Part shown: in pieces, positions 1-64,000 of the stretch
How positions within the stretch are numbered: position 1 is the stretch's first letter
Layout of the letters: each line of letters opens with the position of its first letter
Source of the DNA: Oscillospiraceae bacterium
Lineage (GTDB): Bacteria > Bacillota > Clostridia > Oscillospirales > Acutalibacteraceae
Direction: 5' to 3'
DNA length: 64,000 bases
Assembly (NCBI GenBank): GCA_902769255.1
Contig: CACXOM010000004.1
Coordinates: 5,100-69,099, forward strand
Translations under genes and position numbers: made by a program
Notes under the pieces: generated by a model
Databases searched by the model: none
The model's input: only the letters and a program-made list of their open reading frames with translations
Told to the model about the DNA's origin: nothing

Positions 1-1281
1 TGCAACTACGGTGTTTGTTTCAAAATCGTAATGTGCTTGCTGATGAGAAACGCCGTTTAATCTCATATCAATTGTATTGTTTCTTGCAACTGCCATAAAG
101 CCTTTTAAGTCTGTACCGTCAGTTACCTGATAAAAAGCATTTTTAGTTTTGTTATATTTAAACAATCCTGAATATTTACTGCTTGTGTCGCCTGAGTTAA
201 AGCTGTGAGCTACATAAAGTTCGCCTTTAAAAGCAAATATATCATAAGCGCGCCAGTAATATGTTGTGCGTCTGGTTGTGCCGTCAGTACTCGAGTAACT
301 CGGTCCGTCTAAACGCTTGCCCTCAAAATCATATAATTCAATGTTTTGAGCGTTGGTGTCGGTGCAAATATTATTGCCCGAAATTTTTTGAACACAATAA
401 TCTATTACTTGTTTTCCGTCTTGCACCATTCCGGCAAAATAATAATCGCCGTCAAATTTTATCATATCATAGCAGTGAATAGACCAAGGCAATTTATAAT
501 AATCAGTCCATTTGTTTTTATCAGAATCATAAGCGTAATAACTGCCGTTATTCATTAAAAGCGGGTCGGTTGAAATAGTAAAAAGTGTTCCGTCAATCAT
601 AAAGAAACGTTGAGCCGCCTCGGTGCTTAAAACATTATCGGTTACATCAGACCTGCTTTTGATTTTAAACAAACGCTTTTTATTTGATTCGTTTGTGAAA
701 AAGAAGAGCGGAGTACCGCCGTAAGCGGCGCCTGAATTTTCGCCGTAGTCGCCGTAGCCCATAACAACTTTGTTGTTAACAACAGCCATATCCCAAATGT
801 TTTGAGCATAGGTATTGTTTTTGTCTACAATATAGTCAGCGGCAGGAAAACCTAAACTTTCAGGTTCGGCAGTTTTGTTTTCAACCATACCGAGTAAGTT
901 TTCTGCATTAAAAGCCGAAATCCATCTGTTAATATTGCTTTTTTGCGTTTCGCTCAAAGCGTTAAATGCCGAGGTGCTTAAACTTGATTTATAATCAGCG
1001 GCAACTTGGTTTATAGAGCGCATATTGTCGTTTTGTGTTGCATAAGAATAAAAGCCGTCAACACAAACATAACCTCTGCCGACAAAGTTTCTGTAAATAT
1101 TACCCGAAATTTTGTTAAAGCCTGTGTTCTTTTCAAGAATTTTTATAATTGAGCCTACAATACCGGTAAAATTGTCTTCGGTAAAATACTCGTCTGCAGT
1201 ATAAGGCACATCAACCTTAATTTCGGTTTTTTGTGTCAATTCTGCTTCAAGCGTATCAACCGGTGCTATTAACGTACCCAT
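1..1281 (-). CDS. secreted protein of unknown function, partial (C-terminal end lies beyond base 1)
   Basis: The minus-strand frame aligned to bases 1-3 has no stop triplet (tta/cta/tca on + strand) from base 1 to 1299, checked triplet by triplet. First ATG at 1279-1281. Missing from the ORF track only because it runs off the window edge. Rich in short aromatic/Gly strands (YYFAG, GELYVAH, GTLFTIS). No family recognised. Confidence 0.6.
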   Translation of the reverse strand, partial: MGTLIAPVDTLEAELTQKTEIKVDVPYTADEYFTEDNFTGIVGSIIKILEKNTGFNKISGNIYRNFVGRGYVCVDGFYSYATQNDNMRSINQVAADYKSSLSTSAFNALSETQKSNINRWISAFNAENLLGMVENKTAEPESLGFPAADYIVDKNNTYAQNIWDMAVVNNKVVMGYGDYGENSGAAYGGTPLFFFTNESNKKRLFKIKSRSDVTDNVLSTEAAQRFFMIDGTLFTISTDPLLMNNGSYYAYDSDKNKWTDYYKLPWSIHCYDMIKFDGDYYFAGMVQDGKQVIDYCVQKISGNNICTDTNAQNIELYDFEGKRLDGPSYSSTDGTTRRTTYYWRAYDIFAFKGELYVAHSFNSGDTSSKYSGLFKYNKTKNAFYQVTDGTDLKGFMAVARNNTIDMRLNGVSHQQAHYDFETNTVVA

Positions 1282-1299
1282 TGTAACAGTATGACCTTC

Positions 1300-1500
1300 T
1301 TATTTAAGTTGCGCAATTTTTGCGGTATCAACTTGTGTGTACCAGCGAATACCGTTAGGCTCAACAAGTCGAATACTTGCACCCTTTATCATAGTTGAGT
1401 CTAATTTTATTCTGGTTTCGGCATAAGAATTAACCGAAGACACAGAACATACGTTTATAATAATAGCAATTGACAATAAAATTAATAATACCCTTTTCAT
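1300..1500 (-). CDS. signal-peptide-bearing N-terminal fragment, in frame with the 1-1299 ORF and separated from it by a single TAA
   Basis: MKRVLLILLSIAIIINVCSVSSVNSYA is a classic Sec signal peptide. The TAA at 1300-1302 is followed in the same frame by open sequence down to base 1. Confidence 0.5.
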   Translation of the reverse strand: MKRVLLILLSIAIIINVCSVSSVNSYAETRIKLDSTMIKGASIRLVEPNGIRWYTQVDTAKIAQLK

Positions 1501-1573
1501 TATTTTACACTCCCAATATAAATATATAATATAATTATACTTTTATTTTATAAAAAAATCAATACAATAATTT

Positions 1574-2383
1574 TTAATGTTTTGCATCAATTGACGGCGA
1601 GGCACCAAACAGCTTTTTATAAGCACGAAAAAACGCCGAATAATCGTTAAATCCGCAATTAACTGCCACTTGCGTTATTCGCTCACCGTCTTTAATCTTC
1701 TTTCTTGCTTGTAACAAACGTTTTATTAAAACATATTCCCAAACCGATTTACCTGTTGCCTGTTTAAAAATGCGGTTTATTTGCGATTGTGATAAATAAA
1801 AATGTTTTGCAATTAAATCTACCGAAATATCATTAAAAAGATTTGCGTTTACATAGCCGATTATGTTGTTTGCGCTACTTGAAGTTTCTTGATATTCAAA
1901 AGTATCGTTTCTTTTGTCGTAAGCTTTTTTAAGCTCATAGACAACCGGCAATAAATAGGCAAGAATACGAGTATATAAATCTGCGTTTTCCTTCGGCTCT
2001 ACCATACTTTTAAAACAAAGTTCTATAAAATCATTTTTTTCATAACGGTTTAGTTGTCCGAGCGGACGCTTTAAAAAAGGGCGTAACAACTCTTTTGTTG
2101 CAATATTGCCGAAAATTTCCGCTGAAAAATGAATTGCAATACGCTCATAAGGCATTGAAGGGTCGATTTGAAGCATATGCGCTTCGCTTGGCATCATAAG
2201 AAACATATCACCTGAATTTAGGTCATATTCTGTGCCTTCGACAATGTATTTGCCTTTTCCATAAATAAAATAATAAAGCTCAAAATATTCGTGCGCATGC
2301 ATATAAAAATCGCTTGGATTAGGTTTTTCATCAATTGAATGATGAATTAAAATACCGTTTGTTTCATAAAAAATTTTCTGCAT
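1574..2383 (-). CDS. AraC family transcriptional regulator (cupin sensor domain + C-terminal HTH)
   Basis: The C-terminal ...NRIFKQATGKSVWEYVLIKRLLQARKKI...VAVNCGFNDYSAFFRAYKKLFGASP is the AraC double-HTH signature. The N-terminal HAHEYFELYYFIYGKG is cupin-like. I prefer the ATG at 2381-2383 (MQKIFYET) over the upstream track start. Confidence 0.85.
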   Translation of the reverse strand: MQKIFYETNGILIHHSIDEKPNPSDFYMHAHEYFELYYFIYGKGKYIVEGTEYDLNSGDMFLMMPSEAHMLQIDPSMPYERIAIHFSAEIFGNIATKELLRPFLKRPLGQLNRYEKNDFIELCFKSMVEPKENADLYTRILAYLLPVVYELKKAYDKRNDTFEYQETSSSANNIIGYVNANLFNDISVDLIAKHFYLSQSQINRIFKQATGKSVWEYVLIKRLLQARKKIKDGERITQVAVNCGFNDYSAFFRAYKKLFGASPSIDAKH

Positions 2384-2421
2384 AAATATCACCAACTTGA
2401 TTTTATCATAAAATGAATGGA

Positions 2422-2461
2422 TTTGCAATATATATTGCAAAAATATGCAATTGAATTGCAA
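2422..2461. promoter_or_regulatory. candidate operator: four TGCAA repeats in helical phase, including the 18-bp perfect palindrome TTGCAATATATATTGCAA
   Basis: TGCAA starts at 2424, 2436, 2446 and 2457 (spacing 12/10/11). Palindrome at 2423-2440. A second near-palindrome TGCAATTGAATTGCA at 2446-2460 overlaps the -35 of the uxaC promoter. Confidence 0.45.
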
Positions 2462-2479
2462 ATTTAGTTATGATACAAT
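2451..2479 (+). promoter_or_regulatory. sigma-A type promoter of the hexuronate operon (TTGAAT-17-TACAAT with TGn extension)
   Basis: TTGAAT at 2451-2456, 17-nt spacer, TG at 2471-2472, TACAAT at 2474-2479. Lies about 25 nt upstream of the uxaC start. Confidence 0.5.
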
Positions 2480-2502
2480 ACATTTGTAAATGAGGTGATT
2501 GC

Positions 2503-3876
2503 TTGAAAAATCAATATTTATTACATTCAAAATGTGCCGAAGATTTGTACGAAAAAGTAAAAAATCTGCCTATTTGCGACTACCATTGTCATTTGTCGCC
2601 AAAAGAGATTTTTGATAATAAACCTTTTGATAACATTGCTAATATGTGGCTTTTGGAGGACCATTATAAATGGCGACTTATGCGCTCGGCGAATATTGAC
2701 GAAGAATTTATAACAGGCGGGGCAAAGCCTTTTGAAAAGTTTAAAAAATATGCTTATGCTATATCGCTGTCGCCTGCCAACCCTTTGTATGATTGGACAA
2801 AATTAGAGCTTAAAAGATATTTTGAAATTGATTTACCGCTTAATTTAGATACGGCTGATGAAATTTACAATAAAGCTAATGAATATATAAAAACGCAAAA
2901 GCTTTCGCCAAGAAAGTTGATAGAAAAATCGAAAGTTAAATTTATTGCAACTACTGACGATATTTCAGACAGCCTTGAATATCACCAATTGTTAAAAAAA
3001 GAAAATTTGTCGTTTTGCGTTTCGCCCTCTTTTCGAGTTGACAATTTGTTGCTTGCAAATAAAGGCGATTATAAAGAATATATAAACAAACTTTCCAAAG
3101 TTTCGTGCGTTGAAATAACTGATATAAAGTCATTGCAAAAAGCGGTAGAAAAAAGGCTCGATTTCTTTTGCGAAAACGGTTGCAAAATGGCTGATATGGG
3201 TATTGAATTTTTCCCTGATGCAGATGATTTTTGCACCGATTTATCACAAGCAGACAAAATTTTTAAATCGGCATTAAAAGGCAAAATAACATATAAAAAC
3301 CTTTTAAAATTCATTGCTTTTATGATAGTTTTTCTTTCAAAGTTATACAAAGAAAGAAATCTTATATCGCAATGGCATTTAGGCGTAAAAAGAAATGCAA
3401 ATTCTAAATTGTTTTTAAAATTGGGCGCAGACTGCGGCTGCGATACGGTGGGCGAAGCGCCAAGCGCTGTTTCACTTATAAAAGCGCTTGACACGCTAAA
3501 TCAAAACGGCGGTTTGCCAAAAACAATAGTTTACACGCTTGATAATAATACCGCTTCAAAATACGCCTCAATTTGTTATGCTTTTAGAAATGTTTTGCTC
3601 GGTAACGCTTGGTGGTTTTGCGATACCAAACGCAAAAATATTGAGCAAATTCATACAATTGCCGAAAATTCGGCGTTGGGCGTTCACCCCGGAATGCTTA
3701 CTGATTCTCGTTCGTTTTTGTCTTATTCACGGCATGATTATTTTAGAAGACTGCTTTGTGATGAAATAGGCAAATTGGTTGAAAACGGCGAATATGATAT
3801 AAATTCGGCGGAATATATTGTAAAAGCGGTAAGTTATTACAATGCCGCTAAAATGACAGGAGTTGAGAGTTTATGA
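2503..3876 (+). CDS. uxaC: glucuronate (uronate) isomerase
   Basis: LPICDYHCHLSPKEI...EDHYKWRLMRSANIDEEFITG is the UxaC N-terminal signature. Length 457 aa. TTG start preceded by GAGGTGA. Confidence 0.9.
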   Translation: MKNQYLLHSKCAEDLYEKVKNLPICDYHCHLSPKEIFDNKPFDNIANMWLLEDHYKWRLMRSANIDEEFITGGAKPFEKFKKYAYAISLSPANPLYDWTKLELKRYFEIDLPLNLDTADEIYNKANEYIKTQKLSPRKLIEKSKVKFIATTDDISDSLEYHQLLKKENLSFCVSPSFRVDNLLLANKGDYKEYINKLSKVSCVEITDIKSLQKAVEKRLDFFCENGCKMADMGIEFFPDADDFCTDLSQADKIFKSALKGKITYKNLLKFIAFMIVFLSKLYKERNLISQWHLGVKRNANSKLFLKLGADCGCDTVGEAPSAVSLIKALDTLNQNGGLPKTIVYTLDNNTASKYASICYAFRNVLLGNAWWFCDTKRKNIEQIHTIAENSALGVHPGMLTDSRSFLSYSRHDYFRRLLCDEIGKLVENGEYDINSAEYIVKAVSYYNAAKMTGVESL

Positions 3877-4901
3877 AATTAACATTTCGTTGGTATGGCG
3901 AAAATGACCCTGTAACGCTTGAAAAAATAAGACAAATTCCTACTGTAAGCGGTATTGTTTCGGCGGTTTATGATGTAAAACCCGGCGAAGTTTGGAGCGA
4001 AAATTCTATTAATAAAATCAAAAGTCAAGCGAGCGAAAACGGGCTTGAATTTGAAGTGGTTGAAAGCGTGCCTGTGCCTGAAGAAATAAAACTCGGCACA
4101 AGAGACGCTGACAGATTAATAGATAACTACTGCGAAAATTTAAAAAGACTCTCAAAAGCGGGAGTAAAATGTGTTTGCTACAACTTTATGCCGGTGTTTG
4201 ATTGGTTAAGAAGCAACCTTGAATTTAAACATTCAGACGGCTCAAATTCGCTTGCTTACAATGAAAAAGATGTTTTAAAAATGAATCCTTTAAAAAGCGA
4301 ACTTTCGCTTCCGGGTTGGGACGAAAGTTATTCTAAAGAAGAACTTAAAAATCTGCTTAAAGAATATGAAAATATTGATGAAGAAAAACTTTTTTTAAAC
4401 GCAAAAAGGTTTTTGCAAGCGGTAATTCCTGTAGCCGAACAAGTTGGAATTAAGATGGCAATTCACCCTGATGACCCGCCTTGGAGCATATTCGGCTTAC
4501 CACGAATTATTACCAATGAAGAGAATATTGAAAAGTATTTGAATTTATACAAAAGCGAGGCAAACGGGCTTACTCTTTGCACAGGCTCGCTCGGGGCTAA
4601 CCCTGATAATGATATGGTAGAGTTTGCGAAAAAGTTTGCTTTAAGAATGCCTTTTTTACATCTTCGCAACATAAAAATTACAGGTGAAAAGCAGTTTTAT
4701 GAAACGGCTCACCCTGCTGAGTGCGGCTCGCTTGATATGCCGAATATTGTAAAAGCGTTAGTTAAAGGCGGTTTTGACGGCTATGTTCGACCGGACCACG
4801 GCAGAATGATTTGGGGCGAAGTTGGAAGATACGGCTATGGGCTTTTTGACCGTGCGCTCGGTGCTATGTATATTAAAGGACTTTTTGATGCTGTTAAATG
4901 A
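3873..4901 (+). CDS. uxuA: mannonate dehydratase
   Basis: MKLTFRWYGENDPVTLEKIRQIP... is a typical UxuA start. Its start overlaps the uxaC stop by 4 nt. Confidence 0.9.
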   Translation: MKLTFRWYGENDPVTLEKIRQIPTVSGIVSAVYDVKPGEVWSENSINKIKSQASENGLEFEVVESVPVPEEIKLGTRDADRLIDNYCENLKRLSKAGVKCVCYNFMPVFDWLRSNLEFKHSDGSNSLAYNEKDVLKMNPLKSELSLPGWDESYSKEELKNLLKEYENIDEEKLFLNAKRFLQAVIPVAEQVGIKMAIHPDDPPWSIFGLPRIITNEENIEKYLNLYKSEANGLTLCTGSLGANPDNDMVEFAKKFALRMPFLHLRNIKITGEKQFYETAHPAECGSLDMPNIVKALVKGGFDGYVRPDHGRMIWGEVGRYGYGLFDRALGAMYIKGLFDAVK

Positions 4902-4913
4902 AGGAGAGGTTTT

Positions 4914-5735
4914 ATGAAAAATATAGTTATAACAGGTGCAGGCGGTGTTCTTTGCTCGGCTTTTGCGAAGTTTTTAGCCGAAAAAGGCAATAATATTGCT
5001 TTGCTTGACATTAATTTTGATTCTGCAAATAAAGTTGCCGAACAAATTAATAAAAACGGCGGCAGCGCAAAGGCTTATAAAACAAATGTGCTTGATAAAG
5101 AGAATTTAAACGGTGTTCATAAACAGGTTTTAAAAGATTTCGGCAAATGCGACATTTTAATTAACGGCGCAGGGGGCAACAGCCCAAAATGCACAACTAC
5201 TAATGAAATATTTGAAAAAAACTTTGAAAACGGCGATGAAAATATAACATTTTTTGACCTTGATAAAGCGGGATTTCAATTTGTTTTTGACTTAAACATT
5301 TTAGGAACTGTGCTTACAACGCAGGTTTTTGCACCCGATATGATTGGCAAAAAAGGTTGCAATATTTTAAATATTTCTTCAATGAACGCTTATCGCCCGC
5401 TTACAAAAATTCCGGCATATTCCGCCGCCAAAGCAGGCGTTTCAAATCTTACCCAATGGCTTGCAACGCATTTTGCAAAAGAGAATATCAGAGTAAACGC
5501 AATTGCGCCGGGATTTTTTGTTACAAATCAAAACAAGGCGTTGCTTTTTGATGAAAACGGCAATGCGACCAAAAGAACGCAAAAAATTCTAAACGCCACG
5601 CCTATGGGCAGGTTTGGCGATGAAAAAGAACTGCTCGGTGCGCTTGAATTTTTAACCGACAGCGAAAAATCAAGTTTTATTACCGGTGTAATTTTGCCGA
5701 TTGACGGCGGTTTTTCCGCTTATTCGGGCGTTTAA
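4914..5735 (+). CDS. SDR-family oxidoreductase, probably D-mannonate oxidoreductase (YjmF/UxuB-like short-chain type)
   Basis: TGAGGVLC Rossmann motif and the YSAAK catalytic motif. The position directly after uxuA matches the Firmicutes hexuronate arrangement. Confidence 0.65.
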   Translation: MKNIVITGAGGVLCSAFAKFLAEKGNNIALLDINFDSANKVAEQINKNGGSAKAYKTNVLDKENLNGVHKQVLKDFGKCDILINGAGGNSPKCTTTNEIFEKNFENGDENITFFDLDKAGFQFVFDLNILGTVLTTQVFAPDMIGKKGCNILNISSMNAYRPLTKIPAYSAAKAGVSNLTQWLATHFAKENIRVNAIAPGFFVTNQNKALLFDENGNATKRTQKILNATPMGRFGDEKELLGALEFLTDSEKSSFITGVILPIDGGFSAYSGV

Positions 5736-5745
5736 GGAGATTTTT

Positions 5746-6576
5746 ATGAGAAATTTTAAATTTGCCGCCTTTGCCGATGAGGCAGGGGAAAGTTTGCAAG
5801 AGCAAATAAAAGCGCTAAAAGAAAATAATTGCAATTTAATTGAAATTCGCGGTGTAAACGGAAAAAATATTTTAGACACGCCTTTAGAAGAAGTTAAAAA
5901 AATAGGCGAACAATTAAAAGAGCAAGGCATTTTTGTTTGGTCGCTCGGCTCGCCAATTGGAAAAATAAATATTAATGATAATTTTGAAAATCATATTGAA
6001 AAGTTTAAAAAAGCAATTGAAATTTGCAATATTTTAGGCGCAGAAAATATGAGAATTTTTAGTTTTTATGTTGATAATAACTACAAAGACACAAGAGAAA
6101 AAGTTTTAAAAAGGCTTAATAAATTTGTTGAATTATCAAAGAACAGCAATATTACGCTTTGCCATGAAAACGAAAAAGGAATTTGGGGCGATAAAGCTTC
6201 AAGATGTTTAGAAATTCACAAAAATATACCGCAAATTAAAGCGGTTTTTGACCCTGCTAATTTTGTTCAATGCGAACAAGACAGCGAAAAAGCATTTGAA
6301 ATGTTACAGCCCTATATTAAATATATGCACATTAAAGATGCTGACAAAAACGGCATTGTAAAAGCGGCAGGGCACGGCGAGGGCAAAATATTTAAACTGC
6401 TAAAAAAATACTCAGGCGAAGTTTTAACGCTCGAGCCTCATTTGTGGGAATTCTCGGGACTTAAAAACCTTGAAAAAAACGAAAATTCAAGCGTAGTTGA
6501 AAACGCTTTTTCTTCACAGCGAGAAGCGTTTGATTATGCTTTTAATTCGCTTAAAAATCTGGTAAAGGAAGTGTAA
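5746..6576 (+). CDS. sugar phosphate isomerase/epimerase (xylose-isomerase-like TIM barrel) protein
   Basis: Pattern of MRIFSF...HENEKG...FDPANF...HIKD, typical metal-binding strands of the AP_endonuc_2 / xylose-isomerase-like fold. ATG at 5746 preceded by AAGGAG. Confidence 0.7.
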   Translation: MRNFKFAAFADEAGESLQEQIKALKENNCNLIEIRGVNGKNILDTPLEEVKKIGEQLKEQGIFVWSLGSPIGKININDNFENHIEKFKKAIEICNILGAENMRIFSFYVDNNYKDTREKVLKRLNKFVELSKNSNITLCHENEKGIWGDKASRCLEIHKNIPQIKAVFDPANFVQCEQDSEKAFEMLQPYIKYMHIKDADKNGIVKAAGHGEGKIFKLLKKYSGEVLTLEPHLWEFSGLKNLEKNENSSVVENAFSSQREAFDYAFNSLKNLVKEV

Positions 6577-6579
6577 AAA

Positions 6580-7323
6580 ATGAAAATAGGCGCTCAACTT
6601 TATACTGTTCGTGATTTTTGCAAAACACCCGATGAATTATCGCTTACTTTTAAAAAAATAGCCGATATAGGCTACAAATATGTTCAACTTTCGGGAATTT
6701 GCGAGTGTGAGGCAAACTGGCTAAAATCACAACTTGAGTTAAACGGTTTAATAGGATACATTACGCATAACAACGGTGACAAATTAATAAACAATACCGA
6801 CAAAGTTATTGCCGAACATAAAGAACTTAATTGTCATTATATTGGGCTTGGTTGGTATGATTTTAGAAGCAACAGTCTTTCGGATTTTGTTGAAAAATTC
6901 ATTCCCGTTGCTAATAGAATTAAAGACGCAGGTTTTCAGTTTATGTATCACAACCATGATTTTGAGTTTAAAAAGCAAAACGGAAAAACTATTTTAAATC
7001 ATTTAGCGGAAAATTTTACACCCGAACAAATGGGCTTTACGCTCGACACTTTTTGGGCGCAAGCAGGCGGTTGCGACCCTGCAAAACTTATTTGCGATTT
7101 AAAAGGCAGAGTGCCCTGTGTTCATTATAAAGATATGTCTTATGATAGGAAAATGGAAGCGGTAGGACAAGGCAATATGAATTGGGATTCAATTATTGAA
7201 GCGAGTTTAAAAAGCGGTGTTGAGATTGCTTTTGTCGAGCAAGATGACACAGGCGGCGAAGACCCGTTTGAATGTTTAAAACAAAGTTATGATTTTTTAA
7301 TTGCGCAAGGTTTAAAAGCGTAA
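6580..7323 (+). CDS. sugar phosphate isomerase/epimerase (xylose-isomerase-like TIM barrel) protein
   Basis: MKIGAQLYTVRD..., YHNHDFEF, LDTFW and VEQD are typical strand-end motifs of this fold. Confidence 0.7.
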   Translation: MKIGAQLYTVRDFCKTPDELSLTFKKIADIGYKYVQLSGICECEANWLKSQLELNGLIGYITHNNGDKLINNTDKVIAEHKELNCHYIGLGWYDFRSNSLSDFVEKFIPVANRIKDAGFQFMYHNHDFEFKKQNGKTILNHLAENFTPEQMGFTLDTFWAQAGGCDPAKLICDLKGRVPCVHYKDMSYDRKMEAVGQGNMNWDSIIEASLKSGVEIAFVEQDDTGGEDPFECLKQSYDFLIAQGLKA

Positions 7324-7338
7324 AAAGGGGTGTTTTTT

Positions 7339-8499
7339 ATGGAAAAATTAAAACTCGGTATTATCGGCATAGGCAATATGGGCTCGGCTCATGCTCAAAA
7401 TATTGTTTCGGGCAAATGCCCTGAAATAGAACTTTGTGCCGTTGCCGATAAAAATAAAAAAAGGCTTGATTGGGCAAAAGAAACTTTGCCTAAAACTGTA
7501 AAAACTTTTGATTCAGGCGAAAAAATGCTTGATTCAGGAGTTATTAACGCTTGCATTGTAGCAGTACCGCATTATGACCACGCTTATTTTGCGATGGAAT
7601 GTTTTAAAAGAAATATAAATGTTATGGTTGAAAAACCTGCCGGCGTTTACACAAAACAAGTTAAAGAAATGAACAATGCTTCTAAAAAAACTAAAGCGGT
7701 TTTTGCAATGATGTTTAACCAGCGAACAAACCCGTTATACATTCATATGCGAGAAATGGTTAAAAGCGGTGAAATGGGCAAAATTAAGCGTGTTTCTTGG
7801 ATTATTACCGATTGGTACAGAACGCAGTCTTATTACGACTCGGGCGATTGGCGTGCAACTTGGTCGGGCGAAGGCGGCGGCGTGCTTCTTAATCAATGTC
7901 CGCATCAACTTGACCTTTTGCAATGGATTTGCGGTATGCCGAAAACTGTTTTATCAAAAATGCATTTCGGCAAATGGCACGACATTGAGGTTGAAGACGA
8001 TGTAACCACTTATATGGAATTTGAAAACGGTGCAACCGGTACTTTTATCACCACAACAGGCGATGCGCCCGGCACAAACCGTTTTGAAATTGATTTAGAA
8101 ATGGGCAAATTAGTTTGCGAAGATAATAAACTAAAAATTTGGAAATCTGAAATAAACGAACGCGAGTGGGTAAAAACTTGTAAACAAGGCTTTGAAAAAC
8201 CCGCCTATGAATATAGCGAGTGGGAGCCTAAAGAAGAGTCAACACAACACATAGGCGTTTTAAACGCATTTGCTAATAATATTCTTCACGGCGGCAATTT
8301 AGTTGCAAACGGCGAAGAGGGAATAAACGGCTTGACTTTATCAAACGCAATGCATTTATCGGCTTTTCTTGAAAAGCAAATTTCTTTGCCGTTTGATGAA
8401 GAACTTTATTATAAGGAACTTATGAAAAGAGTAAAAACCTCAAAACGCAAAACCAATGTTAAAGAACAAATTAATTCTGATATGTCAGGTACATTCTAA
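7339..8499 (+). CDS. Gfo/Idh/MocA family oxidoreductase
   Basis: N-terminal GIIGIGNMGSAHA Rossmann motif, EKP motif, and GGGVLLNQCPHQLD in the C-terminal domain. ATG at 7339 follows AAAGGGG. Confidence 0.85.
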   Translation: MEKLKLGIIGIGNMGSAHAQNIVSGKCPEIELCAVADKNKKRLDWAKETLPKTVKTFDSGEKMLDSGVINACIVAVPHYDHAYFAMECFKRNINVMVEKPAGVYTKQVKEMNNASKKTKAVFAMMFNQRTNPLYIHMREMVKSGEMGKIKRVSWIITDWYRTQSYYDSGDWRATWSGEGGGVLLNQCPHQLDLLQWICGMPKTVLSKMHFGKWHDIEVEDDVTTYMEFENGATGTFITTTGDAPGTNRFEIDLEMGKLVCEDNKLKIWKSEINEREWVKTCKQGFEKPAYEYSEWEPKEESTQHIGVLNAFANNILHGGNLVANGEEGINGLTLSNAMHLSAFLEKQISLPFDEELYYKELMKRVKTSKRKTNVKEQINSDMSGTF

Positions 8500-9665
8500 T
8501 GAAAAATGTAAGATATGGTATTGTAGGGCTCGGCAATATGGGCTCGGCCCACGCAAAAAGTATTCAAAACGGCGATATAAAAGGAGCGGTTTTGACAGCG
8601 GTTTGCGACATTTTGCCAAAAAGGCTTGAAAATTTTGAAAATGTAGAAAAATTTACCGATTACAAAGAAATGATTTTGGCAAAAACAGTTGATGCAGTAA
8701 TAATCGCAACACCACATTATTTTCACCCCGAAATTGCCGTTTTCGCATTTGAAAACGGCATAAATGTATTGAGCGAAAAACCCGCTGGCGTTTACACCAA
8801 GCAAATAAAAGAAATGATAAAATCGGCAAAAAAATATAAAAAAGCATTTTCAATAATGTTTAACCAGCGAACAACGCCCGCTTTTATAAAAGCGAGAGAA
8901 CTTTTTTTAAAAGGCGCAATCGGCACGCCTAAAAGGTTTGTTTGGATTGTTACAAATTGGTATAGAACACAGCACTATTACGACTCGGGCGATTGGCGCG
9001 GAAATTTTAAGGGCGAGGGTGGCGGAGTTTTGATGAATCAGGCACCGCACAACCTTGATATTTGGCAATGGATTTTCGGTATGCCAAAAAGCGTTTTTGC
9101 AAAAATTGCTTATGGCAAATATCACAACATTTCGGTTGAAGACGAAGCACAAATTTTTGCCGAATATGAAAACGGTGCAGTTGCTCATTTTATTACCTCA
9201 ACAGGCGAATACCCCGGAACAAACCGACTTGAAATTTCGGGCGACAAAGGCAAAATTACGCTTGAAAACAACAAATTAACACTTTATACAACAGAAGAAC
9301 ACGAGCGCAATTTTTGCTTTGAAAAGCAAGAAGACTGCTATGCACCGCATATCACAAAAAAGACTTTTGAATTTGATGATAAAGTTCAAGGGCATATTGC
9401 GCTCTTGCAGAATTTTACTAATCATATTTTGTTTGGTGAAAAATTAATTGCAAACGGCGAAGAGGGATTAAATGAAGCAGAAATTTGCAATGCGTCTTAT
9501 ATGTCGGCGTGGACAAATGAAAAAGTCGATTTGCCGATTGACGATGAAAAATTCTATTCGCTTTTGCAAAATAAAATTGAAAACGAAAAAGAGAATAAAA
9601 GCAAAAATAACAAGAACAACATTCCAAGCGGTGAATACTTTGAGCGATGGAATGTTAAATGGTAA
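8499..9665 (+). CDS. Gfo/Idh/MocA family oxidoreductase (tandem paralog of 7339-8499)
   Basis: Same motif set (GIVGLGNMGSAHA, EKPAGVYTKQ, MFNQRT, WYRTQHYYDSGDWR, GGGVLMNQAPHNLD). Its start overlaps the previous stop by 1 nt. Confidence 0.85.
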   Translation: MKNVRYGIVGLGNMGSAHAKSIQNGDIKGAVLTAVCDILPKRLENFENVEKFTDYKEMILAKTVDAVIIATPHYFHPEIAVFAFENGINVLSEKPAGVYTKQIKEMIKSAKKYKKAFSIMFNQRTTPAFIKARELFLKGAIGTPKRFVWIVTNWYRTQHYYDSGDWRGNFKGEGGGVLMNQAPHNLDIWQWIFGMPKSVFAKIAYGKYHNISVEDEAQIFAEYENGAVAHFITSTGEYPGTNRLEISGDKGKITLENNKLTLYTTEEHERNFCFEKQEDCYAPHITKKTFEFDDKVQGHIALLQNFTNHILFGEKLIANGEEGLNEAEICNASYMSAWTNEKVDLPIDDEKFYSLLQNKIENEKENKSKNNKNNIPSGEYFERWNVKW

Positions 9666-9695
9666 AAAACAGCCGTTTGGCTGTTTTTTGTTTTG
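9664..9695 (+). terminator. intrinsic terminator closing the seven-gene operon
   Basis: aaaaaacagcc-gttt-ggctgtttttt hairpin followed by a T-run. Confidence 0.75.
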
Positions 9696-9773
9696 TTAGT
9701 AATATAAAAAATGTTGCGTTTTTTGGCGGTTTGTGATAAAATTATTCTAATAAAGAGTTTAAGGAAAGTTTTT

Positions 9774-10556
9774 ATGGAAAATATTCAAAAATTTTTGGTT
9801 TCACCGCAGTTTTGGACAAGCGTTGTTATAGTTTTGTTATGCGTTTTATTTTGGTTTTTAATGAGTAGATTTTCTAAAAAAATTATCAAAAAACGCAAAA
9901 TGAGCGGTAAAAACGCAACCAGCGCAAAAACGTTGTTTTCAATTATAAAATATGTAGTAATGCTTTTCGCTTTACTCACCGTTTTGCAGGTAAACGGAAT
10001 TAATGTTTCCTCTATGATTACAGGGCTTGGCATAGCGGGCGTTGTTGTCGGTTTTGCTTTGCAAGACATTTTAAAAGATTTTATAATGGGCACAAACATT
10101 TTGTGGGACAGTTTTTATTCGGTCGGTGATGTGGTTAAATATAAAGAAATTGAGGGCAAAGTAATTTCTTTTAATTTAAAAGTTACGAAAATTGCCGATA
10201 TAAAAACAGGCAACATTTTTTCGGTTTGCAACCGCAATGTTTCCGAAATTGAAAAATTATCGGATTGGGTTATTTTAAAAATTCCTGTCGATTACAGCGA
10301 AGAAAAAGCAAAAGTTGAAAAGGTTTTATTAAACAGTTGTAAAAAAATCGAAAAAGAAGAAGATGTTACTTTGTGCGAATTTAAAGGGCTTTGCGAACTT
10401 TCACAAAGTTCAGTTGAATATATGTTAAATGTTCATTGTAACCCAGAAAAAAGATATGCTGTAAGGCGTGTTGCTTTGGGCGTAATTTTTGATGATTTGT
10501 GTGAAAATAATATTAAAATACCTTATAATCAGTTAGATGTTCATTTAGAAAAATAA
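9774..10556 (+). CDS. small-conductance mechanosensitive channel (MscS family)
   Basis: Three N-terminal TM segments, then GLGIAGVVVGFALQDILKDFIMG and the beta-domain GDVVKYKEIEGKV. ATG at 9774. Confidence 0.75.
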   Translation: MENIQKFLVSPQFWTSVVIVLLCVLFWFLMSRFSKKIIKKRKMSGKNATSAKTLFSIIKYVVMLFALLTVLQVNGINVSSMITGLGIAGVVVGFALQDILKDFIMGTNILWDSFYSVGDVVKYKEIEGKVISFNLKVTKIADIKTGNIFSVCNRNVSEIEKLSDWVILKIPVDYSEEKAKVEKVLLNSCKKIEKEEDVTLCEFKGLCELSQSSVEYMLNVHCNPEKRYAVRRVALGVIFDDLCENNIKIPYNQLDVHLEK

Positions 10557-10570
10557 AGGAGAAAAAGTTT

Positions 10571-11485
10571 ATGTTAGTAAGAGAAATGCAGGAAAAAATA
10601 ATGCAATTAAAAAAAGAAAAAGATTTTTGCATTTTGGCTCATTCTTATGTTAAGAGAGAAATAATTGAAATTGCCGATATAACAGGTGATTCTTTTGCGC
10701 TTGCAAAAGAAGCTGTAAAAATGCCGCAAAAAAATATTATTATGTGCGGTGTAAGATTTATGGCAGAAACCGCAAAAATTCTTTCTCCCGAAAAAACGGT
10801 TTTTCTTGCAAACCCAATTGCCGGTTGTCCTATGGCAGAGCAAATGGATAACGAAATGCTTTCGCAGTTAAAAGAAATGTATCCTGATTACACCGTTGTC
10901 GCTTATATTAACACAACTGCCGAGCTTAAAACTCTTTGCGATGTTTGCGTAACTTCTTCTTCGGCGGTTAAAATTATTGAAAAAATTGAAAACGATAAAA
11001 TTTTGTTTATTCCCGATTGCAATTTGGGCGATTACATTTCAAAAACTTTGCCTGATAAAACAATGAAATTAGTTCACGGCGGTTGCCCTACTCATGCAAG
11101 AGTCAGCGCAAAAGAGGCAAAAATTGCAAAAGAAAAACACCCGAACGCTTTGCTTTTGGTTCACCCCGAATGTTTGCCGGGCGTGGTTGAGCAGGCTGAT
11201 TATGTAGGCTCAACTTCGGGAATTATGGATTATGCTATTAATTCAGACGCTAAAGAGTTTATTATCGGCACCGAAACTTCAATTGAAGAGCATTTGAAAT
11301 ATTTGTGTCCTGACAAAACTTTTTACACTATGTCTAAAGATTTAGTTTGTCATAATATGAAAGCAATTTCTTTGCCTGATGTTTACAATTGCCTTTTAGG
11401 TAAAAGTGGTGAAGAAATAAAAATGAGCGACGAGTTTATTTCAAGCGCTCGCAAACCGATTGATGAAATGATAAGGTTAGGTTAA
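10571..11485 (+). CDS. nadA: quinolinate synthase
   Basis: ILAHSYV..., GVRFMAETAKIL and three Cys-containing segments (CPMA, CPTH, HPEC) are typical of NadA. Length 304 aa. Confidence 0.85.
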   Translation: MLVREMQEKIMQLKKEKDFCILAHSYVKREIIEIADITGDSFALAKEAVKMPQKNIIMCGVRFMAETAKILSPEKTVFLANPIAGCPMAEQMDNEMLSQLKEMYPDYTVVAYINTTAELKTLCDVCVTSSSAVKIIEKIENDKILFIPDCNLGDYISKTLPDKTMKLVHGGCPTHARVSAKEAKIAKEKHPNALLLVHPECLPGVVEQADYVGSTSGIMDYAINSDAKEFIIGTETSIEEHLKYLCPDKTFYTMSKDLVCHNMKAISLPDVYNCLLGKSGEEIKMSDEFISSARKPIDEMIRLG

Positions 11486-11487
11486 AA

Positions 11488-12561
11488 ATGGAAAAAGCGT
11501 TAATTGCGATGAGTGGCGGTGTTGATTCGAGCGTTGCGGCTTATCTTTGTGTGAAAAAAGGGCTTGATTGTATCGGCGCTACTATGAAGCTTTATGATAA
11601 TGACGATATTTACATTGATACCGCAAAAACCTGCTGTTCACTTTCTGATATTGAAGATGCACGCTCGGTTGCTATAAGACTCGGATTTCCTTATTATGTT
11701 TTTAACTTTAAAGGCGAGTTTGAAGAGTTTGTTATTAAAGATTTTGTTGATAAATATTTGGCAGGCAAAACTCCTAACCCTTGCATTGAGTGCAACCGTA
11801 GTTTAAAGTTCAAAAAAATGATGAACAGAGCAAAAGAACTCGGCCTTGACTATGTTGTTACAGGGCATTATGTAAGGCGTGAGTTTGATGAAAAATCGGG
11901 TAGATATTTGCTTAAAAAAGCGGTTGATAACACAAAAGACCAAAGTTATGTTTTGTATTCTATGACTCAAGATGAATTAAAACACACTCTTTTTCCGCTT
12001 GGAAATTACACAAAAACACAAATTCGTGAAATCGCCGGCGAGCAAGGTTTTTTAAACGCAAACAAGCACGACAGTCAAGATATTTGCTTTGTGCCTGACG
12101 GCAACTATGCATCTTTTATTGAAAAAAGGCTTGGCGAGCCGTTGAAAAAAGGTAATTTTGTTGATAAAGACGGCAATGTTTTAGGTGAGCATAAAGGCAT
12201 TATTCATTATACAATAGGTCAGCGCAAAGGGCTTGGCATTGCACTTGGCAAACCTGTTTTTGTAAACGATATTAGAGTTGAAGAAAACGAGGTTGTTTTG
12301 GGCGATGAATGTGATTTGTATAAAAAAGGGCTTGTTGCCGATAACATTAATTTAATTTCGGTTGAAAAAATTGAAAAGCCTATTCACATTGCGGCGAAAA
12401 TTCGTTACAGCAAAGCGGAACAACCTGCAACTGTTTGGCAAAAAGATGGAAAACTTTATGTTGAATTTGACCAGCCTCAAAGGGCTATTACCAAAGGGCA
12501 AGCTGTCGTTTTGTATGACGGTGAAACGGTTGTCGGCGGCGGCACAATAGTTGAGATTTAA
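11488..12561 (+). CDS. mnmA: tRNA 2-thiouridine(34) synthase
   Basis: AMSGGVDSSVAA PP-loop, NPCIECN, DQSYVLY and QDICF motifs. Confidence 0.9.
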   Translation: MEKALIAMSGGVDSSVAAYLCVKKGLDCIGATMKLYDNDDIYIDTAKTCCSLSDIEDARSVAIRLGFPYYVFNFKGEFEEFVIKDFVDKYLAGKTPNPCIECNRSLKFKKMMNRAKELGLDYVVTGHYVRREFDEKSGRYLLKKAVDNTKDQSYVLYSMTQDELKHTLFPLGNYTKTQIREIAGEQGFLNANKHDSQDICFVPDGNYASFIEKRLGEPLKKGNFVDKDGNVLGEHKGIIHYTIGQRKGLGIALGKPVFVNDIRVEENEVVLGDECDLYKKGLVADNINLISVEKIEKPIHIAAKIRYSKAEQPATVWQKDGKLYVEFDQPQRAITKGQAVVLYDGETVVGGGTIVEI

Positions 12562-12589
12562 TGATGGGTTTTAAAAATAAAAATAAAAC

Positions 12590-12626
12590 ACGGGCAGAGT
12601 GTAAAAAACTCTGTCCGTATTTTTTG
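12590..12626. terminator. bidirectional intrinsic terminator
   Basis: acgggcagagt/actctgtccgt stem flanked by an A-run upstream and a T-run downstream. Sits between convergent mnmA and the M23 peptidase gene. Confidence 0.7.
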
Positions 12627-12651
12627 CCCCTGAACGGTTCGGGGGCTTTTT
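12626..12651 (+). terminator. second tandem terminator hairpin
   Basis: gcccctgaa-cgg-ttcgggggc followed by ttttt. Confidence 0.55.
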
Positions 12652-12686
12652 AGTATCCCTTATTAATATATGAATTTTAAAATTTT

Positions 12687-13385
12687 TTATTCGCCTTTTT
12701 CATCAAGTTCAAGTTCTTTAATTGGGTCAACTTTTGCGCCGTCTTTTTCAGTTTCAAAATGCAAATGAGGTTTTTCGCCGATTTCGCTCGGCACTTCGCC
12801 TACAACGCCGATTTGCTTGCCAATTTCTACAATATCGCCTTTGTTTACAGTAACGCCACTTAGTCCGCTGTAAATGCAGACAATTCCGTTGCCGTGATTT
12901 ATTACTGCTGTTTTGCCTAAAACTTCATCTTTAAAAACTTTTTTGACTCTGCCTTTGCCTGCTGAAAAAACGGGTGTTCCTTTTTTCGCCGAAATGTCAA
13001 TACCTAAATGTGTTCGCCAGTCGTTAAATGTTTTTGAAAACTGCAATTTTTCTTTGCTGAATTCTTTTGTCAGCGTTCCGCCAAGTGGCATAATAAAATG
13101 GTTTGCGGTAAAACTTTGTGTTTCGGCAGTAGTTTTTTCGGTAGCTTTTGTTGTTTGGGAAGAAGTGGTTGGTTTAAATTCGGTTGTCGTTTCTTTTTTA
13201 ACATCGGTTTGGTTTTTGCGAATTTCAACTACCGATTTTTCGGTTATTTTATTGCTGTTGTATAACTCGTTTTTCTTCGTAACTGCTGAAACTGTACCTA
13301 TTGCCAACGCCAAAATGCAAATAAAAAGCGAAAAATACATTCCTGCTTTATTAGGATTCGGCTTTTTTGCTTTATGTTCTGTCAT
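12687..13385 (-). CDS. M23 family metallopeptidase with N-terminal membrane anchor
   Basis: HLGIDISA (HxxxD) and PHLHFE (HxH) LytM motifs. One TM segment (MYFSLFICILALAIGTVSAV) followed by a T/S-rich linker. Confidence 0.8.
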   Translation of the reverse strand: MTEHKAKKPNPNKAGMYFSLFICILALAIGTVSAVTKKNELYNSNKITEKSVVEIRKNQTDVKKETTTEFKPTTSSQTTKATEKTTAETQSFTANHFIMPLGGTLTKEFSKEKLQFSKTFNDWRTHLGIDISAKKGTPVFSAGKGRVKKVFKDEVLGKTAVINHGNGIVCIYSGLSGVTVNKGDIVEIGKQIGVVGEVPSEIGEKPHLHFETEKDGAKVDPIKELELDEKGE

Positions 13386-13494
13386 AAAAAAATCAATTCC
13401 TTTCTAAAATGCGATATCGCTTTTGATATCGCTTTAACTTTACATATAGTTTTGGACATAAATTCACAAAATATACATAAAATAACAAAACAAA

Positions 13495-13511
13495 GGTCAA
13501 AAAAAGTCAAA
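13495..13511 (+). promoter_or_regulatory. CtsR-type operator (GGTCAAA-AAA-AGTCAAA)
   Basis: Exact match to the published CtsR heptad direct repeat (A/G)GTCAAA-NAN-(A/G)GTCAAA. Lies 30 nt upstream of the -35 of the grpE promoter. Confidence 0.55.
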
Positions 13512-13540
13512 TTGTTCATAATTTATTTACAATTAACCTA

Positions 13541-13569
13541 TTGACAAATCGTTCATTTAGTGGTAAATT
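13541..13569 (+). promoter_or_regulatory. sigma-A type promoter of grpE-dnaK-dnaJ
   Basis: TTGACA at 13541-13546, 17-nt spacer ending in TGg, TAAATT at 13564-13569. Confidence 0.55.
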
Positions 13570-13585
13570 ATACATAACCGATAAA

Positions 13586-13602
13586 GGTTAGGAAAGGTCA
13601 AA
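13586..13602 (+). promoter_or_regulatory. second, half-degenerate CtsR-like repeat (GGTTAGG-AAA-GGTCAAA)
   Basis: Same 7-3-7 layout. The second heptad is perfect and the first matches 4/7. Located just downstream of the -10. Confidence 0.35.
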
Positions 13603-13633
13603 CTCAAAATTCTAACAGAAAGGAATTAGTTAT

Positions 13634-14164
13634 ATGCCTGATGAAAAGAATGTAAAAGAACAGCCTGAAACAGAAAATAAGGCTGATAAAAAGAAAGATA
13701 AAAAAGAGTCTAAACTTAAAAAAGAAAATGAAGAATTAAAACAACAGTTGCAAGAGCAAAAAGATTTATTGCTTCGCACCGCCGCAGAGTTTGACAATTA
13801 TAAAAAAAGAGAAACGGCGGCCAAAGAAAAATTATCATCTTATGTTAAAGGTGAAACGCTTAAAGCAATTTTGCCGTCTCTTGATAACATTAACAGAGCG
13901 CTTTCGGCTGATGAAAATTCTGCTGATTATGTAAAAGGCGTTTCAATGACAATTAAAGGTCTTTTAGACGCTCTTAAAAAAGAAGGACTTGAAGAAATTA
14001 ACCCGAAAGGTGAAGCTTTTGATGTAAATCTTCATATGGCGGTTATGAAAGTTGAAGATGAAAACGCAAAAGAAAACGAAATTACAAAAGTTTTGCAAAC
14101 AGGTTATAAATTAGGCGATACAGTTCTTCGTCCCGCAATGGTTGAAGTCGCAAATTGCGATTAA
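13634..14164 (+). CDS. grpE: nucleotide exchange factor GrpE
   Basis: Lys/Glu-rich N-terminus, LRTAAEFDNYKKR signature, C-terminal GYKLGDTVLRPAMV. Confidence 0.9.
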   Translation: MPDEKNVKEQPETENKADKKKDKKESKLKKENEELKQQLQEQKDLLLRTAAEFDNYKKRETAAKEKLSSYVKGETLKAILPSLDNINRALSADENSADYVKGVSMTIKGLLDALKKEGLEEINPKGEAFDVNLHMAVMKVEDENAKENEITKVLQTGYKLGDTVLRPAMVEVANCD

Positions 14165-14205
14165 TTATAAATTAAAAGTTATTTTTGAAAGGAAATGAAT
14201 ATATT

Positions 14206-16032
14206 ATGGGTAAAATTATAGGTATTGACTTAGGTACAACAAACTCTTGTGTAGCAGTTATTGAAGGTGGCGAGCCGGTTGTAATTGCAAACGCAGAGGG
14301 CGCAAGAACAACCCCTTCGGTTGTTGCTTTTTCAAAAAACGGTGAAAGAATGGTAGGTCAGGTTGCAAAACGTCAGGCTATTACCAATCCTGATAAAACT
14401 ATTTCTTCTATTAAAAGAGAAATGGGTACTGACTACAAGGTAACAATTGACGATAAATCTTATACTCCGCAGGAAATTTCGGCAATTATTTTGCAAAAAT
14501 TAAAAGCAGATGCCGAAAGTTATCTCGGCGGTGCAGTAACTGAAGCAGTTATCACTGTTCCTGCTTATTTTACAGACGCTCAACGTCAGGCTACTAAAGA
14601 TGCCGGCAAAATTGCAGGTCTTGATGTTAAAAGAATTATCAACGAGCCTACCGCAGCTGCTCTCGCTTACGGTGTAGATAAAGAATCTGACCAAAAAGTT
14701 ATGGTTTACGACCTCGGTGGCGGTACATTCGATGTTTCGATTATCGAAATGGGCGACGGCGTTCAAGAAGTTCTTGCAACCGCAGGTAACAACCGTCTTG
14801 GCGGCGATGACTTTGATAAAAGAATTATGGATTATATTCTCGCTGATTTCAAATCAAAAGAGGGTATTGATTTATCGGCTGATAAAATGGCAATGCAAAG
14901 AATTAAAGATGCTGCCGAAAAAGCAAAAATCGACCTTTCGGGTATGACTACCGCTGAAATCAACTTACCGTTTATTTCGGCAGATGCAACAGGCCCGAAA
15001 CATTACGAAACAACTTTAACAAGAGCAAAATTCAACGAACTTACTGCTGATTTGGTTGAATCTACAATGGGTCCTGTTCGTCAGGCTTTAAAAGATTCGG
15101 GTCTTTCGGCAAGTGAAATTAACAAAGTTCTTATGGTTGGCGGTTCTTCGAGAATTCCGGCTGTAAACGATGCTATTAAAGAATTTTTGGGCAAAGAGCC
15201 GTTTAAAGGCATTAACCCTGATGAATGTGTTGCAGTAGGTGCAGCAATTCAAGGCGGTGTTTTAGGCGGTGACGTTAAAGGTTTGTTACTTCTTGATGTT
15301 ACTCCGCTTTCACTCGGTATCGAAACAATGGGCGGTGTTTCAACAAAAGTTATCGAAAGAAACACAACAATTCCTACTAAAAAATCACAAATTTTCTCAA
15401 CTGCAGCAGACGGTCAAACTTCGGTTGAAGTTCATGTTTTGCAAGGTGAGCGTGAATTTGCTAAAGATAATAAAACTCTCGGCGTATTCCATCTTGACGG
15501 AATTGCCCCTGCTCCAAGAGGTGTACCGCAGATTGAAGTTACTTTTGATATTGATGCTAACGGTATCGTTCATGTATCGGCAAAAGATAAAGGCACAGGC
15601 AAAGAGCAGGCTATTACAATTACTTCTAACACTTCAATGAGCAAAGAAGATATTGAAAAAGCCGTAAACGAAGCAGAACAATATGCCGAAGAAGATAAAA
15701 AACGCAGAGAAGCAGTTGATGTTCGCAACAATGCCGACCAAATGGTTTATCAGGCAGAAAAAACATTAACAGATGCAGGCGATAAAATTTCGGAAGACGA
15801 AAAAGCACCGGTTAAAACTGCAATTGACGCATTGAAAGAGGCGTTAAAAGGCGAAGATACAGAAGCAATTAAAACAAAACAAGAAGAATTGCAAAAAGCG
15901 CTTTATGCCGTTGCTGAAAAACTTTATCAGCAAGCTCCGCAACCAGATGCTGCAGGCGCTCAACCTAATGCTGAAGGTGCAGAAGGCGACAATGTTTATG
16001 ACGCTGAATTTACCGAAACAGACGAAAACTAA
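14206..16032 (+). CDS. dnaK: molecular chaperone DnaK (Hsp70)
   Basis: [23 protein letters not shown] and [13 protein letters not shown] Hsp70 signatures. ATG at 14206 ([10 protein letters not shown]). Confidence 0.97.
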
Positions 16033-16111
16033 TTTTAAAAAAACAATTTTTTAGCGGTAACTCTCCGAAAAATTCGGGGAGTTATACTGCTGAAATGTGA
16101 AAGGATAATTT

Positions 16112-17263
16112 ATGGCTGACAAGCGTGATTATTATGAAGTCTTGGGCGTTGACAAAAGCGCTGATGACGCTACAATTAAAAAGGCTTATCGTAATTTAGC
16201 CAAAAAATATCACCCCGATTTAAACCCCGATAATAAAGAGGCGGAAAAGAAGTTTAAAGAGGTAAACGAGGCTTATGAAGTTCTTTCCGACTCGGAGAAA
16301 AAAGCAAGATACGACCAATTCGGCCACGCAGGCGTTGACCCGAATTTTGGCGCAGGCGCAGGCGGCGGCTCGCCTTTTGGCAGCGGTTTTGGCGGATTTG
16401 GAGATTTCGGTGATATTTTTTCAGACCTTTTCGGCGGCGGTTTCGGCGGTTCAAGAAGGTCTAATCCTAATGCTCCGAGAAGGGGCGCAGACACAGCCGC
16501 AAGAGTTACAATTTCTTTTGAAGAGGCGGCTAAAGGTTGCAAAAAAACTATTAAAGTTACTCATATTGAAAACTGTTCCGCCTGTGGCGGCAGCGGTGCA
16601 AAAGCCGGAACAAGCCCAAAAACCTGTCCTAACTGTCACGGCTCGGGTCAAGAGGTTGTTCAGCAAAGAACGCCTTTCGGCGTAATGCAAACCCAGCGTC
16701 CTTGTTCACATTGCGGCGGCAGAGGTAAAATAATTGAGCAACCTTGCGAAAAATGTTCGGGCAAAGGTAAAGTCAGAATTACAAGAGAACAAACTGTAAA
16801 CATTCCTGCAGGTATTGACGATATGCAGGTGTTAAATGTTCGCGGTCAGGGCGATGCAGGCACAAACGGTGGTCCTGCGGGCGACCTTAGAATTGAGGTT
16901 AATGTTCGTCCGCACCCGATTTTTGAGCGTGACGGATTTGATGTTTATGTTGAAGTTCCGGTAACATTTGTGCAAGCCTCGTTAGGCGCGGAAATTTCTG
17001 TTCCGACACTCGACGGCAAGGTTAAATTTAAAATTCACGAGGGTACTCAGTCGGGCGATGAATTTAAACTCGCAGGCAAAGGCATTAAACGCATTAACTC
17101 TTCAGGCAGAGGAAATCAATATGTTAAAATTAATGTTGAAATTCCTCGAAATTTGTCGAAAGAGCAAAAAGAAATTTTAAAACAGTTTGACAGCAAGTCG
17201 AACGACAAGAATTATAAAAAAAGAAAAACATTTTTTGACAAATTAAAAGATATGTTTGAATAA
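16112..17263 (+). CDS. dnaJ: molecular chaperone DnaJ
   Basis: J-domain with HPD (KKYHPDLNP), G/F-rich region, four CxxCxGxG zinc-finger repeats. Confidence 0.97.
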
Positions 17264-17272
17264 TACATAAAA

Positions 17273-17297
17273 AGGCGGTAGTTTACCGTCTTTTTTT
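17273..17297 (+). terminator. intrinsic terminator after dnaJ
   Basis: ggcggta-gtt-taccgtc stem followed by ttttttt. Confidence 0.7.
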
Positions 17298-17298
17298 G

Positions 17299-17327
17299 TT
17301 GACAAAAATTTGTTAAGATACTATAAT
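17299..17327 (+). promoter_or_regulatory. consensus sigma-A promoter (TTGACA-17-TATAAT)
   Basis: TTGACA at 17299-17304 and TATAAT at 17322-17327 with an exact 17-nt spacer. Confidence 0.65.
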
Positions 17328-17349
17328 GAAATCACAGAGGGTGATAATT

Positions 17350-18699
17350 TTGAAAATTCGCGGAATTGCTAACGGAATGGTAATGCAAAGAGATAAAAAC
17401 AATCTTTGCGATATTTATTTTTATGCTGATGAACCTGTTGAAAAAATCGAAGTTGACGATAAATTCAGTTTTGTAAAATTTGAAAAAGAAAATGAAAAAT
17501 ATCATTTAAGCGGTATTCGCACCGGCGGACCTTACACGCTTAAAATTAACAATGAAATTTTTAATGATATTTATGTCGGCGATTTATGGATTTTGGCAGG
17601 GCAGTCGAACAATCAGGGTGTCGGCAGATTGGTTGATATTCCTTATAATTCAAACGATAAAATCCGTGCTTTTTATATGGACAGCTGTTGGAGTGTAGCA
17701 AATCACCCGCTTAATAAAATGGGCGAATCTTTTTATAAAGTGCATACCGAAGTTTTGGGCGCTACACCTTCTAATTTTAACATTAAAGGCGTAGGACCGG
17801 GGCTTTCTTTTGCGCAAAAAATGTTTTCTTTAACAGGCGCACCGCAAGGGGTTATTCCCTGCTCGCACGGCGGTACAAATTTATTTGACCAATGGGACCC
17901 GAAAAAATTATCGCTCGGACCTAATAAAAGCCTTTACGGCGCAACTTATGCGAGATTTTTAGACAACGGCTCAAATTGCAAAGGCGTTTTTTGGTATCAG
18001 GGTTGCTCTGATGCTCACGAGCAATGCTATCTTGATTATACCGAAAATATGATTGAACTTGTTAAAGCGTTTCGTCGCGATTTTAAAGAAAATTTGCCTT
18101 TTGTTCAGGTGCAAATTTCCCGTTGCAGTTGGGACCACAACGAGCATATGGGCGATATTATGTGGACTTCAATTCGTGAGCAACAGCGAAAATTAAATTT
18201 AAAAATTGAAAATTTTGATACTGTTAATACCGTGGCTTACAGGCTGGCAGACTGTATTCATTTGGCTTCCACTTCGCAAGAGGTTGTAGGGCAAGATGCG
18301 GCAGAAGCTATGTTTTGCTTAATATACGGCAAATTATACAACTGCAAACCCGGCATTAAACTTGACACAATTGAAGTTTTTAGCGATGATTATGACGAGA
18401 ATATGTCAAGCGTTGTTTTGACTTATAAAAATGTTCACGGCAAGTTGCAAGACTTTGGCAGAGCAATGGGATTTAACCGTTCTTGGAACAGTGAATATAT
18501 TGAAAATTGCGGTATTTTTGATACTTTTGTTGACGGCAATCAAGTAACTATTCGTTGCGATTACCCGAAAGAAAAAATAATCGGTCAATACCTTTGGTAC
18601 GGTGCCGGCAGAGATAATGCAGCGAATATTACCGATGAAAAAGGGCGCTCTCTTCCTGCTTTCGGCCCTATTGAAATTAAAGAAGGAAAAGTTGATTAG
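17350..18699 (+). CDS. SASA-family (sialate O-acetylesterase-like, SGNH-type) carbohydrate esterase
   Basis: GDLWILAGQSNNQG nucleophile motif, CSHGGT, WYQGCSD and the DCIH catalytic D..H. I place the start at TTG 17350 (behind AGAGGGTGA) because the track ATG at 17326 lies inside the -10 hexamer. Confidence 0.65.
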   Translation: MKIRGIANGMVMQRDKNNLCDIYFYADEPVEKIEVDDKFSFVKFEKENEKYHLSGIRTGGPYTLKINNEIFNDIYVGDLWILAGQSNNQGVGRLVDIPYNSNDKIRAFYMDSCWSVANHPLNKMGESFYKVHTEVLGATPSNFNIKGVGPGLSFAQKMFSLTGAPQGVIPCSHGGTNLFDQWDPKKLSLGPNKSLYGATYARFLDNGSNCKGVFWYQGCSDAHEQCYLDYTENMIELVKAFRRDFKENLPFVQVQISRCSWDHNEHMGDIMWTSIREQQRKLNLKIENFDTVNTVAYRLADCIHLASTSQEVVGQDAAEAMFCLIYGKLYNCKPGIKLDTIEVFSDDYDENMSSVVLTYKNVHGKLQDFGRAMGFNRSWNSEYIENCGIFDTFVDGNQVTIRCDYPKEKIIGQYLWYGAGRDNAANITDEKGRSLPAFGPIEIKEGKVD

Positions 18700-18747
18700 A
18701 ATTAGAATAATTTGAAATAATAACTTAATAAAAAGGGCGGTGTTTTA

Positions 18748-19701
18748 ATGAATACTGATAAAAGAAAAGTCGTATTAGTCGGAACAGGTATGGTAGGTAT
18801 GAGTTTCGCTTATGCGTTGGTAAACCAAGGCGGAATTTGCAATGAACTTGTGCTGATTGATGTAAACCACGAGCGAGCAGTAGGCGAGGCGATGGACTTA
18901 AACCACGGGCTTGCTTTTGCAAAATCAAATATGAGAATTTACGCAGGCGATTATACCGATTGCAAAGATGCTGATATTGTTGTAATTGCCGCAGGTGTTG
19001 CGCAAAAACAGGGTGAGACCAGACTTGACCTTTTGCAAAGAAATACCGAAGTTTTCCGCTCGATTATTACCCCTGTTGTAAAATCGGGATTTGACGGAAT
19101 TTTTTTGGTAGCAACTAATCCTGTTGATATTATGACAAGGGTTACTTATGAACTTTCACGCTTTGGCGCAGCGAGAGTTATAGGCACGGGAACTTCGCTT
19201 GATACCGCAAGACTTCGCTATTTATTGGGCGATTATTTCACCGTTGACCCGAAAAATATTCACGCTTATGTTATAGGTGAACACGGCGACAGCGAGTTTG
19301 TTCCTTTTTCGCAGGTTATGCTTGCAACAAAGCATATTTCGGAAATTTTAGACGATGAGCGCAATAGTTTTTGCATTGACGGAATGAATGAAATTGAAGA
19401 GCAGGTAAGAACTTCAGCTTATAAAATTATTGATGCAAAAAGAGCCACTTATTACGGAATAGGTATGGCGATAACCAGAATTGTTAAAGCGATTTTGGGT
19501 GATGAAAACAGCGTTTTGACTGTTTCGGCAAAACTTTCGGGCGAATACGGCGCAAAAGATGTGTTTATAGGCGTACCTTGCATTATCGGGCGAAACGGTG
19601 TTAAAGAGGTGCTTGAACTTTCGTTGACTGATGATGAAAAAGAAAAATTTACCAACTCAAAAAATGTTTTAAACGACAGTTTTGAGGGCTTAAAATTGTA
19701 A
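18748..19701 (+). CDS. ldh: L-lactate dehydrogenase
   Basis: VVLVGTGMVGMSFAY, IGEHGDSEF and TSLDTARLR motifs. Length 317 aa. Confidence 0.9.
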   Translation: MNTDKRKVVLVGTGMVGMSFAYALVNQGGICNELVLIDVNHERAVGEAMDLNHGLAFAKSNMRIYAGDYTDCKDADIVVIAAGVAQKQGETRLDLLQRNTEVFRSIITPVVKSGFDGIFLVATNPVDIMTRVTYELSRFGAARVIGTGTSLDTARLRYLLGDYFTVDPKNIHAYVIGEHGDSEFVPFSQVMLATKHISEILDDERNSFCIDGMNEIEEQVRTSAYKIIDAKRATYYGIGMAITRIVKAILGDENSVLTVSAKLSGEYGAKDVFIGVPCIIGRNGVKEVLELSLTDDEKEKFTNSKNVLNDSFEGLKL

Positions 19702-19715
19702 TAGAAGTTGACATA

Positions 19716-19748
19716 AAACAAGCAGTTTTTGAAACTGCTTGTTTTTTA
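19716..19748 (+). terminator. intrinsic terminator after ldh
   Basis: aaacaagcagttt-ttg-aaactgcttgttt followed by a T-run. Confidence 0.8.
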
Positions 19749-19822
19749 ATGCAAAATTTTTAAAAAATTGTCAAAAATTAAACGAAAATCTAAATTTTAC
19801 AGTAGATTTTTTGTTTGTCTTA

Positions 19823-19831
19823 TGTTATAAT
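19823..19831 (+). promoter_or_regulatory. extended -10 element (TGtTATAAT), candidate promoter of the hydrogenase operon
   Basis: TG at 19823-19824 and TATAAT at 19826-19831. The -35 is weak (TAGATT). Lies about 75 nt upstream of the hydC start. Confidence 0.4.
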
Positions 19832-19906
19832 TATCGTAGCATTATGTGCAATTTTGTATATCATAATGAAAATTTAATAATTTTGAAAGTGAGGATTAAT
19901 TATCTT

Positions 19907-20401
19907 ATGAAAAAGCGTAAGGGTAATTTACCTTTTAGAGGCACACCCGAACAAGAAGCACAGTTAATGAAAGTAATTGAAAAACATAAGGGTCAAGACG
20001 GCGCTCTTATGCCTGTAATGCAGGAAGCACAGGAAATTTACGGTTACTTACCTGTTGAAGTTCAACAAATGATTGCTAAAGGCTTAGACGTTCCGGTTGA
20101 AAAAGTTTACGGCGTTGCAACTTTTTATTCTCAGTTTGCTTTGTCACCAAAAGGCGAGTATAAAATTTCTGTCTGTCTTGGTACTGCTTGCTATGTTAAA
20201 GGCGCACAAGATGTTCTTGACAGAATTACTCAAATTCTCGGAATCGGCGCTGATGAATGTACACCTGACGGTAAATTTTCAATTGAGGCTTGCCGTTGCA
20301 TAGGTGCTTGCGGTTTGGCACCGGTTATGACTGTAAACGATGAAGTTTACGGCAGACTTCAAAAAACCGATGTAGATGATATTCTTAAAAAATATATGTA
20401 A
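19907..20401 (+). CDS. hydC: NuoE-like [2Fe-2S] subunit of NADH-dependent (electron-bifurcating type) [FeFe]-hydrogenase (HydC)
   Basis: Thioredoxin-like 2Fe-2S motif set: ISVCLGTACYVKG...CRCIGACGLAPV. ATG at 19907 follows GTGAGGA. The upstream 56 codons of the track ORF have no coding character. Confidence 0.85.
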   Translation: MKKRKGNLPFRGTPEQEAQLMKVIEKHKGQDGALMPVMQEAQEIYGYLPVEVQQMIAKGLDVPVEKVYGVATFYSQFALSPKGEYKISVCLGTACYVKGAQDVLDRITQILGIGADECTPDGKFSIEACRCIGACGLAPVMTVNDEVYGRLQKTDVDDILKKYM

Positions 20402-20434
20402 TTTTTGATTACATTGTTTACTGGAGATATAGTA

Positions 20435-20794
20435 ATGAAGATTAGAGATATAAAAGAACTTTTAAACGCCGAAGTTTTGTGCTGTGATGAGGAACTTGAA
20501 AAAGAGGTTAACTCCGCTTGCGGTTCCGATATGATGAGCGATGTTTTGGCTTATGTAAAAGACCAAGCTGTTTTGCTTACAGGCCTTTTAAATCCACAGG
20601 TTATTCGCACAGCCGAAATGATGGATATGGTTTGCATTGTTTTTGTAAGAAGTAAAAAGCCTACCAAAGAGATGGTTGAACTCGCAAAACAACTTGATAT
20701 AGTTGTGCTTGCAACAAACCTTCGTATGTATGAGGCTTGCGGTCGTCTTTATTCAAAAGGACTCGGTACTTTAAAAGAAAACGGTGAAGCATAA
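20435..20794 (+). CDS. DRTGG-domain protein (small single-domain regulator)
   Basis: About 120 aa with SDMMSDVLAY...VLLTGLLNPQVIRTAEMMDM...VVLAT, which I recognise as the DRTGG-type fold seen next to hydrogenase genes. GGAG sits 8 nt before the ATG. Confidence 0.6.
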   Translation: MKIRDIKELLNAEVLCCDEELEKEVNSACGSDMMSDVLAYVKDQAVLLTGLLNPQVIRTAEMMDMVCIVFVRSKKPTKEMVELAKQLDIVVLATNLRMYEACGRLYSKGLGTLKENGEA

Positions 20795-21219
20795 TGAGCG
20801 AAGCAATTAATTTTCATTATGTGGTTGACGGTGATGATTTCACCTCGGCAGGTGAGGCAAGCGTTGACATTAAAAGAAAACTTCGTCAATTAGGCGTTGA
20901 CCCCGCTATTATTCGCAGAGTTTCAATTGCTATGTATGAAGGCGAGGTTAATATGGTAATCCACGCCGAAGGCGGTACGGTTGATGTTAATGTTTATGAA
21001 GATAAAATTGAAATGATTTTGTCTGACGAAGGCCCCGGCATTGCAAATGTTGAACTTGCTATGAAAGCAGGTTTTTCCACCGCTCCCGATTATGTTCGTT
21101 CACTCGGGTTTGGTGCCGGAATGGGTTTGCCGAATATGAAAAGTTATACCGACGGTATGGAGATTGATACAAAAATCGGTGTCGGTACCACAATCACAAT
21201 GGTAGTAAACCTTAAATAA
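20794..21219 (+). CDS. GHKL-type ATPase of anti-sigma-factor / serine-kinase size class (RsbW/SpoIIAB-like)
   Basis: 141 aa. Has EGEVNMVIHA (N-box-like), DEGPGI (G1) and GFGAGMGLPNM (G2). Its start overlaps the previous stop (TAATG). Confidence 0.65.
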   Translation: MSEAINFHYVVDGDDFTSAGEASVDIKRKLRQLGVDPAIIRRVSIAMYEGEVNMVIHAEGGTVDVNVYEDKIEMILSDEGPGIANVELAMKAGFSTAPDYVRSLGFGAGMGLPNMKSYTDGMEIDTKIGVGTTITMVVNLK

Positions 21220-21257
21220 AGTTTTATATCAAAAATCACAGTGAAGGTGCACAGTTT

Positions 21258-22541
21258 ATGAGTAATTTCATACACTCTGTTTCTCTGAATGTTTCAAAAT
21301 GCAAAGGATGTACCTCTTGTTTGCGTCGTTGCCCGACCGAAGCCATAAGAATTAAAGAAGGCCACGCCGTTATTGATTCTGAAAGATGTATTGATTGCGG
21401 TGAGTGCATAAGGGCTTGTCCGCATAAGGCTAAAAAAGCGGTTTGCAGTCCTTTTGAAAAAATCAATGAGTTTAAATATAAGATTGCTATGCCTGCGCCG
21501 ACTCTTTACGGTCAGTTTAATAATCTTGACGATATTGACTATTGCTTGCAAGGTCTTTTGGATATCGGGTTTGACGATGTTTACGAGGTTTCTTATGCCG
21601 CCGAATTTATTTCGGCATATACAAGGCTTTACCTTAAAAAAGAGGATATTAAAAAACCGATAATTTCATCTGCCTGTCCTGTTATAGTAAGGCTAATAAA
21701 TTTGAGGTATCCCTCTTTGTGCGACAATATTATGCCAATTATTCCGCCTATGGAACTTGCGGCAATATTTGCTCGCCAAAAGGCAAAAAAGAAACATCCC
21801 GAACTTAAAGATGAAGATATAGGTGTTTGTTTTATATCGCCTTGTCCGGGTAAATCTTCTTATGTTGTGAATGATGAACTCGGAAAAAAAGAAAATGTTG
21901 ATGTTGTACTTGCAATGAACGATATTTATTTTCGTTTGCTTGCGGTAATGAAAGGTGAAAAAACACCGAAGCCCCTTTCAAAATCAGGCTTGTTAGGTAT
22001 CGGCTGGGCGGTTTCGGGCGGCGAGTCTTCGGCGCTATTTAGCGATAAATATTTAGCTGCTGACGGACTTGAAAATGTTATTCAGGTTTTGGAAGAAATT
22101 GATAACGGCAAATTGCCGGAACTCGATTTTGTCGAACTAAACGCTTGCAACAGCGGTTGCGTAGGCGGTATTCTTACCGTTGAAAACCCCTATATTGCAA
22201 AAGCGAAAATGCAGTCGCTTCGAAAATATTTACCTGTTTCGGGCGCTCACCCTGATGATAAAATACCAAACGAAGCTTATTTTGAAAATGTAAATTGTTT
22301 TAAACCTATTCAACAGTTTTCTGACAATATGCAAGAGTCAATGAGGCTTATGAGCGAAATTCAAACAGTTTGCTCTAACTTACCCGAAATTGACTGCGGT
22401 TCCTGCGGAGCACCTACTTGTCTTGCTTTCGCAGAAGATGTAGTCTTAAAAGGGGCCGACATTAACAATTGCATTATCAATATGAAAGACTATCTTTTGC
22501 AAAAACTTGAAGAGAAAAAGGACGAGAGTTATGACAGTTAA
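21258..22541 (+). CDS. [FeFe]-hydrogenase-like protein with 2x[4Fe-4S] N-terminal domain, degenerate H-cluster motifs and extra C-terminal Cys motif (putative sensory type)
   Basis: CKGCTSCLRRCP and CIDCGECIRACP ferredoxin motifs. H-domain motifs SSACPV (canonical TSCCPxW), ISPCPGK (canonical MPCxxKxxE) and ELNACNSGCVGG (canonical ExMxCxxGCxxGGG). C-terminal CGSCGAPTC. Confidence 0.75.
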   Translation: MSNFIHSVSLNVSKCKGCTSCLRRCPTEAIRIKEGHAVIDSERCIDCGECIRACPHKAKKAVCSPFEKINEFKYKIAMPAPTLYGQFNNLDDIDYCLQGLLDIGFDDVYEVSYAAEFISAYTRLYLKKEDIKKPIISSACPVIVRLINLRYPSLCDNIMPIIPPMELAAIFARQKAKKKHPELKDEDIGVCFISPCPGKSSYVVNDELGKKENVDVVLAMNDIYFRLLAVMKGEKTPKPLSKSGLLGIGWAVSGGESSALFSDKYLAADGLENVIQVLEEIDNGKLPELDFVELNACNSGCVGGILTVENPYIAKAKMQSLRKYLPVSGAHPDDKIPNEAYFENVNCFKPIQQFSDNMQESMRLMSEIQTVCSNLPEIDCGSCGAPTCLAFAEDVVLKGADINNCIINMKDYLLQKLEEKKDESYDS

Positions 22542-22857
22542 AGAACTTCTTGAATTAGAAAAATTTGAGGCGGTTAATATTGCTGATGACTCCCGAAAAA
22601 TTATCGGCGGTTACTGCGGTGATTTGCTCAGTTGGGTAATGGGCAGAGCCGAAGAAAATAATGTTTTTGTTACCATTATGGTTAATGTTAATGTTATTGC
22701 GGTCGCATCGCTGATAAATGTTTCGTGTGTGGTTATATGTGAAAACGCTGAACTTTCAGACGAACTTATAACCGCTGCAAAGCAAAAAGGTATTAATTTA
22801 ATAAGAACACCGCTTGCCTCGTTTGAGGCTTGCGCTTACCTGTCAAATTTAATATAA
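22531..22857 (+). CDS. DRTGG-domain protein (second copy)
   Basis: About 108 aa with GDLLSWVMGRA...VFVTIMVNVNVIAVASL...INLIRT, the same layout as 20435-20794. Overlaps the preceding gene by 11 nt. Confidence 0.55.
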   Translation: MTVKELLELEKFEAVNIADDSRKIIGGYCGDLLSWVMGRAEENNVFVTIMVNVNVIAVASLINVSCVVICENAELSDELITAAKQKGINLIRTPLASFEACAYLSNLI

Positions 22858-23585
22858 TGCGTAAATATTATTATGATTTGCATATTCACTCGTGCTTGTC
22901 GCCCTGCGGTGACAACGATATGACGGTGAATAATATTGCAGGAATGGGAAAAATTGCAGGGTTTCAAATTATGGCGCTTACCGACCATAACTGTGTTAAA
23001 AATCTGCCTGCTTTCTTTAGCGCTTGCGAAAATTACGGCATTATTGCTATTGGCGGAATGGAACTTACCACCGCTGAAGATATTCATATGATTTGTCTTT
23101 TCGATTCGCTCAATAAAGCAATGCTTTTCGGCGAAGAGGTTGAAAAAAGATTAATTAAGGTGAAAAACAAACCCGAAATTTTCGGCGAGCAGTTAATTTT
23201 AGATAAGGATGATAATGTAATCGGCAACGAAGAATGTTTGCTTATTAACGCAACAGATTTATCGTTGCAAGAGGGTTATGATTTGTGCCAAAAATTTGGC
23301 GGTGTCGCTTATCCTGCTCATATTGACCGTGACTCAAACGGAATTATAGCGGTTTTGGGTGATTTTCCCGAAAGCCCCGAATTTTCCTGCGTTGAGTTTT
23401 ACGATTTTGAAAAAAAGTCGGAATACAGAAAAAGGTTTCCTATTCTTAATAATAAAATAATAATTCAAAGTTCAGATGCGCATTATCTTGATAAAATTCC
23501 TGATGCAAAAAATTATTTTGAGTTTGACGAGAATTTATCGCCAGATGAGGTAAGAAAAAGTGTTATTAGTTATTTAAAGGGTTAA
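22857..23585 (+). CDS. PHP-domain metal-dependent phosphoesterase
   Basis: YYDLHIHSCLSPCGD, ALTDHN and YPAHIDR are PHP His/Asp metal-ligand motifs. Start overlaps the previous stop (TAATG). Confidence 0.75.
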   Translation: MRKYYYDLHIHSCLSPCGDNDMTVNNIAGMGKIAGFQIMALTDHNCVKNLPAFFSACENYGIIAIGGMELTTAEDIHMICLFDSLNKAMLFGEEVEKRLIKVKNKPEIFGEQLILDKDDNVIGNEECLLINATDLSLQEGYDLCQKFGGVAYPAHIDRDSNGIIAVLGDFPESPEFSCVEFYDFEKKSEYRKRFPILNNKIIIQSSDAHYLDKIPDAKNYFEFDENLSPDEVRKSVISYLKG

Positions 23586-23589
23586 TATT

Positions 23590-24141
23590 ATGAAAGAGTT
23601 ATCGCTTAACATTCTTGATATTGCTGAAAATTCGCTTAAAGCGGGCGCAACAAAGGTTGAAATTCTTTTAACCGAAGAGAATAACACTTTAACAATTGAA
23701 ATTATTGATAACGGTTGCGGAATGAGCAAAAAAACGCTTGAAAATGTAATAAATCCTTTTTATACAACAAGAACAACCCGAAAAGTCGGGCTTGGTATTC
23801 CTTTTTTCAAAGAGGCTGCCGAGCAAACGGGGGGAAGTTTTGAAATTACTTCGGTAGAGAGTAGCGTTGATAGTAAAAAATGCGGAACAAAGGTAAAAAC
23901 TTTGTTTTATACCGACAGTATTGACTTTACGCCAATCGGTGATATTGTTTCGACAATAACCACTTTAATTCACGGCTCGCCTGATGTTGATTTTGTTTTT
24001 AAACACAAAAAAGAAAACGGCGAAGTCAGTCTTGATACAAGAGAGATTAAAGCGGTTTTGGGAGATGATATACCGTTGAACAGCATTGAGGTTATTGAGT
24101 TTATTAAAAACAGCCTTAACGCTGAATATAACAGTTTATAA
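23590..24141 (+). CDS. GHKL-type ATPase (histidine-kinase-like ATP-binding protein without sensor or DHp domain)
   Basis: NILDIAENSLKAGA (N box), IDNGCGM (G1), GLGIPFF (G2). 183 aa, no TM segment and no phospho-acceptor His domain. Confidence 0.7.
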   Translation: MKELSLNILDIAENSLKAGATKVEILLTEENNTLTIEIIDNGCGMSKKTLENVINPFYTTRTTRKVGLGIPFFKEAAEQTGGSFEITSVESSVDSKKCGTKVKTLFYTDSIDFTPIGDIVSTITTLIHGSPDVDFVFKHKKENGEVSLDTREIKAVLGDDIPLNSIEVIEFIKNSLNAEYNSL

Positions 24142-24172
24142 AAAATTACAAATAACGAAAGGACAGAAAATT

Positions 24173-24535
24173 ATGAAATCATTAGCAGAACTTGCGGCAA
24201 TAAGAGATAAAATGAAAAACTCGGTTGCTATGCGTGATGGAGCAAGCGGAATTCGCGTAGTAGTAGGAATGGCTACTTGCGGTATCGCAGCAGGCGCTCG
24301 TCCTGTTCTTAACACTCTTGTTGAAGAAGTCGCAAAAGAAAATCTTTCAGACAAAGTAACCGTAACTCAAACAGGTTGCATAGGCATTTGCCAATATGAA
24401 CCCGTTGTTGAAGTTTACGAAGAAGGCAAAGATAAAGTTACTTATGTTAAAATGGATGTTGACAAAGCAAAAGAAGTTGTTGAACAACATCTTAAAGGTG
24501 GCAAGGTTGTTGCCAAATATACAATAGGAAAATAA
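24173..24535 (+). CDS. thioredoxin-like [2Fe-2S] ferredoxin-domain protein (HydD-like)
   Basis: GMATCGIAAGA...TGCIGICQYEP motif. ATG at 24173 follows AAAGGA. Confidence 0.7.
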   Translation: MKSLAELAAIRDKMKNSVAMRDGASGIRVVVGMATCGIAAGARPVLNTLVEEVAKENLSDKVTVTQTGCIGICQYEPVVEVYEEGKDKVTYVKMDVDKAKEVVEQHLKGGKVVAKYTIGK

Positions 24536-24554
24536 TATTGGAGGAGAAATAATT

Positions 24555-26345
24555 ATGTATCGTGCCCATGTGTTGATTTGCGGCGGTACCGGATGTACTT
24601 CTTCCGGCTCGGTTGCAATACAAGAAACTCTGGCTAAACAACTTAAAGAAAAAGGCCTTGAAGAAGAGGTAAAAATCGTTCAAACAGGTTGTTTCGGACT
24701 TTGCGCTTTAGGTCCTGTAATGATTGTTTACCCCGAAGGTACTTTTTATAGCCGAGTAACCCCTGAAGATGTTGAAGAAATTGTTGAAGAACATCTTTTG
24801 AAAGGTAGAATTGTTGAGCGTTTGGTTTATTCTGACACACAAGAAGAAAACGCTACTGAAACTTCGCTTAATGATACCACTTTCTACAAAAAACAAAAAA
24901 GAGTTGCTCTTCGTAACTGCGGTGTTATTAACCCTGAAGTTATTGATGAATACATCGGTGAAGGCGGTTATCAGGCTCTCGGTAAAGTGCTTACCGAAAT
25001 GACTCCTGAAGAAGTTATTAAAACTATTCTTGATTCTGGTCTTCGTGGCCGTGGTGGCGGCGGATTCCCGACAGGTTTGAAATGGAAATTGGCTGCAGGT
25101 AACCAAGCAGACCAAAAATATGTCTGTTGTAATGCCGACGAAGGCGACCCGGGTGCATTTATGGACCGTTCAGTTCTTGAAGGCGACCCTCATGTTGTTC
25201 TCGAAGCAATGGCAATTGCAGGTTACGCTATCGGCGCTTCACAAGGTTACATTTATGTTCGTGCTGAATATCCTATCGCCGTTCATCGTTTGGAAATTGC
25301 TATTAAACAAGCAAGAGAATACGGTCTTTTAGGTAAAAATATTTTCGATACAGGATTTGATTTTGATATTGATATTCGTCTTGGTGCAGGCGCATTCGTT
25401 TGCGGTGAGGAAACTGCTCTTATGACCTCAATCGAAGGCAACCGTGGTGAGCCAAGACCTCGTCCTCCTTATCCTGCTGTTAAAGGTTTGTTCGGTAAAC
25501 CGACTATTCTTAACAACGTTGAAACTTACGCAAACATTCCGCAAATTATCTTAAACGGCGCTGACTGGTTCGCTTCAATGGGTACCGAAAAATCAAAAGG
25601 TACTAAAGTATTTGCGCTCGGCGGTAAAATCAACAACACAGGTTTGGTTGAGGTTCCTATGGGAACAACCTTGCGTGAAGTTATTGAAGAAATCGGTGGC
25701 GGTATTCCTAACGGTAAAAAATTCAAAGCCGCTCAAACAGGTGGTCCTTCAGGAGGTTGTATTCCTGCTGAACATCTTGATATTCCGATTGATTATGATA
25801 ACTTAATTTCTATCGGTTCAATGATGGGTTCAGGCGGACTTATCGTTATGGACGAAGACAACTGTATGGTTGATATCGCTAAATTCTTCCTTGAATTTAC
25901 TGTTGATGAATCTTGCGGTAAATGTACTCCTTGCCGTGTAGGTACAAGAAGACTTCTTGAAATTCTTGAAAAAATCACAAGCGGTAAAGGTACTATGGAA
26001 GATATTGACAGACTCGAAGAACTTGCTGCTTACATAAAAGCAAATTCACTTTGCGGTCTCGGTCAAACTGCTCCAAACCCTGTTTTGTCAACACTTCGTT
26101 ATTTTAAAGATGAATATATCGCTCACGTTGTTGATAAAAAATGTCCTGCAGGCGTTTGTAAAGACTTGTTACAATATACAATTATTGAAGATAAATGTAA
26201 AGGTTGCTCGGCATGTTCGAGAAAATGTCCTGTTGGCGCAATTTCAGGCGAAATTAAGAGTCCGTTTGTTATTGACCAAAATAAATGTATTAAATGTGGC
26301 GCTTGTATTGAAACTTGTAAGTTTGGCGCTATTGAGAAAAAATAA
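24555..26345 (+). CDS. hydB: NuoF-like NADH/FMN-binding subunit of [FeFe]-hydrogenase (HydB)
   Basis: N-terminal 2Fe-2S Trx-like domain, GLRGRGGGGFPTGLKW (FMN), CGKCTPCRVG (N3-type 4Fe-4S), and C-terminal 2x CxxCxxCxxxCP ferredoxin motifs. Confidence 0.92.
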   Translation: MYRAHVLICGGTGCTSSGSVAIQETLAKQLKEKGLEEEVKIVQTGCFGLCALGPVMIVYPEGTFYSRVTPEDVEEIVEEHLLKGRIVERLVYSDTQEENATETSLNDTTFYKKQKRVALRNCGVINPEVIDEYIGEGGYQALGKVLTEMTPEEVIKTILDSGLRGRGGGGFPTGLKWKLAAGNQADQKYVCCNADEGDPGAFMDRSVLEGDPHVVLEAMAIAGYAIGASQGYIYVRAEYPIAVHRLEIAIKQAREYGLLGKNIFDTGFDFDIDIRLGAGAFVCGEETALMTSIEGNRGEPRPRPPYPAVKGLFGKPTILNNVETYANIPQIILNGADWFASMGTEKSKGTKVFALGGKINNTGLVEVPMGTTLREVIEEIGGGIPNGKKFKAAQTGGPSGGCIPAEHLDIPIDYDNLISIGSMMGSGGLIVMDEDNCMVDIAKFFLEFTVDESCGKCTPCRVGTRRLLEILEKITSGKGTMEDIDRLEELAAYIKANSLCGLGQTAPNPVLSTLRYFKDEYIAHVVDKKCPAGVCKDLLQYTIIEDKCKGCSACSRKCPVGAISGEIKSPFVIDQNKCIKCGACIETCKFGAIEKK

Positions 26346-26360
26346 GGGAGGAAAAGACTG

Positions 26361-28109
26361 ATGGTAAATTTAAAAATTAACGGCATCGGGGTGCAGGTTG
26401 AAGACGGCGCAACCGTTCTTGAAGCGGCTCGTAAAGCAGGTATCGAAATTCCTACCCTTTGCTACATGAAAGAAATCAACGAAATCGGCGCTTGCCGTAT
26501 TTGTATGGTTGAAGTACAAGAAATGCGTGGCGACCAACTCGGACCGGCAAGAATGGTTACCGCTTGCGTTTATCCTGCAAGCGAGGGTATGGTTGTTCAA
26601 ACAAATACCGAAAAAGTTAGAAAAGCAAGAAAAACTACTCTTGAAATGATGCTTTCAACTCACAACCGTAAATGTTTGTCTTGCGTTCGTTCAGGTAACT
26701 GCGAATTGCAAACACTTTGCTATGAATACGGTATTGATAATGATGAGCAGTTTGACGGCGTTTTGCCTGAAAATATTTATGATGACAGCGCTCTTCATAT
26801 GATTAGAGATAATTCAAAATGTATTCTTTGCCGTCGTTGCGTTGCTGTCTGTAAAGAGCAGGAAGTTGGCGTAATTGGCGCAAACGACAGAGGTTTTGAT
26901 ACTCATATCGGTTGTACTTATGATAAAACTTTGGCTGAGGTTGACTGTATTTCTTGCGGTCAATGTATCGTAAACTGCCCGACAGGCGCTTTGAAAGAGC
27001 GTGACGATACTCAAAAAGTTTATGACGCTATCGCTGATGAAACTAAAACAGTTATCGTTCAAACCGCTCCTGCTGTTCGTGCAGGTCTTGGCGAAGAATT
27101 CGGCTTGCCAATCGGCACAGATGTTGAAGGCAAAATGGTAGCCGCTTTAAGAAGACTCGGTTTTGATAAGGTATTTGATACTGATACAGCCGCAGACTTC
27201 ACAATTATGGAGGAGGCTAACGAACTTATCGACCGTGTAACAAACGGCGGTGTTCTTCCTATGATTACATCTTGCTCACCAGGTTGGATTAAATATTGCG
27301 AATATCATTATCCTGATTTCATTCCTAACCTTTCAACTTGTAAATCACCTCAAAATATGTTCGGCGGAATTATTAAATCTTGGTATGCTGAGAAAAACGG
27401 CTTAAATCCTGATGACATTGTTGTTGTTTCGGTTATGCCTTGTACCGCTAAAAAGTTTGAGGTTCAGCGTGAAGAGCTTAGAAAAGATGTTGATATTTCT
27501 ATCACTACTCGTGAACTCGCTCGTATGATTAAACGTGCCGGTATTCAGTTTAACTTGCTTGCCGATGAAACATTTGATTCACCGCTCGGTGAGGCAACAG
27601 GTGCTGCTGTTATCTTCGGTGCAACAGGCGGTGTTATGGAAGCTGCTCTTAGAACTGCTTATGAAGTTATCACAAAATCAACTTTGGAAGATGTTGATTT
27701 TACCGCTGTTCGTGGTACAGAGCCTGTTAAAGTTTCTGAAATCAAAGTTGGCGACTTAAATGTTAAAGTCGGCGTAGCTTCAGGCGCAAAAGCTGCTAAA
27801 GAGTTGCTTGAGCGAGTAAAAGCTGGCGAAGAGTTTACATTTATCGAAATTATGGGTTGCCCAGGCGGTTGTGTAAACGGTGGCGGTCAGCCTATTCAAC
27901 CTACATCTGTTCGTCAAACAGTTGACATTAAAGCAGAGCGTGCAAAAGCGCTTTACAATAATGATGCTGCTAAATCAATCAGAAAATCTCACGAAAATCC
28001 GTTTGTAAAAGCAGTTTATGAAGAATACTTCGGTGCACCTAACTCACACAAGGCTCACGAAGTTCTCCATACAACTTATGTTGACCGTTCAAAAGATGTA
28101 ATTATGTAA
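26361..28109 (+). CDS. hydA: [FeFe]-hydrogenase catalytic subunit, M3 architecture (HydA, NADH-dependent/bifurcating type)
   Basis: N-terminal 2Fe-2S (CYMKEINEIGACRIC), His-ligated cluster motif (HNRKCLSC...C), two 4Fe-4S motifs. H-domain motifs TSCSPGW, VMPCTAKKFE and EIMGCPGGCVNGGGQP. Confidence 0.92.
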   Translation: MVNLKINGIGVQVEDGATVLEAARKAGIEIPTLCYMKEINEIGACRICMVEVQEMRGDQLGPARMVTACVYPASEGMVVQTNTEKVRKARKTTLEMMLSTHNRKCLSCVRSGNCELQTLCYEYGIDNDEQFDGVLPENIYDDSALHMIRDNSKCILCRRCVAVCKEQEVGVIGANDRGFDTHIGCTYDKTLAEVDCISCGQCIVNCPTGALKERDDTQKVYDAIADETKTVIVQTAPAVRAGLGEEFGLPIGTDVEGKMVAALRRLGFDKVFDTDTAADFTIMEEANELIDRVTNGGVLPMITSCSPGWIKYCEYHYPDFIPNLSTCKSPQNMFGGIIKSWYAEKNGLNPDDIVVVSVMPCTAKKFEVQREELRKDVDISITTRELARMIKRAGIQFNLLADETFDSPLGEATGAAVIFGATGGVMEAALRTAYEVITKSTLEDVDFTAVRGTEPVKVSEIKVGDLNVKVGVASGAKAAKELLERVKAGEEFTFIEIMGCPGGCVNGGGQPIQPTSVRQTVDIKAERAKALYNNDAAKSIRKSHENPFVKAVYEEYFGAPNSHKAHEVLHTTYVDRSKDVIM

Positions 28110-28120
28110 TTACAAATTTA

Positions 28121-28149
28121 AAAAGCCTCCTTTTTAGGAGGCTTTTTTT
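28121..28149. terminator. bidirectional intrinsic terminator
   Basis: aaaaagcctcc-ttttt-aggaggcttttttt between convergent hydA and the 28167-28952 gene. Confidence 0.85.
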
Positions 28150-28166
28150 ATATACAATATATTAAT

Positions 28167-28952
28167 TTAATCACGCTTTTTAAGTCTTACTTTTTCGTTG
28201 TGATTGCGTTTGTTAATAAACTCACGAACAAGCGAATAAATCATAAGAATTACCACAATTGCGGCAACTATTATAACAATAATAGAAACAATCGATAAAA
28301 CCACACTTTTAACAATTTCGCCCGTTTCACCTTTCATTTTAAGGCTAATTGAATTAATAATATCATTAAAGTCGTTTGTTGTTTCGTCATCAGGCACGCT
28401 TAAATTGCTGAAAAACATAAATTCATAACAATTTCCGCCGGCTATTGTAATAATGCTTTTATAAGAATAACCTGTGTTGCCGTCGCCGACTCTGCAATTA
28501 AATTCCATAAAATCGTAACCGTCAATCTCAATTATTTGCGGTTCGCTCAAGCTGTCTTGATTGTTCTTTTTAAAGGTTGACCTAAGTGTTTTAATAACCG
28601 ATTTTTTATCGTTTTCGTCCATAGGTGTAAAGTTTCCTATTTTCTGCGAAAAACTGTCAGAACTTATTTTAAATGTTATCTGTCTGCCGTCTTTTTCATC
28701 AAATGCATCAATAAAAGTGCCGTCACTTATTTTTTTAATAGCGTCATTTTTATCAATCGGCATATTGCTGAAATAGTCGGAATTTTTATCAACATCTTCA
28801 TTGGTATAATATGTATAATTATCGGGTAAAGTCAACGATATTTTGTTTTCATCGTATGTTACAGAAATTCTTTCGCTACTTGCAAATACGCAATTTGAAA
28901 AAACAATTAAAAAAAGCGAAAAAACAACTAAAAATGATTTAAAAAACTTCAT
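28167..28952 (-). CDS. hypothetical secreted protein with C-terminal membrane anchor
   Basis: N-terminal signal peptide (FSLFLIVFSNCVFASS), C-terminal TM (VVLSIVSIIVIIVAAIVVILMIY) plus a basic tail. No family recognised. Confidence 0.6.
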   Translation of the reverse strand: MKFFKSFLVVFSLFLIVFSNCVFASSERISVTYDENKISLTLPDNYTYYTNEDVDKNSDYFSNMPIDKNDAIKKISDGTFIDAFDEKDGRQITFKISSDSFSQKIGNFTPMDENDKKSVIKTLRSTFKKNNQDSLSEPQIIEIDGYDFMEFNCRVGDGNTGYSYKSIITIAGGNCYEFMFFSNLSVPDDETTNDFNDIINSISLKMKGETGEIVKSVVLSIVSIIVIIVAAIVVILMIYSLVREFINKRNHNEKVRLKKRD

Positions 28953-29120
28953 TTTTCACTCCCATAAAAAATACTCTACTATATATAATAGAATAAAACC
29001 GCAAAAAAATCAAGTGTAATTTTAAATGTTTAGAATAAAATGTAAATATATTATTAAAAGTATGGAATTTTGCTTGTATTTGTGTTATACTGTTAAAAAA
29101 TCGATTAGGAGTTGGACTTG

Positions 29121-30068
29121 ATGAAAAAAATAATTGCGTTTTTTGCTGTTTTGGTTTTGGTTTTGTCAATGTCGGGGATTAGTTCTTTTGCCGACAATGT
29201 TACAACTTTGTCTTTAAAAGATACCACTTGTGCGCCGGGTGATACAGTCGGCTTGACGGTTGAATTGAATAATAACAAAGGCCTTTGGGGCATGCTTTTT
29301 TCGGTTGGATTTGACCCTGACTGTTTTGCTTTTTGCGAAGCCAGAAATAATAATGATGTATTTTCAACCGATGCTTATATGATAGGTCCGAGCGATTTTT
29401 CGCAAGGAAAAGTTAATGTGCTTATTACTCCTTCGGAGCTTACCAAAAATAATACAAAAAACGGTAAAGTCTGCACAATATTTTTTAAAGTCGGTAATGA
29501 TATGCCGGAAGGCGAATATAATTTTAATTTAACTTTAAGCGAAAAAGATATTTGTGATGTCAACGGTAATAAAGTTGAAGTTAACGCAGTTTCGGGAAAG
29601 GTTAAAATTGATAAATCTTACAAACCGAAAACTACGCAAAATACAGCAAAAGCCGGTGAGGTTCTTGCAACAACCGCAAGCGGTAAAAATGCCGATTCAA
29701 AAGGCGAAAACCAAACCGCTCATTTTGAAAATATAACAGAAGTCAGCAATGTTTATGTAACTAATAAAAAAGGCGAAACACTAACAAATAAAAACGGCAA
29801 AAAAATTACTAAAAAGGTTTTTGTTGATAAAGATACCGGCGAAATAATCGGTGATGTAGACAGCGAAAAAAATGAGAAAAGTGATGAAAAAATCGAAGTA
29901 ATTACTGATGAGAACGGCAAAAAAATTACTAATAAGAATGACAGCACAGATGAAGAAAACGGTTTTGATTATTCGGTTATAGTTTTAATTGCTATTTTCG
30001 GTGCAGTTATTATATGTTGCGTTGTGGTAGCGGTTATAAAAACAAAAAAGAAAAAACAAGATAAGTAA
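29121..30068 (+). CDS. cohesin-like domain protein with K/N/T-rich linker and C-terminal membrane anchor
   Basis: Signal peptide, then CAPGDTVGLTVELNNNKGLWGMLFSVGFDP...GEYNFNLT...VSGKVKI, resembling a cohesin/CBM-type beta sandwich. C-terminal TM VIVLIAIFGAVIICCVVVAVI-KTKKKK. ATG at 29121 lies 9 nt after AGGAG. Confidence 0.5.
   Translation: MKKIIAFFAVLVLVLSMSGISSFADNVTTLSLKDTTCAPGDTVGLTVELNNNKGLWGMLFSVGFDPDCFAFCEARNNNDVFSTDAYMIGPSDFSQGKVNVLITPSELTKNNTKNGKVCTIFFKVGNDMPEGEYNFNLTLSEKDICDVNGNKVEVNAVSGKVKIDKSYKPKTTQNTAKAGEVLATTASGKNADSKGENQTAHFENITEVSNVYVTNKKGETLTNKNGKKITKKVFVDKDTGEIIGDVDSEKNEKSDEKIEVITDENGKKITNKNDSTDEENGFDYSVIVLIAIFGAVIICCVVVAVIKTKKKKQDK
29793..29811 (+). repeat. 19-nt perfect direct repeat (aacggcaaaaaaattacta), second copy at 29913-29931
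   Basis: The copies are 120 nt apart and in frame, encoding NGKKIT in the linker of the cohesin-like protein. Confidence 0.8.
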
Positions 30069-30073
30069 AATTA

Positions 30074-30106
30074 AAATTCCTTCTCAAAAGAGAAGGAATT
30101 TTTTAT
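30074..30106. terminator. bidirectional intrinsic terminator
   Basis: aaaattccttctc-aaaa-gagaaggaatttttt between convergent genes. Confidence 0.8.
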
Positions 30107-30108
30107 TG

Positions 30109-30771
30109 TTAGTTTGCTGTTTGCTCTTTGTTGGTTTCTTCAAAAATTTCATTCGGCAGGTAATACCATTTGCCGTTTGTCGATACTGAAAACGCTTCGA
30201 CTGCAGAATAGTTTTTTGTTTTGCCGTCTTTACTTTCAACCATAAGGCGAAGAGTAATGTGTTTTCCGCTTTCAAAGCTTAAATCATAACCTTTATCTTT
30301 GCAGGCGGAATTTAAACTTTCAATAAGGTCTTCGCTAAAATCGTAACTGTCAATAACCTTTGCATCTATAGAATAATTTTCGCCGAAATTCTCCTCTAAA
30401 GCTGATTCGGTTTGGCTTTTAAAAGCCTCAATGCTACCGTTTTGCTCAACATAATAATTTTCGGTATCGGTTTGCATTTTTTGCGGAATTTCATCTAAAT
30501 AACCTTGCAAATCACCGCTTGTTAAAGCAATAACCGCATTTTTTACAGGCTCACTTTGCACAGAAGTTTTAAAGTATGAATATGTAAAAATTATTGCTAA
30601 AATAACCGAAACCGCAATTACCGCCGCAATTATAATAACCGATTTTGGTTTTTTAGCAGTTGTTTTATTATTCTTCGTGTTTTCGATAAACGAGAGTTCA
30701 TCGCTGCCGCAAACATCGCATTTCATAGCAACATCAGGCAGTTCTTGACCGCATTTTAAGCATTTTCGCAT
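30109..30771 (-). CDS. zinc-ribbon membrane protein of unknown function
   Basis: N-terminal CLKCGQ...CDVCG zinc ribbon, one TM (SVIIIAAVIAVSVILAIIF), extracytoplasmic C-terminal domain. Confidence 0.6.
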   Translation of the reverse strand: MRKCLKCGQELPDVAMKCDVCGSDELSFIENTKNNKTTAKKPKSVIIIAAVIAVSVILAIIFTYSYFKTSVQSEPVKNAVIALTSGDLQGYLDEIPQKMQTDTENYYVEQNGSIEAFKSQTESALEENFGENYSIDAKVIDSYDFSEDLIESLNSACKDKGYDLSFESGKHITLRLMVESKDGKTKNYSAVEAFSVSTNGKWYYLPNEIFEETNKEQTAN

Positions 30772-30823
30772 TTTTTCTCATTCCTTTCGCATTGAAATTC
30801 TAACACAAAACAAAAATTTTTGC

Positions 30824-30852
30824 AATAAAAAATCCCGAAAAATCGGGATTTT
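30824..30852 (-). terminator. intrinsic terminator of the ABC transporter operon
   Basis: On the minus strand: aaaatcccga-ttttt-tcgggatttt followed by ttattg. Confidence 0.7.
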
Positions 30853-30856
30853 CGTT

Positions 30857-31603
30857 TTATAAAACTTTTGATAAAAAGTCTTTAAGTCGTGGGTGTTTAG
30901 GGTTATCGAAAATTTCAGAAGGTGTGCCTTGTTCAATAATTTTACCTTCATCAATAAAAATTACTCTTGAGGCAACCTCTCTTGCAAAGCCCATTTCGTG
31001 AGTAACGGTAATCATAGTCATACCCTCTTTTGCAAGATTTTTCATAACCTCTAAAACTTCGCCTACCATTTCAGGATCAAGCGCGCTTGTCGGCTCGTCA
31101 AAAAGCATTACGTCAGGCTCCATACAAAGCGCTCTTACAATTGCAACACGTTGTTTTTGACCGCCCGAAAGCTGACTCGGATAGTCGTTTGCTCTTTCTT
31201 CAAGACCTACTGTTTTAAGCAATTCAAAAGCCTTTTCTTTCGCTTGCGATTCAGAAATATTGCGAAGTTTTTGAGGCGCTATTGTCATATTTTTAAGTAC
31301 AGTCATATGAGGGAAAAGGTTGAAATGTTGGAAAACCATACCCATTTTTTGACGGTGTAAATTTATATTTGTTTTCGGGTCAGTAATGTCAACACCCTCA
31401 AATAAAATTTTACCGTCTGTCGGCTCTTCCAAAAGGTTTAAAGAACGCAAAAATGTAGATTTACCCGAACCCGAAGGGCCGATTATTACAACAACTTCGC
31501 CTTTTTTGATTTCGGCGTCAATTCCGTCAAGTGCTTTAACTTTGCCATTTAAATAATGCTTTTTAAGTCCCTCGACTATAATTAATGAATTGTTATCTTT
31601 CAT
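30857..31603 (-). CDS. amino acid ABC transporter ATP-binding protein
   Basis: Walker [25 protein letters not shown] signature, Walker [12 protein letters not shown]. GlnQ/ArtP-like polar amino acid class. Confidence 0.92.
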
Positions 31604-32318
31604 TTTTACGCAACCTCCTCTCCAAGCGTTTTACAAGTGAAGAAAGGATAATTACCATCAACAAATAAATTAAAGCAACTGCAATAAGTGGCATAAATGC
31701 AGAGAAAGTTCTTCCTCTGATAATATCGCCGGCTTTGGTTAAATCCATAACGCCTACATAACCTGCAACCGAAGTTTCTTTTATTAAAACAATAAACTCG
31801 TTGCAAAGAGTAGGTAAAACAGTTTTAAACGCCTGCGGAATAATTATGTGTATCATTGTTTGCGGATAGTTAAAACCTAAACTTCTGCCTGCCTCAAATT
31901 GACCGTTGTCAACAGACATAATACCGCTTCTAAAAATTTCCGCTACATATGCGCCCGAATTTAAACCAAAAGCAAAAACAGCTACTAAAGTGCCGTCTTT
32001 TGCATTTGCAAAAATAATAAAATAAGCAATCATAAGCTGAACAACAACAGGTGTTCCGCGAATTACTGTAAGGTACAAATTACAAATAGCGTTAAGCACT
32101 TTCATCAAAACATAACCTAATCCGCCTTTTTTCTTTAAAGAAGATTGGTTTTTGTCATAAGTTGAACGAACTGTAGCTATTACAATACCTATTACAAGAC
32201 CTAAAATCAACGCTAAAAAAGTTATTTCTAAAGTTGTTCCCAAGCCTTTTAACAGAGAAAACCATCTGTTTTCGTCAATAAAATTCAGTTTAAATTGTGA
32301 ATAGAACTCATCAAACAT
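31593..32318 (-). CDS. amino acid ABC transporter permease
   Basis: Multiple TM segments with the EAA-type loop ([27 protein letters not shown]). ATG at 32316-32318 follows AAGGA. Confidence 0.88.
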
Positions 32319-32393
32319 TTTGAAATTTATCCTTTTTATAAAATTAAAATAAGGATGCTTTAAACGAAAAAGCATCCTTATAAATTAAACGGT

Positions 32394-33167
32394 TTATTTA
32401 GAAGGAATGTATTTTGCAACTATTTTGTCAATAGTGCCGTCTTTCTTTAATTCGTCAAGCGCTTTGTTGATATCTTTTAATAAATCGTTGTTGTCTTTTG
32501 CAATTGCGATTGCGTAATCTTCAACAGTAAATTCTGTGTTAAGAATTTCAAGACCTTTGTTTGCTTTTACAAATGATTTTGCAGGCTCGTTATCAATAAT
32601 TACACAACCTACTTTATCAGTTACAAGTGCTTGAACAGCGTCAGCGCCGTTTTTGTAGCGAACTACATTATCTTCGCCGTAACCGCCGTTGTCAGGTGTA
32701 TCAGAAGCGTAAATGTCGCCTGTTGTATCTTGCTGAACGCCGATTTTGCCGCCGTCTTTAACCATTTTTGCGATATCGTCAACAGATTTAACTTTTGAAC
32801 CGGATTTAACAATTACAGATTGAATACCGGTAGCATAAGTAGTTGAGAAATTAACGCTTTTCTTTCTTTCGTCAGTAACAGTCATGCCGGCCATACCCAT
32901 ATCGTATTTGCCTGATTGAACACCGCCGATAATTGAACCAAATTCAACGTCTGCAATTTCAAGTTTTTTGCCTAATTTTTTAGCAATTTCAGTTGCGATT
33001 TCAACGTCAATACCTTTAAAATTGTCGCCCTCTTTGTATTCGTAAGGAGGGAAGTTTGCATTAGTTGCCATTGTTATAGTGTCTTCATCACTTCCACCGC
33101 AAGAGGCGAGAGAAACTGTCATAGCAACTGCCATAATTACGCATAAGAATTTAATAAACTTTTTCAT
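32394..33167 (-). CDS. amino acid ABC transporter substrate-binding lipoprotein
   Basis: Lipobox SLASCGG. Family-3 SBP motifs (PPYEY, GIDVEIA, MGMAGMTVTDERK). Confidence 0.88.
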   Translation of the reverse strand: MKKFIKFLCVIMAVAMTVSLASCGGSDEDTITMATNANFPPYEYKEGDNFKGIDVEIATEIAKKLGKKLEIADVEFGSIIGGVQSGKYDMGMAGMTVTDERKKSVNFSTTYATGIQSVIVKSGSKVKSVDDIAKMVKDGGKIGVQQDTTGDIYASDTPDNGGYGEDNVVRYKNGADAVQALVTDKVGCVIIDNEPAKSFVKANKGLEILNTEFTVEDYAIAIAKDNNDLLKDINKALDELKKDGTIDKIVAKYIPSK

Positions 33168-33233
33168 GATTGTTTATCTCCTTAAAAATTAGTTTTTTGT
33201 TTTAAGACTTTTCAAGTCTTTTTGCGTGTTAAT

Positions 33234-33262
33234 ATTATACAACTATATGAATAAAAATTCAA
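33234..33262 (-). promoter_or_regulatory. sigma-A type promoter of the ABC transporter operon (TTGAAT-17-TATAAT on minus strand)
   Basis: attata at 33234-33239 and attcaa at 33257-33262 on the + strand, with an exact 17-nt spacer. Confidence 0.5.
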
Positions 33263-33460
33263 GACTTTTTTTATATTTTTTAAATAAAGATAAATTTCCG
33301 CCGAAAAAGCGAAAAAATACCGTTTTTATGCATTTTGTTTGAATAAAAAATGCATAAATATAAAAAATATCAAAAACACGGCGCAATATGTCAAAAAAAC
33401 TTGAAAAAACAAATAAAAAATGTTATTATAAAATGAATAGTTATTTAAGGAGAAATTTTG

Positions 33461-35473
33461 ATGAGGGAATGGGTTTTTAAGCAGACTGATAAAGCGCTTG
33501 CCGCTGAATTGGCCAAAGAGTGCGAAATAACGGATTTTACTGCTTTTTTACTCGTTTCAAAAGGTCTTTGCGACCCGTTTGAAGTTGATGAATTCTTATC
33601 TGACGAATTAATTTTGCAAGACCCTTTTTCTTTTGCTGATATGCAAAAAGGCGTTGAAAGAATAAGTTTTGCAATTGAAAATAATCAAAAAATCGCCGTT
33701 TTCGGTGATTATGACTGCGACGGCGTAACCTCTACCGTTTTGTTTTACAGCGTTTTAAAACAAAGCGGTGCTGATGTAATTTGGCGTGTGCCTGCAAGAG
33801 AAGAGGGTTACGGAATTTCACCGAGCGCGGTAAAAGAGTTAAAAGAAAAAGGCGTTCGGGTGATTTTAACCGTTGACAACGGAATAACCGCTTTTGAGGC
33901 GATTGATTTTGCCAACAAAAACGGTATTGATGTTGTCGTTACCGACCACCATTTGCCGAACAAAGAGTTGCCAAACGCTTTTGCTATAATTGACCCGAAA
34001 AGAGCCGATTGCCCGACCGAGTTTAAAGATTATGCAGGTGTCGGCGTGGCTTTAATGTTTTGCTCGGCGCTTTTGGGCGAGCCTTTGGAAAACCTAATTT
34101 ATTCTTACGGCGATTTAGTCGCAATCGGAACAATTGCTGATGTTATGCCGATTTTGAGCGATAACAGGGGAATTGTTAAACACTCGCTTGACCTTATTAA
34201 AAATTCAAACCGCTTTGGCATAAAAGCGTTAATTGAAAAAGCTGGGCTTAAAAAAGAGGGGTTTGATACCTATTCTGTTTCTTTTGGCGTTGCGCCGAGA
34301 ATTAATGCGGCCGGCAGGGTTTTAAATCCCGATTTGGCGATAGAATTATTGCTTTGCGACAATGAAGCAAAGGCTAAAGAATTGGCGCAAAAACTTTGCG
34401 AGGCGAACACCACTCGCCAGCAACTTGAAAAAGATATTTTAAAACAGGCTTATGAAAAATTGGCGCAAAACAGCAGTATGGTGAATGCGCCCGTAATAAT
34501 AACAGGCGGTGAAAATTGGCACAGCGGAGTAGTCGGAATAGTTGCGGCAAAACTTTGCGAAACTTTTTCACGCCCTGCGATTGTTTTTTCGTTTGACGGC
34601 GATATGGCTTACGGCTCCGCAAGAAGCGTTGATAACGCCTCAATTTATGATATTATTGCAAATAACGACGAGTTTATTGAGTCGTTTGGCGGTCATTCTT
34701 CAGCGGCGGGTATTTCGATTAAATTAGAAAATTTAAAAAAAGCGATTGTAAATATTGAAAATTCCGCTAAAAAACTTTACCCCGAAATGCCTTTTAATAA
34801 AGTTGAAATCACCTGCAAATTAAACCCTAAAAAAGTTGATTTGAACATAGTTTCGGCGCAAAAAGCTTTAATGCCTTTCGGCGAGCAAAACGAACAGCCA
34901 ATTTATGCACTTTGCGATATGGTTATTAAAAATATTACTGAACTTTCGGGCGGTAAACACTTAAAAATTACCGCCTCAAGACAAGGCGAGCAAACGACTC
35001 TTAACATTATGAAGTTTTTTACTTCTAAAAACGAATTTGCTTATAAAATAGGCGACAAAGTAGATTTTGCGGTAACGCTTGAAAGCAATGTTTTTAACGA
35101 TATTGAAAGAGTCTCAATCGTTGCAAAAGATATTATGCCTTGCAATTTTGACACAAAAAACGTTTTAAAACAGTTGCGAGAATATCAAAATTTTAAATAT
35201 TTCGGCGATGAAATCAATTTAAAAATAACAAGGCAAAACATTGCTGATGTTTATTTGAATATAAGAAATTTAAAAAGAATTTGTGCAAACGAGGCGGAAC
35301 TTATGTTTTTATTAGGCGAAAGCAACTTTTTGCGTTTGCGAATTGTTTTAGATATTCTTTTTGAACTTGAGTTTATAAAATTTACTTATAACGGAAAATA
35401 TAACATTGAATATATTGAAAATGTAATGAAAAAAGATTTAGCCGAGTCTTCGGTTTACAGGTTATTCTGTTAG
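33461..35473 (+). CDS. recJ: single-stranded-DNA-specific exonuclease RecJ
   Basis: DHH-family motifs GDYDCDGVTS, DNGI and VTDHH, plus a DHHA1 region (GGHSSAAG). Confidence 0.9.
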   Translation: MREWVFKQTDKALAAELAKECEITDFTAFLLVSKGLCDPFEVDEFLSDELILQDPFSFADMQKGVERISFAIENNQKIAVFGDYDCDGVTSTVLFYSVLKQSGADVIWRVPAREEGYGISPSAVKELKEKGVRVILTVDNGITAFEAIDFANKNGIDVVVTDHHLPNKELPNAFAIIDPKRADCPTEFKDYAGVGVALMFCSALLGEPLENLIYSYGDLVAIGTIADVMPILSDNRGIVKHSLDLIKNSNRFGIKALIEKAGLKKEGFDTYSVSFGVAPRINAAGRVLNPDLAIELLLCDNEAKAKELAQKLCEANTTRQQLEKDILKQAYEKLAQNSSMVNAPVIITGGENWHSGVVGIVAAKLCETFSRPAIVFSFDGDMAYGSARSVDNASIYDIIANNDEFIESFGGHSSAAGISIKLENLKKAIVNIENSAKKLYPEMPFNKVEITCKLNPKKVDLNIVSAQKALMPFGEQNEQPIYALCDMVIKNITELSGGKHLKITASRQGEQTTLNIMKFFTSKNEFAYKIGDKVDFAVTLESNVFNDIERVSIVAKDIMPCNFDTKNVLKQLREYQNFKYFGDEINLKITRQNIADVYLNIRNLKRICANEAELMFLLGESNFLRLRIVLDILFELEFIKFTYNGKYNIEYIENVMKKDLAESSVYRLFC

Positions 35474-35489
35474 AAAGGGCGTGAAGTTT

Positions 35490-37667
35490 ATGTCTTATAA
35501 AGAGTTTTCTTTTGATGATATTTTAAAAGCGATTGAAAAACAGAATAAAGATTACGATATTGAACTTATTAAAAAAGCTTATTTGTTTGGCGAAGAAGCG
35601 CACGAAGGTCAATTCAGAAAATCGGGCGAAAAGTATTTTAACCACCCGACCGCAACTGCTATTATCGTAATAAATTTAGGTATGGATAATGAGTCGATTG
35701 TGGCAGCGCTGCTTCACGACGTTATCGAAGATACCGACATTACCGCTGAAATAGTTGAAAAAGAATTCGGCGCAGGCGTTAGGGCGCTTGTTGAAGCGCT
35801 TACTAAAATTGCAAAACTGCCCTATGTTTCGCAAGAGGAGGCGCAAGCCGAAAACATTAGAAAAATGGTGCTTGCAATGTCGGAAGACATTAGGGTTATT
35901 ATTATAAAACTTGCCGACCGCTTGCACAATATGCGTACAATTAACGGGCATAAATCGGAAGATAAAAAGCGTGATATTGCGAAAGAAACGCTCGACGTTT
36001 ATGCGCCGATTGCGCACAGACTCGGTATCCGTCCTGTAAAAGAGGAACTCGAAGATTTGGCAATTCGAGTGCTTGACCCTGTAGCTTATAAAGAAATTGA
36101 AGAGTCTTTGGCGCTTCATAAAGATAAGCGTGAAAACTATCTTAAATCAATTATTGAAAGAATAAAAGAGCGACTTGAGGGTGTTGTTCCCGATATTAAA
36201 ATTGACGGAAGAGTAAAATCAATTCACGGCATTTATAGAAAAATGTATATGCAGGGTAAATCTTTTGATGAAATTTATGATATTTACGCTGTAAGAATTA
36301 TTACCGATACAGTTGCAAACTGCTACAATATTTTGGGTTATATTCACGATTTGTTCCGCCCTATTCCGAACAGGTTTAAAGATTATATTTCAACGCCGAA
36401 ACCTAATATGTATCAGTCGCTTCATACCACCGTTTTACCACGTGAGGGTATTCCTTTTGAGGTGCAAATAAGAACTTATCAAATGCACGAAACGGCAGAA
36501 TACGGTATCGCAGCGCATTGGAAATATAAAAGCGGTGCAAAAAATGACCCGCATTTTGATGACAGACTTAATTGGGTACGCCATTTGCTTGAAAATCAGC
36601 AGGAAAGCGAAAATCCGCAAGAAATTGTTACCACAATTAAAAACGATTTGGCGCAAGACGATGTTTTTGCGGTAACCCCGAAAGGCGATATAATAAACCT
36701 GCCTGTAGGCTCGTGCGTTATTGACTTTGCATATGCCATTCACTCGGCAATAGGCAACAAAATGATAGGCGCAAAGGTTGACGGCAGAATTGTGCCTATT
36801 GATTATAAAATAAAAACCGGCGAAGTTGTTGATGTTCTTACGACTGCGCAACCTCACGGACCGAGCCGTGATTGGCTTAATATTGTAAAAACCAGCGAAG
36901 CAAAAAACAAAATTCGTACTTGGTTTAAAAAGGAAAAACGCCCTGAAAATATTGAAAGAGGTAAAGAAGAGCTTGACCGTGAGTTAAAGCGAAACAATAT
37001 TGTTTTAACCGATGAAGAATTAGAAGAAGTCTTGCAAAAAATTGCAACTCGTCAGGGCTATAAAAGTGTTGATGATGTTTATGCTGCAATTGGCTACGGT
37101 GGCTTGCTTATTTCTCGATTTATTTCAAGAATTAAAGATAATTATAAGAAAACAAAAACAAAACCGATTTTACCGGTTGACAATGTTGTATCTGTTAACA
37201 GAGAAAGCGATGACGAGGTTATAACGGTTGACGGCACAAACAACTGCCTTATCAGACTTTCAAGATGTTGCAACCCGTTGCCGGGCGACAGCATTATAGG
37301 TTTTGTAACTCGAGGTCACGGCATTTCGGTGCACAAAAGAGACTGTGTTAATGTGCCTCGAGATATGACAAAATGCGAAGAGCCGGAGCGTTGGGTGAAG
37401 GTAAAATGGACAGGAAAAAGTCAAGAAAGCTTTATTTCTACGCTTACAATTCATTCAATCAACCGTGCGCAAATGGTTGCCGATATCGCAATGGAAATTG
37501 CCAATATGCACGTGCTTATGCACAGCATTTCGGGTAGAGAAGATAAACAGGGCAACTGCACTACCGTTATTAATATCAGCATTGAAAGTTTAGACCATTT
37601 AAACAATATTATTAACAGGCTTAAAAAAGTGCCGGGCGTTTATCAAATAGAAAGAACGGGAATGTAA
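35490..37667 (+). CDS. relA: bifunctional (p)ppGpp synthetase/hydrolase (RelA/SpoT family)
   Basis: HD hydrolase motif LLHDVIEDT, synthetase region YQSLHTTV, and TGS and ACT-like C-terminal domains. About 725 aa. Confidence 0.92.
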   Translation: MSYKEFSFDDILKAIEKQNKDYDIELIKKAYLFGEEAHEGQFRKSGEKYFNHPTATAIIVINLGMDNESIVAALLHDVIEDTDITAEIVEKEFGAGVRALVEALTKIAKLPYVSQEEAQAENIRKMVLAMSEDIRVIIIKLADRLHNMRTINGHKSEDKKRDIAKETLDVYAPIAHRLGIRPVKEELEDLAIRVLDPVAYKEIEESLALHKDKRENYLKSIIERIKERLEGVVPDIKIDGRVKSIHGIYRKMYMQGKSFDEIYDIYAVRIITDTVANCYNILGYIHDLFRPIPNRFKDYISTPKPNMYQSLHTTVLPREGIPFEVQIRTYQMHETAEYGIAAHWKYKSGAKNDPHFDDRLNWVRHLLENQQESENPQEIVTTIKNDLAQDDVFAVTPKGDIINLPVGSCVIDFAYAIHSAIGNKMIGAKVDGRIVPIDYKIKTGEVVDVLTTAQPHGPSRDWLNIVKTSEAKNKIRTWFKKEKRPENIERGKEELDRELKRNNIVLTDEELEEVLQKIATRQGYKSVDDVYAAIGYGGLLISRFISRIKDNYKKTKTKPILPVDNVVSVNRESDDEVITVDGTNNCLIRLSRCCNPLPGDSIIGFVTRGHGISVHKRDCVNVPRDMTKCEEPERWVKVKWTGKSQESFISTLTIHSINRAQMVADIAMEIANMHVLMHSISGREDKQGNCTTVINISIESLDHLNNIINRLKKVPGVYQIERTGM

Positions 37668-37668
37668 A

Positions 37669-38295
37669 ATGGCGATTTTGAAATTTGAAATAGGTCCGCT
37701 TTCGACTAACTGTTATCTTTATGTTGATGAAAAAACCAATGAATCGGTAGTAATTGACCCTGCTTTTCCTACCGAAAAATTGATTGAAAGCATTAAAAAA
37801 ACAGATTTGAAATATATTCTGCTTACTCACGCTCACGCCGATCATATTATGGCGGTTGCAAAAATTAAAGAGATAACAAACGCAAAAATTGTCGCTCACA
37901 AAAATGAAGAAAAAAGGCTTTTGGGTGATGAGTCGAATTTGTATAATGCGCTTGGGTGTTACAATTTGCCTTATATTTCGCAAAATATCGATGTTTTCGT
38001 GTCAGATGGCGACGAAATAAAATTTGGCACCAAAACTTTGCGTGTTTTGCATACACCTGGGCATACTGACGGCTCGCTTTGCTTTGTCGGTGAAAAAATA
38101 ATTTTTGCCGGCGACACCGTTTTTGCAGGCTCTTACGGCAGAACCGATTTTCCGAGCGGAAGTTATTCAAACCTGCTTGACTCTTTTCACAAATTGTTCT
38201 GCCTTAGTGGCGACTATATTATTTATCCGGGTCATCAAGAGTCGACCACTCTTAAAGATGAGAAAAATTTTAATCCGCTTTCGAGGTATGTATGA
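37669..38295 (+). CDS. MBL-fold metallo-hydrolase (glyoxalase II-like)
   Basis: THAHADH metal motif, HTPGHTDGS, and a later D/H ligand. Confidence 0.8.
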   Translation: MAILKFEIGPLSTNCYLYVDEKTNESVVIDPAFPTEKLIESIKKTDLKYILLTHAHADHIMAVAKIKEITNAKIVAHKNEEKRLLGDESNLYNALGCYNLPYISQNIDVFVSDGDEIKFGTKTLRVLHTPGHTDGSLCFVGEKIIFAGDTVFAGSYGRTDFPSGSYSNLLDSFHKLFCLSGDYIIYPGHQESTTLKDEKNFNPLSRYV

Positions 38296-39713
38296 TAAAA
38301 CTTGAATTAATCGGCAACGATTACAAATATGAAATTGAAAATATAATACAGTTGTTTTTCCCCGAGCAAAAAGTGTCGTTTGTCAGCGGAGATTTTGCAA
38401 AAATTTCGGTTTTCAAATATCAGCTTTCGCTCTCTGTTTCGGTGCGAATTTTCGGAAAATTTCACTTTAAACAGGCTTCGGCTTATGTTGAGTCCGATTC
38501 GGAACGCCTGCTTTGCAAACTGCTTTTTGAAATTTTAAGCGAAGTTACGGGGCTTTTGCCGAAATGGGGAATTCAAACAGGGGTAAGACCGACAAAACTT
38601 TTAAGAAATTTAATTAATAAGCACGGCGAAAAATATGCCGAAGATTTTATGAAAAATAAAATGCTTATTTCTGATGAAAAGTTTAAACTTGCGGAAGATA
38701 TTGTCGCTTTGCAAAACGATTTGTTGAAAAAATATAAAGAAAATTCGTTTAGCCTTTACATTTCAATACCGTTTTGCGTTTCACGCTGTTCTTATTGCTC
38801 GTTTATTTCTCATGACATTTCAAAATCAAAAAATCTTATTCCTGATTATGTTGAAATGCTTTTAAAAGAAATTGAAGAAACCGCTGAAATTGCTAAAGAT
38901 TTAGGGCTTGAATTGCAAACCGTTTACATTGGCGGTGGCACACCTACTGTGCTGTCAGCAGAACAGTTGCAAACTATAATTTCAGCAGTACATAAGCATT
39001 TTGATACGGATAATTTGCTTGAATTTACCGTTGAAGCGGGCAGACCCGATACAATTACAAAAGAAAAACTTTTAACTTTAAAAGAGAACGGCGTTTCAAG
39101 AATTTCAATTAATCCGCAAACTTTAAATGACGAAGTTTTGAAAATAATCAAGCGAAATCACACCTCAAAGCAGTTTTTTGAGGCTTATGAACTCGCAAGA
39201 AGTTTAGGCTTTGATAATATTAATACCGACTTAATTGCAGGACTTCCCGGCGATGATTTTGAGAGTTTTTGTAGCACTCTTGAAAAAATTACCGACCTTT
39301 CGCCCGCTGATATTACTGTGCATTGCCTTTCGGTTAAGCGTTCTTCAACGCTTGTTTACAACGGGAACGAGCAGTACAACCCCGAAGGCAAAGTCGTTTC
39401 CGATATGTTGGGTTTTTCGCAGGAAATTTTGCGAGAGGGCGGTTATAACCCTTATTATATGTACCGCCAAAGCAAAATGTCGGGCAACAACGAAAATATT
39501 GGCTGGGCAAAAGAGGGCTTTGAAAGTTACTATAATATTTTTATTATGGAGGAAATTCAAACAATTCTGGCGCTCGGCGCAGGCGGTTCAACAAAATTGG
39601 TGAAAGACGGCAAAATCGAAAGAGTGTTTAACTATAAATACCCTTATGAATATATAAGAGGATTTAAAGAAATTGTAAACAGAAAGCAAAAAATTTATGA
39701 TTTTTTCAATTAA
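38292..39713 (+). CDS. radical SAM protein, HemZ/HemN-like (coproporphyrinogen dehydrogenase family)
   Basis: CVSRCSYCSF CxxxCxxC motif and YIGGGTPT. The long N-terminal extension is typical of HemZ-type proteins. Confidence 0.75.
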   Translation: MIKLELIGNDYKYEIENIIQLFFPEQKVSFVSGDFAKISVFKYQLSLSVSVRIFGKFHFKQASAYVESDSERLLCKLLFEILSEVTGLLPKWGIQTGVRPTKLLRNLINKHGEKYAEDFMKNKMLISDEKFKLAEDIVALQNDLLKKYKENSFSLYISIPFCVSRCSYCSFISHDISKSKNLIPDYVEMLLKEIEETAEIAKDLGLELQTVYIGGGTPTVLSAEQLQTIISAVHKHFDTDNLLEFTVEAGRPDTITKEKLLTLKENGVSRISINPQTLNDEVLKIIKRNHTSKQFFEAYELARSLGFDNINTDLIAGLPGDDFESFCSTLEKITDLSPADITVHCLSVKRSSTLVYNGNEQYNPEGKVVSDMLGFSQEILREGGYNPYYMYRQSKMSGNNENIGWAKEGFESYYNIFIMEEIQTILALGAGGSTKLVKDGKIERVFNYKYPYEYIRGFKEIVNRKQKIYDFFN

Positions 39714-39717
39714 ACGG

Positions 39718-39746
39718 TTGATTTTAAATGTAAACAATTATATAAT
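39718..39746 (+). promoter_or_regulatory. sigma-A type promoter (TTGATT-17-TATAAT)
   Basis: TTGATT at 39718-39723 and TATAAT at 39741-39746. Confidence 0.55.
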
Positions 39747-39783
39747 ATAATTACCAAATATATTTTGAAAGGAAGTATTCGAA

Positions 39784-40140
39784 ATGGGCTTATTTGAAGA
39801 AACAGCAGTTAAAGCGAAAGATGCGTTTGACGCAGTCGCTAAAAAGACTAATGAAGTTATCAGTATTCAAAAGTTAAAAATCAACGCTGCAAGAGTTGAA
39901 TCTCAAATATCAAAAGATTATGAGGCTTTAGGCAGAATGTTTTTTGATGAAAACGCTGATAACGAAGAATTAGGCGAGGCTTATAAAACCTTAATTGACG
40001 GTATTAAAGACTCGAAAGAAGAACTCGAAAGCATTAACTCGCAGATTGATGAACAGAAGAAAACAATAAAATGCCCGAATTGCGGTGCTAAAAATCCCGA
40101 TGTTTCAAAATACTGCAGCGAATGCGGCGAAAAACTTTAA
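39784..40140 (+). CDS. coiled-coil protein with C-terminal zinc ribbon
   Basis: C-terminal CPNCGAKN...CSECG. The N-terminal part is helical and charged. Confidence 0.6.
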   Translation: MGLFEETAVKAKDAFDAVAKKTNEVISIQKLKINAARVESQISKDYEALGRMFFDENADNEELGEAYKTLIDGIKDSKEELESINSQIDEQKKTIKCPNCGAKNPDVSKYCSECGEKL

Positions 40141-40156
40141 TTTAAAAAGTTTTAAA

Positions 40157-40188
40157 AGGCTGGTTCAAAAAAATCAGCCTTTTATTTT
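40157..40188 (+). terminator. intrinsic terminator
   Basis: aggctg...cagcct stem followed by tttatttt. Confidence 0.55.
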
Positions 40189-40211
40189 GTGAAAAATAGA
40201 AAGGAAAAACT

Positions 40212-40886
40212 ATGAAAATAGGACTTGTAATTGCCGATAATTTGGAATTTGACCCGATTGTCAGCGTTTCAAAAATGTATAACGGAACTTCTTTTACCCT
40301 TTGCGGTGACAGAGCGGTAAAATTTGAAACTTTCGGCGGAAATGTTATAGTTGCGGTGCTTTGCGGTGTCGGTAAAGTAAATGCGGCAGGCGCTACCGCT
40401 TCGCTTATTTGCAAAGAAAAGCCCGATTGTGTTATTAATTTCGGACTTTCAGGCGCAATCTCAGGCGTTTATAAAGATGAACTTGTTATAGGAACAAAAT
40501 TTATTGAGCACGATTTTGATTTAACTCCGCTCGGCTACAAACCGGGTGAAAAATCGCAAAGAGTATCGTTTTACGAGCCTGATAAAGATTTGTTTGATAA
40601 ATTTACAAAAAAATTCGCATCGCTTAACCCTTGCGTTTTTGTAACAGGCGATATGTTCGTTTCTTCAAACGAGAAAAAAGATTTTATTATTAAAAACTTC
40701 GGTGGCGGTTGTTGCGATATGGAATCTGCCGCAGTCGCTTCGGTTTGTTATAAATGCGAAGTACCTTTTGTTTCTTTTAGAAAACTGTCTGATGATGCCG
40801 ATGACAGCGCAAAAGATGTTTACAGAGAACAAAACAATTTAAAAGAAGATGTGCTTATTAAAATGGTGATTTCGCTTTTTGGTTAA
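40212..40886 (+). CDS. mtnN: 5'-methylthioadenosine/S-adenosylhomocysteine nucleosidase (PNP_UDP_1 family)
   Basis: GVGKVNAAGATASLI and CDMESAAVA motifs. Length 224 aa. Confidence 0.7.
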   Translation: MKIGLVIADNLEFDPIVSVSKMYNGTSFTLCGDRAVKFETFGGNVIVAVLCGVGKVNAAGATASLICKEKPDCVINFGLSGAISGVYKDELVIGTKFIEHDFDLTPLGYKPGEKSQRVSFYEPDKDLFDKFTKKFASLNPCVFVTGDMFVSSNEKKDFIIKNFGGGCCDMESAAVASVCYKCEVPFVSFRKLSDDADDSAKDVYREQNNLKEDVLIKMVISLFG

Positions 40887-40966
40887 CATAACTTAAAAGA
40901 ATTCGGTAAAAATATGATTATTCTTTGATTTTTTTTAATAAATTTGAATATTTTACTTGAAAATTG

Positions 40967-40995
40967 CGCCAATATAGTATAAAATGTTTATTGTA
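40967..40995 (+). promoter_or_regulatory. sigma-A type promoter (TTGAAA-17-TAAAAT)
   Basis: TTGAAA at 40967-40972 and TAAAAT at 40990-40995. Confidence 0.5.
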
Positions 40996-41015
40996 ATATC
41001 TTTTGGAGAACTTTG

Positions 41016-41816
41016 ATGATTAAAGATTTTGATTTTAAACAAAATTATAATATAGATGACCTTTTAAAAATAATGGAGATTCTTCGCAGCGAAGAAGGTT
41101 GCCCTTGGGACAGGGAGCAAACCCACGACTCTATTAGGAATAATTTTTTAGAAGAGGCTTACGAAGTAGCCGATGCTATTGACCGTAACAGCAAAGTTGA
41201 TTTAAAAGAAGAATTAGGCGATTGCCTTTTACAAGTGGCTTTCCACTCGCAAATTGCAAAGGAAAACGGCGATTTTGATATAAACGGCGTTGCTGACGGC
41301 GTTTGCAAAAAACTTATTTTAAGACACCCCCATGTTTTCGGCGAGGTTCAGGCTGATACAGCTGAAAAAGTGCTCGATAATTGGGACAAAATTAAAATGG
41401 TTGAAAAAGGGCAGGAAAGCTATACCGATACGCTAAAAAGCGTGCCGAAAGCGTTTCCGGCGTTGCTTAGGGCGGCTAAAGTGCAAAAACGTGCCGCAAA
41501 AGCAAATTTTGACTGGGAAGATGTTTATGAACCGCTTATGAAAGTGGGCGAGGAACTTTCCGAACTTGAAGAGGCGGTTGAAGACGGCTGTCCTTTAAGA
41601 ATTTCGGAAGAATTCGGCGATTTGCTTTTCGCCGCCGTTAATGTTTCGAGGTTTTTAAAAATTGATGCTGAACAAGCACTCGCAAGTGCTACTGACAAAT
41701 TTATTAACCGATTTGAAATGGTTGAGCAAAAGGCAAAGAAAAAAGGCATTGATATGAAAAACGCTTCGTTAGAAGAACTTGATTGCATTTGGGACGAAGT
41801 AAAATCAGAAGAATAG
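41016..41816 (+). CDS. mazG: nucleoside triphosphate pyrophosphohydrolase MazG
   Basis: Tandem MazG domains: CPWDREQTHDSIRNNFLEEAYEVADAI and EELGDLLFAAVN. Confidence 0.88.
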   Translation: MIKDFDFKQNYNIDDLLKIMEILRSEEGCPWDREQTHDSIRNNFLEEAYEVADAIDRNSKVDLKEELGDCLLQVAFHSQIAKENGDFDINGVADGVCKKLILRHPHVFGEVQADTAEKVLDNWDKIKMVEKGQESYTDTLKSVPKAFPALLRAAKVQKRAAKANFDWEDVYEPLMKVGEELSELEEAVEDGCPLRISEEFGDLLFAAVNVSRFLKIDAEQALASATDKFINRFEMVEQKAKKKGIDMKNASLEELDCIWDEVKSEE

Positions 41817-41868
41817 GTTTTTAGACTTATAGTCTTTAAATAAAAAAATTATCTTGGAGGAATTTAAA

Positions 41869-42141
41869 ATGAACAAGACAGAATTAGTTGCATCAGTTGC
41901 AGAAAAAGCTGGTATCTCAAAGAAAGACGCAGACGCTGCTGTTGCTGCATTCGTTGAAACAGTTGTTGACGCAATGAAAGCTAACGACAAAATCTCTTTG
42001 GTAGGTTTCGGTACTTTCTCAGTTAAAGAAAGAGCTGCAAGAACAGGTATCAACCCATTAACTAAAGAAAAAATCAACATTGCTGCTTCTAAAGTACCTT
42101 CTTTCAAAGCAGGTAAAGCATTTAAAGATGCTTTAAAATAA
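41869..42141 (+). CDS. hup: HU family DNA-binding protein
   Basis: [21 protein letters not shown]...[24 protein letters not shown]...P.FKAGKAFK. 90 aa. Strong GGAGG RBS. Confidence 0.95.
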
Positions 42142-42158
42142 TTTAGAAAATTATTTAT

Positions 42159-42194
42159 CGAAGCGACTGATTTTTTCGGTCGCTTCGTTTTTTC
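42159..42194 (+). terminator. intrinsic terminator after hup
   Basis: cgaagcgac...gtcgcttcg stem followed by ttttttc. Confidence 0.8.
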
Positions 42195-42220
42195 TTAAAA
42201 ACAAAAAAGGAGTATTTGCT

Positions 42221-42589
42221 ATGAAAGTGTTAAATATTGACGCCGAATATTATCTTTACCCTGTCGGTGTAGAAAATATTGATGATTTTGCTTCGCTTTT
42301 AAACAAAACAGACGATAAGTTTATTTTAATGAAAAAACTTTTGCAAAAACGCTGTGTTGAGCCTTATTTTATTTCGGAAGATATTGAAAATGTTTATGTT
42401 AATATTAGCAATATAAGCGAATTTTCTGACTTTGAAGCGGTTGTTATGGAAAATGAGGCTTATGAAAAAATGTTAGAAAATGTTAAGGCAAAACTTTGCA
42501 AAAAGTGCGAGTTTAACGACGATTGCGAAGACAGAAGAGAAGAGCTTTGTTTAAACGGAAAATGCGATAGTTTTTGTGAGGAAGATTAA
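42221..42589 (+). CDS. hypothetical acidic protein with C-terminal Cys cluster
   Basis: Coding-like ORF with RBS AAGGAG. C-terminal CKKCEFNDDCEDRREELCLNGKCDSFC. No family recognised. Confidence 0.5.
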   Translation: MKVLNIDAEYYLYPVGVENIDDFASLLNKTDDKFILMKKLLQKRCVEPYFISEDIENVYVNISNISEFSDFEAVVMENEAYEKMLENVKAKLCKKCEFNDDCEDRREELCLNGKCDSFCEED

Positions 42590-42832
42590 ATGAGATTAGA
42601 TAAATTTTTAAAAATTTCAAGAATAATTAAACGCCGTACTGTTGCTAACGATGCTTGCGATGCAGGCAGGGTTTTAATCAACGGCAAAGCGCAAAGAGCT
42701 TCTTACGATGTGAAAGTCGGCGATGTTATTGAAATTAATTTCGGCTCACGCCCTTTTAAAGCCGAAGTTGTTGATGTAAAAGAGGTTGTGAAAAAAGAAG
42801 AAGCCGGCAATTTATATAAAATAATTGAGTAA
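42590..42832 (+). CDS. RNA-binding S4 domain protein (YabO/Hsp15-like)
   Basis: MRLDKFLKISRIIKRRTVANDACDAGRVLINGK is an S4 fold motif. 80 aa. Sits in mazG-neighbourhood synteny as in Bacillus yabN-yabO. Confidence 0.8.
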   Translation: MRLDKFLKISRIIKRRTVANDACDAGRVLINGKAQRASYDVKVGDVIEINFGSRPFKAEVVDVKEVVKKEEAGNLYKIIE

Positions 42833-42849
42833 AAAATTAACAAAATTAA

Positions 42850-42882
42850 AGCCCGAAAAAGCATTGATTTTCAGGCTTTTTT
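42850..42882 (+). terminator. intrinsic terminator
   Basis: agcccgaaaa...ttttcaggct stem (one mismatch) followed by tttttt. Confidence 0.6.
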
Positions 42883-42915
42883 ATGTTATACTGAAATTTA
42901 AAAGAAGGTGCAAAT

Positions 42916-43998
42916 ATGGATTTTAAAAATCTTGAAAAAGCAATGCAGTTTTACAGCGAAAACAACGCACCTTTAGGCAATATTAAAGTAGTTTACAAGG
43001 GCGAAATCGTTTATGAAAAGGCTATTAACGCAAAAAGCGGTTTTGACAAGCCGTTTTATATGTATTCGGCAACAAAGGTAATTACCGCAGTTGCCGCTAT
43101 GCAGTTGGTTGAAAAAGGCGTTTTAGACCTTGATGAAGATGTTTCAAAATACATACCGACTTTTAAAAATGTTTATGTAGGCAAAGAAAAGAAATTGTCT
43201 AAAACACCGCAAACACTTCGATATTTGCTTTCAATGCAAAGCGGTTACGGCTACAATTTTGATAAAGAGAATTTGCAAAAAGCGGTTTTAAATAAAAACG
43301 CTACTACTTTGTCTGTTGTTGGCGAAATGCTAAAAGATTATGTTAATTTTGAACCGGGCTCAGATTTTGAATACGGTTTCGGGCTTGATATTGCAGGCGG
43401 AATTATTGAGGCGGTAACGGGTGTTTCTTTTGATGAATATGTTAAAAAGAATATTTTTGAACCACTCGGTATGAAAAATTCTACTTTTAAATTAAGCGAT
43501 GTCGGCGAAAAGAATATTTGGCAACAATACAGATTTAACGAAAAAACAAACGGTTTCGACAAAGAAGATAATAATATTTTTGTTTTGACTGACAAATTTT
43601 ATGCCGGCGGTGCCGGACTAATCGGCACGACTGATGACTATATAAAATTTGTTAAAGTTATGGCGAACAACGGCTTGGCTGATAACGGTTTTAGGCTTAT
43701 TTCAAAGAAAAGTATTGATGAAATGAAAAAACCGCAACTTTGCGAAAAAGCTTATAAAACATATTGGAAAGGCCCTGAATATTCTTACGGGCTCGGCGTT
43801 CGCACTTTGGTTAAAAATGATAATTCAAGAGTTCCGCTCGGCGAATTTGGCTGGGACAGCGCCGGCAACTCTTATGTTTTAATTGATAATGAAAATAATT
43901 TAGGAATTTTTTTCGGCTGCCTTGTTTTAGGGTGGAACAAAGGTTATGAAAACCATTTGAGAATAAGAGATGCAGTTTACGAAGATTTAGGGTTGTGA
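42916..43998 (+). CDS. serine hydrolase, beta-lactamase/transpeptidase-like family
   Basis: SATK (SxxK) nucleophile motif near residue 52. Overall class-C-like esterase layout, no signal peptide. Confidence 0.7.
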   Translation: MDFKNLEKAMQFYSENNAPLGNIKVVYKGEIVYEKAINAKSGFDKPFYMYSATKVITAVAAMQLVEKGVLDLDEDVSKYIPTFKNVYVGKEKKLSKTPQTLRYLLSMQSGYGYNFDKENLQKAVLNKNATTLSVVGEMLKDYVNFEPGSDFEYGFGLDIAGGIIEAVTGVSFDEYVKKNIFEPLGMKNSTFKLSDVGEKNIWQQYRFNEKTNGFDKEDNNIFVLTDKFYAGGAGLIGTTDDYIKFVKVMANNGLADNGFRLISKKSIDEMKKPQLCEKAYKTYWKGPEYSYGLGVRTLVKNDNSRVPLGEFGWDSAGNSYVLIDNENNLGIFFGCLVLGWNKGYENHLRIRDAVYEDLGL

Positions 43999-44002
43999 TT
44001 TT

Positions 44003-45310
44003 ATGAAAAATTATTATAAAATTTTAGTGGTTTTATTGTGTGCAGCGATTGTTATTTCGGTTTCCGCCTGCTCGGATTACGATAATAAAGAATCGGCAAA
44101 ACAGGTTACTTTTAACACTCTTTTTAAGCAACCTTCTACCCCTGCGCCTCACACAAAAGCTACTGCAAATTTGTCACCGAGCGAGCAGTCGACTACAGCT
44201 GAAACTACAGCGGAATTAACTTCGGCTCAAACGCAAGATGAAAATGCAAATATACCTGAGAGAACAGGCAAACGAATTTATTATGACCAAAATGCCGATA
44301 TGCGAAATATCACCTCAAAACAGCTTTTACAAGAAATAAATATTGGCATAAATATTGGCAATTCTTTTGATTTTCGCGGACTTGGCGCCGATAAATCTAT
44401 AGAAGAATATGAAACCGCATACGGCAACCCTGTTGTTACGCAAGAGCTTATTGAAGCTTACTATAAAGCGGGTTTTAAAGCGGTAAGAATACCTGTTTCG
44501 TGGACTGACCATATTGAATCTAACGGCAAAATTAATTCCGATTGGATTGATGAAATAAGAAAAGTTGTCGGTTATATTGTTGACAGAAATATGTATTGCA
44601 TAATTAATTCTGAAAACGACCAAAGTTGGCTTACCACATCTGAGAAAAACTTTGAAAAAACGAAACAAAAGTTTTCTGCTATGTGGAGCGATATTGCAAC
44701 TAATTTTAACGATTTTAACGACCGTCTTTTGTTTGAGTCGGCAGGTGAAATTCTTAAAAAAGGTAATGATTATTCCGACCCGAGCAAAACTGATTTAAAC
44801 AATGCCAATAAACTTAACGAAGCTTTTGTTAAAGCGGTTAGAAAAACAGGCAAAAACAATGCAAAACGCCATTTAATTGTTACAACTTACGGCTCGTTTA
44901 TTGACGAAAACACGCTTTCGGGCTTTAAAGTGCCGAAAGATACAGCAAAAAACCGACTAATCGCAAAAGTCAACACATTTGTGCCGAGTTCTTTTTGTTT
45001 AGATGAAAGCGGTAAAACGCTTTGGGGGACAAAGGAAGACAAACAGTACTTGTATGAAGTGTTAACAGGTGTTTACAATAAGTTTAAATCGCTGAATATT
45101 CCGTTGATAATCGGCGAATTCGGCATAATCAACAAAGGTAACGAATCTTCAAAAATCGCTTATTCAAAATACTTTTTAGAAGTGGCTTATAACTGCTATA
45201 TTAACTGCTTTTGGTATGATGACGGCAAAGACTTTTGCCTTATAAATCGTACTGATTACTCGCAAAAGCATAAAAATTTAATAAAAGCGTTGATAAAATC
45301 GGCAAAATAA
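44003..45310 (+). CDS. glycoside hydrolase family 5-like lipoprotein
   Basis: Lipobox VSACSD. GINIGNSFD, AVRIPVSW and the nucleophile-type IIGEFG. The expected acid/base NEP reads AGE (see findings). Confidence 0.6.
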   Translation: MKNYYKILVVLLCAAIVISVSACSDYDNKESAKQVTFNTLFKQPSTPAPHTKATANLSPSEQSTTAETTAELTSAQTQDENANIPERTGKRIYYDQNADMRNITSKQLLQEINIGINIGNSFDFRGLGADKSIEEYETAYGNPVVTQELIEAYYKAGFKAVRIPVSWTDHIESNGKINSDWIDEIRKVVGYIVDRNMYCIINSENDQSWLTTSEKNFEKTKQKFSAMWSDIATNFNDFNDRLLFESAGEILKKGNDYSDPSKTDLNNANKLNEAFVKAVRKTGKNNAKRHLIVTTYGSFIDENTLSGFKVPKDTAKNRLIAKVNTFVPSSFCLDESGKTLWGTKEDKQYLYEVLTGVYNKFKSLNIPLIIGEFGIINKGNESSKIAYSKYFLEVAYNCYINCFWYDDGKDFCLINRTDYSQKHKNLIKALIKSAK

Positions 45311-45374
45311 CCAAATTATGTAAATCTTTCGGCTTTCTTTTGTAATATTTAACAAATAAAATTTTAATTTTGGG

Positions 45375-45403
45375 TTGACATATTTATATTTATATTATAT
45401 AAT
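45375..45403 (+). promoter_or_regulatory. consensus sigma-A promoter (TTGACA-17-TATAAT) heading the polysaccharide locus
   Basis: TTGACA at 45375-45380 and TATAAT at 45398-45403, spacer exactly 17 nt. Confidence 0.65.
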
Positions 45404-45476
45404 AAGTATATTACAAAAATGTTAGATTTGTGTTAGTATATCGATTCATTTTGAAAACCAATTAAGTAGTGATTTT

Positions 45477-46151
45477 ATGGAAAAAACAAGTGAAAGAATA
45501 AGCGAAAATAAAATAGTTGAAAAGAAAAAATCTTCTTCAAAAAGGTTTTATTACGCAATAAAAAGATTGTTTGATATTTTGGGTTCTTTTTTGGGGCTTA
45601 TAATTTTATCGCCTTTATTGTTCATCATTTCTGCTACAATAAAAATTGAAGACGGCGGAAGTGTTTATTATGAACAAGAGCGTTTGGGCAAAGACGGCAA
45701 AACTTTTAAACTCTATAAATTCCGCAGCATGAAAGAAAATGCTGATGATTTAGAGAGTATGCTTACTCCCGAACAATTGGAACTTTATAAAAAAGAGTTC
45801 AAATTGGTTGATGACCCGAGAATTACTAAAGTGGGCAAATTTTTAAGAAAAACAAGCTTAGACGAGTTACCGCAAATGGTTAATATATTTTTGGGTGAGT
45901 TAAGCGTTATAGGTCCAAGACCTATTGTACAAGAGGAACTTGTTTGGTATGGTGAAGATGCCAAAAAGTTTTTGAGCGTAAAACCCGGACTTACTGGTTA
46001 TTGGCAAGCTTATGCCAGAAATGATGCCAACTATGTTTCTTGTAAGCGTCAAAAAATGGAGCTTTATTACATAGACAACCAGTCGGTGTGGTTAGATATT
46101 AAAATATTCTTCAAAACATTTACATCAATTTTAAGAAAAACAGGACAATAA
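45477..46151 (+). CDS. undecaprenyl-phosphate sugar phosphotransferase (small bacterial sugar transferase, priming enzyme)
   Basis: One TM, then YKFRSM, DELPQ and GPRP motifs of the Bac_transf family. Confidence 0.9.
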   Translation: MEKTSERISENKIVEKKKSSSKRFYYAIKRLFDILGSFLGLIILSPLLFIISATIKIEDGGSVYYEQERLGKDGKTFKLYKFRSMKENADDLESMLTPEQLELYKKEFKLVDDPRITKVGKFLRKTSLDELPQMVNIFLGELSVIGPRPIVQEELVWYGEDAKKFLSVKPGLTGYWQAYARNDANYVSCKRQKMELYYIDNQSVWLDIKIFFKTFTSILRKTGQ

Positions 46152-46221
46152 AATAAACTATTAATCCCGTTCGCTTTTTAAGAGAATGGGATATATGCAT
46201 TATTAAGGGAGGTGTTAAGCG

Positions 46222-47391
46222 TTGACAAATTCTCAAAAAGATTTGATTAATCTGTTGAAAAAGAGTATGTTCGATTATGAATTTGATACTTGCAATATAG
46301 ATTGGCAAACTGTTTGTGATGAAGCTATTTCGCAAGCGGTTTTGGCTTTTGTTTACGATAGCACCAATAATATCGATGATATTCCCGAAAGTGCTTATAA
46401 ACTCTTAAAGCAATATACAATTTCGGTTATTTTGAAAAACGAAAAAGTTTTTCAGGGTCAAAAAGAGCTTGTTAAATTGCTTGAAGAAAATAAAATTGAT
46501 TATGCTGTTATAAAAGGCTTAACGGCGGCAATGAATTATACAAAGCCCGAACTTAGAACTTCGGGCGATGTTGACTTTTTGGTAAGAAAAGCAGATTTTC
46601 AAAGAGTTAAAAATCTGCTTGCAAAAAATGATTATGAATTGATTAGAGAAGAGGAAAATCATTTCCATTGTGCTTTGAAAAAGCATGGCGTTCTTTTTGA
46701 AATGCATTTTGAAATGAGCGAATTCCCGAATACCGAACTTGGCGAAGATTTGAGAGATTTCTTGGATTGCGCTCTTGATGATGTTGTTGAATGTGAATAT
46801 CAGGGCGAAAAGTTTAAAGGGCTTAGCACAAAATACCAAATGTTCTCGTTGCTTTTGCATATGGAAAGACATATGTCAAAAGACGGTTTGGGACTTCGTC
46901 AATTGCTTGACTTCGGATTTTTTGTTAAAAAATACCCGCAAGTTATGAAAAGTGAAGAATATGTTTATTTGCTTAAAAAATATGGGCTTTTCAAAATGGC
47001 GAGCGTTTGTATTGATTTGACAGATAAGTATTTTTTTGATAAAGAAATTGAAAATCCGACTGCCGATATGCTTATTGAAATGTCGTTAAAACGAGGCAAT
47101 TTTGGCGTTAAGAGAGACTTGGAGGAAACATACTATAATGGAATGGTTAGAATGAATCAAGAGAATTCTGTAAAAAAATGGTTTTACTTTTTTTCTAATC
47201 GCGCTGAACTTACATGGCCTTTGGCAAAAAAGTGTAGATTCTTTAGGCATTTCGGTATAGTTTATTTACCTTTGAGGCATTTTTTAAGAATGGTTTTTAG
47301 AAAAAAGAATAGAATTAACTATAAAAAGGTATTTGATTCAACAAAAGAGACAAGTATTTTATATAACAATTTAAGTATTTTTAAAGGATAA
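46222..47391 (+). CDS. uncharacterised nucleotidyltransferase-family protein (NTP_transf_5-like)
   Basis: SGDVDFLV motif about one third into the protein, and helical C-terminal half. TTG start behind GGGAGGTG. Confidence 0.5.
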   Translation: MTNSQKDLINLLKKSMFDYEFDTCNIDWQTVCDEAISQAVLAFVYDSTNNIDDIPESAYKLLKQYTISVILKNEKVFQGQKELVKLLEENKIDYAVIKGLTAAMNYTKPELRTSGDVDFLVRKADFQRVKNLLAKNDYELIREEENHFHCALKKHGVLFEMHFEMSEFPNTELGEDLRDFLDCALDDVVECEYQGEKFKGLSTKYQMFSLLLHMERHMSKDGLGLRQLLDFGFFVKKYPQVMKSEEYVYLLKKYGLFKMASVCIDLTDKYFFDKEIENPTADMLIEMSLKRGNFGVKRDLEETYYNGMVRMNQENSVKKWFYFFSNRAELTWPLAKKCRFFRHFGIVYLPLRHFLRMVFRKKNRINYKKVFDSTKETSILYNNLSIFKG

Positions 47392-47396
47392 TCCTT

Positions 47397-48410
47397 ATGA
47401 GTAATAAAAAAATATTAATGATTACACCCGTATATTTTGATTATTACAAAAGTATCATAAGAGGGTTGGAAAATTGTGGTTTTTATGTTGATTGGTTTTC
47501 TGATCGACCAACACAAAAAAGCATTTTTAAAGCGGTTTCAAGGGTAAATCCGCATTTTGTAAAAAAAAGAGTTTGCTCATATTTCAATCAAATAATAAGT
47601 AAAGTTTCAAAAAACAATTATGATTATGTTTTTTTTATTAGAGGTATGTCATATTGCTTTAATAATGAAATGATGAAAGATCTTAAAAAATCTCAAAAAA
47701 ATGCAAAATTTATATGCTATCAGTGGGATTCTATTAAGAATTTAAAGAATATAAAAGAGTTTTGGGAGTTCTTTGATGAATGCTATACATTTGATAGAAT
47801 TGATGCTATAGAAAACGATAATCTTAATTTTTTACCACTTTTTTTTGATGAGGATTATGAAGTTTTAGGAAAAGAAAAGTTTGAAGATGACTTTGAATAT
47901 AAGTATGATTTTTGTTATATTGGAACAGCGCACCCCAAAAAATACAAGCTTATTGAAGAAATGTCAAAAGAATTAAAGAAGAAGTATAAAAAACAATATG
48001 TTTATCATTATATGCCATCTAAATTAAAGTATTTTTATCATAAGTTTAAAGATTTAGAGTATAAAAATGTAAAAATGAAAGATTTTAAAACCAAGCCTCT
48101 TTCAAAGAGACATGCTATTGATATTATTTTTAATTCAAAAATTGTTTTAGATGCTCCTCAAAACAATCAAAATGGACTTACTATAAGAGCTATTGAATCT
48201 TTAGGTGCGAAAAAAAAGTTAATTACAACTAATAAAGATATTAAGAATTACGATTTTTATAATTCGATTAATGTTTATATATACGAAGGCAGTTTTGACT
48301 TTGAATCAGATTTCTTTAATAAACCATATCAGCCTATTTCTGAAGAAATCTATAGGAATTATTCTTTATCTTGCTTTTTGAAAAAACTTTTCAAGCCATT
48401 CAGCGTTTAA
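47397..48410 (+). CDS. hypothetical polysaccharide-biosynthesis protein (no family recognised)
   Basis: Strong coding character. The position in the locus and the FLPLFFDE...[13 protein letters not shown] pattern are reminiscent of capsule-locus proteins of unknown function. Confidence 0.45.
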
Positions 48411-48427
48411 CAAAAAGGAGTAGAAAA

Positions 48428-49312
48428 ATGAAAGGTATTATTTTAGCAGGAGGTTCAGGAACAAGGCTTTATCCTATGACAATAGTAACCTCAAAACAGT
48501 TGCTACCTGTTTATGATAAGCCTATGATTTTTTATCCGCTTTCAACGCTTATGTTGGCAGGGATAAGAGATATTTTAATTATTACCACCCCTGATGACAG
48601 CGAAAGTTTTAAAAAATTGCTTGGTGACGGCAGCGATTTTGGTGTAAATCTTTCTTATGAAGTTCAGCCTTCGCCTGAAGGTCTTGCACAAGCGTTTATT
48701 ATAGGCGAAAAGTTTATTGGCGATGATTGTTGCGCTTTATGCCTTGGCGATAATATTTTTTACGGACACGGTTTTACCGAGAAACTGAAAAATGCAGTCG
48801 CAAACAGCAAAAAAGGTTTATGCACACTTTTCGGCTATTTTGTAAATGACCCTGAAAGATTTGGCGTTGCTGAATTTGATGGGAACGGCAATGTAATTTC
48901 TATTGAGGAAAAACCTAAAAAGCCAAAATCAAATTATGCGGTTACAGGACTTTATTTTTACGATAACAGAGTTGTTGATTTTGCAAAAAAAGTCAAGCCT
49001 TCTGCAAGAGGCGAGCTTGAAATCACAACTCTTAACAATATGTATTTGCAAGCGAATGCGGTTAAAGCGGAACTTTTAGGCAGAGGCTTTGCTTGGCTTG
49101 ATACAGGTACCGCTGATAGTTTAACGGAGGCTTCGGATTTTGTTAAAACAGTTCAGCAATCGGGTATTGAAATTGCATCACTTGAAGAAATTGCTTATAA
49201 TTTCGGTTGGATTGATACTAAAAAACTTTTATCAGTTGCTAAAAAATACGGCAAATCGAATTACGGAAAGTATTTGAAAAAAATAGCAGAGGAAAAAATT
49301 GTTATTAAGTAA
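48428..49312 (+). CDS. rfbA: glucose-1-phosphate thymidylyltransferase
   Basis: [18 protein letters not shown]..., [11 protein letters not shown] at 48428 follows AAGGAG. Confidence 0.93.
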
Positions 49313-49321
49313 GGAGAACTT

Positions 49322-50341
49322 ATGAAAATATTAGTTACGGGTGGAGCAGGTTTTATCGGCAGTAATTTTGTTTACTATGAACTTGAAAACTATCCTGATG
49401 ATAAAATAGTTTGCCTTGATGCTCTTACATACGCAGGTAACTTGCATACATTGGAAAATGCAATGCAAAATGAAAATTTCAAATTTGTAAGAGGCGATAT
49501 TGCTGACAGAGAATTGGTTTACAACCTTTTTGAACAAGAAAAGTTTGATATTGTTGTTAACTTTGCGGCTGAAAGCCATGTTGACAGAAGCGTTGAAAAT
49601 CCGGAAATTTTCTTGAAAACAAATATTATCGGCACATCGGTATTGATGGACGCTTGCAGAAAATACGGCATTAAGCGTTATCATCAGGTATCAACCGATG
49701 AGGTTTACGGCGACTTACCGCTTGACAGACCTGATTTGTTTTTCACCGAAACAACGCCTATTCACACTTCATCACCTTATTCTTCATCAAAAGCGGCAGC
49801 GGATTTGTTGGTTCAGGCTTACAACAGAACTTACGGCTTGCCTGTAACAATTTCGAGATGTTCAAATAACTATGGTCCTTATCACTTCCCTGAAAAATTA
49901 ATTCCGCTTATGATTTCCAGGGCTTTGGCTGATGAAAGTTTGCCTGTTTACGGCAAAGGCGAAAATGTCAGAGATTGGCTTTATGTAACTGACCATTGTT
50001 CTGCAATTGACCTTATTATCAGAAAAGGCAAAGAGGGCGAGGTTTATAATATAGGCGGTCATAATGAACGCACTAATTTAGAGGTTGTTAAAACAATTTT
50101 AAAGGTGTTAGATAAGCCTGAAAGTCTTATCACTTATGTAACCGACCGACCTGGTCATGATTTGAGATACGCTATTGACCCAACTAAAATTCATAATGAA
50201 CTTGGTTGGTTGCCGACAACAAAATTTGATGAAGGCATTAAAAAAACTGTAAAATGGTATCTTGATAATAAACCATGGTGGGAAGAAATTTTAAAAGGTG
50301 ATTATCAAAATTACTACGAAAAAATGTATGGGAATCGTTAA
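49322..50341 (+). CDS. rfbB: dTDP-glucose 4,6-dehydratase
   Basis: GGAGFIGSNF, STDEVYG, YSSSKAA. Confidence 0.93.
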   Translation: MKILVTGGAGFIGSNFVYYELENYPDDKIVCLDALTYAGNLHTLENAMQNENFKFVRGDIADRELVYNLFEQEKFDIVVNFAAESHVDRSVENPEIFLKTNIIGTSVLMDACRKYGIKRYHQVSTDEVYGDLPLDRPDLFFTETTPIHTSSPYSSSKAAADLLVQAYNRTYGLPVTISRCSNNYGPYHFPEKLIPLMISRALADESLPVYGKGENVRDWLYVTDHCSAIDLIIRKGKEGEVYNIGGHNERTNLEVVKTILKVLDKPESLITYVTDRPGHDLRYAIDPTKIHNELGWLPTTKFDEGIKKTVKWYLDNKPWWEEILKGDYQNYYEKMYGNR

Positions 50342-50344
50342 GCT

Positions 50345-51178
50345 ATGAAAGTATTAGTTACAGGAGCAAACGGTTATCTCGGTCAAGGCATTGTAAAACA
50401 GTTGCTTAATGATGGCAATGAAGTTATTGCAACTGATTTTGACTTAAAGTATGTTGATGACCGTGCTGAAAAGAGTATAGTTGATATTTTTTCTATTGAT
50501 AATCCTTATGAACATTTTTCAAAACCTGATGTTTTGCTACATTTAGCATGGCGTGATGGATTTAAGCATAATTCAAATGCTCATCTTGAAGATTTGCCAA
50601 AGCATTATTCTTTTATAGAGAAAATGATTAGTGGCGGATTAAAGCAAGTTTGTGTTATGGGAACTATGCATGAAATAGGATATTTTGAGGGTTGTGTTGA
50701 TGAAAATACACTTTGTAATCCTATGAATTTATACGGAATAGCAAAAAATGCTTTAAGAAATGCTGTTAAGATACTTTGTGAAAACAATAATGTGATTTTT
50801 CAGTGGCTTAGAGGTTATTATATTGTCGGTAACTCAAAATTTGGAAGTTCAATTTTTTCAAAAATAACCGAAGCAAATGAATGCGGTAAAAAAGAGTTTC
50901 CATTTACAACTGGAAAGAATAAATATGATTTTCTTGATTATGATGAATTTGCAGTACAAGTATCGGCAGTTTGCACACAGAATGATGTAAACGGAATAAT
51001 TAATATTTGTTCCGGAAAGCCTGTGAGTTTAGCTGATAGGGTTGAGAGATTTATCAAAGATAATAACTATGATATCAAATTAAAATATGGTGTATTTCCC
51101 GATAGAGCATACGATTCCGATGCTGTGTGGGGAAATAACGATAAGATTCAAAAAATATTAAAAGCGAAGAGATTATAA
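50345..51178 (+). CDS. NAD-dependent epimerase/dehydratase family protein, probable dTDP-4-keto-6-deoxyhexose reductase (not a typical RfbD)
   Basis: VTGANGYLGQGIV Rossmann motif and the YGIAK catalytic YxxxK. It occupies the slot between rfbB and rfbC where rfbD is expected. Confidence 0.55.
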   Translation: MKVLVTGANGYLGQGIVKQLLNDGNEVIATDFDLKYVDDRAEKSIVDIFSIDNPYEHFSKPDVLLHLAWRDGFKHNSNAHLEDLPKHYSFIEKMISGGLKQVCVMGTMHEIGYFEGCVDENTLCNPMNLYGIAKNALRNAVKILCENNNVIFQWLRGYYIVGNSKFGSSIFSKITEANECGKKEFPFTTGKNKYDFLDYDEFAVQVSAVCTQNDVNGIINICSGKPVSLADRVERFIKDNNYDIKLKYGVFPDRAYDSDAVWGNNDKIQKILKAKRL

Positions 51179-51733
51179 ATGAGTCAAATTAAAGTTACAA
51201 AAACGCCTATTGAAGGGCTTTATATTATCGAACCTACTGTTCATGGCGATGAACGAGGCTATTTTGTTGAAACTTATAACTTAAACGATATGAAAGAAGC
51301 AGGTCTTGATATGACTTTTGTTCAAGACAATCAGAGTATGTCGAAAAAAGGTGTGCTTAGAGGGTTGCATTATCAAAAGCAGTTTCCGCAAGGTAAATTG
51401 GTAAGGGTAATAAAGGGAAGCGTTTTTGATGTTGCGGTTGATTTGCGAAAAGATTCTAAAACCTACGGCAAATGGTATGGCATTGAGCTGACAGCGGAAA
51501 ACATGAAGCAGTTTTATATTTCACCCGGTTTTGCTCACGGATTTTTGGTATTGTCAGATACCGCCGAGTTTTGTTATAAATGTACCGACTTTTATCATCC
51601 GGGCGATGAGGGCGGCCTTATGTGGAACGACCCTGATATTGCAGTAGATTGGCCTTTAGAAGACGGCGTTGAATTAATAATTTCAGAAAAAGATAAAAAT
51701 AATTTAAGTTTTAAAGAAACATTTAAATTTTAA
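51179..51733 (+). CDS. rfbC: dTDP-4-dehydrorhamnose 3,5-epimerase
   Basis: GDERGYFVETY, LRGLHYQ, GFAHGF. Confidence 0.93.
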   Translation: MSQIKVTKTPIEGLYIIEPTVHGDERGYFVETYNLNDMKEAGLDMTFVQDNQSMSKKGVLRGLHYQKQFPQGKLVRVIKGSVFDVAVDLRKDSKTYGKWYGIELTAENMKQFYISPGFAHGFLVLSDTAEFCYKCTDFYHPGDEGGLMWNDPDIAVDWPLEDGVELIISEKDKNNLSFKETFKF

Positions 51734-51743
51734 GGTGTTATTT

Positions 51744-52811
51744 ATGAAAAAAGTATTGCTTATATCACATTACCCTCCTCCTGCAGGTGGAATTGCTACT
51801 TGGACAAAAAGGATATTATCAATTGGACTTCCAGATGGTTGGGAGATTGACCATGTGAATTCAAACACAATTAATGGTCGTGACCCATTTGAAAATACTA
51901 ATAGAAACATTAAGGATGAATATATAAGAAGTAAAAATATTTGGAAAAAAGAAAAAGATTTTTTGAAAAATGACAAAGATATAAAAGTAGTTCATACAAA
52001 TATTCCATGCACTATTTTTGGTATGATTAGAGAGACAGTAACAGGAATAATTGCAAAGAAATATAAAAAAAAGTTTATTCTTCATTGTCATTGTACTGTT
52101 CCGAATGTTGTAAATACTGGGTTTAAAAGATTTGTTTTTAAGATATTTTCAAAACTTTGTGATGGTATAATTGTTTTGAATAGACAATCTTATGATTTTG
52201 TTAAAGGTTTTAATGAAAAATTAGTTGTTGAAATAATACCTAATTTTGTGATGAAAGAAGAAACTAATATTAATAAACCAAAAATAATTAGAAATGAAAT
52301 TAAGAAAGTACTTTTTGTTGGAGGTGTAACCCCGGAAAAGGGTTGCGACACAATAATTCTTGCAGCTAAAAGCATTCCCAATATAGAGTTTAATTTAGTT
52401 GGTGCAGTTTCTGATGAAATTAAAAAAATGCCAAAAACAAACAATGTGGTTTTACATGGCGTTCAAAACTCTGACTATGTAAAGAATCAACTTGATGATA
52501 ATGATGTGTTTTTGTTTTTATCAAGATATTTTGGCGAAGGCTTTTCTTGCGCATTAACCGAGGCTATGGCAGCTGGATTACCTTGTATAGTAACTGATTG
52601 GGCAGCGAATGCTGATATGATTGATTATGGAAAAGGTGGGATTATTATTGACCAACAAGCGCCTAATCAATTGATTGAAGCAATTAATCAATTAGCTGAT
52701 GCGAGTAAAAGAAAAGAATTATCAGATTTTAATGTTAAAAGAGTTAAAGAAAATTATATTGAGAGTATAGTTTTAAAAAAATATACTGATTTTTATGACA
52801 TAATAGCATAA
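51744..52811 (+). CDS. glycosyltransferase family 4 (GT-B)
   Basis: C-terminal EGFSCALTEAMAAGLPCIVTD (E-x7-E region). ATG at 51744 lies 6 nt after AGGTG. Confidence 0.8.
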   Translation: MKKVLLISHYPPPAGGIATWTKRILSIGLPDGWEIDHVNSNTINGRDPFENTNRNIKDEYIRSKNIWKKEKDFLKNDKDIKVVHTNIPCTIFGMIRETVTGIIAKKYKKKFILHCHCTVPNVVNTGFKRFVFKIFSKLCDGIIVLNRQSYDFVKGFNEKLVVEIIPNFVMKEETNINKPKIIRNEIKKVLFVGGVTPEKGCDTIILAAKSIPNIEFNLVGAVSDEIKKMPKTNNVVLHGVQNSDYVKNQLDDNDVFLFLSRYFGEGFSCALTEAMAAGLPCIVTDWAANADMIDYGKGGIIIDQQAPNQLIEAINQLADASKRKELSDFNVKRVKENYIESIVLKKYTDFYDIIA

Positions 52812-52823
52812 AAAGGAAAAAAT

Positions 52824-53894
52824 ATGAAAATAATGTTTGTAATACCTTCACTGTCTTTTGGAGGTGCTGAAAGAGTTGTTTCAGTTTTATCAAATGAGCT
52901 TGTTGCTCAAGGAAATGATGTTCAGATTTTAATATATTTTAGAACTGAAAATGAATATCCAACTGATATAACAGTAAAAAAAGTATATCTTTCAAATGGT
53001 TTTGAAGATGATTATAATAAAATGAATTATTATAAAAGGCTTGCATTGTTAAGAAGAATAACCAAAGCATACAACCCTGATTATATAGTACCTTTTTTAT
53101 CGCATGTTTGTATTCAAACTTGTGTAGCACTCTTTGGATTGGATTATAAAATAATTCAAACTGTAAGAAATAATCCAAAAACTTTACCTAAAAATAAACT
53201 TCATAGATTCTTGAGAGATTTATTTATTAATCATTCATATAAAACTATTGTTCAGAATAATGAACAAAAAGATTATTTTTGTAAAAAGATTCATAATAAA
53301 ATTTTTGTTTTGCCGAATCCAGTAAGAGAAGAGTTATTTCAAGCTGAAAAGAATAAGAAGTCAGATAAATTTATTATTGCATCTGCTGGCAGATTGACTT
53401 ATCAAAAAAACTTTAAACTGCTTATTGATTCTGTTGAGAATATTTGTAAAGAGAATAGCAATGTTATTTTGCAGATTTATGGTGACGGCGAGTTAAAAGA
53501 AGAATTGCAGAGTTACATTAATGGAAAAAAGCTTGATAAAAGTGTATTTTTAATGGGAAGAACCGATGATATGAAATCTATGTTTGAGAGTATAGATTTA
53601 TACATATTATCTTCAGATTTCGAAGGTATGCCGAATTCATTGATGGAAGCAATGGCAGCAGGAGTTCCGTGTATTTCAACCGATTGTCCGACTGGTCCTT
53701 CAGATTTAATTGTTGATGGAGAAAGCGGTCTTTTAGTTCCGGTAAATGATAGCATAGCAATGGAAAATGCTATTAGAAAAATGCTTTTTAAATTAGATAA
53801 AGAGCATTTAGCTAATCAAGCCAGAATTTTTATAAAAAATAGTTATTCTGCCAAAATTATTGTTTCAAAATTAATGCATATTTTACAAGGATAG
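52824..53894 (+). CDS. glycosyltransferase family 4 (GT-B)
   Basis: FGGAERVV N-terminus, EGMPNSLMEAMAAGVPCISTD. Confidence 0.85.
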   Translation: MKIMFVIPSLSFGGAERVVSVLSNELVAQGNDVQILIYFRTENEYPTDITVKKVYLSNGFEDDYNKMNYYKRLALLRRITKAYNPDYIVPFLSHVCIQTCVALFGLDYKIIQTVRNNPKTLPKNKLHRFLRDLFINHSYKTIVQNNEQKDYFCKKIHNKIFVLPNPVREELFQAEKNKKSDKFIIASAGRLTYQKNFKLLIDSVENICKENSNVILQIYGDGELKEELQSYINGKKLDKSVFLMGRTDDMKSMFESIDLYILSSDFEGMPNSLMEAMAAGVPCISTDCPTGPSDLIVDGESGLLVPVNDSIAMENAIRKMLFKLDKEHLANQARIFIKNSYSAKIIVSKLMHILQG

Positions 53895-54107
53895 GTGATT
53901 TAAATAATATTATCAAAAAACCATTCAAATGGTAGTATAGATATTGCTTCAATACGCAATTTTTTCCTTTTTATATATTTTTGTGCAATATCCGGCTGTC
54001 AGACAAATGAAGGATTTGATTATGTATTTTCATTATCTTCATTTGTATTTTTTGTAGGTATTAGTTTTATAATTCAAATTAATGAGGGAAGTTTTAAATT
54101 TAATAAC

Positions 54108-55187
54108 ATGATTTTATGGATTTGTGTTTTTTTTGGTTTTGCCTGTTTATCAATTATTTGGGCTCCCTCTAATGGTAGCGTTTTATCGTTGAACACTACA
54201 TTTTTACAATTAATATTTATTGTATTTTGTTTGACTAATATAATAAAAAACGATGAAGATATTGAACTTGTTTTAAAGTGTTTGATTTATTCATTGTTAT
54301 TTACTGCGATAATGCTTTTAATTAGAACGCCTTTTGAACAATGGGGCACAGAACGTATAGGTGAATCAATTGGATTGAATTCTAATGATGTTGGATTTCG
54401 TTTCGCTATAGGTATTATTCTGTCTTTTTATTTTGTTAATACTAAAAAAAAGTATTATTATATTATTTATATAATTGCATTTATGTTGTTGGTAATCTTT
54501 TCTGGATCACGAAAAGGATTTATAATGGCAGTTGTTGGAATTATAGTGAGTAGTATTTATTCAGGAAGAAAAAATAAAGATTATAAAGCTATTCTCTCAA
54601 AATTGTTAAAAATTGTTTTCGCAAGTATCGCTTTAATTTTAATTGCGCATTTTGTAATGAACAATAAGATATTTTATTCAATAATTGGAGTTAGAATGGA
54701 AGATTTGTTTTCAGCAGTTGTAGGTGAATCTTCAGGTGACGCAAGCATTATTGAAAGAAATTTTTTTAAAGAACAGGCTTGGCAGTTGTTTTTAAGTCAT
54801 CCTTTTATAGGATATGGACACAATTGTTTTCCGGTTTATTTGAAATCCATTGGTTACGGGGTCTTAACTTATTCACATAATAATTATTTGGAATTACTTA
54901 GTTCTACAGGCATTGTTGGCTTTGCTATATATTATTCAATGATCATTTCAATGTTGATAAGCTTGTTAAAGATGTGGTTTTGTAAGAAAAAAAATGGTCC
55001 TATCCTTTTTGTTTTTACTTTTATTATGTTATTGGTTTTATTTATTTCATGGTGGCAAGTAAATTATTCAAGTAAGTTTTTAATTGTTATTTATTCTTTG
55101 GTTTACATGTTTATTAAAGTGGAAAAAAAGGGAGGATTATACAATAATGAATTGGAAAAGACTAATCATTGCAATAACCAACCCTAA
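54108..55187 (+). CDS. wzy: O-antigen polymerase/ligase-family membrane protein (Wzy-like)
   Basis: Polytopic membrane protein with GSRKGF and the GYGHNCF...YSHNNYLELLSSTGIVGF Wzy_C-type loop. The frame is open a further 68 codons upstream without a canonical start (see findings). Confidence 0.75.
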   Translation: MILWICVFFGFACLSIIWAPSNGSVLSLNTTFLQLIFIVFCLTNIIKNDEDIELVLKCLIYSLLFTAIMLLIRTPFEQWGTERIGESIGLNSNDVGFRFAIGIILSFYFVNTKKKYYYIIYIIAFMLLVIFSGSRKGFIMAVVGIIVSSIYSGRKNKDYKAILSKLLKIVFASIALILIAHFVMNNKIFYSIIGVRMEDLFSAVVGESSGDASIIERNFFKEQAWQLFLSHPFIGYGHNCFPVYLKSIGYGVLTYSHNNYLELLSSTGIVGFAIYYSMIISMLISLLKMWFCKKKNGPILFVFTFIMLLVLFISWWQVNYSSKFLIVIYSLVYMFIKVEKKGGLYNNELEKTNHCNNQP

Positions 55188-56064
55188 AAAAATAGTTCAA
55201 TATTTTGAAACAAAAGGTATATTTAACCGTTTGTCTGATAAAAAATATTTGAATTTAATGTATAGACTTCAAATGGGAAAGAAGCTAGACCTTGATAATC
55301 CAAAAACTTTTAATGAAAAGCTTCAATGGCTGAAACTGTATGACAGAAATCCAGAGTATACAAAATTAGTTGATAAATATGAAGTTAAAAAAATAGTAGC
55401 TGATAAAATAGGAGCGGAATACATAATACCAACACTTGGTGTATGGGACAAGTTTGATGATATTGATTTTGATAAGTTGCCGAATCAATTCGTATTAAAA
55501 TGCACTCATGATAGCGGCGGTTTGGTTATTTGTAAAGATAAATCTAAATTTGACATTAAATCGGCAAAAAAGAAAATTAACAGAAGCTTAAGAAGCAATT
55601 ATTATTATCATGGCCGTGAATGGCCGTATAAAAATGTTGAGCCAAGAATAATTGCTGAAGAATTTTTAAGTGATGACGATAATGTTGAAAGTGGTTTAAC
55701 TGATTACAAATTCTTTTGTTTTGATGGACTTGCTTATAGCGTGATGATATGTATTGATAGAAATACTGGCGATCCAAAATACTATTTTTTTGATAAAAGC
55801 CGTAAACTATTAAGATTAAACAAAAGAAGTAAACTAGTCTCTGATGATTTTCATGTCAATTTTCCAGATTGTATTGATAAAATGTTTGATTTAGCAGAAA
55901 AACTATCAGAAGGATTTCCTCATGTGAGGGTTGATTTGTTTTCTTCAAAAAACAAACCTTATTTTGGTGAATTGACCTTTTTTTCAGAGTCAGGAATGGA
56001 TAATAATCTATTACCCGAGGCAGAAAAAATATTTGGAGATTTAATTAATCTTGAAAAAGTATAA
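55147..56064 (+). CDS. TupA-like ATP-grasp amidoligase
   Basis: NPKTFNEKLQWLKLYDRNP, FVLKCTHDSGG, DYKFFCFDG, VRVDLF...YFGELTF. ATG at 55147 follows GGGAGGA. Confidence 0.75.
   Translation: MNWKRLIIAITNPKKIVQYFETKGIFNRLSDKKYLNLMYRLQMGKKLDLDNPKTFNEKLQWLKLYDRNPEYTKLVDKYEVKKIVADKIGAEYIIPTLGVWDKFDDIDFDKLPNQFVLKCTHDSGGLVICKDKSKFDIKSAKKKINRSLRSNYYYHGREWPYKNVEPRIIAEEFLSDDDNVESGLTDYKFFCFDGLAYSVMICIDRNTGDPKYYFFDKSRKLLRLNKRSKLVSDDFHVNFPDCIDKMFDLAEKLSEGFPHVRVDLFSSKNKPYFGELTFFSESGMDNNLLPEAEKIFGDLINLEKV
55450..55663 (+). repeat. 214-nt segment repeated at 57986-58199 (31 mismatches by my ungapped count)
   Basis: Manual alignment of the two ATP-grasp genes. The flanks are much more divergent. Confidence 0.8.
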
Positions 56065-56085
56065 AGAATATTATAGAGGTGCAAC

Positions 56086-57039
56086 ATGAAAACAGTTGGT
56101 TTTCCAATTAGTCATAAAGAGAATGAAAATAGAAGAGCAATATTGCCTGAACAAATAAAATTGATGGAAAATCCCAATTTTTTGTTTTTCGAGAACGGAT
56201 ATGGAGATGTTTTAGGAATATCTGATAAAGAATTCTTAAAAATAGGCTGTAATATTTGTTCTCATGAAGAAGTATTCACAAAAGATATAATTTGTGATCC
56301 TAAAGTAGGAGATGGCGATTATTTGAATGCTCTAAATAATCAAACTATTTTTGGTTGGGTTCATGCTACTCAGAATAGAGAAATAACTGATAAATTAATT
56401 AATAACAAGTTAACCGCATATGCGTGGGAAAACATGTTTCATCAAGGTCGTCATATTTTTTGGAGAAATAATGAATTAGCTGGAGAGGCAGCAGTTATGC
56501 ATGCTTTCCAATGCTTTGGTAGAATGCCTTATGAAACAAAGGTAGCTGTAATAGGTCGTGGGAACACTGCTCGTGGTGCTTTAAAGGTTCTTAGTATGTT
56601 AGGTGCTGATATTATTCAGTATGATAGACATACAGAAAAATTATTGAGAGAAGAAATATCTGACTATGATGTAATTGTAAATTGTGTTTTATGGGATGTT
56701 ATGCGAAAAGATCATATAGTTTTTAAAGAAGACCTTAAAAGAATGAAAAAAAATGCAATGATTATTGATGTAAGCTGTGATAAAAATGGCGGTATTGAAA
56801 CAAGCGTTCCTACTACAATTGACAATCCTACATATTATGTTGATGGGATTATGCATTATGTTGTTGATCATACACCAACATTGTTTCATAAAACTTTTTC
56901 AATTAATAATTCAAAAGTCATTTATAAATACATTGAGCAATTAATGGAGGATTGTATTGATGCAGATTTAAGAAACGCTCTTGTCGTTGAAAGAGGAAAC
57001 ATAATAGATGAAAGCATAATTAAGTTTCAGGGTAGATAA
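56086..57039 (+). CDS. AlaDH/PNT-family dehydrogenase resembling N5-(carboxyethyl)ornithine synthase
   Basis: MKTVGFPISHKENENRRAILPE start, VIGRGNTARGA Rossmann motif, about 317 aa. This matches my recollection of the Lactococcus CEOS family; no search was run. Confidence 0.55.
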   Translation: MKTVGFPISHKENENRRAILPEQIKLMENPNFLFFENGYGDVLGISDKEFLKIGCNICSHEEVFTKDIICDPKVGDGDYLNALNNQTIFGWVHATQNREITDKLINNKLTAYAWENMFHQGRHIFWRNNELAGEAAVMHAFQCFGRMPYETKVAVIGRGNTARGALKVLSMLGADIIQYDRHTEKLLREEISDYDVIVNCVLWDVMRKDHIVFKEDLKRMKKNAMIIDVSCDKNGGIETSVPTTIDNPTYYVDGIMHYVVDHTPTLFHKTFSINNSKVIYKYIEQLMEDCIDADLRNALVVERGNIIDESIIKFQGR

Positions 57040-57083
57040 TAAATTGGTTTTATAATAATGTAAAAATATAGAAAGGTATATTT

Positions 57084-57902
57084 ATGAAAATAATTATAGG
57101 AGCAGATTTAGTACCTACTAGTTCAAACTGTGATTTATTTAAATCAGGAGATATTGATCAGATTTTTGGTAAAAAAATTATTGAAATACTAAAATCTGCC
57201 GATTATTCGGTGTTTAATCTTGAAGTACCATTATATAATGGAGATACACCTATTAATAAGTGTGGACCTGTATTGAGTTCGGAAACATCAACTATTTGCG
57301 GAATAAAAGCATTAAATCCTTATTTATTATCAATAGCTAATAATCATATTTTAGATCACGGTGAAGATGGTTTAATCAGCACAATAAATACACTTGAAGA
57401 AAATGACATCAATTACATTGGTGCAGGAAAGGATTTAGAAAGTGCAAAAAAACCATTTATAATTGATAATGGTGAAGTTAAAGTTGGAATATATTCTTGC
57501 GCAGAACATGAGTTTTCAATAGCATCTGAAAAAAGCCCAGGAGCTAATCCTTTTGACGCTTTATACTCTTTGGATGATATTCAGGTTTTAAAATCAAAAG
57601 TTGATTATGTAATCGTGTTATTTCATGGAGGAAAAGAATTATATAGATATCCAACGCCTATGCAACAAAAAAGATGTAGACGTATGATTGAAAAAGGCGC
57701 TGATGTTGTAATTTGTCAGCATAGTCATTGTGTTGGATGTGAGGAAATATATAATAATGGCACCATTGTATATGGACAAGGTAATTTTTTGTTTGATATA
57801 TCAAATTGTGATGAATTCAAAACAGGCTTGTTAACTGAAATTAATATAGATAAAACTGGAATTACAGTTTCCTATATTCCAATAATTAAAAAAATAATTT
57901 AG
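57084..57902 (+). CDS. CapA-family (PGA_cap, metallophosphatase-fold) protein, apparently C-terminally truncated
   Basis: IANNHILDHGEDGL, INYIGAG, FHGGKE and CQHSH motifs. Ends right after an A7 tract, and a second frame continues open from there (see findings). Confidence 0.65.
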   Translation: MKIIIGADLVPTSSNCDLFKSGDIDQIFGKKIIEILKSADYSVFNLEVPLYNGDTPINKCGPVLSSETSTICGIKALNPYLLSIANNHILDHGEDGLISTINTLEENDINYIGAGKDLESAKKPFIIDNGEVKVGIYSCAEHEFSIASEKSPGANPFDALYSLDDIQVLKSKVDYVIVLFHGGKELYRYPTPMQQKRCRRMIEKGADVVICQHSHCVGCEEIYNNGTIVYGQGNFLFDISNCDEFKTGLLTEINIDKTGITVSYIPIIKKII

Positions 57903-57922
57903 TTAGATTAGATGAGAATAGT

Positions 57923-58591
57923 TTGATTATTTCACATTTTAAAAAACGGTCAGAAGAAATAACACATGACGGTGTAGTTAATAAAAAGTTTGACGATATT
58001 GATTTTGATAAATTGCCAAATCGATTTGTATTAAAATGCACTCACGATAGTGGCGGCTTGGTTATTTGTAAAGACAAATCACAATTTGATGTTAAATCAG
58101 CTAAAAAAAGAATTAACAAGTGTTTAAAAAGAAACTATTATTATCATGGACGTGAATGGCCGTATAAAAATGTAAAACCGCGAATAATTGCTGAAGAATA
58201 TAAAGAAGATTCTAATTCTAGAGAATTGTGTGATTATAAGTTCTTTTGCTTTGATGGTAAGGTAAAAGCATTATTTATAGCCTCGGATAGACAGAAAAAT
58301 GGAGAAGAAACAAAATTTGATTTTTTTGATGAAAATTTTAATTTTTTACCGTTTACCAATGGACATCCTAATGCCAGTATATTACCTGAAAAGCCTAAAA
58401 ATTTTGAAAAAATGAAATTATTATCTCAGAAATTGTCTAAAGGGTTTGCACATGTTAGAGTGGATTTTTACGAAGTGGATAATAAAGTTTATTTCGGTGA
58501 AATAACACTTTCACATTGGAGTGGAATGGTTCCATTTGTACCTGAAGAGTGGGATTTGAAACTAGGAAATCTTTTACAATTGAATGATTAA
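57923..58591 (+). pseudogene. TupA-like ATP-grasp paralog lacking about 100 N-terminal residues (remnant, or 3' part of a frameshifted CapA fusion)
   Basis: Aligns with 55147-56064 only from KFDDIDFDKLP onward. Has only a TTG start with no convincing RBS. Its frame opens exactly at the A7 tract ending the CapA ORF. Confidence 0.5.
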
Positions 58592-58656
58592 GTTTTCTTT
58601 TTCATCTATAGATTATTTGTTGTTGCGAAAAGTAGTTTTAATAATGGAGGGTTTTT

Positions 58657-59574
58657 ATGAATAGTACTGTTGCAATTGTTGTTACTTATAATAGAAAAAA
58701 GCTTTTAGAAGAGAACATTAATGCACTTTTAAATCAGAAATACAAGTGTGATATATTGGTAATAGATAATGCAAGCACTGATGGTACAGATAAAATGGTA
58801 AGTGAGTTCAACGATGGTAGAATTATTTATGTTAACACGGGAAAAAATTTAGGTGGTGCTGGAGGGTTTTCTTTCGGTGTAAAAAAAGCTATAGAAAAAG
58901 GTTATGAATTCGGTTGGATTATGGATGATGATTCTATTGCTAATGAAAATGCGCTTGAAAGTCTGCAGCAAAAAGCAAAAATGGTTGATTATAATTTTTC
59001 TTTTTTTGCATCATTAGTTTATTGGATTGACAAAAAGATTTTTCCAATGAACTATGCTGACTTTATATCATATAATAAAAATAATAGCATTAATACTGCG
59101 GATTTAATCAGTAAATATAAAATTGCAGAAATAGACAGTTGTTCTTTTGTTGGTTGTTTTGTGAATTTGAAGATAGCAAAGCAAATAGCTCTACCAATTG
59201 CAGACTTTTTTATTTATGGCGATGATATAGAATATACTAGAAGATTAAGCAGAAAAGAGAAGGCTTATATTGATTTTGACAGCATTATTGTTCACAAGGC
59301 TCCATCTAATATTGGATGTGACATAAGATACGCATCAATTAATCGAATCGACAGATTCTTCTATCAATCTAGAAATGGTATGTATATGGCTAAACGGGAT
59401 GGTTATATTTTTAAAAGATTAAAGATATTTATTAAACGAATAATAGGAATAATGTTTAAATCAAAAGATAATAAAGTTAAAAGAATAATAGTTTTAATTA
59501 AAGGAACGTTGGCTGGATTGAGATTCAATCCCAAACTAGAATATGTTGATGACGAAACAATAAAAGGAGAGTAA
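58657..59574 (+). CDS. glycosyltransferase family 2 (likely galactofuranosyl- or rhamnosyl-transferase)
   Basis: VAIVVTYNRKKLL...LVIDNASTDGT and the DDD region. Lies immediately upstream of glf. Confidence 0.8.
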   Translation: MNSTVAIVVTYNRKKLLEENINALLNQKYKCDILVIDNASTDGTDKMVSEFNDGRIIYVNTGKNLGGAGGFSFGVKKAIEKGYEFGWIMDDDSIANENALESLQQKAKMVDYNFSFFASLVYWIDKKIFPMNYADFISYNKNNSINTADLISKYKIAEIDSCSFVGCFVNLKIAKQIALPIADFFIYGDDIEYTRRLSRKEKAYIDFDSIIVHKAPSNIGCDIRYASINRIDRFFYQSRNGMYMAKRDGYIFKRLKIFIKRIIGIMFKSKDNKVKRIIVLIKGTLAGLRFNPKLEYVDDETIKGE

Positions 59575-59576
59575 TT

Positions 59577-60674
59577 ATGTATGACTATTTGATTGTGGGA
59601 GCGGGGCTTTTTGGTTCTTTATTTGCTTATGAAGCAAATAAAAATGGAAAAAATGTTCTAGTAATAGATAAACGCAACCATGTTGGTGGTAATATTTTTA
59701 CAGAAAATGTTGAAAGAATAAATGTACATAAATACGGCGCACATATTTTTCATACTGATGATAAAAGAATATGGGATTATATAAATCAGTTTGCCGATTT
59801 TAACAATTATATTAATTGTCCTATTGCAAGATATAAAAATGAAGTTTATAATTTGCCGTTTAATATGAATACTTTTTCAAGGCTTTGGGGAGTAATTACT
59901 CCAGAACAGGCAAGAGAAAGGATTAATCAACAGATTAAAGAGGCTAATATAATTGAACCTCAAAACCTTGAAGAACAAGCGATATCTTTGGTGGGAAAAG
60001 ATATTTATGAAAAGCTTATTAAAGGCTATACTGAAAAACAATGGGGTAGAAAAGCAAAGGAATTGCCAGCATTTATAATAAAAAGAATACCAGTAAGATT
60101 TACATATAATAATAATTATTTCAATGATCGCTATCAAGGCATCCCTATTGGAGGCTATACTAATATAATTAAAAAAATGTTAGATGGTATTGATGTTAAA
60201 CTTAATACTGATTTTTTTGATAAGCGAGAATACTATATGAATAGCGCAAAAAGGATTATATTTACTGGTATGATAGATGAATTTTATAATTATTGTTTTG
60301 GAGAACTCGAATATAGAAGTCTTAAATTTGAAACAGAAGTATTAAACATTGAGAATTTTCAAGGTAATGCAGTAGTTAATTATAATGAGTTTGAAGTGCC
60401 TTATACAAGAATTATTGAGCATAAGCATTTTGAATTTGGCACGCAGAAAAAAACAGCCATTACTCGTGAATACCCTGTTGCTTGGCATCGTGGCGATGAG
60501 CCATATTATGCAATTAATAATGAAAAGAATAATAATTTATATAAAAAGTATGAAGAGTTGGCTAAAAGTGAAAACAAAGTTGTTTTTGGTGGTAGACTAG
60601 GTATGTATAAGTATTTCGATATGGATGATACAATAAAAGCAGCTTTGGAGTTAAGTAAAAAGGAGTTTAAATAA
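59577..60674 (+). CDS. glf: UDP-galactopyranose mutase
   Basis: YDYLIVGAGLFGS FAD motif, YGAHIFHT, YTEKQWG, IIEHKHF, GRLGMYKY. Confidence 0.93.
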   Translation: MYDYLIVGAGLFGSLFAYEANKNGKNVLVIDKRNHVGGNIFTENVERINVHKYGAHIFHTDDKRIWDYINQFADFNNYINCPIARYKNEVYNLPFNMNTFSRLWGVITPEQARERINQQIKEANIIEPQNLEEQAISLVGKDIYEKLIKGYTEKQWGRKAKELPAFIIKRIPVRFTYNNNYFNDRYQGIPIGGYTNIIKKMLDGIDVKLNTDFFDKREYYMNSAKRIIFTGMIDEFYNYCFGELEYRSLKFETEVLNIENFQGNAVVNYNEFEVPYTRIIEHKHFEFGTQKKTAITREYPVAWHRGDEPYYAINNEKNNNLYKKYEELAKSENKVVFGGRLGMYKYFDMDDTIKAALELSKKEFK

Positions 60675-61658
60675 TTGGAAAATATAATGGTAAGCATATG
60701 CTGTATTACATATAATCATGAGCATTTCATAAAAAAAGCGTTGGATGGCTTCTTGATGCAAAAAACAAGTTTTAAATATGAAATCTTAATCCATGATGAT
60801 GCTTCAACTGATAATACAGCGACAATTATTAGAGAGTATGAAAAAGAGTATCCAGATATAGTAAAACCGATTTATCAAACAGAAAATCAATATAGTAAAG
60901 GAGTAAAGATTTCAAATACATATAATTATCCCAGGGTACAAGGCAAATATATAGCAATTTGTGAAGGAGATGATTTCTGGACTGATGAGAATAAGTTGCA
61001 AAAGCAAGTTGATTTTTTAGAAAGTCATTTAGATTATTCAATGTGTTGCCATTCTGCATATCATGTTGATACAGAAGATAATATTATTGATATTAAAGGT
61101 CCGTTTTTTGAAAAAGGTACGTTAACCGCAAATGAAGTAATAGTTCAGGAAAAAGGCTGGATAGCCACCGCAAGTATATTATTTAGAATAGAAGTATTAT
61201 CAAATACTCCGGAATTCTTTCATGAGGTTTCAGTCGGTGATTATCCTTTAAAATTAAACTGTTTTTCAAAAGGAAAAGTATATTTTGATGACAGTATTAT
61301 GTCTGCTTATAGGATTTCATTGTCGGAAAAAGTAATAAAAGACTCATATATGTATCAAATGAAAAAAAATAGTGCTAAAAAAATAAATAACTATAATAGC
61401 ATTAATAATTTTCTTGATAAATATGATGAGTATACCGAGTTTAAATATCATGAATTTGTTTTGATTGAAATCAGTCGAAATAATTTATTAATTAATATTG
61501 AGCTTGGTAATATTAAAGAAATAAAGAATAACGATTATTTTAAAAAACAATCTTTTAAATATAGAGTTGGAATTTTGTGTAAAATCAAACACCCCTTTTT
61601 GTATAAGATTATTAAGAGAGTTTTTGTTTTGTTAAGGAAAATACGTAATGTCAGATAG
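60675..61658 (+). CDS. glycosyltransferase family 2
   Basis: VSICCITYNHEHFI...IHDDASTDNT...CEGDDFW. TTG at 60675 lies 9 nt after AAGGAG; ATG at 60687 is an alternative start. Confidence 0.8.
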   Translation: MENIMVSICCITYNHEHFIKKALDGFLMQKTSFKYEILIHDDASTDNTATIIREYEKEYPDIVKPIYQTENQYSKGVKISNTYNYPRVQGKYIAICEGDDFWTDENKLQKQVDFLESHLDYSMCCHSAYHVDTEDNIIDIKGPFFEKGTLTANEVIVQEKGWIATASILFRIEVLSNTPEFFHEVSVGDYPLKLNCFSKGKVYFDDSIMSAYRISLSEKVIKDSYMYQMKKNSAKKINNYNSINNFLDKYDEYTEFKYHEFVLIEISRNNLLINIELGNIKEIKNNDYFKKQSFKYRVGILCKIKHPFLYKIIKRVFVLLRKIRNVR

Positions 61659-63126
61659 TAATTTAAAGAGTAAAACCCTTTCGGGCTTTTTTTGGCGTTT
61701 TGCTGAAAGGTGCGGTGCACAAGGCGTAGGATTTATAGTTTCGCTTGTTCTTGCTCGTTTAATAGTGCCGAAAATGTTTGGCGTTGTAGCCTTAATTACT
61801 GTTTTTACAAATATTTTGCAAGTGTTTGTTGACAGCGGCCTTGGCAGCGCTTTGATACAGAAAAAAGATGCAGATGACCTTGATTTTTCTAGCGTTTTCT
61901 ATTTTAATTTCGGCATGTGTACATTTTTGTATATTGTCATGTTTTTTGTGGCTCCTTTAATTGATAAGGGATTATATGCCGGAAAATATGATAATTTAAC
62001 AGATTATATTAGAGTTTTAAGTCTTGTGCTTATTATTTCAGGTGTTAAAAATATACAGCAAGCGTATGTTTCAAGAAAAATGATTTTTAAAAGATTTTTC
62101 TTTGCAACACTTGGCGGAACAATAATGGCGGCAATAGTTGGTATTTCTATGGCATTTTATTTGCCACCTCAATATAGAGTTTGGGCAATTATCGCGCAAA
62201 ATCTTACAAATAAAATAATTGATACAGTAGTTTTGTGGTTCACTGTTAAATGGCGACCTAAATTAATGTTTTCTTTGAAAAGATTAAAAGGTTTGTGGGC
62301 TTATGGCTGGAAACTTTTGTGTTCTTCATTAATTGATGTATTTTATAATAATATCAGACAATTATTAATAGGCAGTCTTTACACTTCGAGTGATTTGGCG
62401 TTTTATAACAGAGGAAAACAGTTTCCTGAAATTGCTATTTCAAATATTAATATATCTATTGACAGTGTGTTGTTCCCTGCTATGTCAAAAGAACAAGATG
62501 ATAAAGAAAAAGTTAAGGCAATGACACGACGTTCAATAAAGATAAGCAGTTTTATTATTTGGCCTATTATGATGGGGTTAGCAGCGGTTGCCAAGCCAAT
62601 GATTATTTTTTTAATTGGAGAAAAGTGGCTTAACAGTGTTTTGTTTTTAAGAATATTCTGTGTAACTTTTGCTTTTTGGCCAATTCATACGGCAAATTTG
62701 AATTCGATAAAAGCATTAGGCAGAAGTGATATATTCTTAAAACTTGAAATACTAAAAAAAGTTGTAGGTGTAACACTTCTTTTATCAACAATATTTATTA
62801 GCGTTGAAGCAATGGCTTATAGTTTGTTTTTAAGTTCCGTTTGCAGTCAGATAATAAATACTTATCCAAATAAAAAATTATTGAACTACTCATATCTTGA
62901 ACAATTAAAAGATATTGCACCATGTGTTTTAATTTCCGTTTTTATGGCAGCAGTAGTTTATTTGATAGGCTTAATAAATATTAATTATATAGTTTTGTTA
63001 TTTATTCAAATATTAGTCGGAATAATCGTTTATTTAGGATTGTCTGTATTATTTAAAATAGATAGTTTAAACTATATCAAAGATATTATTAATAAATTCT
63101 ACAAAACAAAAATTAAACATAGTTAA
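61648..63126 (+). CDS. wzx: polysaccharide flippase (Wzx, MOP superfamily)
   Basis: About 12-14 TM segments. N-terminal GFFWRFAERCGAQGVGFIVSLVLARLI is typical of Polysacc_synt proteins. Confidence 0.85.
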   Translation: MSDSNLKSKTLSGFFWRFAERCGAQGVGFIVSLVLARLIVPKMFGVVALITVFTNILQVFVDSGLGSALIQKKDADDLDFSSVFYFNFGMCTFLYIVMFFVAPLIDKGLYAGKYDNLTDYIRVLSLVLIISGVKNIQQAYVSRKMIFKRFFFATLGGTIMAAIVGISMAFYLPPQYRVWAIIAQNLTNKIIDTVVLWFTVKWRPKLMFSLKRLKGLWAYGWKLLCSSLIDVFYNNIRQLLIGSLYTSSDLAFYNRGKQFPEIAISNINISIDSVLFPAMSKEQDDKEKVKAMTRRSIKISSFIIWPIMMGLAAVAKPMIIFLIGEKWLNSVLFLRIFCVTFAFWPIHTANLNSIKALGRSDIFLKLEILKKVVGVTLLLSTIFISVEAMAYSLFLSSVCSQIINTYPNKKLLNYSYLEQLKDIAPCVLISVFMAAVVYLIGLININYIVLLFIQILVGIIVYLGLSVLFKIDSLNYIKDIINKFYKTKIKHS

Positions 63127-63137
63127 AGGATTTTTAT

Positions 63138-63908
63138 ATGATAGATTTTGCGCAAAAAGTTTTAACATCACCGCTTAATAAAACTCATTTATTCTATTTA
63201 GGACAAGCGGGATTTGTTATCAAATCTTCAACAGGAAAAGTATTAGGAATAGATATGTATCTTTCAGAATGTGTTGAAAGAGTTGAAGGACATATGGGAT
63301 TTAAAAGATTGTTACCAAAAATACTAAATCCTGATGATATTGATTTTGATTGTATAATAGCATCACACCCGCATCTTGACCATTTTGACATGGATTCTAT
63401 TCCGCAACTTATGTATAACGGACATACAAAATTATTTGCTTCTGTTGAATGCGAAAAAGAAGTAAAAAATTTGAAAATGAGTAATGACAATATAACATAT
63501 GTAAAACCGAGCGAAAGTTATATTTCCGGCGACTTTAAACTTGATTTTATAAATTGTGACCATGGAACAGGGGCGCCTGATGCGGTGGGTGTAATAATAA
63601 CAGTTGATAACAAAAGAATTCTTTTTGTCGGTGATACTTGTTTAAGATTAGACAGAGTTAGTGAATATACTTCAAAAGGTGATATTGATATATTGCTTGC
63701 ACCTATTAACGGCGCTTACGGAAATCTTAATGAAGATGAATGCGCAAAACTCAGTAGTGCTGTCAATGCGAAGCTTACAATTCCTTGCCATTATGGTATG
63801 TTTGCTTCACATGGCGGAAATCCGGGATTGTTTTATAAAATAATGCGAGAAAAATATCCTGAAAAAAACATGTTAATTATGAGTGTTGGTGAAAAATATA
63901 CTTTTTAA
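63138..63908 (+). CDS. MBL-fold metallo-hydrolase (UlaG-like subgroup)
   Basis: ASHPHLDHFD metal motif and later D/H ligands (CDHG, GDT, CHYG). Confidence 0.7.
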   Translation: MIDFAQKVLTSPLNKTHLFYLGQAGFVIKSSTGKVLGIDMYLSECVERVEGHMGFKRLLPKILNPDDIDFDCIIASHPHLDHFDMDSIPQLMYNGHTKLFASVECEKEVKNLKMSNDNITYVKPSESYISGDFKLDFINCDHGTGAPDAVGVIITVDNKRILFVGDTCLRLDRVSEYTSKGDIDILLAPINGAYGNLNEDECAKLSSAVNAKLTIPCHYGMFASHGGNPGLFYKIMREKYPEKNMLIMSVGEKYTF

Positions 63909-63924
63909 TAGGAGATAAAGGAAA

Positions 63925-64000
63925 ATGAATGATAAATTCAAAGGAAAAAAGTTATTAATAATGGGCGCAAACCCCGAAACTATTCCATTGGTAGAATTAG
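63925..64000 (+). CDS. partial ORF (N-terminus only), possibly an ATP-grasp enzyme
   Basis: ATG at 63925 follows GGAGATAAAGGAAA. MNDKFKGKKLLIMGANPETIPLVEL resembles the pre-ATP-grasp Rossmann start. Only 25 codons are visible. Confidence 0.3.
   Translation, partial: MNDKFKGKKLLIMGANPETIPLVEL

Follow-up and report, generated by a model that had tools for sequence, protein, structure and literature searches.

The window, a 64,000-nt stretch of DNA from a gut Clostridia bacterium, contains a ten-gene operon with every gene on the plus strand (Table 1). The gene set, its order, the common strand and three start/stop overlaps given in the original prediction were confirmed from the sequence, as were the coordinates. 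Two of the overlaps are TAATG sequences (20792-20796 and 22855-22859), and the third is an 11-nt overlap between the HydS stop codon (22539-22541) and the DRTGG2 ATG (22531). Translation thus looks coupled at these three junctions, which counts for the signalling cassette discussed below. The remaining gaps are 33, 38, 4, 31, 19 and 15 nt. Since hydC lies 5' of the inserted cassette in the source clade, all of the genes form one operon. The hairpin upstream was not listed by a simple terminator scan, and the putative promoter/leader held no Rex box above chance.

Table 1. Features of the hyd transcription unit, with positions in the window
Feature	Position	Strand	Evidence or remark
Hairpin then T-run, aaaacaagcagtttttgaaactgcttgtttttt	19715..19745	+	3' of ldh, read from sequence; upstream boundary of hyd transcription unit
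Putative promoter/leader of ten-gene operon	19746..19906	+	AT-rich gap, weak sigma-70-like matches
hydC, NuoE-like 2Fe-2S subunit	19907..20401	+	PF01257 E 1.8e-52
DRTGG1, 119-aa single-domain DRTGG protein	20435..20794	+	PF07085 32.6 bits
GHKL141, SpoIIAB/RsbW-like single-domain GHKL ATPase, putative Ser/Thr kinase, 141 aa	20794..21219	+	HATPase_c_2
HydS, group D (M2e) putative sensory [FeFe] hydrogenase, 427 aa	21258..22541	+	TamHydS 46% identity
DRTGG2, second, faster-evolving DRTGG paralogue	22531..22857	+	PF07085 25.9 bits
PHP-family metal-dependent phosphoesterase	22857..23585	+	PF02811
GHKL183, histidine-kinase-type ATP-binding domain with 80-aa tail, 183 aa	23590..24141	+	HATPase_c 52.9 bits
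Thioredoxin-like 2Fe-2S ferredoxin, HydD type	24173..24535	+	PF01257 25.0 bits
hydB, NuoF-like FMN/NADH subunit	24555..26345	+	Complex1_51K, NADH_4Fe-4S, 2Fe-2S_thioredx, two Fer4
hydA, catalytic [FeFe] hydrogenase, NADH-dependent/bifurcating type	26361..28109	+	NF040763 864.7 bits

Every domain assignment exceeded its Pfam gathering score, including the DRTGG, GHKL, PHP and Fe_hyd_lg_C calls made earlier. Against the DRTGG cut-off of 25.2 bits, DRTGG1 scores 32.6 bits and DRTGG2 passes marginally (25.9 bits); the marginal call was confirmed by profile-profile alignment of DRTGG2 to DRTGG1 (hhalign, 97.8%, E 1e-12). The score of hydA lies above the NF040763 cut-off of 765, and its H-domain matches T. 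kivui HydA1 (7Q4V, E 4.5e-85). The ferredoxin matches NF041612 with E 2.6e-14, below the cut-off of that model.

HydS and the five-gene cassette

HydS aligns with the characterised TamHydS of Thermoanaerobacter mathranii with E 5e-132, and contains Fe_hyd_lg_C (102 bits), FeS (PF04060, 48.7 bits) and two Fer4 domains. The original description of its H-cluster motifs as degenerate was wrong, because the H-cluster ligands are intact: C140, C196, C297 and C301, in the motifs SSAC140P, IS194PC196 and ELNAC297..C301, are all invariant and give a complete H-cluster site. The deviations in these motifs are the group D signature and, with all group D hallmarks present, the sequence places HydS as a putative sensory [FeFe] hydrogenase of group D (M2e). 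Like TamHydS, it has two [4Fe-4S] motifs, an H-domain and a C-terminal Cx2Cx4Cx16C cluster (C380x2C383x4C388x16C405), and domain and sequence comparison found no PAS domain in it. C299 is replaced by Ala and M353 by Ser in both proteins, whereas the M497 position is Leu in TamHydS and Asn in HydS. The neighbours of TamHydS, as of HydS, include a group A hydrogenase of the multimeric kind and a 'histidine kinase-like ATPase' (PMC8163306), and the Thermoanaerobacter locus carries the same five-gene cassette, although hydC is 5' of the cassette only in the source clade and the TamHydS literature does not describe the DRTGG and PHP neighbours.

The expectation that the gene set would be found beside hydABC in other genomes was borne out in 80 species-level genomes and in distant lineages, where it accompanies trimeric/tetrameric hydrogenase operons; such recurrence exceeds what chance would give. 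Gene order was identical in 80/80 of the species-level genomes recovered, with hydC directly 5' of DRTGG1; in distant lineages hydC is 3' of PHP. Among nine distant HydS contexts, DRTGG1-GHKL-HydS was kept in all nine, DRTGG2-PHP in eight, and hydC-GHKL183-Fdx-hydB-hydA came next in seven. In the reciprocal test, which started from DRTGG1, a SpoIIAB-like GHKL came immediately 3' of it in 68 of 70 informative environmental loci. As read from these gene orders, the conserved unit is five genes (DRTGG1, the SpoIIAB-like GHKL, HydS, DRTGG2 and PHP) rather than the six first grouped together. The idea that it was spliced into hydC-hydB-hydA is correct for this operon but not elsewhere, where the cassette sits upstream of hydC; hydC in front of the cassette is a rearrangement specific to the source clade.

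The sixth gene, GHKL183, travels with hydC-Fdx-hydB-hydA. It matches the CA domains of histidine kinases (E 4e-9) without a DHp domain, in distant lineages occupies the place between hydC and Fdx, and is missing where the cassette adjoins a formate dehydrogenase. GHKL183 is of the A. woodii 'HydE' type and belongs with the hydC to hydA unit; HydE (Awo_c27000) likewise has a histidine kinase ATP-binding domain only and is encoded after hydC and before a small ferredoxin (PMC3315566), though here GHKL183 follows hydC only after five additional genes.

In 48 environmental loci there is a sister cassette that lacks HydS and whose GHKL bears an N-terminal CBS pair (CBS E 7e-30, with HATPase_c_2). 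Where at least 5 kb of downstream sequence was available (24 loci), DRTGG2, PHP, hydC, GHKL183, Fdx and a NuoF-like hydB were each kept in 19-23 loci. Since HydS gives way in these loci to a CBS pair on the GHKL itself, the sensor appears exchangeable, with the GHKL as transducer. This strengthens the original proposal, which holds, that a hydrogenase-like sensor and a GHKL of SpoIIAB size belong to one signalling device. Rearranged cassettes remain linked: some are in divergent orientation, some have GHKL183 between DRTGG2 and PHP, and in some the cassette as a whole stands between an hydB-like and another gene. The evolutionary rates of DRTGG1 and GHKL141 are as low as that of the ferredoxin and, in an exploratory analysis that controlled for hydA/hydB distance, the cassette proteins co-vary with HydS.

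The cassette also adjoins a NuoEF-formate dehydrogenase and another NuoG-like enzyme. This, and its persistence without HydS, would fit a role in assembly or quality control, in which the GHKL, DRTGG and PHP proteins help with the insertion or repair of cofactors (FMN, Fe-S) or with building the NuoE/NuoF-type module, and HydS is no sensor but an auxiliary redox partner. Chaperones do occur among GHKL ATPases. However, GHKL141 is specifically SpoIIAB-like, not Hsp90- or MutL-like, the exchange of HydS for a CBS pair, both of them typical as sensory inputs, makes little sense for an assembly factor, and TamHydS, which turns over H2, does so with low turnover and sensor-like H2 affinity (PMC8163306). 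We regard an assembly role as very improbable.

GHKL141 and partner switching

GHKL141 scores 38.3 bits for HATPase_c_2 and matches SpoIIAB over its full length in a profile search (E 1.3e-9). None of the sets varies at E49, N53, the DxGxG motif or the Gly-rich lid, and by its sequence the protein looks catalytically competent. The likeness to SpoIIAB-SpoIIAA-SpoIIE and RsbW-RsbV-RsbU partner switching thus includes a full-length SpoIIAB/RsbW homologue with intact ATP-binding motifs, as well as small single-domain proteins co-encoded with a phosphoesterase. In contrast to those systems, the cassette is without a STAS protein, a PP2C or a linked sigma factor. The proposed partner-switching circuit is supported as far as its SpoIIAB-like, competent-looking GHKL is concerned; its other parts fared less well. 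DRTGG, which had been placed where STAS would be, has a different fold in structure comparison and is not a structural stand-in, and PHP, placed where PP2C would be, is closest to nucleotide and nucleic-acid hydrolases and not to PHP protein-tyrosine phosphatases. Two further observations count against the mechanism favoured below: the partner-binding R20 of SpoIIAB is an invariant Ser in GHKL141, and no natural DRTGG-GHKL fusion was present among the 150 best representatives.

The SpoIIAB/RsbW-like character of GHKL141 would also allow an anti-sigma-like role, in which it sequesters a sigma or transcription factor encoded elsewhere until a DRTGG antagonist binds and frees the factor, so that H2 adjusts the expression of hyd and fermentation genes. 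Group C HydS systems do alter adhE and hydrogenase transcript levels (PMC5707799), in thermophiles the hydC operon, 3' of the cassette, has its own promoter region with Rex-like boxes, and in one lineage DRTGG1-GHKL-HydS stands alone, away from any hydrogenase and beside CheW and a PAS-GGDEF gene, which counts against a hydrogenase target. Control through an unlinked regulator is nevertheless quite unlikely. The R20 that contacts sigma and antagonist in SpoIIAB is not kept, and across about 170 loci the cassette has no conserved neighbour that encodes a sigma factor or a DNA-binding protein; nor is any other output regulator linked to it. Tight, rearrangement-proof linkage to hydC/NuoF operons favours a local target.

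The DRTGG and PHP proteins

The AF2 model of DRTGG1 (pLDDT 92.7) superimposes on AF_1212 (2IOJ) with a TM of 0.82. S35 and T49 are its sole invariant columns in 73 diverse representatives, and for DRTGG2 44/44 environmental homologues share Y28, D31, L33, S34, T48 and N54. The two paralogues have little in common except one Ser and one Thr, which align (S35/T49 and S34/T48). DRTGG1 is a candidate partner or substrate of GHKL141, with this shared pair as the likely site; phosphorylation of the DRTGG proteins by GHKL141 is doubtful.

The structural relatives of DRTGG1 are dimerisation or nucleotide-binding domains: the DRTGG domain of CBS-pyrophosphatases (TM about 0.7), the HPrK/P N-domain and the UDP-binding N-domains of MurE and LpxD. 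Therefore, the conserved Ser/Thr could be a site for a ligand phosphate rather than an acceptor. In the model a strand leads into a helix capped by S35, and the strand that follows terminates at T49-G50; in a Rossmann-like fold these are phosphate-binding positions. The whole cassette might act as a nucleotide-ligand switch in which no protein is phosphorylated. The DRTGG proteins would be small adaptors that bind nucleotides or dimerise, like the regulatory CBS-DRTGG insert of CBS-pyrophosphatases, the GHKL an ATP-driven conformational clamp, and PHP a hydrolase of a nucleotide-type signal (pAp, Ap4A or an oligonucleotide). In family II CBS-pyrophosphatases DRTGG contributes to the dimer contacts, and a response to diadenosine polyphosphates is confined to the enzymes that contain it (bioRxiv 10.1101/2020.04.07.028951). 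CBS and DRTGG form an adenine-nucleotide-regulated module there, and the sister cassette also combines a CBS pair with DRTGG and PHP proteins; however, the domains are fused into the regulated enzyme there, whereas here two stand-alone DRTGG paralogues go together with a PHP enzyme and a GHKL of the SpoIIAB type.

The AF2 model of the PHP protein (PF02811, 37.1 bits; pLDDT 93.7) is nearest to EndoQ, BAD_1165, PolC PHP, RNase AM and CV1693. The nearest structures, which include a 3',5'-bisphosphate nucleotidase and polymerase PHP domains besides EndoQ and RNase AM, act on nucleotides or nucleic acids, in keeping with a nucleotide switch. None is a protein phosphatase, which counts against a reset step by PHP, and a role as the matching phosphatase for DRTGG is distinctly unlikely. 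H9, H11, C17, H44, E69, H77, H155, D207 and H209 are conserved, and the invariance of the metal ligands counts for the signalling cassette. Against the nucleotide switch, the closest solved relatives of GHKL141, SpoIIAB and RsbW, are true Ser kinases, the canonical D-R and the second G-G of the DRTGG motif are lost in the alignment (TGLxN for TGGDR, RSK for TGN), and no candidate messenger-synthesising enzyme is linked. We consider this switch unlikely, if less so than transcriptional control.

A putative H2-signalling cassette

The reading we favour is that the five genes are the signalling cassette of a group D 'sensory' hydrogenase within an NADH/ferredoxin-dependent HydABC(D) operon. H2 bound at the intact H-cluster of HydS would change its conformation, as is known for TamHydS, and HydS would thereby control the adjacent SpoIIAB-like ATPase/kinase GHKL141. 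GHKL141 would bind, and probably phosphorylate, DRTGG1 at S35/T49 and DRTGG2 at S34/T48, and the PHP phosphoesterase may reset the switch, this being the weakest step. From linkage, the NuoE/NuoF-type module next to the cassette, HydC/HydB, may be where the output acts, at the level of protein, and GHKL183 may be the enzyme-proximal component. We give this full mechanism a probability of roughly 45%. That HydS is the input and GHKL141 the transducer is considerably more secure and quite probable, whilst the odds are about even that the cassette acts on the HydABC/NuoEF enzyme linked to it and not on a regulator elsewhere. Purified HydABC is active without the cassette proteins (PMC3315566), which counts against the mechanism.

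Comparable arrangements are known. The group C proteins HydS of Ruminococcus albus and HfsB of Thermoanaerobacterium (hfsABCD) are sensory hydrogenase-like proteins beside a catalytic hydrogenase, encoded as here with Ser/Thr kinase/phosphatase-type genes, and their regulatory role is backed by genetic evidence (PMC5707799, PMC11837493). Group C systems, however, have a PAS domain and a PP2C-type phosphatase, HfsC, and control a ferredoxin-linked hydrogenase (HfsD/HydA2); the cassette here is without PAS, has PHP in the place of PP2C and two DRTGG proteins besides, and its linked hydrogenase is HydABC. In the HoxBC-HoxJ-HoxA system of Cupriavidus/Ralstonia, a low-activity [NiFe] regulatory hydrogenase is also a kinase-coupled H2 sensor (PMC5707799), but the proteins are unrelated and HoxJ, a histidine kinase with PAS, has the response regulator HoxA as its target, whereas the cassette has neither a DHp/His kinase nor a response regulator.

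No experimental function of the DRTGG, PHP or GHKL genes of the cassette was found in the searchable literature, in agreement with the original prediction. TamHydS shows sensor-like properties, and published work calls its interaction partners unknown (PMC8163306, PMC13104023). The cassette names candidate partners for HydS.

Identity of HydS and layout of the locus

The 427-aa hydrogenase-like protein HydS was compared with TamHydS, the characterised relative from Thermoanaerobacter mathranii, whose sequence was reconstructed by reading the codon-optimised gene supplied with PMC13104023. The two proteins are 46% identical across their full length (E 5e-132). The hallmarks of group D (M2e) were taken as set out by Land et al. 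(PMC8163306). HydS has two N-terminal [4Fe-4S] ferredoxin motifs (Fer4 x2) followed by the Fe_hyd_lg_C H-domain (Pfam), and a C-terminal Cx2Cx4Cx16C motif (C380-x2-C383-x4-C388-x16-C405; PF04060, 48.7 bits); the Pfam search found no PAS domain in the protein. The H-cluster cysteines C140, C196, C297 and C301 are invariant in 81 HydS orthologues. Group D is defined by absence of the proton-relay Cys299 and by replacement of Met353 with Ser or Thr (PMC8163306); in HydS the Cys299 position (CpI numbering) is Ala (SSA139C140P, i.e. SSAC140P) and the Met353 position (CpI numbering) is Ser (IS194PC196). Because HydS carries every group D/M2e hallmark and the type enzyme of the subgroup binds an active H-cluster, the term 'degenerate H-cluster motifs' in the original prediction was imprecise; the deviations are the signature of a recognised subgroup. 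Judged by its sequence, the HydS gene extends a known group by one member, and the family is very large, with 8000 or more database proteins at E <= 1e-10. Earlier work had already noted a group D HydS beside a hydrogenase of the bifurcating type and a 'histidine kinase-like ATPase' (PMC8163306). Active H-cluster binding and a response to H2 are known for TamHydS only (PMC8163306, PMC13104023), and the interaction partners of group D enzymes were described in April 2026 as unknown, their identification being the critical next step (PMC13104023).

The ORF map and the junction sequences agree with the predicted run of ten same-strand genes from hydC to hydA. The three start/stop overlaps are present, two as TAATG and one, between HydS and DRTGG2, of 11 nt (see the table), and the remaining intergenic gaps are 4-38 nt. 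Pfam likewise agrees with the domain family named for every protein, all over the gathering score. Since a hairpin with a T-run, read by eye from the sequence and absent from the terminator-scan list, comes after the L-lactate dehydrogenase gene (ldh), the hyd unit begins just 5' of hydC. The ldh gene is directly 5' of the hydrogenase operon with the hairpin alone between; two alternative NADH sinks adjoin here. Other neighbours are of the housekeeping kind, grpE-dnaK-dnaJ upstream and recJ then a RelA/SpoT (p)ppGpp synthetase/hydrolase gene downstream. A 318-aa ORF gave zero matches in the Pfam search. Towards the end of the window GC falls to 28-30% across same-strand genes that include those for a Wzy_C O-antigen-ligase-like protein and a UDP-galactopyranose mutase, and this run is probably a polysaccharide biosynthesis island. 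A PHP protein 100% identical to that of the window is found on 14 public contigs (NCBI, Logan, ENA), and the nearest relatives among genome contigs are Hadza-gut 'Eubacteriales' and Acutalibacteraceae MAGs.

The hydrogenase has the make-up of the NADH-dependent/electron-bifurcating type HydABC(D): HydC is NuoE-like, HydB is NuoF-like and contains FMN/NADH and Fe-S domains, and HydA belongs to group A. HydA scores 864.7 bits against a cut-off of 765 bits for NCBIfam NF040763 (NADH-dependent group A6 hydrogenases), and its nearest solved structure is T. kivui HydA1 (7Q4V). HydA reads TSCSPGW at residues about 303-309, in contrast to the TSCCP(G/S)W of CpI and A. woodii HydA1; TSCSPGW is common to all HydA orthologues checked and to the solved T. 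kivui HydA1, and seems normal for the window's HydA clade.

Coordinates of features in the window and, where prefixed by a locus label, in loci of relatives
Feature	Position	Remark
grpE-dnaK-dnaJ	13634-17263	upstream
ldh	18748-19701	L-lactate dehydrogenase
Hairpin + T-run	19715-19745	3' of ldh
hydC	19907-20401	NuoE-like
DRTGG1	20435-20794	
TAATG	20792-20796	DRTGG1/GHKL141 overlap
GHKL141	20794-21219	141-aa SpoIIAB-like ATPase
HydS	21258-22541	putative sensory hydrogenase
11-nt overlap	22531-22541	HydS/DRTGG2
DRTGG2	22531-22857	
TAATG	22855-22859	DRTGG2/PHP overlap
PHP	22857-23585	
PHP, protein identical on 14 contigs	22857-23582	
GHKL183	23590-24141	183-aa ATP-binding protein
Fdx	24173-24535	thioredoxin-like 2Fe-2S ferredoxin
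hydA	26361-28109	
ORF, 318 aa	29112-30068	
recJ, RelA/SpoT	33458-37667	downstream
Low-GC run	52000-64000	
Wzy_C gene	54108-55187	
UDP-galactopyranose mutase	59577-60674	
Rex-like box gap	L081:11355-11522	PHP to next operon
Rex-like box gap	L082:11368-11475	PHP to next operon
Rex-like box gap	L088:10383-10853	PHP to next operon
Cassette with formate genes	L088:7144-17341	one MAG
Partial cassette	L084:7496-13025	Peptococcaceae MAG
DRTGG1 homologue	L141:1385-1849	high-GC
DRTGG1 homologue	L144:2707-3153	high-GC
Class II example	L090:6385-7374	class within L090-L149, L159, L160, L162

Conservation of the cassette and a sister form with another sensor

Scanned at one genome per species, HydS had relatives in more than 570 species. 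The 80 best of these are gut and rumen MAGs of Acutalibacteraceae, Oscillospiraceae and Christensenellaceae (57-84% identity) and represent one clade. As far as the contigs extend, all 80 have the order hydC-DRTGG1-GHKL141-HydS-DRTGG2-PHP-GHKL183-Fdx-hydB-hydA, complete in 51 of these best-matching genomes, and another order was seen in none. The loci of nine more distant group D proteins were also inspected. In seven (Thermoanaerobacter, C. bescii, Coprothermobacter, Caldicoprobacter, Thermoanaerobacterium and two MAGs), DRTGG1-GHKL-HydS-DRTGG2-PHP is followed, after a gap of 110-320 nt, by hydC-GHKL183-Fdx-hydB-hydA. The eighth, locus L088 of a MAG, has the same five genes 5' of a FocA-like formate channel, NuoE, NuoF and a molybdopterin formate dehydrogenase; inspection of this neighbourhood found no hydrogenase except the cassette's HydS, no GHKL183 and no small ferredoxin, and here the H2 sensor may control a formate enzyme. 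The ninth, from a Peptococcaceae MAG, has DRTGG1-GHKL-HydS only; the trio's flanking genes are CheW and a PAS-GGDEF gene, and no hydrogenase operon is nearby. Given these distant arrangements, the conserved cassette is five genes, GHKL183 is part of the hydrogenase unit and not of the cassette, and the hydC-first order is clade-specific. Thus, of the six-gene module originally proposed beside hydABC, five genes are conserved beyond this genome while GHKL183 belongs with the hydrogenase, and the apparent splicing between hydC and hydB is a rearrangement specific to the window's clade.

Rex-operator-like boxes are present in the gaps between PHP and the next operon of thermophile loci (Thermoanaerobacter TTGTTAAAAATTTAATAA, with one mismatch; C. 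bescii ATGTTAAATTTCTAACAA; L088 TTGATAAATAATTCACAA). A Rex operator 5' of hydC in the window was rejected, the matches being at chance level.

GHKL183 matches histidine-kinase ATP-binding domains (E 4e-9) and, as predicted, has no DHp domain, consisting of HATPase_c alone (residues 8-102). We rejected it as a minimal histidine kinase, since the clade-invariant His139 is not kept in other lineages. It corresponds to the 'HydE' of A. woodii, which was described as no part of the active enzyme and given a possible assembly or signalling role (PMC3315566).

The DRTGG1 family comprises 743 clusters (50% identity) at E <= 1e-10, and its members are nearly all free-standing proteins 115-125 aa long. 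With a distant DRTGG1 member as anchor, a metagenome scan gave 80 environmental loci, often partial, which were annotated with HMMs of the cassette proteins. A SpoIIAB-like GHKL gene comes next after DRTGG1 in 68 of the 70 loci with enough downstream DNA. In the high-GC loci L141 and L144, a DRTGG1 homologue without a GHKL gene after it adjoins a molybdopterin formate-dehydrogenase-like gene.

Loci of class I resemble the window in pairing a short GHKL with HydS as a protein of its own. In the 48 class II loci HydS is absent, and the GHKL has a CBS pair fused to its N-terminus (CBS E 7e-30; HATPase_c_2 also matched). Twenty-four class II loci extend 5 kb or more downstream; 23 of them have DRTGG2, 22 PHP, 22 GHKL183, 21 hydC, 20 Fdx and 19 a NuoF-like hydB. 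Most class II flanks stop short of the catalytic gene; a second NuoE-like gene follows the NuoF-like gene, and the enzyme linked to the class II cassette may therefore differ from HydABC. The linkage is kept despite rearrangement, with divergent orientation in L142, L157 and L164, GHKL183 between DRTGG2 and PHP in L129, L133, L136 and L149, and the cassette inserted in L160 between a hydB-like gene and that for a 1088-aa NuoG-like/FAD protein.

The replacement of a separate HydS by a fused CBS pair suggests that the GHKL is the signal transducer and HydS its input, and that the DRTGG and PHP genes are neither helpers nor parts of HydS. This exchange is the strongest evidence in the analysis for these points. 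It also weighs against an assembly role for the cassette, which we consider very improbable.

Components and a possible switch mechanism

GHKL141 is a single-domain protein of the HATPase_c_2 type (PF13581, 38.3 bits). Profile comparison aligns it with SpoIIAB from end to end (E 1.3e-9) and with RsbW at 1.2e-3. It does not reach the NCBIfam equivalog cut-offs (57 versus 135 bits) and is thus a relative, not an orthologue. All sets keep E49, N53, DxGxG and the Gly-rich lid without variation, and the SpoIIAB partner-binding R20 is replaced by an invariant Ser. Of the parts that define canonical partner switching, the operon has the SpoIIAB-like single-domain GHKL but neither STAS nor PP2C. Canonical partner switching by SpoIIAB/RsbW employs a STAS antagonist, whereas Pfam finds no STAS gene in the window operon, and a PP2C (SpoIIE/RsbU), whereas the sole phosphoesterase here is the PHP protein. 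In none of the loci examined was a sigma factor or other sequestered target linked to the cassette; transcriptional output through an unlinked factor is an alternative that we regard as improbable. Equivalence to hfsABCD was rejected: hfs is a group C system whose HydS contains PAS, whose phosphatase HfsC is a PP2C and whose hydrogenase is HfsD (PMC5707799, PMC11837493); the PAS sensor and PP2C neighbour of group C (PMC11837493) are both absent from the window locus by Pfam.

DRTGG1 passes the PF07085 gathering score with 32.6 bits and DRTGG2 marginally (25.9 versus 25.2). DRTGG2 is a DRTGG paralogue, with a profile-profile match to DRTGG1 (97.8%, E 1e-12); in the alignment, the canonical D-R and second G-G of the motif are lost here. 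The predicted DRTGG1 model is confident (pLDDT 92.7) and matches the folds of AF_1212 (2IOJ, TM 0.82), the CBS-pyrophosphatase DRTGG domain, the HPr kinase N-domain and the MurE/LpxD N-domains. STAS-likeness was rejected, as no STAS/SpoIIAA protein is among the 50 best PDB fold matches of this model. S35 and T49 are the only invariant DRTGG1 columns in 73 diverse representatives; the evidence for S35 comes from these and not from the metagenome set, where its invariance is by design because the selection pattern contained S35. The aligned S34 and T48 of DRTGG2 are kept in 44 of 44 homologues. In the DRTGG1 model, S35 caps helix 34-40 right after strand 27-30 and T49-G50 closes strand 45-49, a predicted geometry that fits a phospho-acceptor or a phosphate-binding site alike. 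No DRTGG-GHKL fusion was found among the 150 best DRTGG1 representatives, and the long representatives were discarded as informative fusions, since they are either chimeric (partners SPOR, ArgJ or peptidase M3) or domainless.

The predicted PHP model is also confident (pLDDT 93.7), and the metal ligands (HxH, H, E, H, H, DxH) H9, H11, H44, E69, H77, H155, D207 and H209 are invariant. Its nearest relatives, from the top 50 folds and sequence matches, are EndoQ, BAD_1165, PolC/PolIII PHP, RNase AM, CV1693 (a 3',5'-bisphosphate nucleotidase) and TM0559; no PHP protein-tyrosine phosphatase of the CpsB/YwqE type was a nearest relative, nor was any protein phosphatase among the nearest structures. 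Real weight for a rival explanation, a signal carried by nucleotides instead of phosphoproteins, comes from the fold relatives of DRTGG and PHP. CBS-pyrophosphatases use their DRTGG domain for dimer contacts and require it to respond to diadenosine polyphosphates (bioRxiv 10.1101/2020.04.07.028951). On balance we consider a nucleotide signal unlikely. Cys17 of PHP, in an LSPC motif next to the HxH metal site, is invariant in all sets, and DRTGG1 has C29 in 52/80 and C102 in 66/80; these cysteines are possible redox or metal sites. Within the lineages covered by searchable literature, nothing relevant was found on DRTGG or PHP proteins linked to hydrogenases.

The best-supported reading, at a probability of roughly 0.45, is a signalling cassette acting on the linked NuoE/NuoF-type enzyme. 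It builds on the established identity of the parts, their conserved catalytic residues, a tight linkage proof against rearrangement and the sensor swap. The sensor, HydS or the CBS pair, would feed the SpoIIAB-like GHKL, with HydS perhaps physically coupled to GHKL141; the GHKL would then act on the DRTGG proteins, possibly by phosphorylation, PHP would reset the switch by acting on a putative substrate, and the linked enzyme would be the target. A mirror-tree analysis was exploratory, since its pairwise distances are non-independent and its control forces the hydA and hydB residuals to mirror each other. In its boldest form, the signalling cassette would represent a switch family so far undescribed. 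A SpoIIAB-type kinase would work with DRTGG domains as phospho-acceptors instead of STAS, and a PHP phosphatase would take over from PP2C. The sensor heads would be interchangeable, a group D hydrogenase responding to H2 and a CBS pair to adenine nucleotides. Such circuits would post-translationally gate NuoE/NuoF enzymes of the flavin-based electron-bifurcating type and would occur in hundreds of anaerobe species, many gut Clostridia among them; taken whole, this is speculative and quite unlikely.

Implications for hydrogen metabolism

We rate the cassette as an H2-sensing hydrogenase coupled to a kinase-type transducer, a kind already known, with a modest probability of being a distinct switch chemistry. 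It supplies four concrete candidate partners for the presumed H2 sensors of group D, among which the CBS-for-HydS swap points to the SpoIIAB-like GHKL as transducer. Tractable carriers are Thermoanaerobacter, Thermoanaerobacterium and C. bescii, together with C. thermocellum according to the published group D list. HydABC governs the H2/NADH/ferredoxin balance in fermenters, syntrophs and gut Clostridia. If true, local or post-translational H2 feedback on HydABC would bear on interspecies hydrogen transfer and on the engineering of ethanol/H2 yield; DRTGG proteins that stand alone and a PHP subfamily would likewise be assigned a function for the first time.

Follow-up and report, generated by a model that had tools for sequence, protein, structure and literature searches.

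TupA of Bacillus halodurans, on which the Pfam family PF14305 was founded, is linked to teichuronopeptide. The CEOS of Lactococcus lactis/cremoris (EC 1.5.1.24), a short enzyme (310 aa) of the AlaDH/PNT fold with invariant Arg, Lys and His residues, yields free intracellular amino acids, and its gene is solitary on a plasmid, without ligase or glycan genes nearby. A TupA-like ATP-grasp has been characterized in the capsule locus of Campylobacter jejuni HS:2, where the C-terminal domain of Cj1438 amidates C6 of GlcA with ATP (PMC11800379). This domain, which is fused to a GT2, forms the amide on the growing glycan, using serinol phosphate or ethanolamine phosphate made by its neighbours (Cj1435/1436/1437), with a phosphatase step thereafter; no AlaDH-fold partner has been described for it (PMC11800379). 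Amidation of glycans by ATP-grasp enzymes is already known; in the locus described here, the ligase is paired with a CEOS-like enzyme.

The chemistry of opine-type substituents has long been known from the O-antigens of a few Proteus and Providencia strains. Carboxyethyl-lysine uronamides, the chemistry proposed below for the window, occur in Proteus O13/O60, Providencia O14 and related O-antigens, as the first-pass annotation of this DNA had pointed out for Proteus and Providencia in general; in the P. myxofaciens O60 repeat, ->4)-D-GlcpA6(S-Cet-L-Lys)-, GlcA is reported to be amidated with S-carboxyethyl-L-Lys (S4 table, PMC5560731). Proteus O-antigen clusters begin after cpxA, and in P. myxofaciens ATCC 19692 (L102) the order is cpxR-cpxA, a CEOS-like gene and then a TupA-like gene (PF14305, 1.2e-43), i.e., the pair opens the O-antigen locus of this strain. 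In Providencia rettgeri, cpxA is followed by an ATP-grasp gene, a CEOS-like gene, wzx, glycosyltransferases, wzy, gla and ugd. The Proteus link is a single correlation, provided by the only strain in this study for which a structure has been reported and the gene pair can be seen. The words 'lysine' and 'carboxyethyl' have zero occurrences in the main text of the Proteus gene-cluster paper, where the CEOS-like and ATP-grasp genes are not discussed, and in the literature searched we found neither a description of a CEOS-like/ATP-grasp gene pair nor genes assigned to carboxyethyl-lysine or opine-like glycan substituents.

Although the Proteus and Providencia O-antigens are Gram-negative, P. myxofaciens and the window (the whole 64-kb stretch of DNA analyzed here, from a rumen bacterium) share adjacent CEOS-like and TupA-like genes. 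In the window these lie within a Wzx/Wzy locus, at 55147-57039, the arrangement expected for a decoration of the O60/O13 type.

The gene pair in its polysaccharide locus

All coordinates refer to the + strand. A putative promoter-like site (TTGACA-17-TATAAT, 45375..45403; 12/12 consensus match) lies ahead of the locus, the first gene of which encodes a priming sugar-phosphate transferase (Bac_transf, 45477..46151; PF02397, 8.5e-63). RmlA and RmlB are also encoded in the locus. Two GT4 glycosyltransferase genes (51735..53894, comprising 51735-52811 and 52824-53894; Pfam), 99.3-99.4% identical in nucleotide sequence to those of allele L002, open a block of the left arm in which the alleles are 98-100% identical to each other, and the Wzy polymerase gene follows (54108..55187; Wzy_C, 2.3e-17). 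Its 3' end overlaps by 41 nt the first of four ORFs that stand in succession at 55147-58591. Beyond these is a variable middle cassette (58657..63126), defined by profile matches and allele comparison, which encodes a GT2 (58657-59574), the UDP-galactopyranose mutase Glf (59577-60674), a second GT2 (60675-61658) and the Wzx flippase (61648-63126).

The first-pass annotation had described the four ORFs as an amino-acid decoration cassette between Wzy and a GT2/Glf block. Both flanks are as it said, and the domains that it named are real: PF14305, AlaDh_PNT_N/AlaDh_PNT_C, PGA_cap and again PF14305 were all matched, with Pfam E-values far past chance. A cassette of four working genes did not survive, as the PGA_cap gene is frameshifted and probably a pseudogene, and the second ATP-grasp is a recombination scar, leaving two genes intact.

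The first of these encodes TupA1 (55147..56064), an intact, stand-alone TupA-like ATP-grasp that matched PF14305 over its full length (profile positions 1-240 of 241; 6e-68; 229 bits against a cut-off of 25) and is 38% identical to the TupA-like protein of P. myxofaciens and 49% to one from Bariatricus. By analogy with Cj1438 we propose that it is a uronic-acid amidoligase; unlike the GT2-fused Campylobacter enzyme, it is paired with a CEOS-like protein. An AF2 model of TupA1 built without an alignment was unusable (pLDDT 37).

The second gene (56086..57039; Pfam, NCBIfam) encodes an AlaDH/PNT-fold, NAD(P)-dependent enzyme of 317 aa (AlaDh_PNT_N, 1e-12; AlaDh_PNT_C, 7e-22), for which we propose reductive N-carboxyalkylation of an amino acid. 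Its AF2 model (pLDDT 93) has a TM score of 0.87 to the M. tuberculosis AlaDH-pyruvate complex, indicating an AlaDH-type fold, and in alignments Arg16, Lys73 and His93 are invariant, presumably as counterparts of the pyruvate-binding residues of AlaDH. With 92.6 bits, the protein fell short of the 391.85-bit cut-off of the alaDH equivalog TIGR00518 and, in a neighbour-joining tree without support values, it grouped with CEOS of Lactococcus and the O-antigen type of proteobacteria, separately from AlaDH; identification as an ordinary alanine dehydrogenase was rejected on these two grounds. Saccharopine dehydrogenase (L-lysine-forming) was also rejected, for want of significant full-length similarity: a single-sequence search found no match to Lys1/LKR structures, and a profile comparison gave only partial, marginal matches (E 1e-5 to 1e-7). 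The clustering with ordinary alanine or saccharopine dehydrogenases that would have spoken against the original CEOS reading was not found.

The resemblance to CEOS itself stood in clade, fold and the Arg/Lys/His residues, but identity to authentic CEOS is only 32-34%. In tblastn searches the protein matched Lactococcus CEOS at 1e-34 and 32% identity versus 25-27% for ald genes, a modest margin; a 71%-identical homologue carries the NCBI name CEOS, and no curated CEOS model in NCBIfam was matched. The active-site motif is VDHTP, as compared with VPNTP in Lactococcus CEOS and V(A/P)N(M/Q)P in AlaDHs. Both the Lactococcus and the window enzymes lack the AlaDH insertion, whereas the O-antigen type has some 50 additional residues, 32 of them in an insertion that was observed in a close relative, the E. 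coli plasmid type. The window gene adjoins a ligase gene, which the solitary Lactococcus gene does not. Because of the low identity to authentic CEOS, together with only 33-38% identity between the window proteins and those of P. myxofaciens, substrates are not fixed by homology, and the amine and keto acid considered below are those that we infer.

Recombination downstream of the pair

The PGA_cap gene of the window (57084..57902; PF09587, 1e-51; calcineurin-like fold) encodes 272 aa, as compared with 373 aa for the intact allele in L002, relative to which one nucleotide has been lost and the reading frame cut short. Allele alignments placed the loss of a G in A5GA2, which leaves an A7 run at 57888..57894 and leads to a stop codon at 57900-57902. 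L007 has the identical deletion, as do two independent assemblies, L001 and L003, and the window copy is probably a pseudogene.

The next ORF (57923..58591) is a PGA_cap/TupA chimera. Its residues 1-29 match residues 281-309 of the L002 PGA_cap protein (E 7.6e-10), and this N-terminal part (about 19-29 aa) consists of PGA_cap residues in their original frame; the remainder is the C-terminal two-thirds of another TupA paralogue, 52% identical to TupA1 and without about 100 N-terminal residues (ATPgrasp_TupA, 4e-55, profile positions 43-240 only). The junction (57986..58001) was located by blastn boundaries (46083-58001 and 57986-58199) and a three-way alignment at a 16-nt microhomology, AAGTTTGACGATATTG, common to PGA_cap (about codon 303) and TupA-like genes (about codon 101). 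The alignments indicate an in-frame recombination that joined the 3' part of PGA_cap to the interior of a different TupA-like gene, and that the ATP-grasp fragment marks the site at which the middle of the locus was swapped. What had been annotated as a second, truncated TupA-like ATP-grasp does match PF14305 in part, but is a scar rather than a cassette gene.

The locus is known in at least three mosaic alleles. The middle cassette is shared with allele L186 (at 93.8%) and absent from L002, and in comparison with the sister allele other genes of the locus diverge to 78-95% nucleotide identity, whereas the TupA1 and CEOS-like genes are 99.5-100% identical. The window is a clean case of capsule-locus mosaicism, with the junction resolved to 16 nt.

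Conservation of the pair and genes for its partners

We surveyed 90 species-level loci of the clade to which the CEOS-like protein belongs, 67 of them with usable flanks, using single-seed phmmer on contigs that included truncated ones. A same-strand ATP-grasp gene lay within 200 bp of the CEOS-like gene in 53/67 loci and within 6 kb in 60/67, whereas in a sister-clade control (L103-L180) just 1/78 loci had a neighbouring ligase. The window's clade is present in at least 80 further species genomes, one carrier being the cultured Acetanaerobacterium elongatum CGMCC 1.5012 (L036), and the adjacency is conserved across phyla, with a partner from one of three families (TupA-like, ATPgrasp_ST or RimK-like) according to lineage. 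Several loci hold two ATP-grasp genes, the order GT4-Wzy-TupA-CEOS recurs in other species (L038, L039, L045, L049, L066), and in L020 and L021 the genes are closely packed in the order PGA_cap-TupA-CEOS-ugd. The survey supports the view that the ATP-grasp and CEOS-like genes form a conserved module of polysaccharide loci, often near ugd and a 4-epimerase gene.

Of 47 loci, only 19 (about 40%) had a UDP-glucose dehydrogenase gene, ugd, at a distance of up to 10 kb from the CEOS-like gene. No gene for uronic-acid synthesis is present inside the 64-kb window, whereas ugd lies inside the Proteus clusters. The expectation that a uronic-acid pathway would be encoded beyond the window held for the sister alleles, which carry the 4-epimerase and ugd (PRK15057-type, 573 bits) in a shared right arm, but not directly for the window-type contig: here the right arm starts about 3.2 kb past the window end, and the contig stops before these two genes. 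By synteny, we infer that they stand on this strain's own contig. The window-type contig does extend as far as a DesI-like aminotransferase (TIGR04427, 5e-88) of the conserved right arm.

PGA_cap is an optional third component in other loci of this kind and a frameshifted remnant in this strain. It shares PF09587 and calcineurin-like motifs with CapA/PgsA of poly-gamma-glutamate synthesis; unlike these, it has no PgsB/PgsC partners as far as the Pfam scan of locus genes shows, and its N-terminus, MKIIIGADLVPTSS, has by inspection no hydrophobic helix or anchor. The link to poly-gamma-glutamate and teichuronopeptide that the first-pass annotation had drawn from the family names was not borne out. 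Glu44, Asn87, His88, Asp91, His259 and His295 of the lasso-peptide epimerase MslH have counterparts in PGA_cap, whereas the position of His261 is taken by Gly, and the score against the MslH model is far below its cut-off (74 bits against 700).

Proposed decoration and its alternatives

The working unit would be the gene pair at 55147-57039. In an NAD(P)H-dependent condensation, the CEOS-like enzyme would join an alpha-keto acid (pyruvate being the likeliest) to the side-chain amine of a diamino acid such as lysine or ornithine, giving an N-(1-carboxyethyl) amino acid. TupA1 would activate a sugar carboxylate as an acyl phosphate, most likely the C6 carboxylate of glucuronic or galacturonic acid in the lipid-linked repeat unit, and would form an amide with the alpha-amino group of the carboxyethyl amino acid; in an alternative order, lysine would be ligated first and carboxyethylated afterwards on the glycan. 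Finally, the decorated unit would be flipped by Wzx and polymerized by Wzy. Judging from sequence comparisons, we think it reasonably probable that the pair makes an opine-like N-(1-carboxyethyl) amino acid and amide-links it to a sugar acid. The same product had been suggested earlier for all four genes; the comparative evidence (the conserved pair and P. myxofaciens O60) favours the chemistry, but not the four-gene cassette.

Opposite polarity, in which the ATP-grasp would activate the carboxyl group of an opine-type amino acid and N-acylate an amino sugar, seems unlikely to us. The probable acceptor, a 4-amino-4,6-dideoxyhexose, could be supplied by RmlA and RmlB together with the DesI-like aminotransferase of the right arm, and there is precedent in Providencia alcalifaciens O35, the antigen of which contains an alanopine-Qui4N unit; known structures include a derivative of 4-amino-4,6-dideoxyglucose with alanopine (PMC10609480). 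However, only 7/47 loci had a DegT-type aminotransferase at up to 10 kb from the CEOS-like gene, fewer than had ugd, uronamides are what the loci of P. myxofaciens and Providencia rettgeri suggest, and the characterized TupA-like domain activates the sugar carboxylate (PMC11800379).

We give little credence to the idea that the ATP-grasp attaches an ordinary amino acid (for example, Ala or Lys) and that its partner, instead of making an opine, is a dehydrogenase that supplies or interconverts this amino acid. Uronic acids amidated with plain amino acids are indeed common, and the fold and putative pyruvate-binding residues are of AlaDH type; yet the protein misses the alaDH model by a wide margin, branches with CEOS and has VDHTP in place of the AlaDH motif, a gene for Ala or Lys supply beside a ligase in so many loci is hard to explain, and P. 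myxofaciens, the sole strain with both structure and pair, has carboxyethyl-lysine and not plain lysine.

It is also improbable that the pair is a functionless remnant of an earlier serotype, with the decoration lost in this strain. The scar and frameshift directly downstream, and the mosaic state of the locus, would fit such a history, but both ORFs are full length and without lesions (100% nucleotide identity to the sister allele for the CEOS-like gene and 99.5% for TupA1), the arms have been kept, with the GT4s, Wzy and, in sister alleles, the epimerase and ugd genes, and most loci with the pair also lack PGA_cap, which accompanies it in 10/47.

A peptide chain built by the ATP-grasps and the CapA-like protein on or beside a uronic-acid polymer, in the manner of teichuronopeptide or poly-gamma-glutamate, is very improbable: the names TupA and PGA_cap recall it, and two ATP-grasp genes, where present, could add two residues successively, but Pgs-type genes and an anchor were not found as described above, PGA_cap is a probable pseudogene in the window, the locus has the usual make-up of a Wzx/Wzy repeat-unit system, and the CEOS-like partner would be left unexplained.

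Returning to the carboxyethyl amino-acid amide, we put forward tentatively, as something a little short of likely, a broader proposal: that the two-gene signature is the as yet undescribed genetic basis of opine-type glycan substituents, which would be common among Clostridia and Bacteroidota of gut and rumen and found in other phyla too, with PGA_cap, in a subset of loci, as an MslH-like epimerase acting on the N-acylated amino acid. If the pair is responsible, a carboxyethyl-amino-acid substituent would be predictable from sequence. Two testable activities would follow, that of an opine synthase belonging to a glycan pathway and that of a stand-alone uronic-acid:amino-acid ligase. Many uncultured anaerobes of gut and rumen would then be expected to have capsules with amino-acid decorations that are negatively charged or zwitterionic, which would be relevant to immune recognition, to serotype switching and to phage receptors.

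Four reading frames within a Wzx/Wzy locus

The region at 55147-58591 contains four successive ORFs, all on the + strand, and Pfam searches agreed with the domain calls that the first-pass annotation had made for each of them. TupA1, a TupA-like ATP-grasp gene (55147-56064), matched the entire ATPgrasp_TupA profile (E = 6e-68); the gene resembling N5-(carboxyethyl)ornithine synthase (CEOS), here called CEOS-like (56086-57039), matched AlaDh_PNT_N and AlaDh_PNT_C; the third ORF (57084-57902) matched PGA_cap (1e-51); and the fourth (57923-58591) matched ATPgrasp_TupA (4e-55) at profile positions 43-240 only. A sequence search of the PDB with TupA1, a member of the family reportedly defined by Iyer et al. 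in 2009, returned chance-level matches only.

The setting of the four ORFs is a Wzx/Wzy polysaccharide locus, in which a predicted sigma-70-like promoter (45375-45403, + strand, 12/12 consensus match) lies ahead of a Bac_transf priming transferase, followed by an NTP_transf_5 protein, a WaaS/CpsH-type glycosyltransferase, RmlA, RmlB, a 277-aa SDR, RmlC, two GT4s, Wzy, the four ORFs, GT2, Glf, GT2, Wzx and an MBL-fold protein. A GH5 cellulase gene (44003-45310) is located immediately upstream of the locus, and the genome nearest to that of the window is the rumen Ruminococcaceae MAG RUG12659. The SDR (50345-51178) occupies the expected RmlD position between RmlB and RmlC and gave no match to the rmlD model; the 6-deoxyhexose product of the locus may be other than L-rhamnose.

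We compared the window with L002, an allele of its locus that is collinear with positions 46083-58001 (blastn), carries an intact PGA_cap gene of 373 aa and has no second ATP-grasp. The alignment revealed two lesions. In the first, an A5GA2 tract has lost its G to become an A7 run at 57888-57894, which shifts the frame to a stop codon at 57900-57902; the allele L007 carries the identical deletion, as do two independent assemblies, L001 and L003. In the second, PGA_cap homology continues in the original frame to 58001 and then switches to a TupA-like gene, which is entered at approximately codon 101, the switch point being the 16-nt microhomology AAGTTTGACGATATTG (57986-58001). Residues 1-29 of the ORF at 57923-58591 correspond to residues 281-309 of L002 PGA_cap (E = 7.6e-10), and the remainder to a TupA paralogue, TupA2, that is 52% identical to TupA1 and is represented by its C-terminal two-thirds. 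On this alignment, the ORF is a recombination scar and not a working second ligase. The four-gene cassette of the first-pass annotation is thus reduced to its first two members: TupA1 and the CEOS-like gene are intact, but PGA_cap is frameshifted and the supposed second ATP-grasp is a PGA_cap/TupA chimera. A search for the donor of the TupA2-GT2-Glf segment found no close full-length TupA2 relative among the collected loci, and an exact-match look-up of GT2 returned the same locus only. L002 has an intact PGA_cap gene, and the copies of the window, L001, L003, L007 and L189 carry a frameshift; the gene is an optional partner that is decaying in the window's lineage.

In a per-gene comparison with L002, the GT4a-GT4b-Wzy-TupA1-CEOS-PGA_cap segment showed 98-100% nucleotide identity (100% for the CEOS-like gene), and the genes upstream of GT4a showed 78-95%. 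L184, a contig of the window's type, comes back into line with the other alleles ~3.2 kb past the window end, at a DesI-like aminotransferase with which the conserved right arm begins (93% identity to L002 and L007, 90% to L186). L186 is a third allele and carries the window's GT2-Glf-GT2-Wzx block (93.8%). From the comparison of L002, L007, L184, L186, L188 and L189 with window 46083-64000, this is a single species-level lineage with at least three mosaic alleles, which have their arms in common and their middle swapped; by the same alignments, the 16-nt microhomology is the window's left junction of the swapped middle. An allele-specific set follows Wzx, consisting of the MBL-fold protein (63138-63908) and, beyond the window end (L184 13269-16484), a 429-aa ATP-grasp (CPSase/Ddl-like), an SDR and LicD; it is a possible second decoration set. 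In other alleles a different, 398-aa LAL-type ATP-grasp was seen at this position.

Placement of the CEOS-like protein

The first-pass annotation had likened the 56086-57039 product to CEOS, and our results upheld its separation from ordinary alanine and saccharopine dehydrogenases. The protein scored 92.6 bits against the alanine dehydrogenase (AlaDH) equivalog model, for which the cut-off is 391.85, and a neighbour-joining tree, built without support values, grouped Lactococcus CEOS with the window's clade (its close relatives) and a proteobacterial/actinobacterial clade, to the exclusion of three AlaDHs. A family profile contributed nothing further than marginal partial matches to saccharopine dehydrogenase and LKR. 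The best annotated tblastn matches were CEOS-type genes on Lactococcus plasmids (32%, 1e-34), with ald genes at 25-27%. Matches in the PDB were confined to AlaDH and transhydrogenase dI, at 20-25% identity. The AF2 model (pLDDT 93) superimposed on the M. tuberculosis AlaDH-NAD-pyruvate complex with a TM score of 0.87, and Arg16, Lys73 and His93, which we take to be the pyruvate-binding residues, occupy the positions of the AlaDH Arg/Lys/His and do not vary in either of two family alignments. The motif VDHTP is common to the window's clade and the proteobacterial O-antigen type; its counterpart is VPNTP in Lactococcus CEOS and V(A/P)N(M/Q)P in AlaDHs. Lactococcus CEOS joins pyruvate to the side-chain amine of ornithine or lysine by reductive condensation, and we infer the substrates of the CEOS-like protein from homology, at 32-34% identity to CEOS.

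Ligase and UDP-glucose dehydrogenase neighbours

The CEOS-like family comprised 3982 protein clusters at E≤1e-5, the best 120 of which were all at least 69% identical. A genome scan recovered at least 80 species-level loci at ≥57% identity; most of them belong to Clostridia and Bacteroidota, and Spirochaetes, Lentisphaerae, Verrucomicrobia and Coriobacteriia are represented once each among the matches listed. Cultured carriers include Acetanaerobacterium elongatum CGMCC 1.5012 (L036), which has the pair together with ugd (the UDP-glucose dehydrogenase gene) and an epimerase, Bariatricus sp. SGI.154 (L004/L008) and Capnocytophaga stomatis W5 (L073). When neighbours were mapped by phmmer with single seeds on truncated contigs, so that frequencies are approximate and probably lower bounds, a same-strand ATP-grasp gene was found ≤200 bp from the CEOS-like gene in 53 of the 67 loci with at least 1.2 kb on either side (TupA-like only in 36, ATPgrasp_ST (PF14397) only in 7, both in 6 and RimK-like in 4), and within 6 kb in 60/67. 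ATPgrasp_ST adjoined the gene in L016, L082, L086, L087 and L092, and a RimK-like ligase, which had no Pfam match at 1e-3 and weak NCBIfam matches only, in L027, L047, L071, L073, L083, L088, L098 and L099. The neighbour is thus drawn from three unrelated ATP-grasp families in different phyla, and this exchange of partner with retention of adjacency is an argument for an ATP-dependent ligation in which the product of the CEOS-like enzyme, or a glycan-bound precursor of that product, would be a substrate. As a control, the sister clade (L103-L180; 40-46% identical to the Providencia type, mostly Actinobacteria) had a neighbouring ligase in 1 of 78 loci (L118). Apart from L118, these loci were without ATP-grasp or glycan neighbours, and their proteins, ~370-385 aa, are named alanine dehydrogenase or CEOS depending on the source. 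The window's clade includes a few solitary members, e.g. in Listeria booriae, and none of the collected loci encoded a natural CEOS-ligase fusion.

Among the 47 loci with flanks of at least 8 kb, a UDP-glucose dehydrogenase gene (ugd) lay within 10 kb in 19, PGA_cap within 3 kb in 10 and a DegT-type aminotransferase within 10 kb in 7. The order PGA_cap-TupA-CEOS-ugd, with spacers of 0-22 bp, was found in L020 and L021, whose PGA_cap copies are intact, and ugd-epimerase-GT-CEOS-TupA in Bariatricus. Neither ugd nor an epimerase of the right-arm type was found within the 64-kb window. In sister alleles, the right arm continues after the aminotransferase with an acyltransferase (some alleles), a 348-aa SDR epimerase, VanZ, an acetyltransferase, a 277-aa protein and, last, a PRK15057-type UDP-glucose 6-dehydrogenase, which at 573 bits clears the cut-off for the nucleotide-sugar dehydrogenase subfamily. 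Against the Bariatricus epimerase that adjoins ugd, the SDR epimerase scored ~500 bits. A variant of it, P0248, 97% identical to that of L002, is probably encoded past 64 kb on the contig of the window itself. A hexuronate catabolism operon was observed within the first 10 kb of the window (2503-9665), encoding UxaC glucuronate isomerase, UxuA mannonate dehydratase, an SDR, two xylose-isomerase-like TIM proteins and two GFO/IDH/MocA oxidoreductases; degradation of uronic acids by the organism is thus probable, but the operon is not a route of UDP-uronate synthesis. Alternatively, the opine carboxyl could acylate a 4-amino-6-deoxyhexose that RmlA/RmlB would make with the right-arm aminotransferase, a precedent being the alanopine-Qui4N unit of P. 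alcalifaciens O35 (PMC10609480), but co-occurrence favours ugd over DegT.

The proteobacterial CEOS-like type was first met in a capsule cluster on an E. coli plasmid, and its homologues carry names from Aeromonas, Shewanella, Vibrio, Providencia and Edwardsiella. The plasmid locus (L027, NZ_AP027746.1, 168960-179543) is a capsule-type cluster between IS91 copies in which a RimK-like ATP-grasp and CEOS-like pair occurs with an epimerase and ugd, resembling a chromosomal cluster of Providencia rettgeri; there, cpxA is followed by wzi, RimK-like ATP-grasp, CEOS-like, wzx, GT4, GT2, wzy, 4-epimerase, ugd and wza-wzb-wzc. In Proteus myxofaciens ATCC 19692 (NZ_LXEN01000085.1), cpxR and cpxA are followed by a CEOS-like gene (362 aa), a TupA-like gene (PF14305, 1.2e-43) and the contig end, the two proteins being 33% and 38% identical, respectively, to those of the window. 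In Proteus, cpxA and secB flank the O-antigen cluster, and the P. myxofaciens O60 repeat is listed as ->4)-D-GlcpA6(S-Cet-L-Lys)-(b1->6)-D-GalpNAc-(a1->6)-D-GlcpNAc-(b1->3)-D-GlcpNAc-(b1->, where Cet is 1-carboxyethyl (PMC5560731, S4 table); lysine, carboxyethyl and ATP-grasp are all absent from the main text of that paper. Plain amino-acid ligation, with an AlaDH-like enzyme as supplier, does not fit this structure or the family placement of the CEOS-like protein. The same table lists R-carboxyethyl-ethanolamine phosphate for Proteus O14, and by analogy CEOS-like enzymes may also act on amines other than amino acids.

Proposed decoration of a uronic acid

In Cj1438, the TupA-like domain uses ATP and a dedicated amine to form an amide at the C6 carboxylate of GlcA while the capsule chain is growing (PMC11800379), and TupA-like proteins, e.g. 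Proteus WemR, are predicted to attach amino acids to surface polysaccharides (PMC13419641). In the route that we propose, the 56086-57039 product would make an N-(1-carboxyethyl) diamino acid, or would carboxyethylate one already bound to the glycan, and TupA1 would join the alpha-amine of that amino acid to the carboxylate of a uronic acid in the lipid-linked repeat unit, in the cytoplasm and ahead of Wzx and Wzy. Several species have the gene order GT4-Wzy-TupA-CEOS (L038, L039, L045, L049 and L066), which suggests that the adjacent GT4 and Wzy would act on the decorated residue. That the pair is a dead remnant in the window's strain is unlikely because both ORFs are preserved, and a poly-gamma-glutamate or teichuronopeptide system was rejected, its partners being missing among the locus genes scanned with Pfam.

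Among solved structures, that of MslH, a lasso-peptide epimerase with a calcineurin fold, is closest to PGA_cap (E = 6e-16). MslH inverts a C-terminal residue that has a free carboxylate and uses His88/Asp91 and His295/Asp11 around a metal (PMC10406935). The window protein keeps counterparts of Glu44, Asn87, His88, Asp91, His259 and His295, whereas it has Gly in place of His261. By analogy, PGA_cap might, with low confidence, epimerize an N-uronoyl amino acid, a reasonable role because such a compound shares local chemistry with a peptide C-terminus; the idea is irrelevant to the window's strain if its PGA_cap gene is dead. A Cj1435-like phosphatase role was rejected, since the proposed pathway offers no phosphorylated amine as substrate.

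All our functional statements draw on homology, synteny and one correlation. The ATP-grasp glycan amidoligase, CEOS and the Cet-Lys chemistry are known already, and the searchable literature, outside subscription work on Providencia and Proteus genetics, contained no report tying CEOS-like genes to polysaccharide decoration. What appears to be new, as undescribed in that literature, is the pairing of the two genes as a decoration module, its match between genes and structure in Proteus, and its wide occurrence among anaerobic Firmicutes and Bacteroidota.
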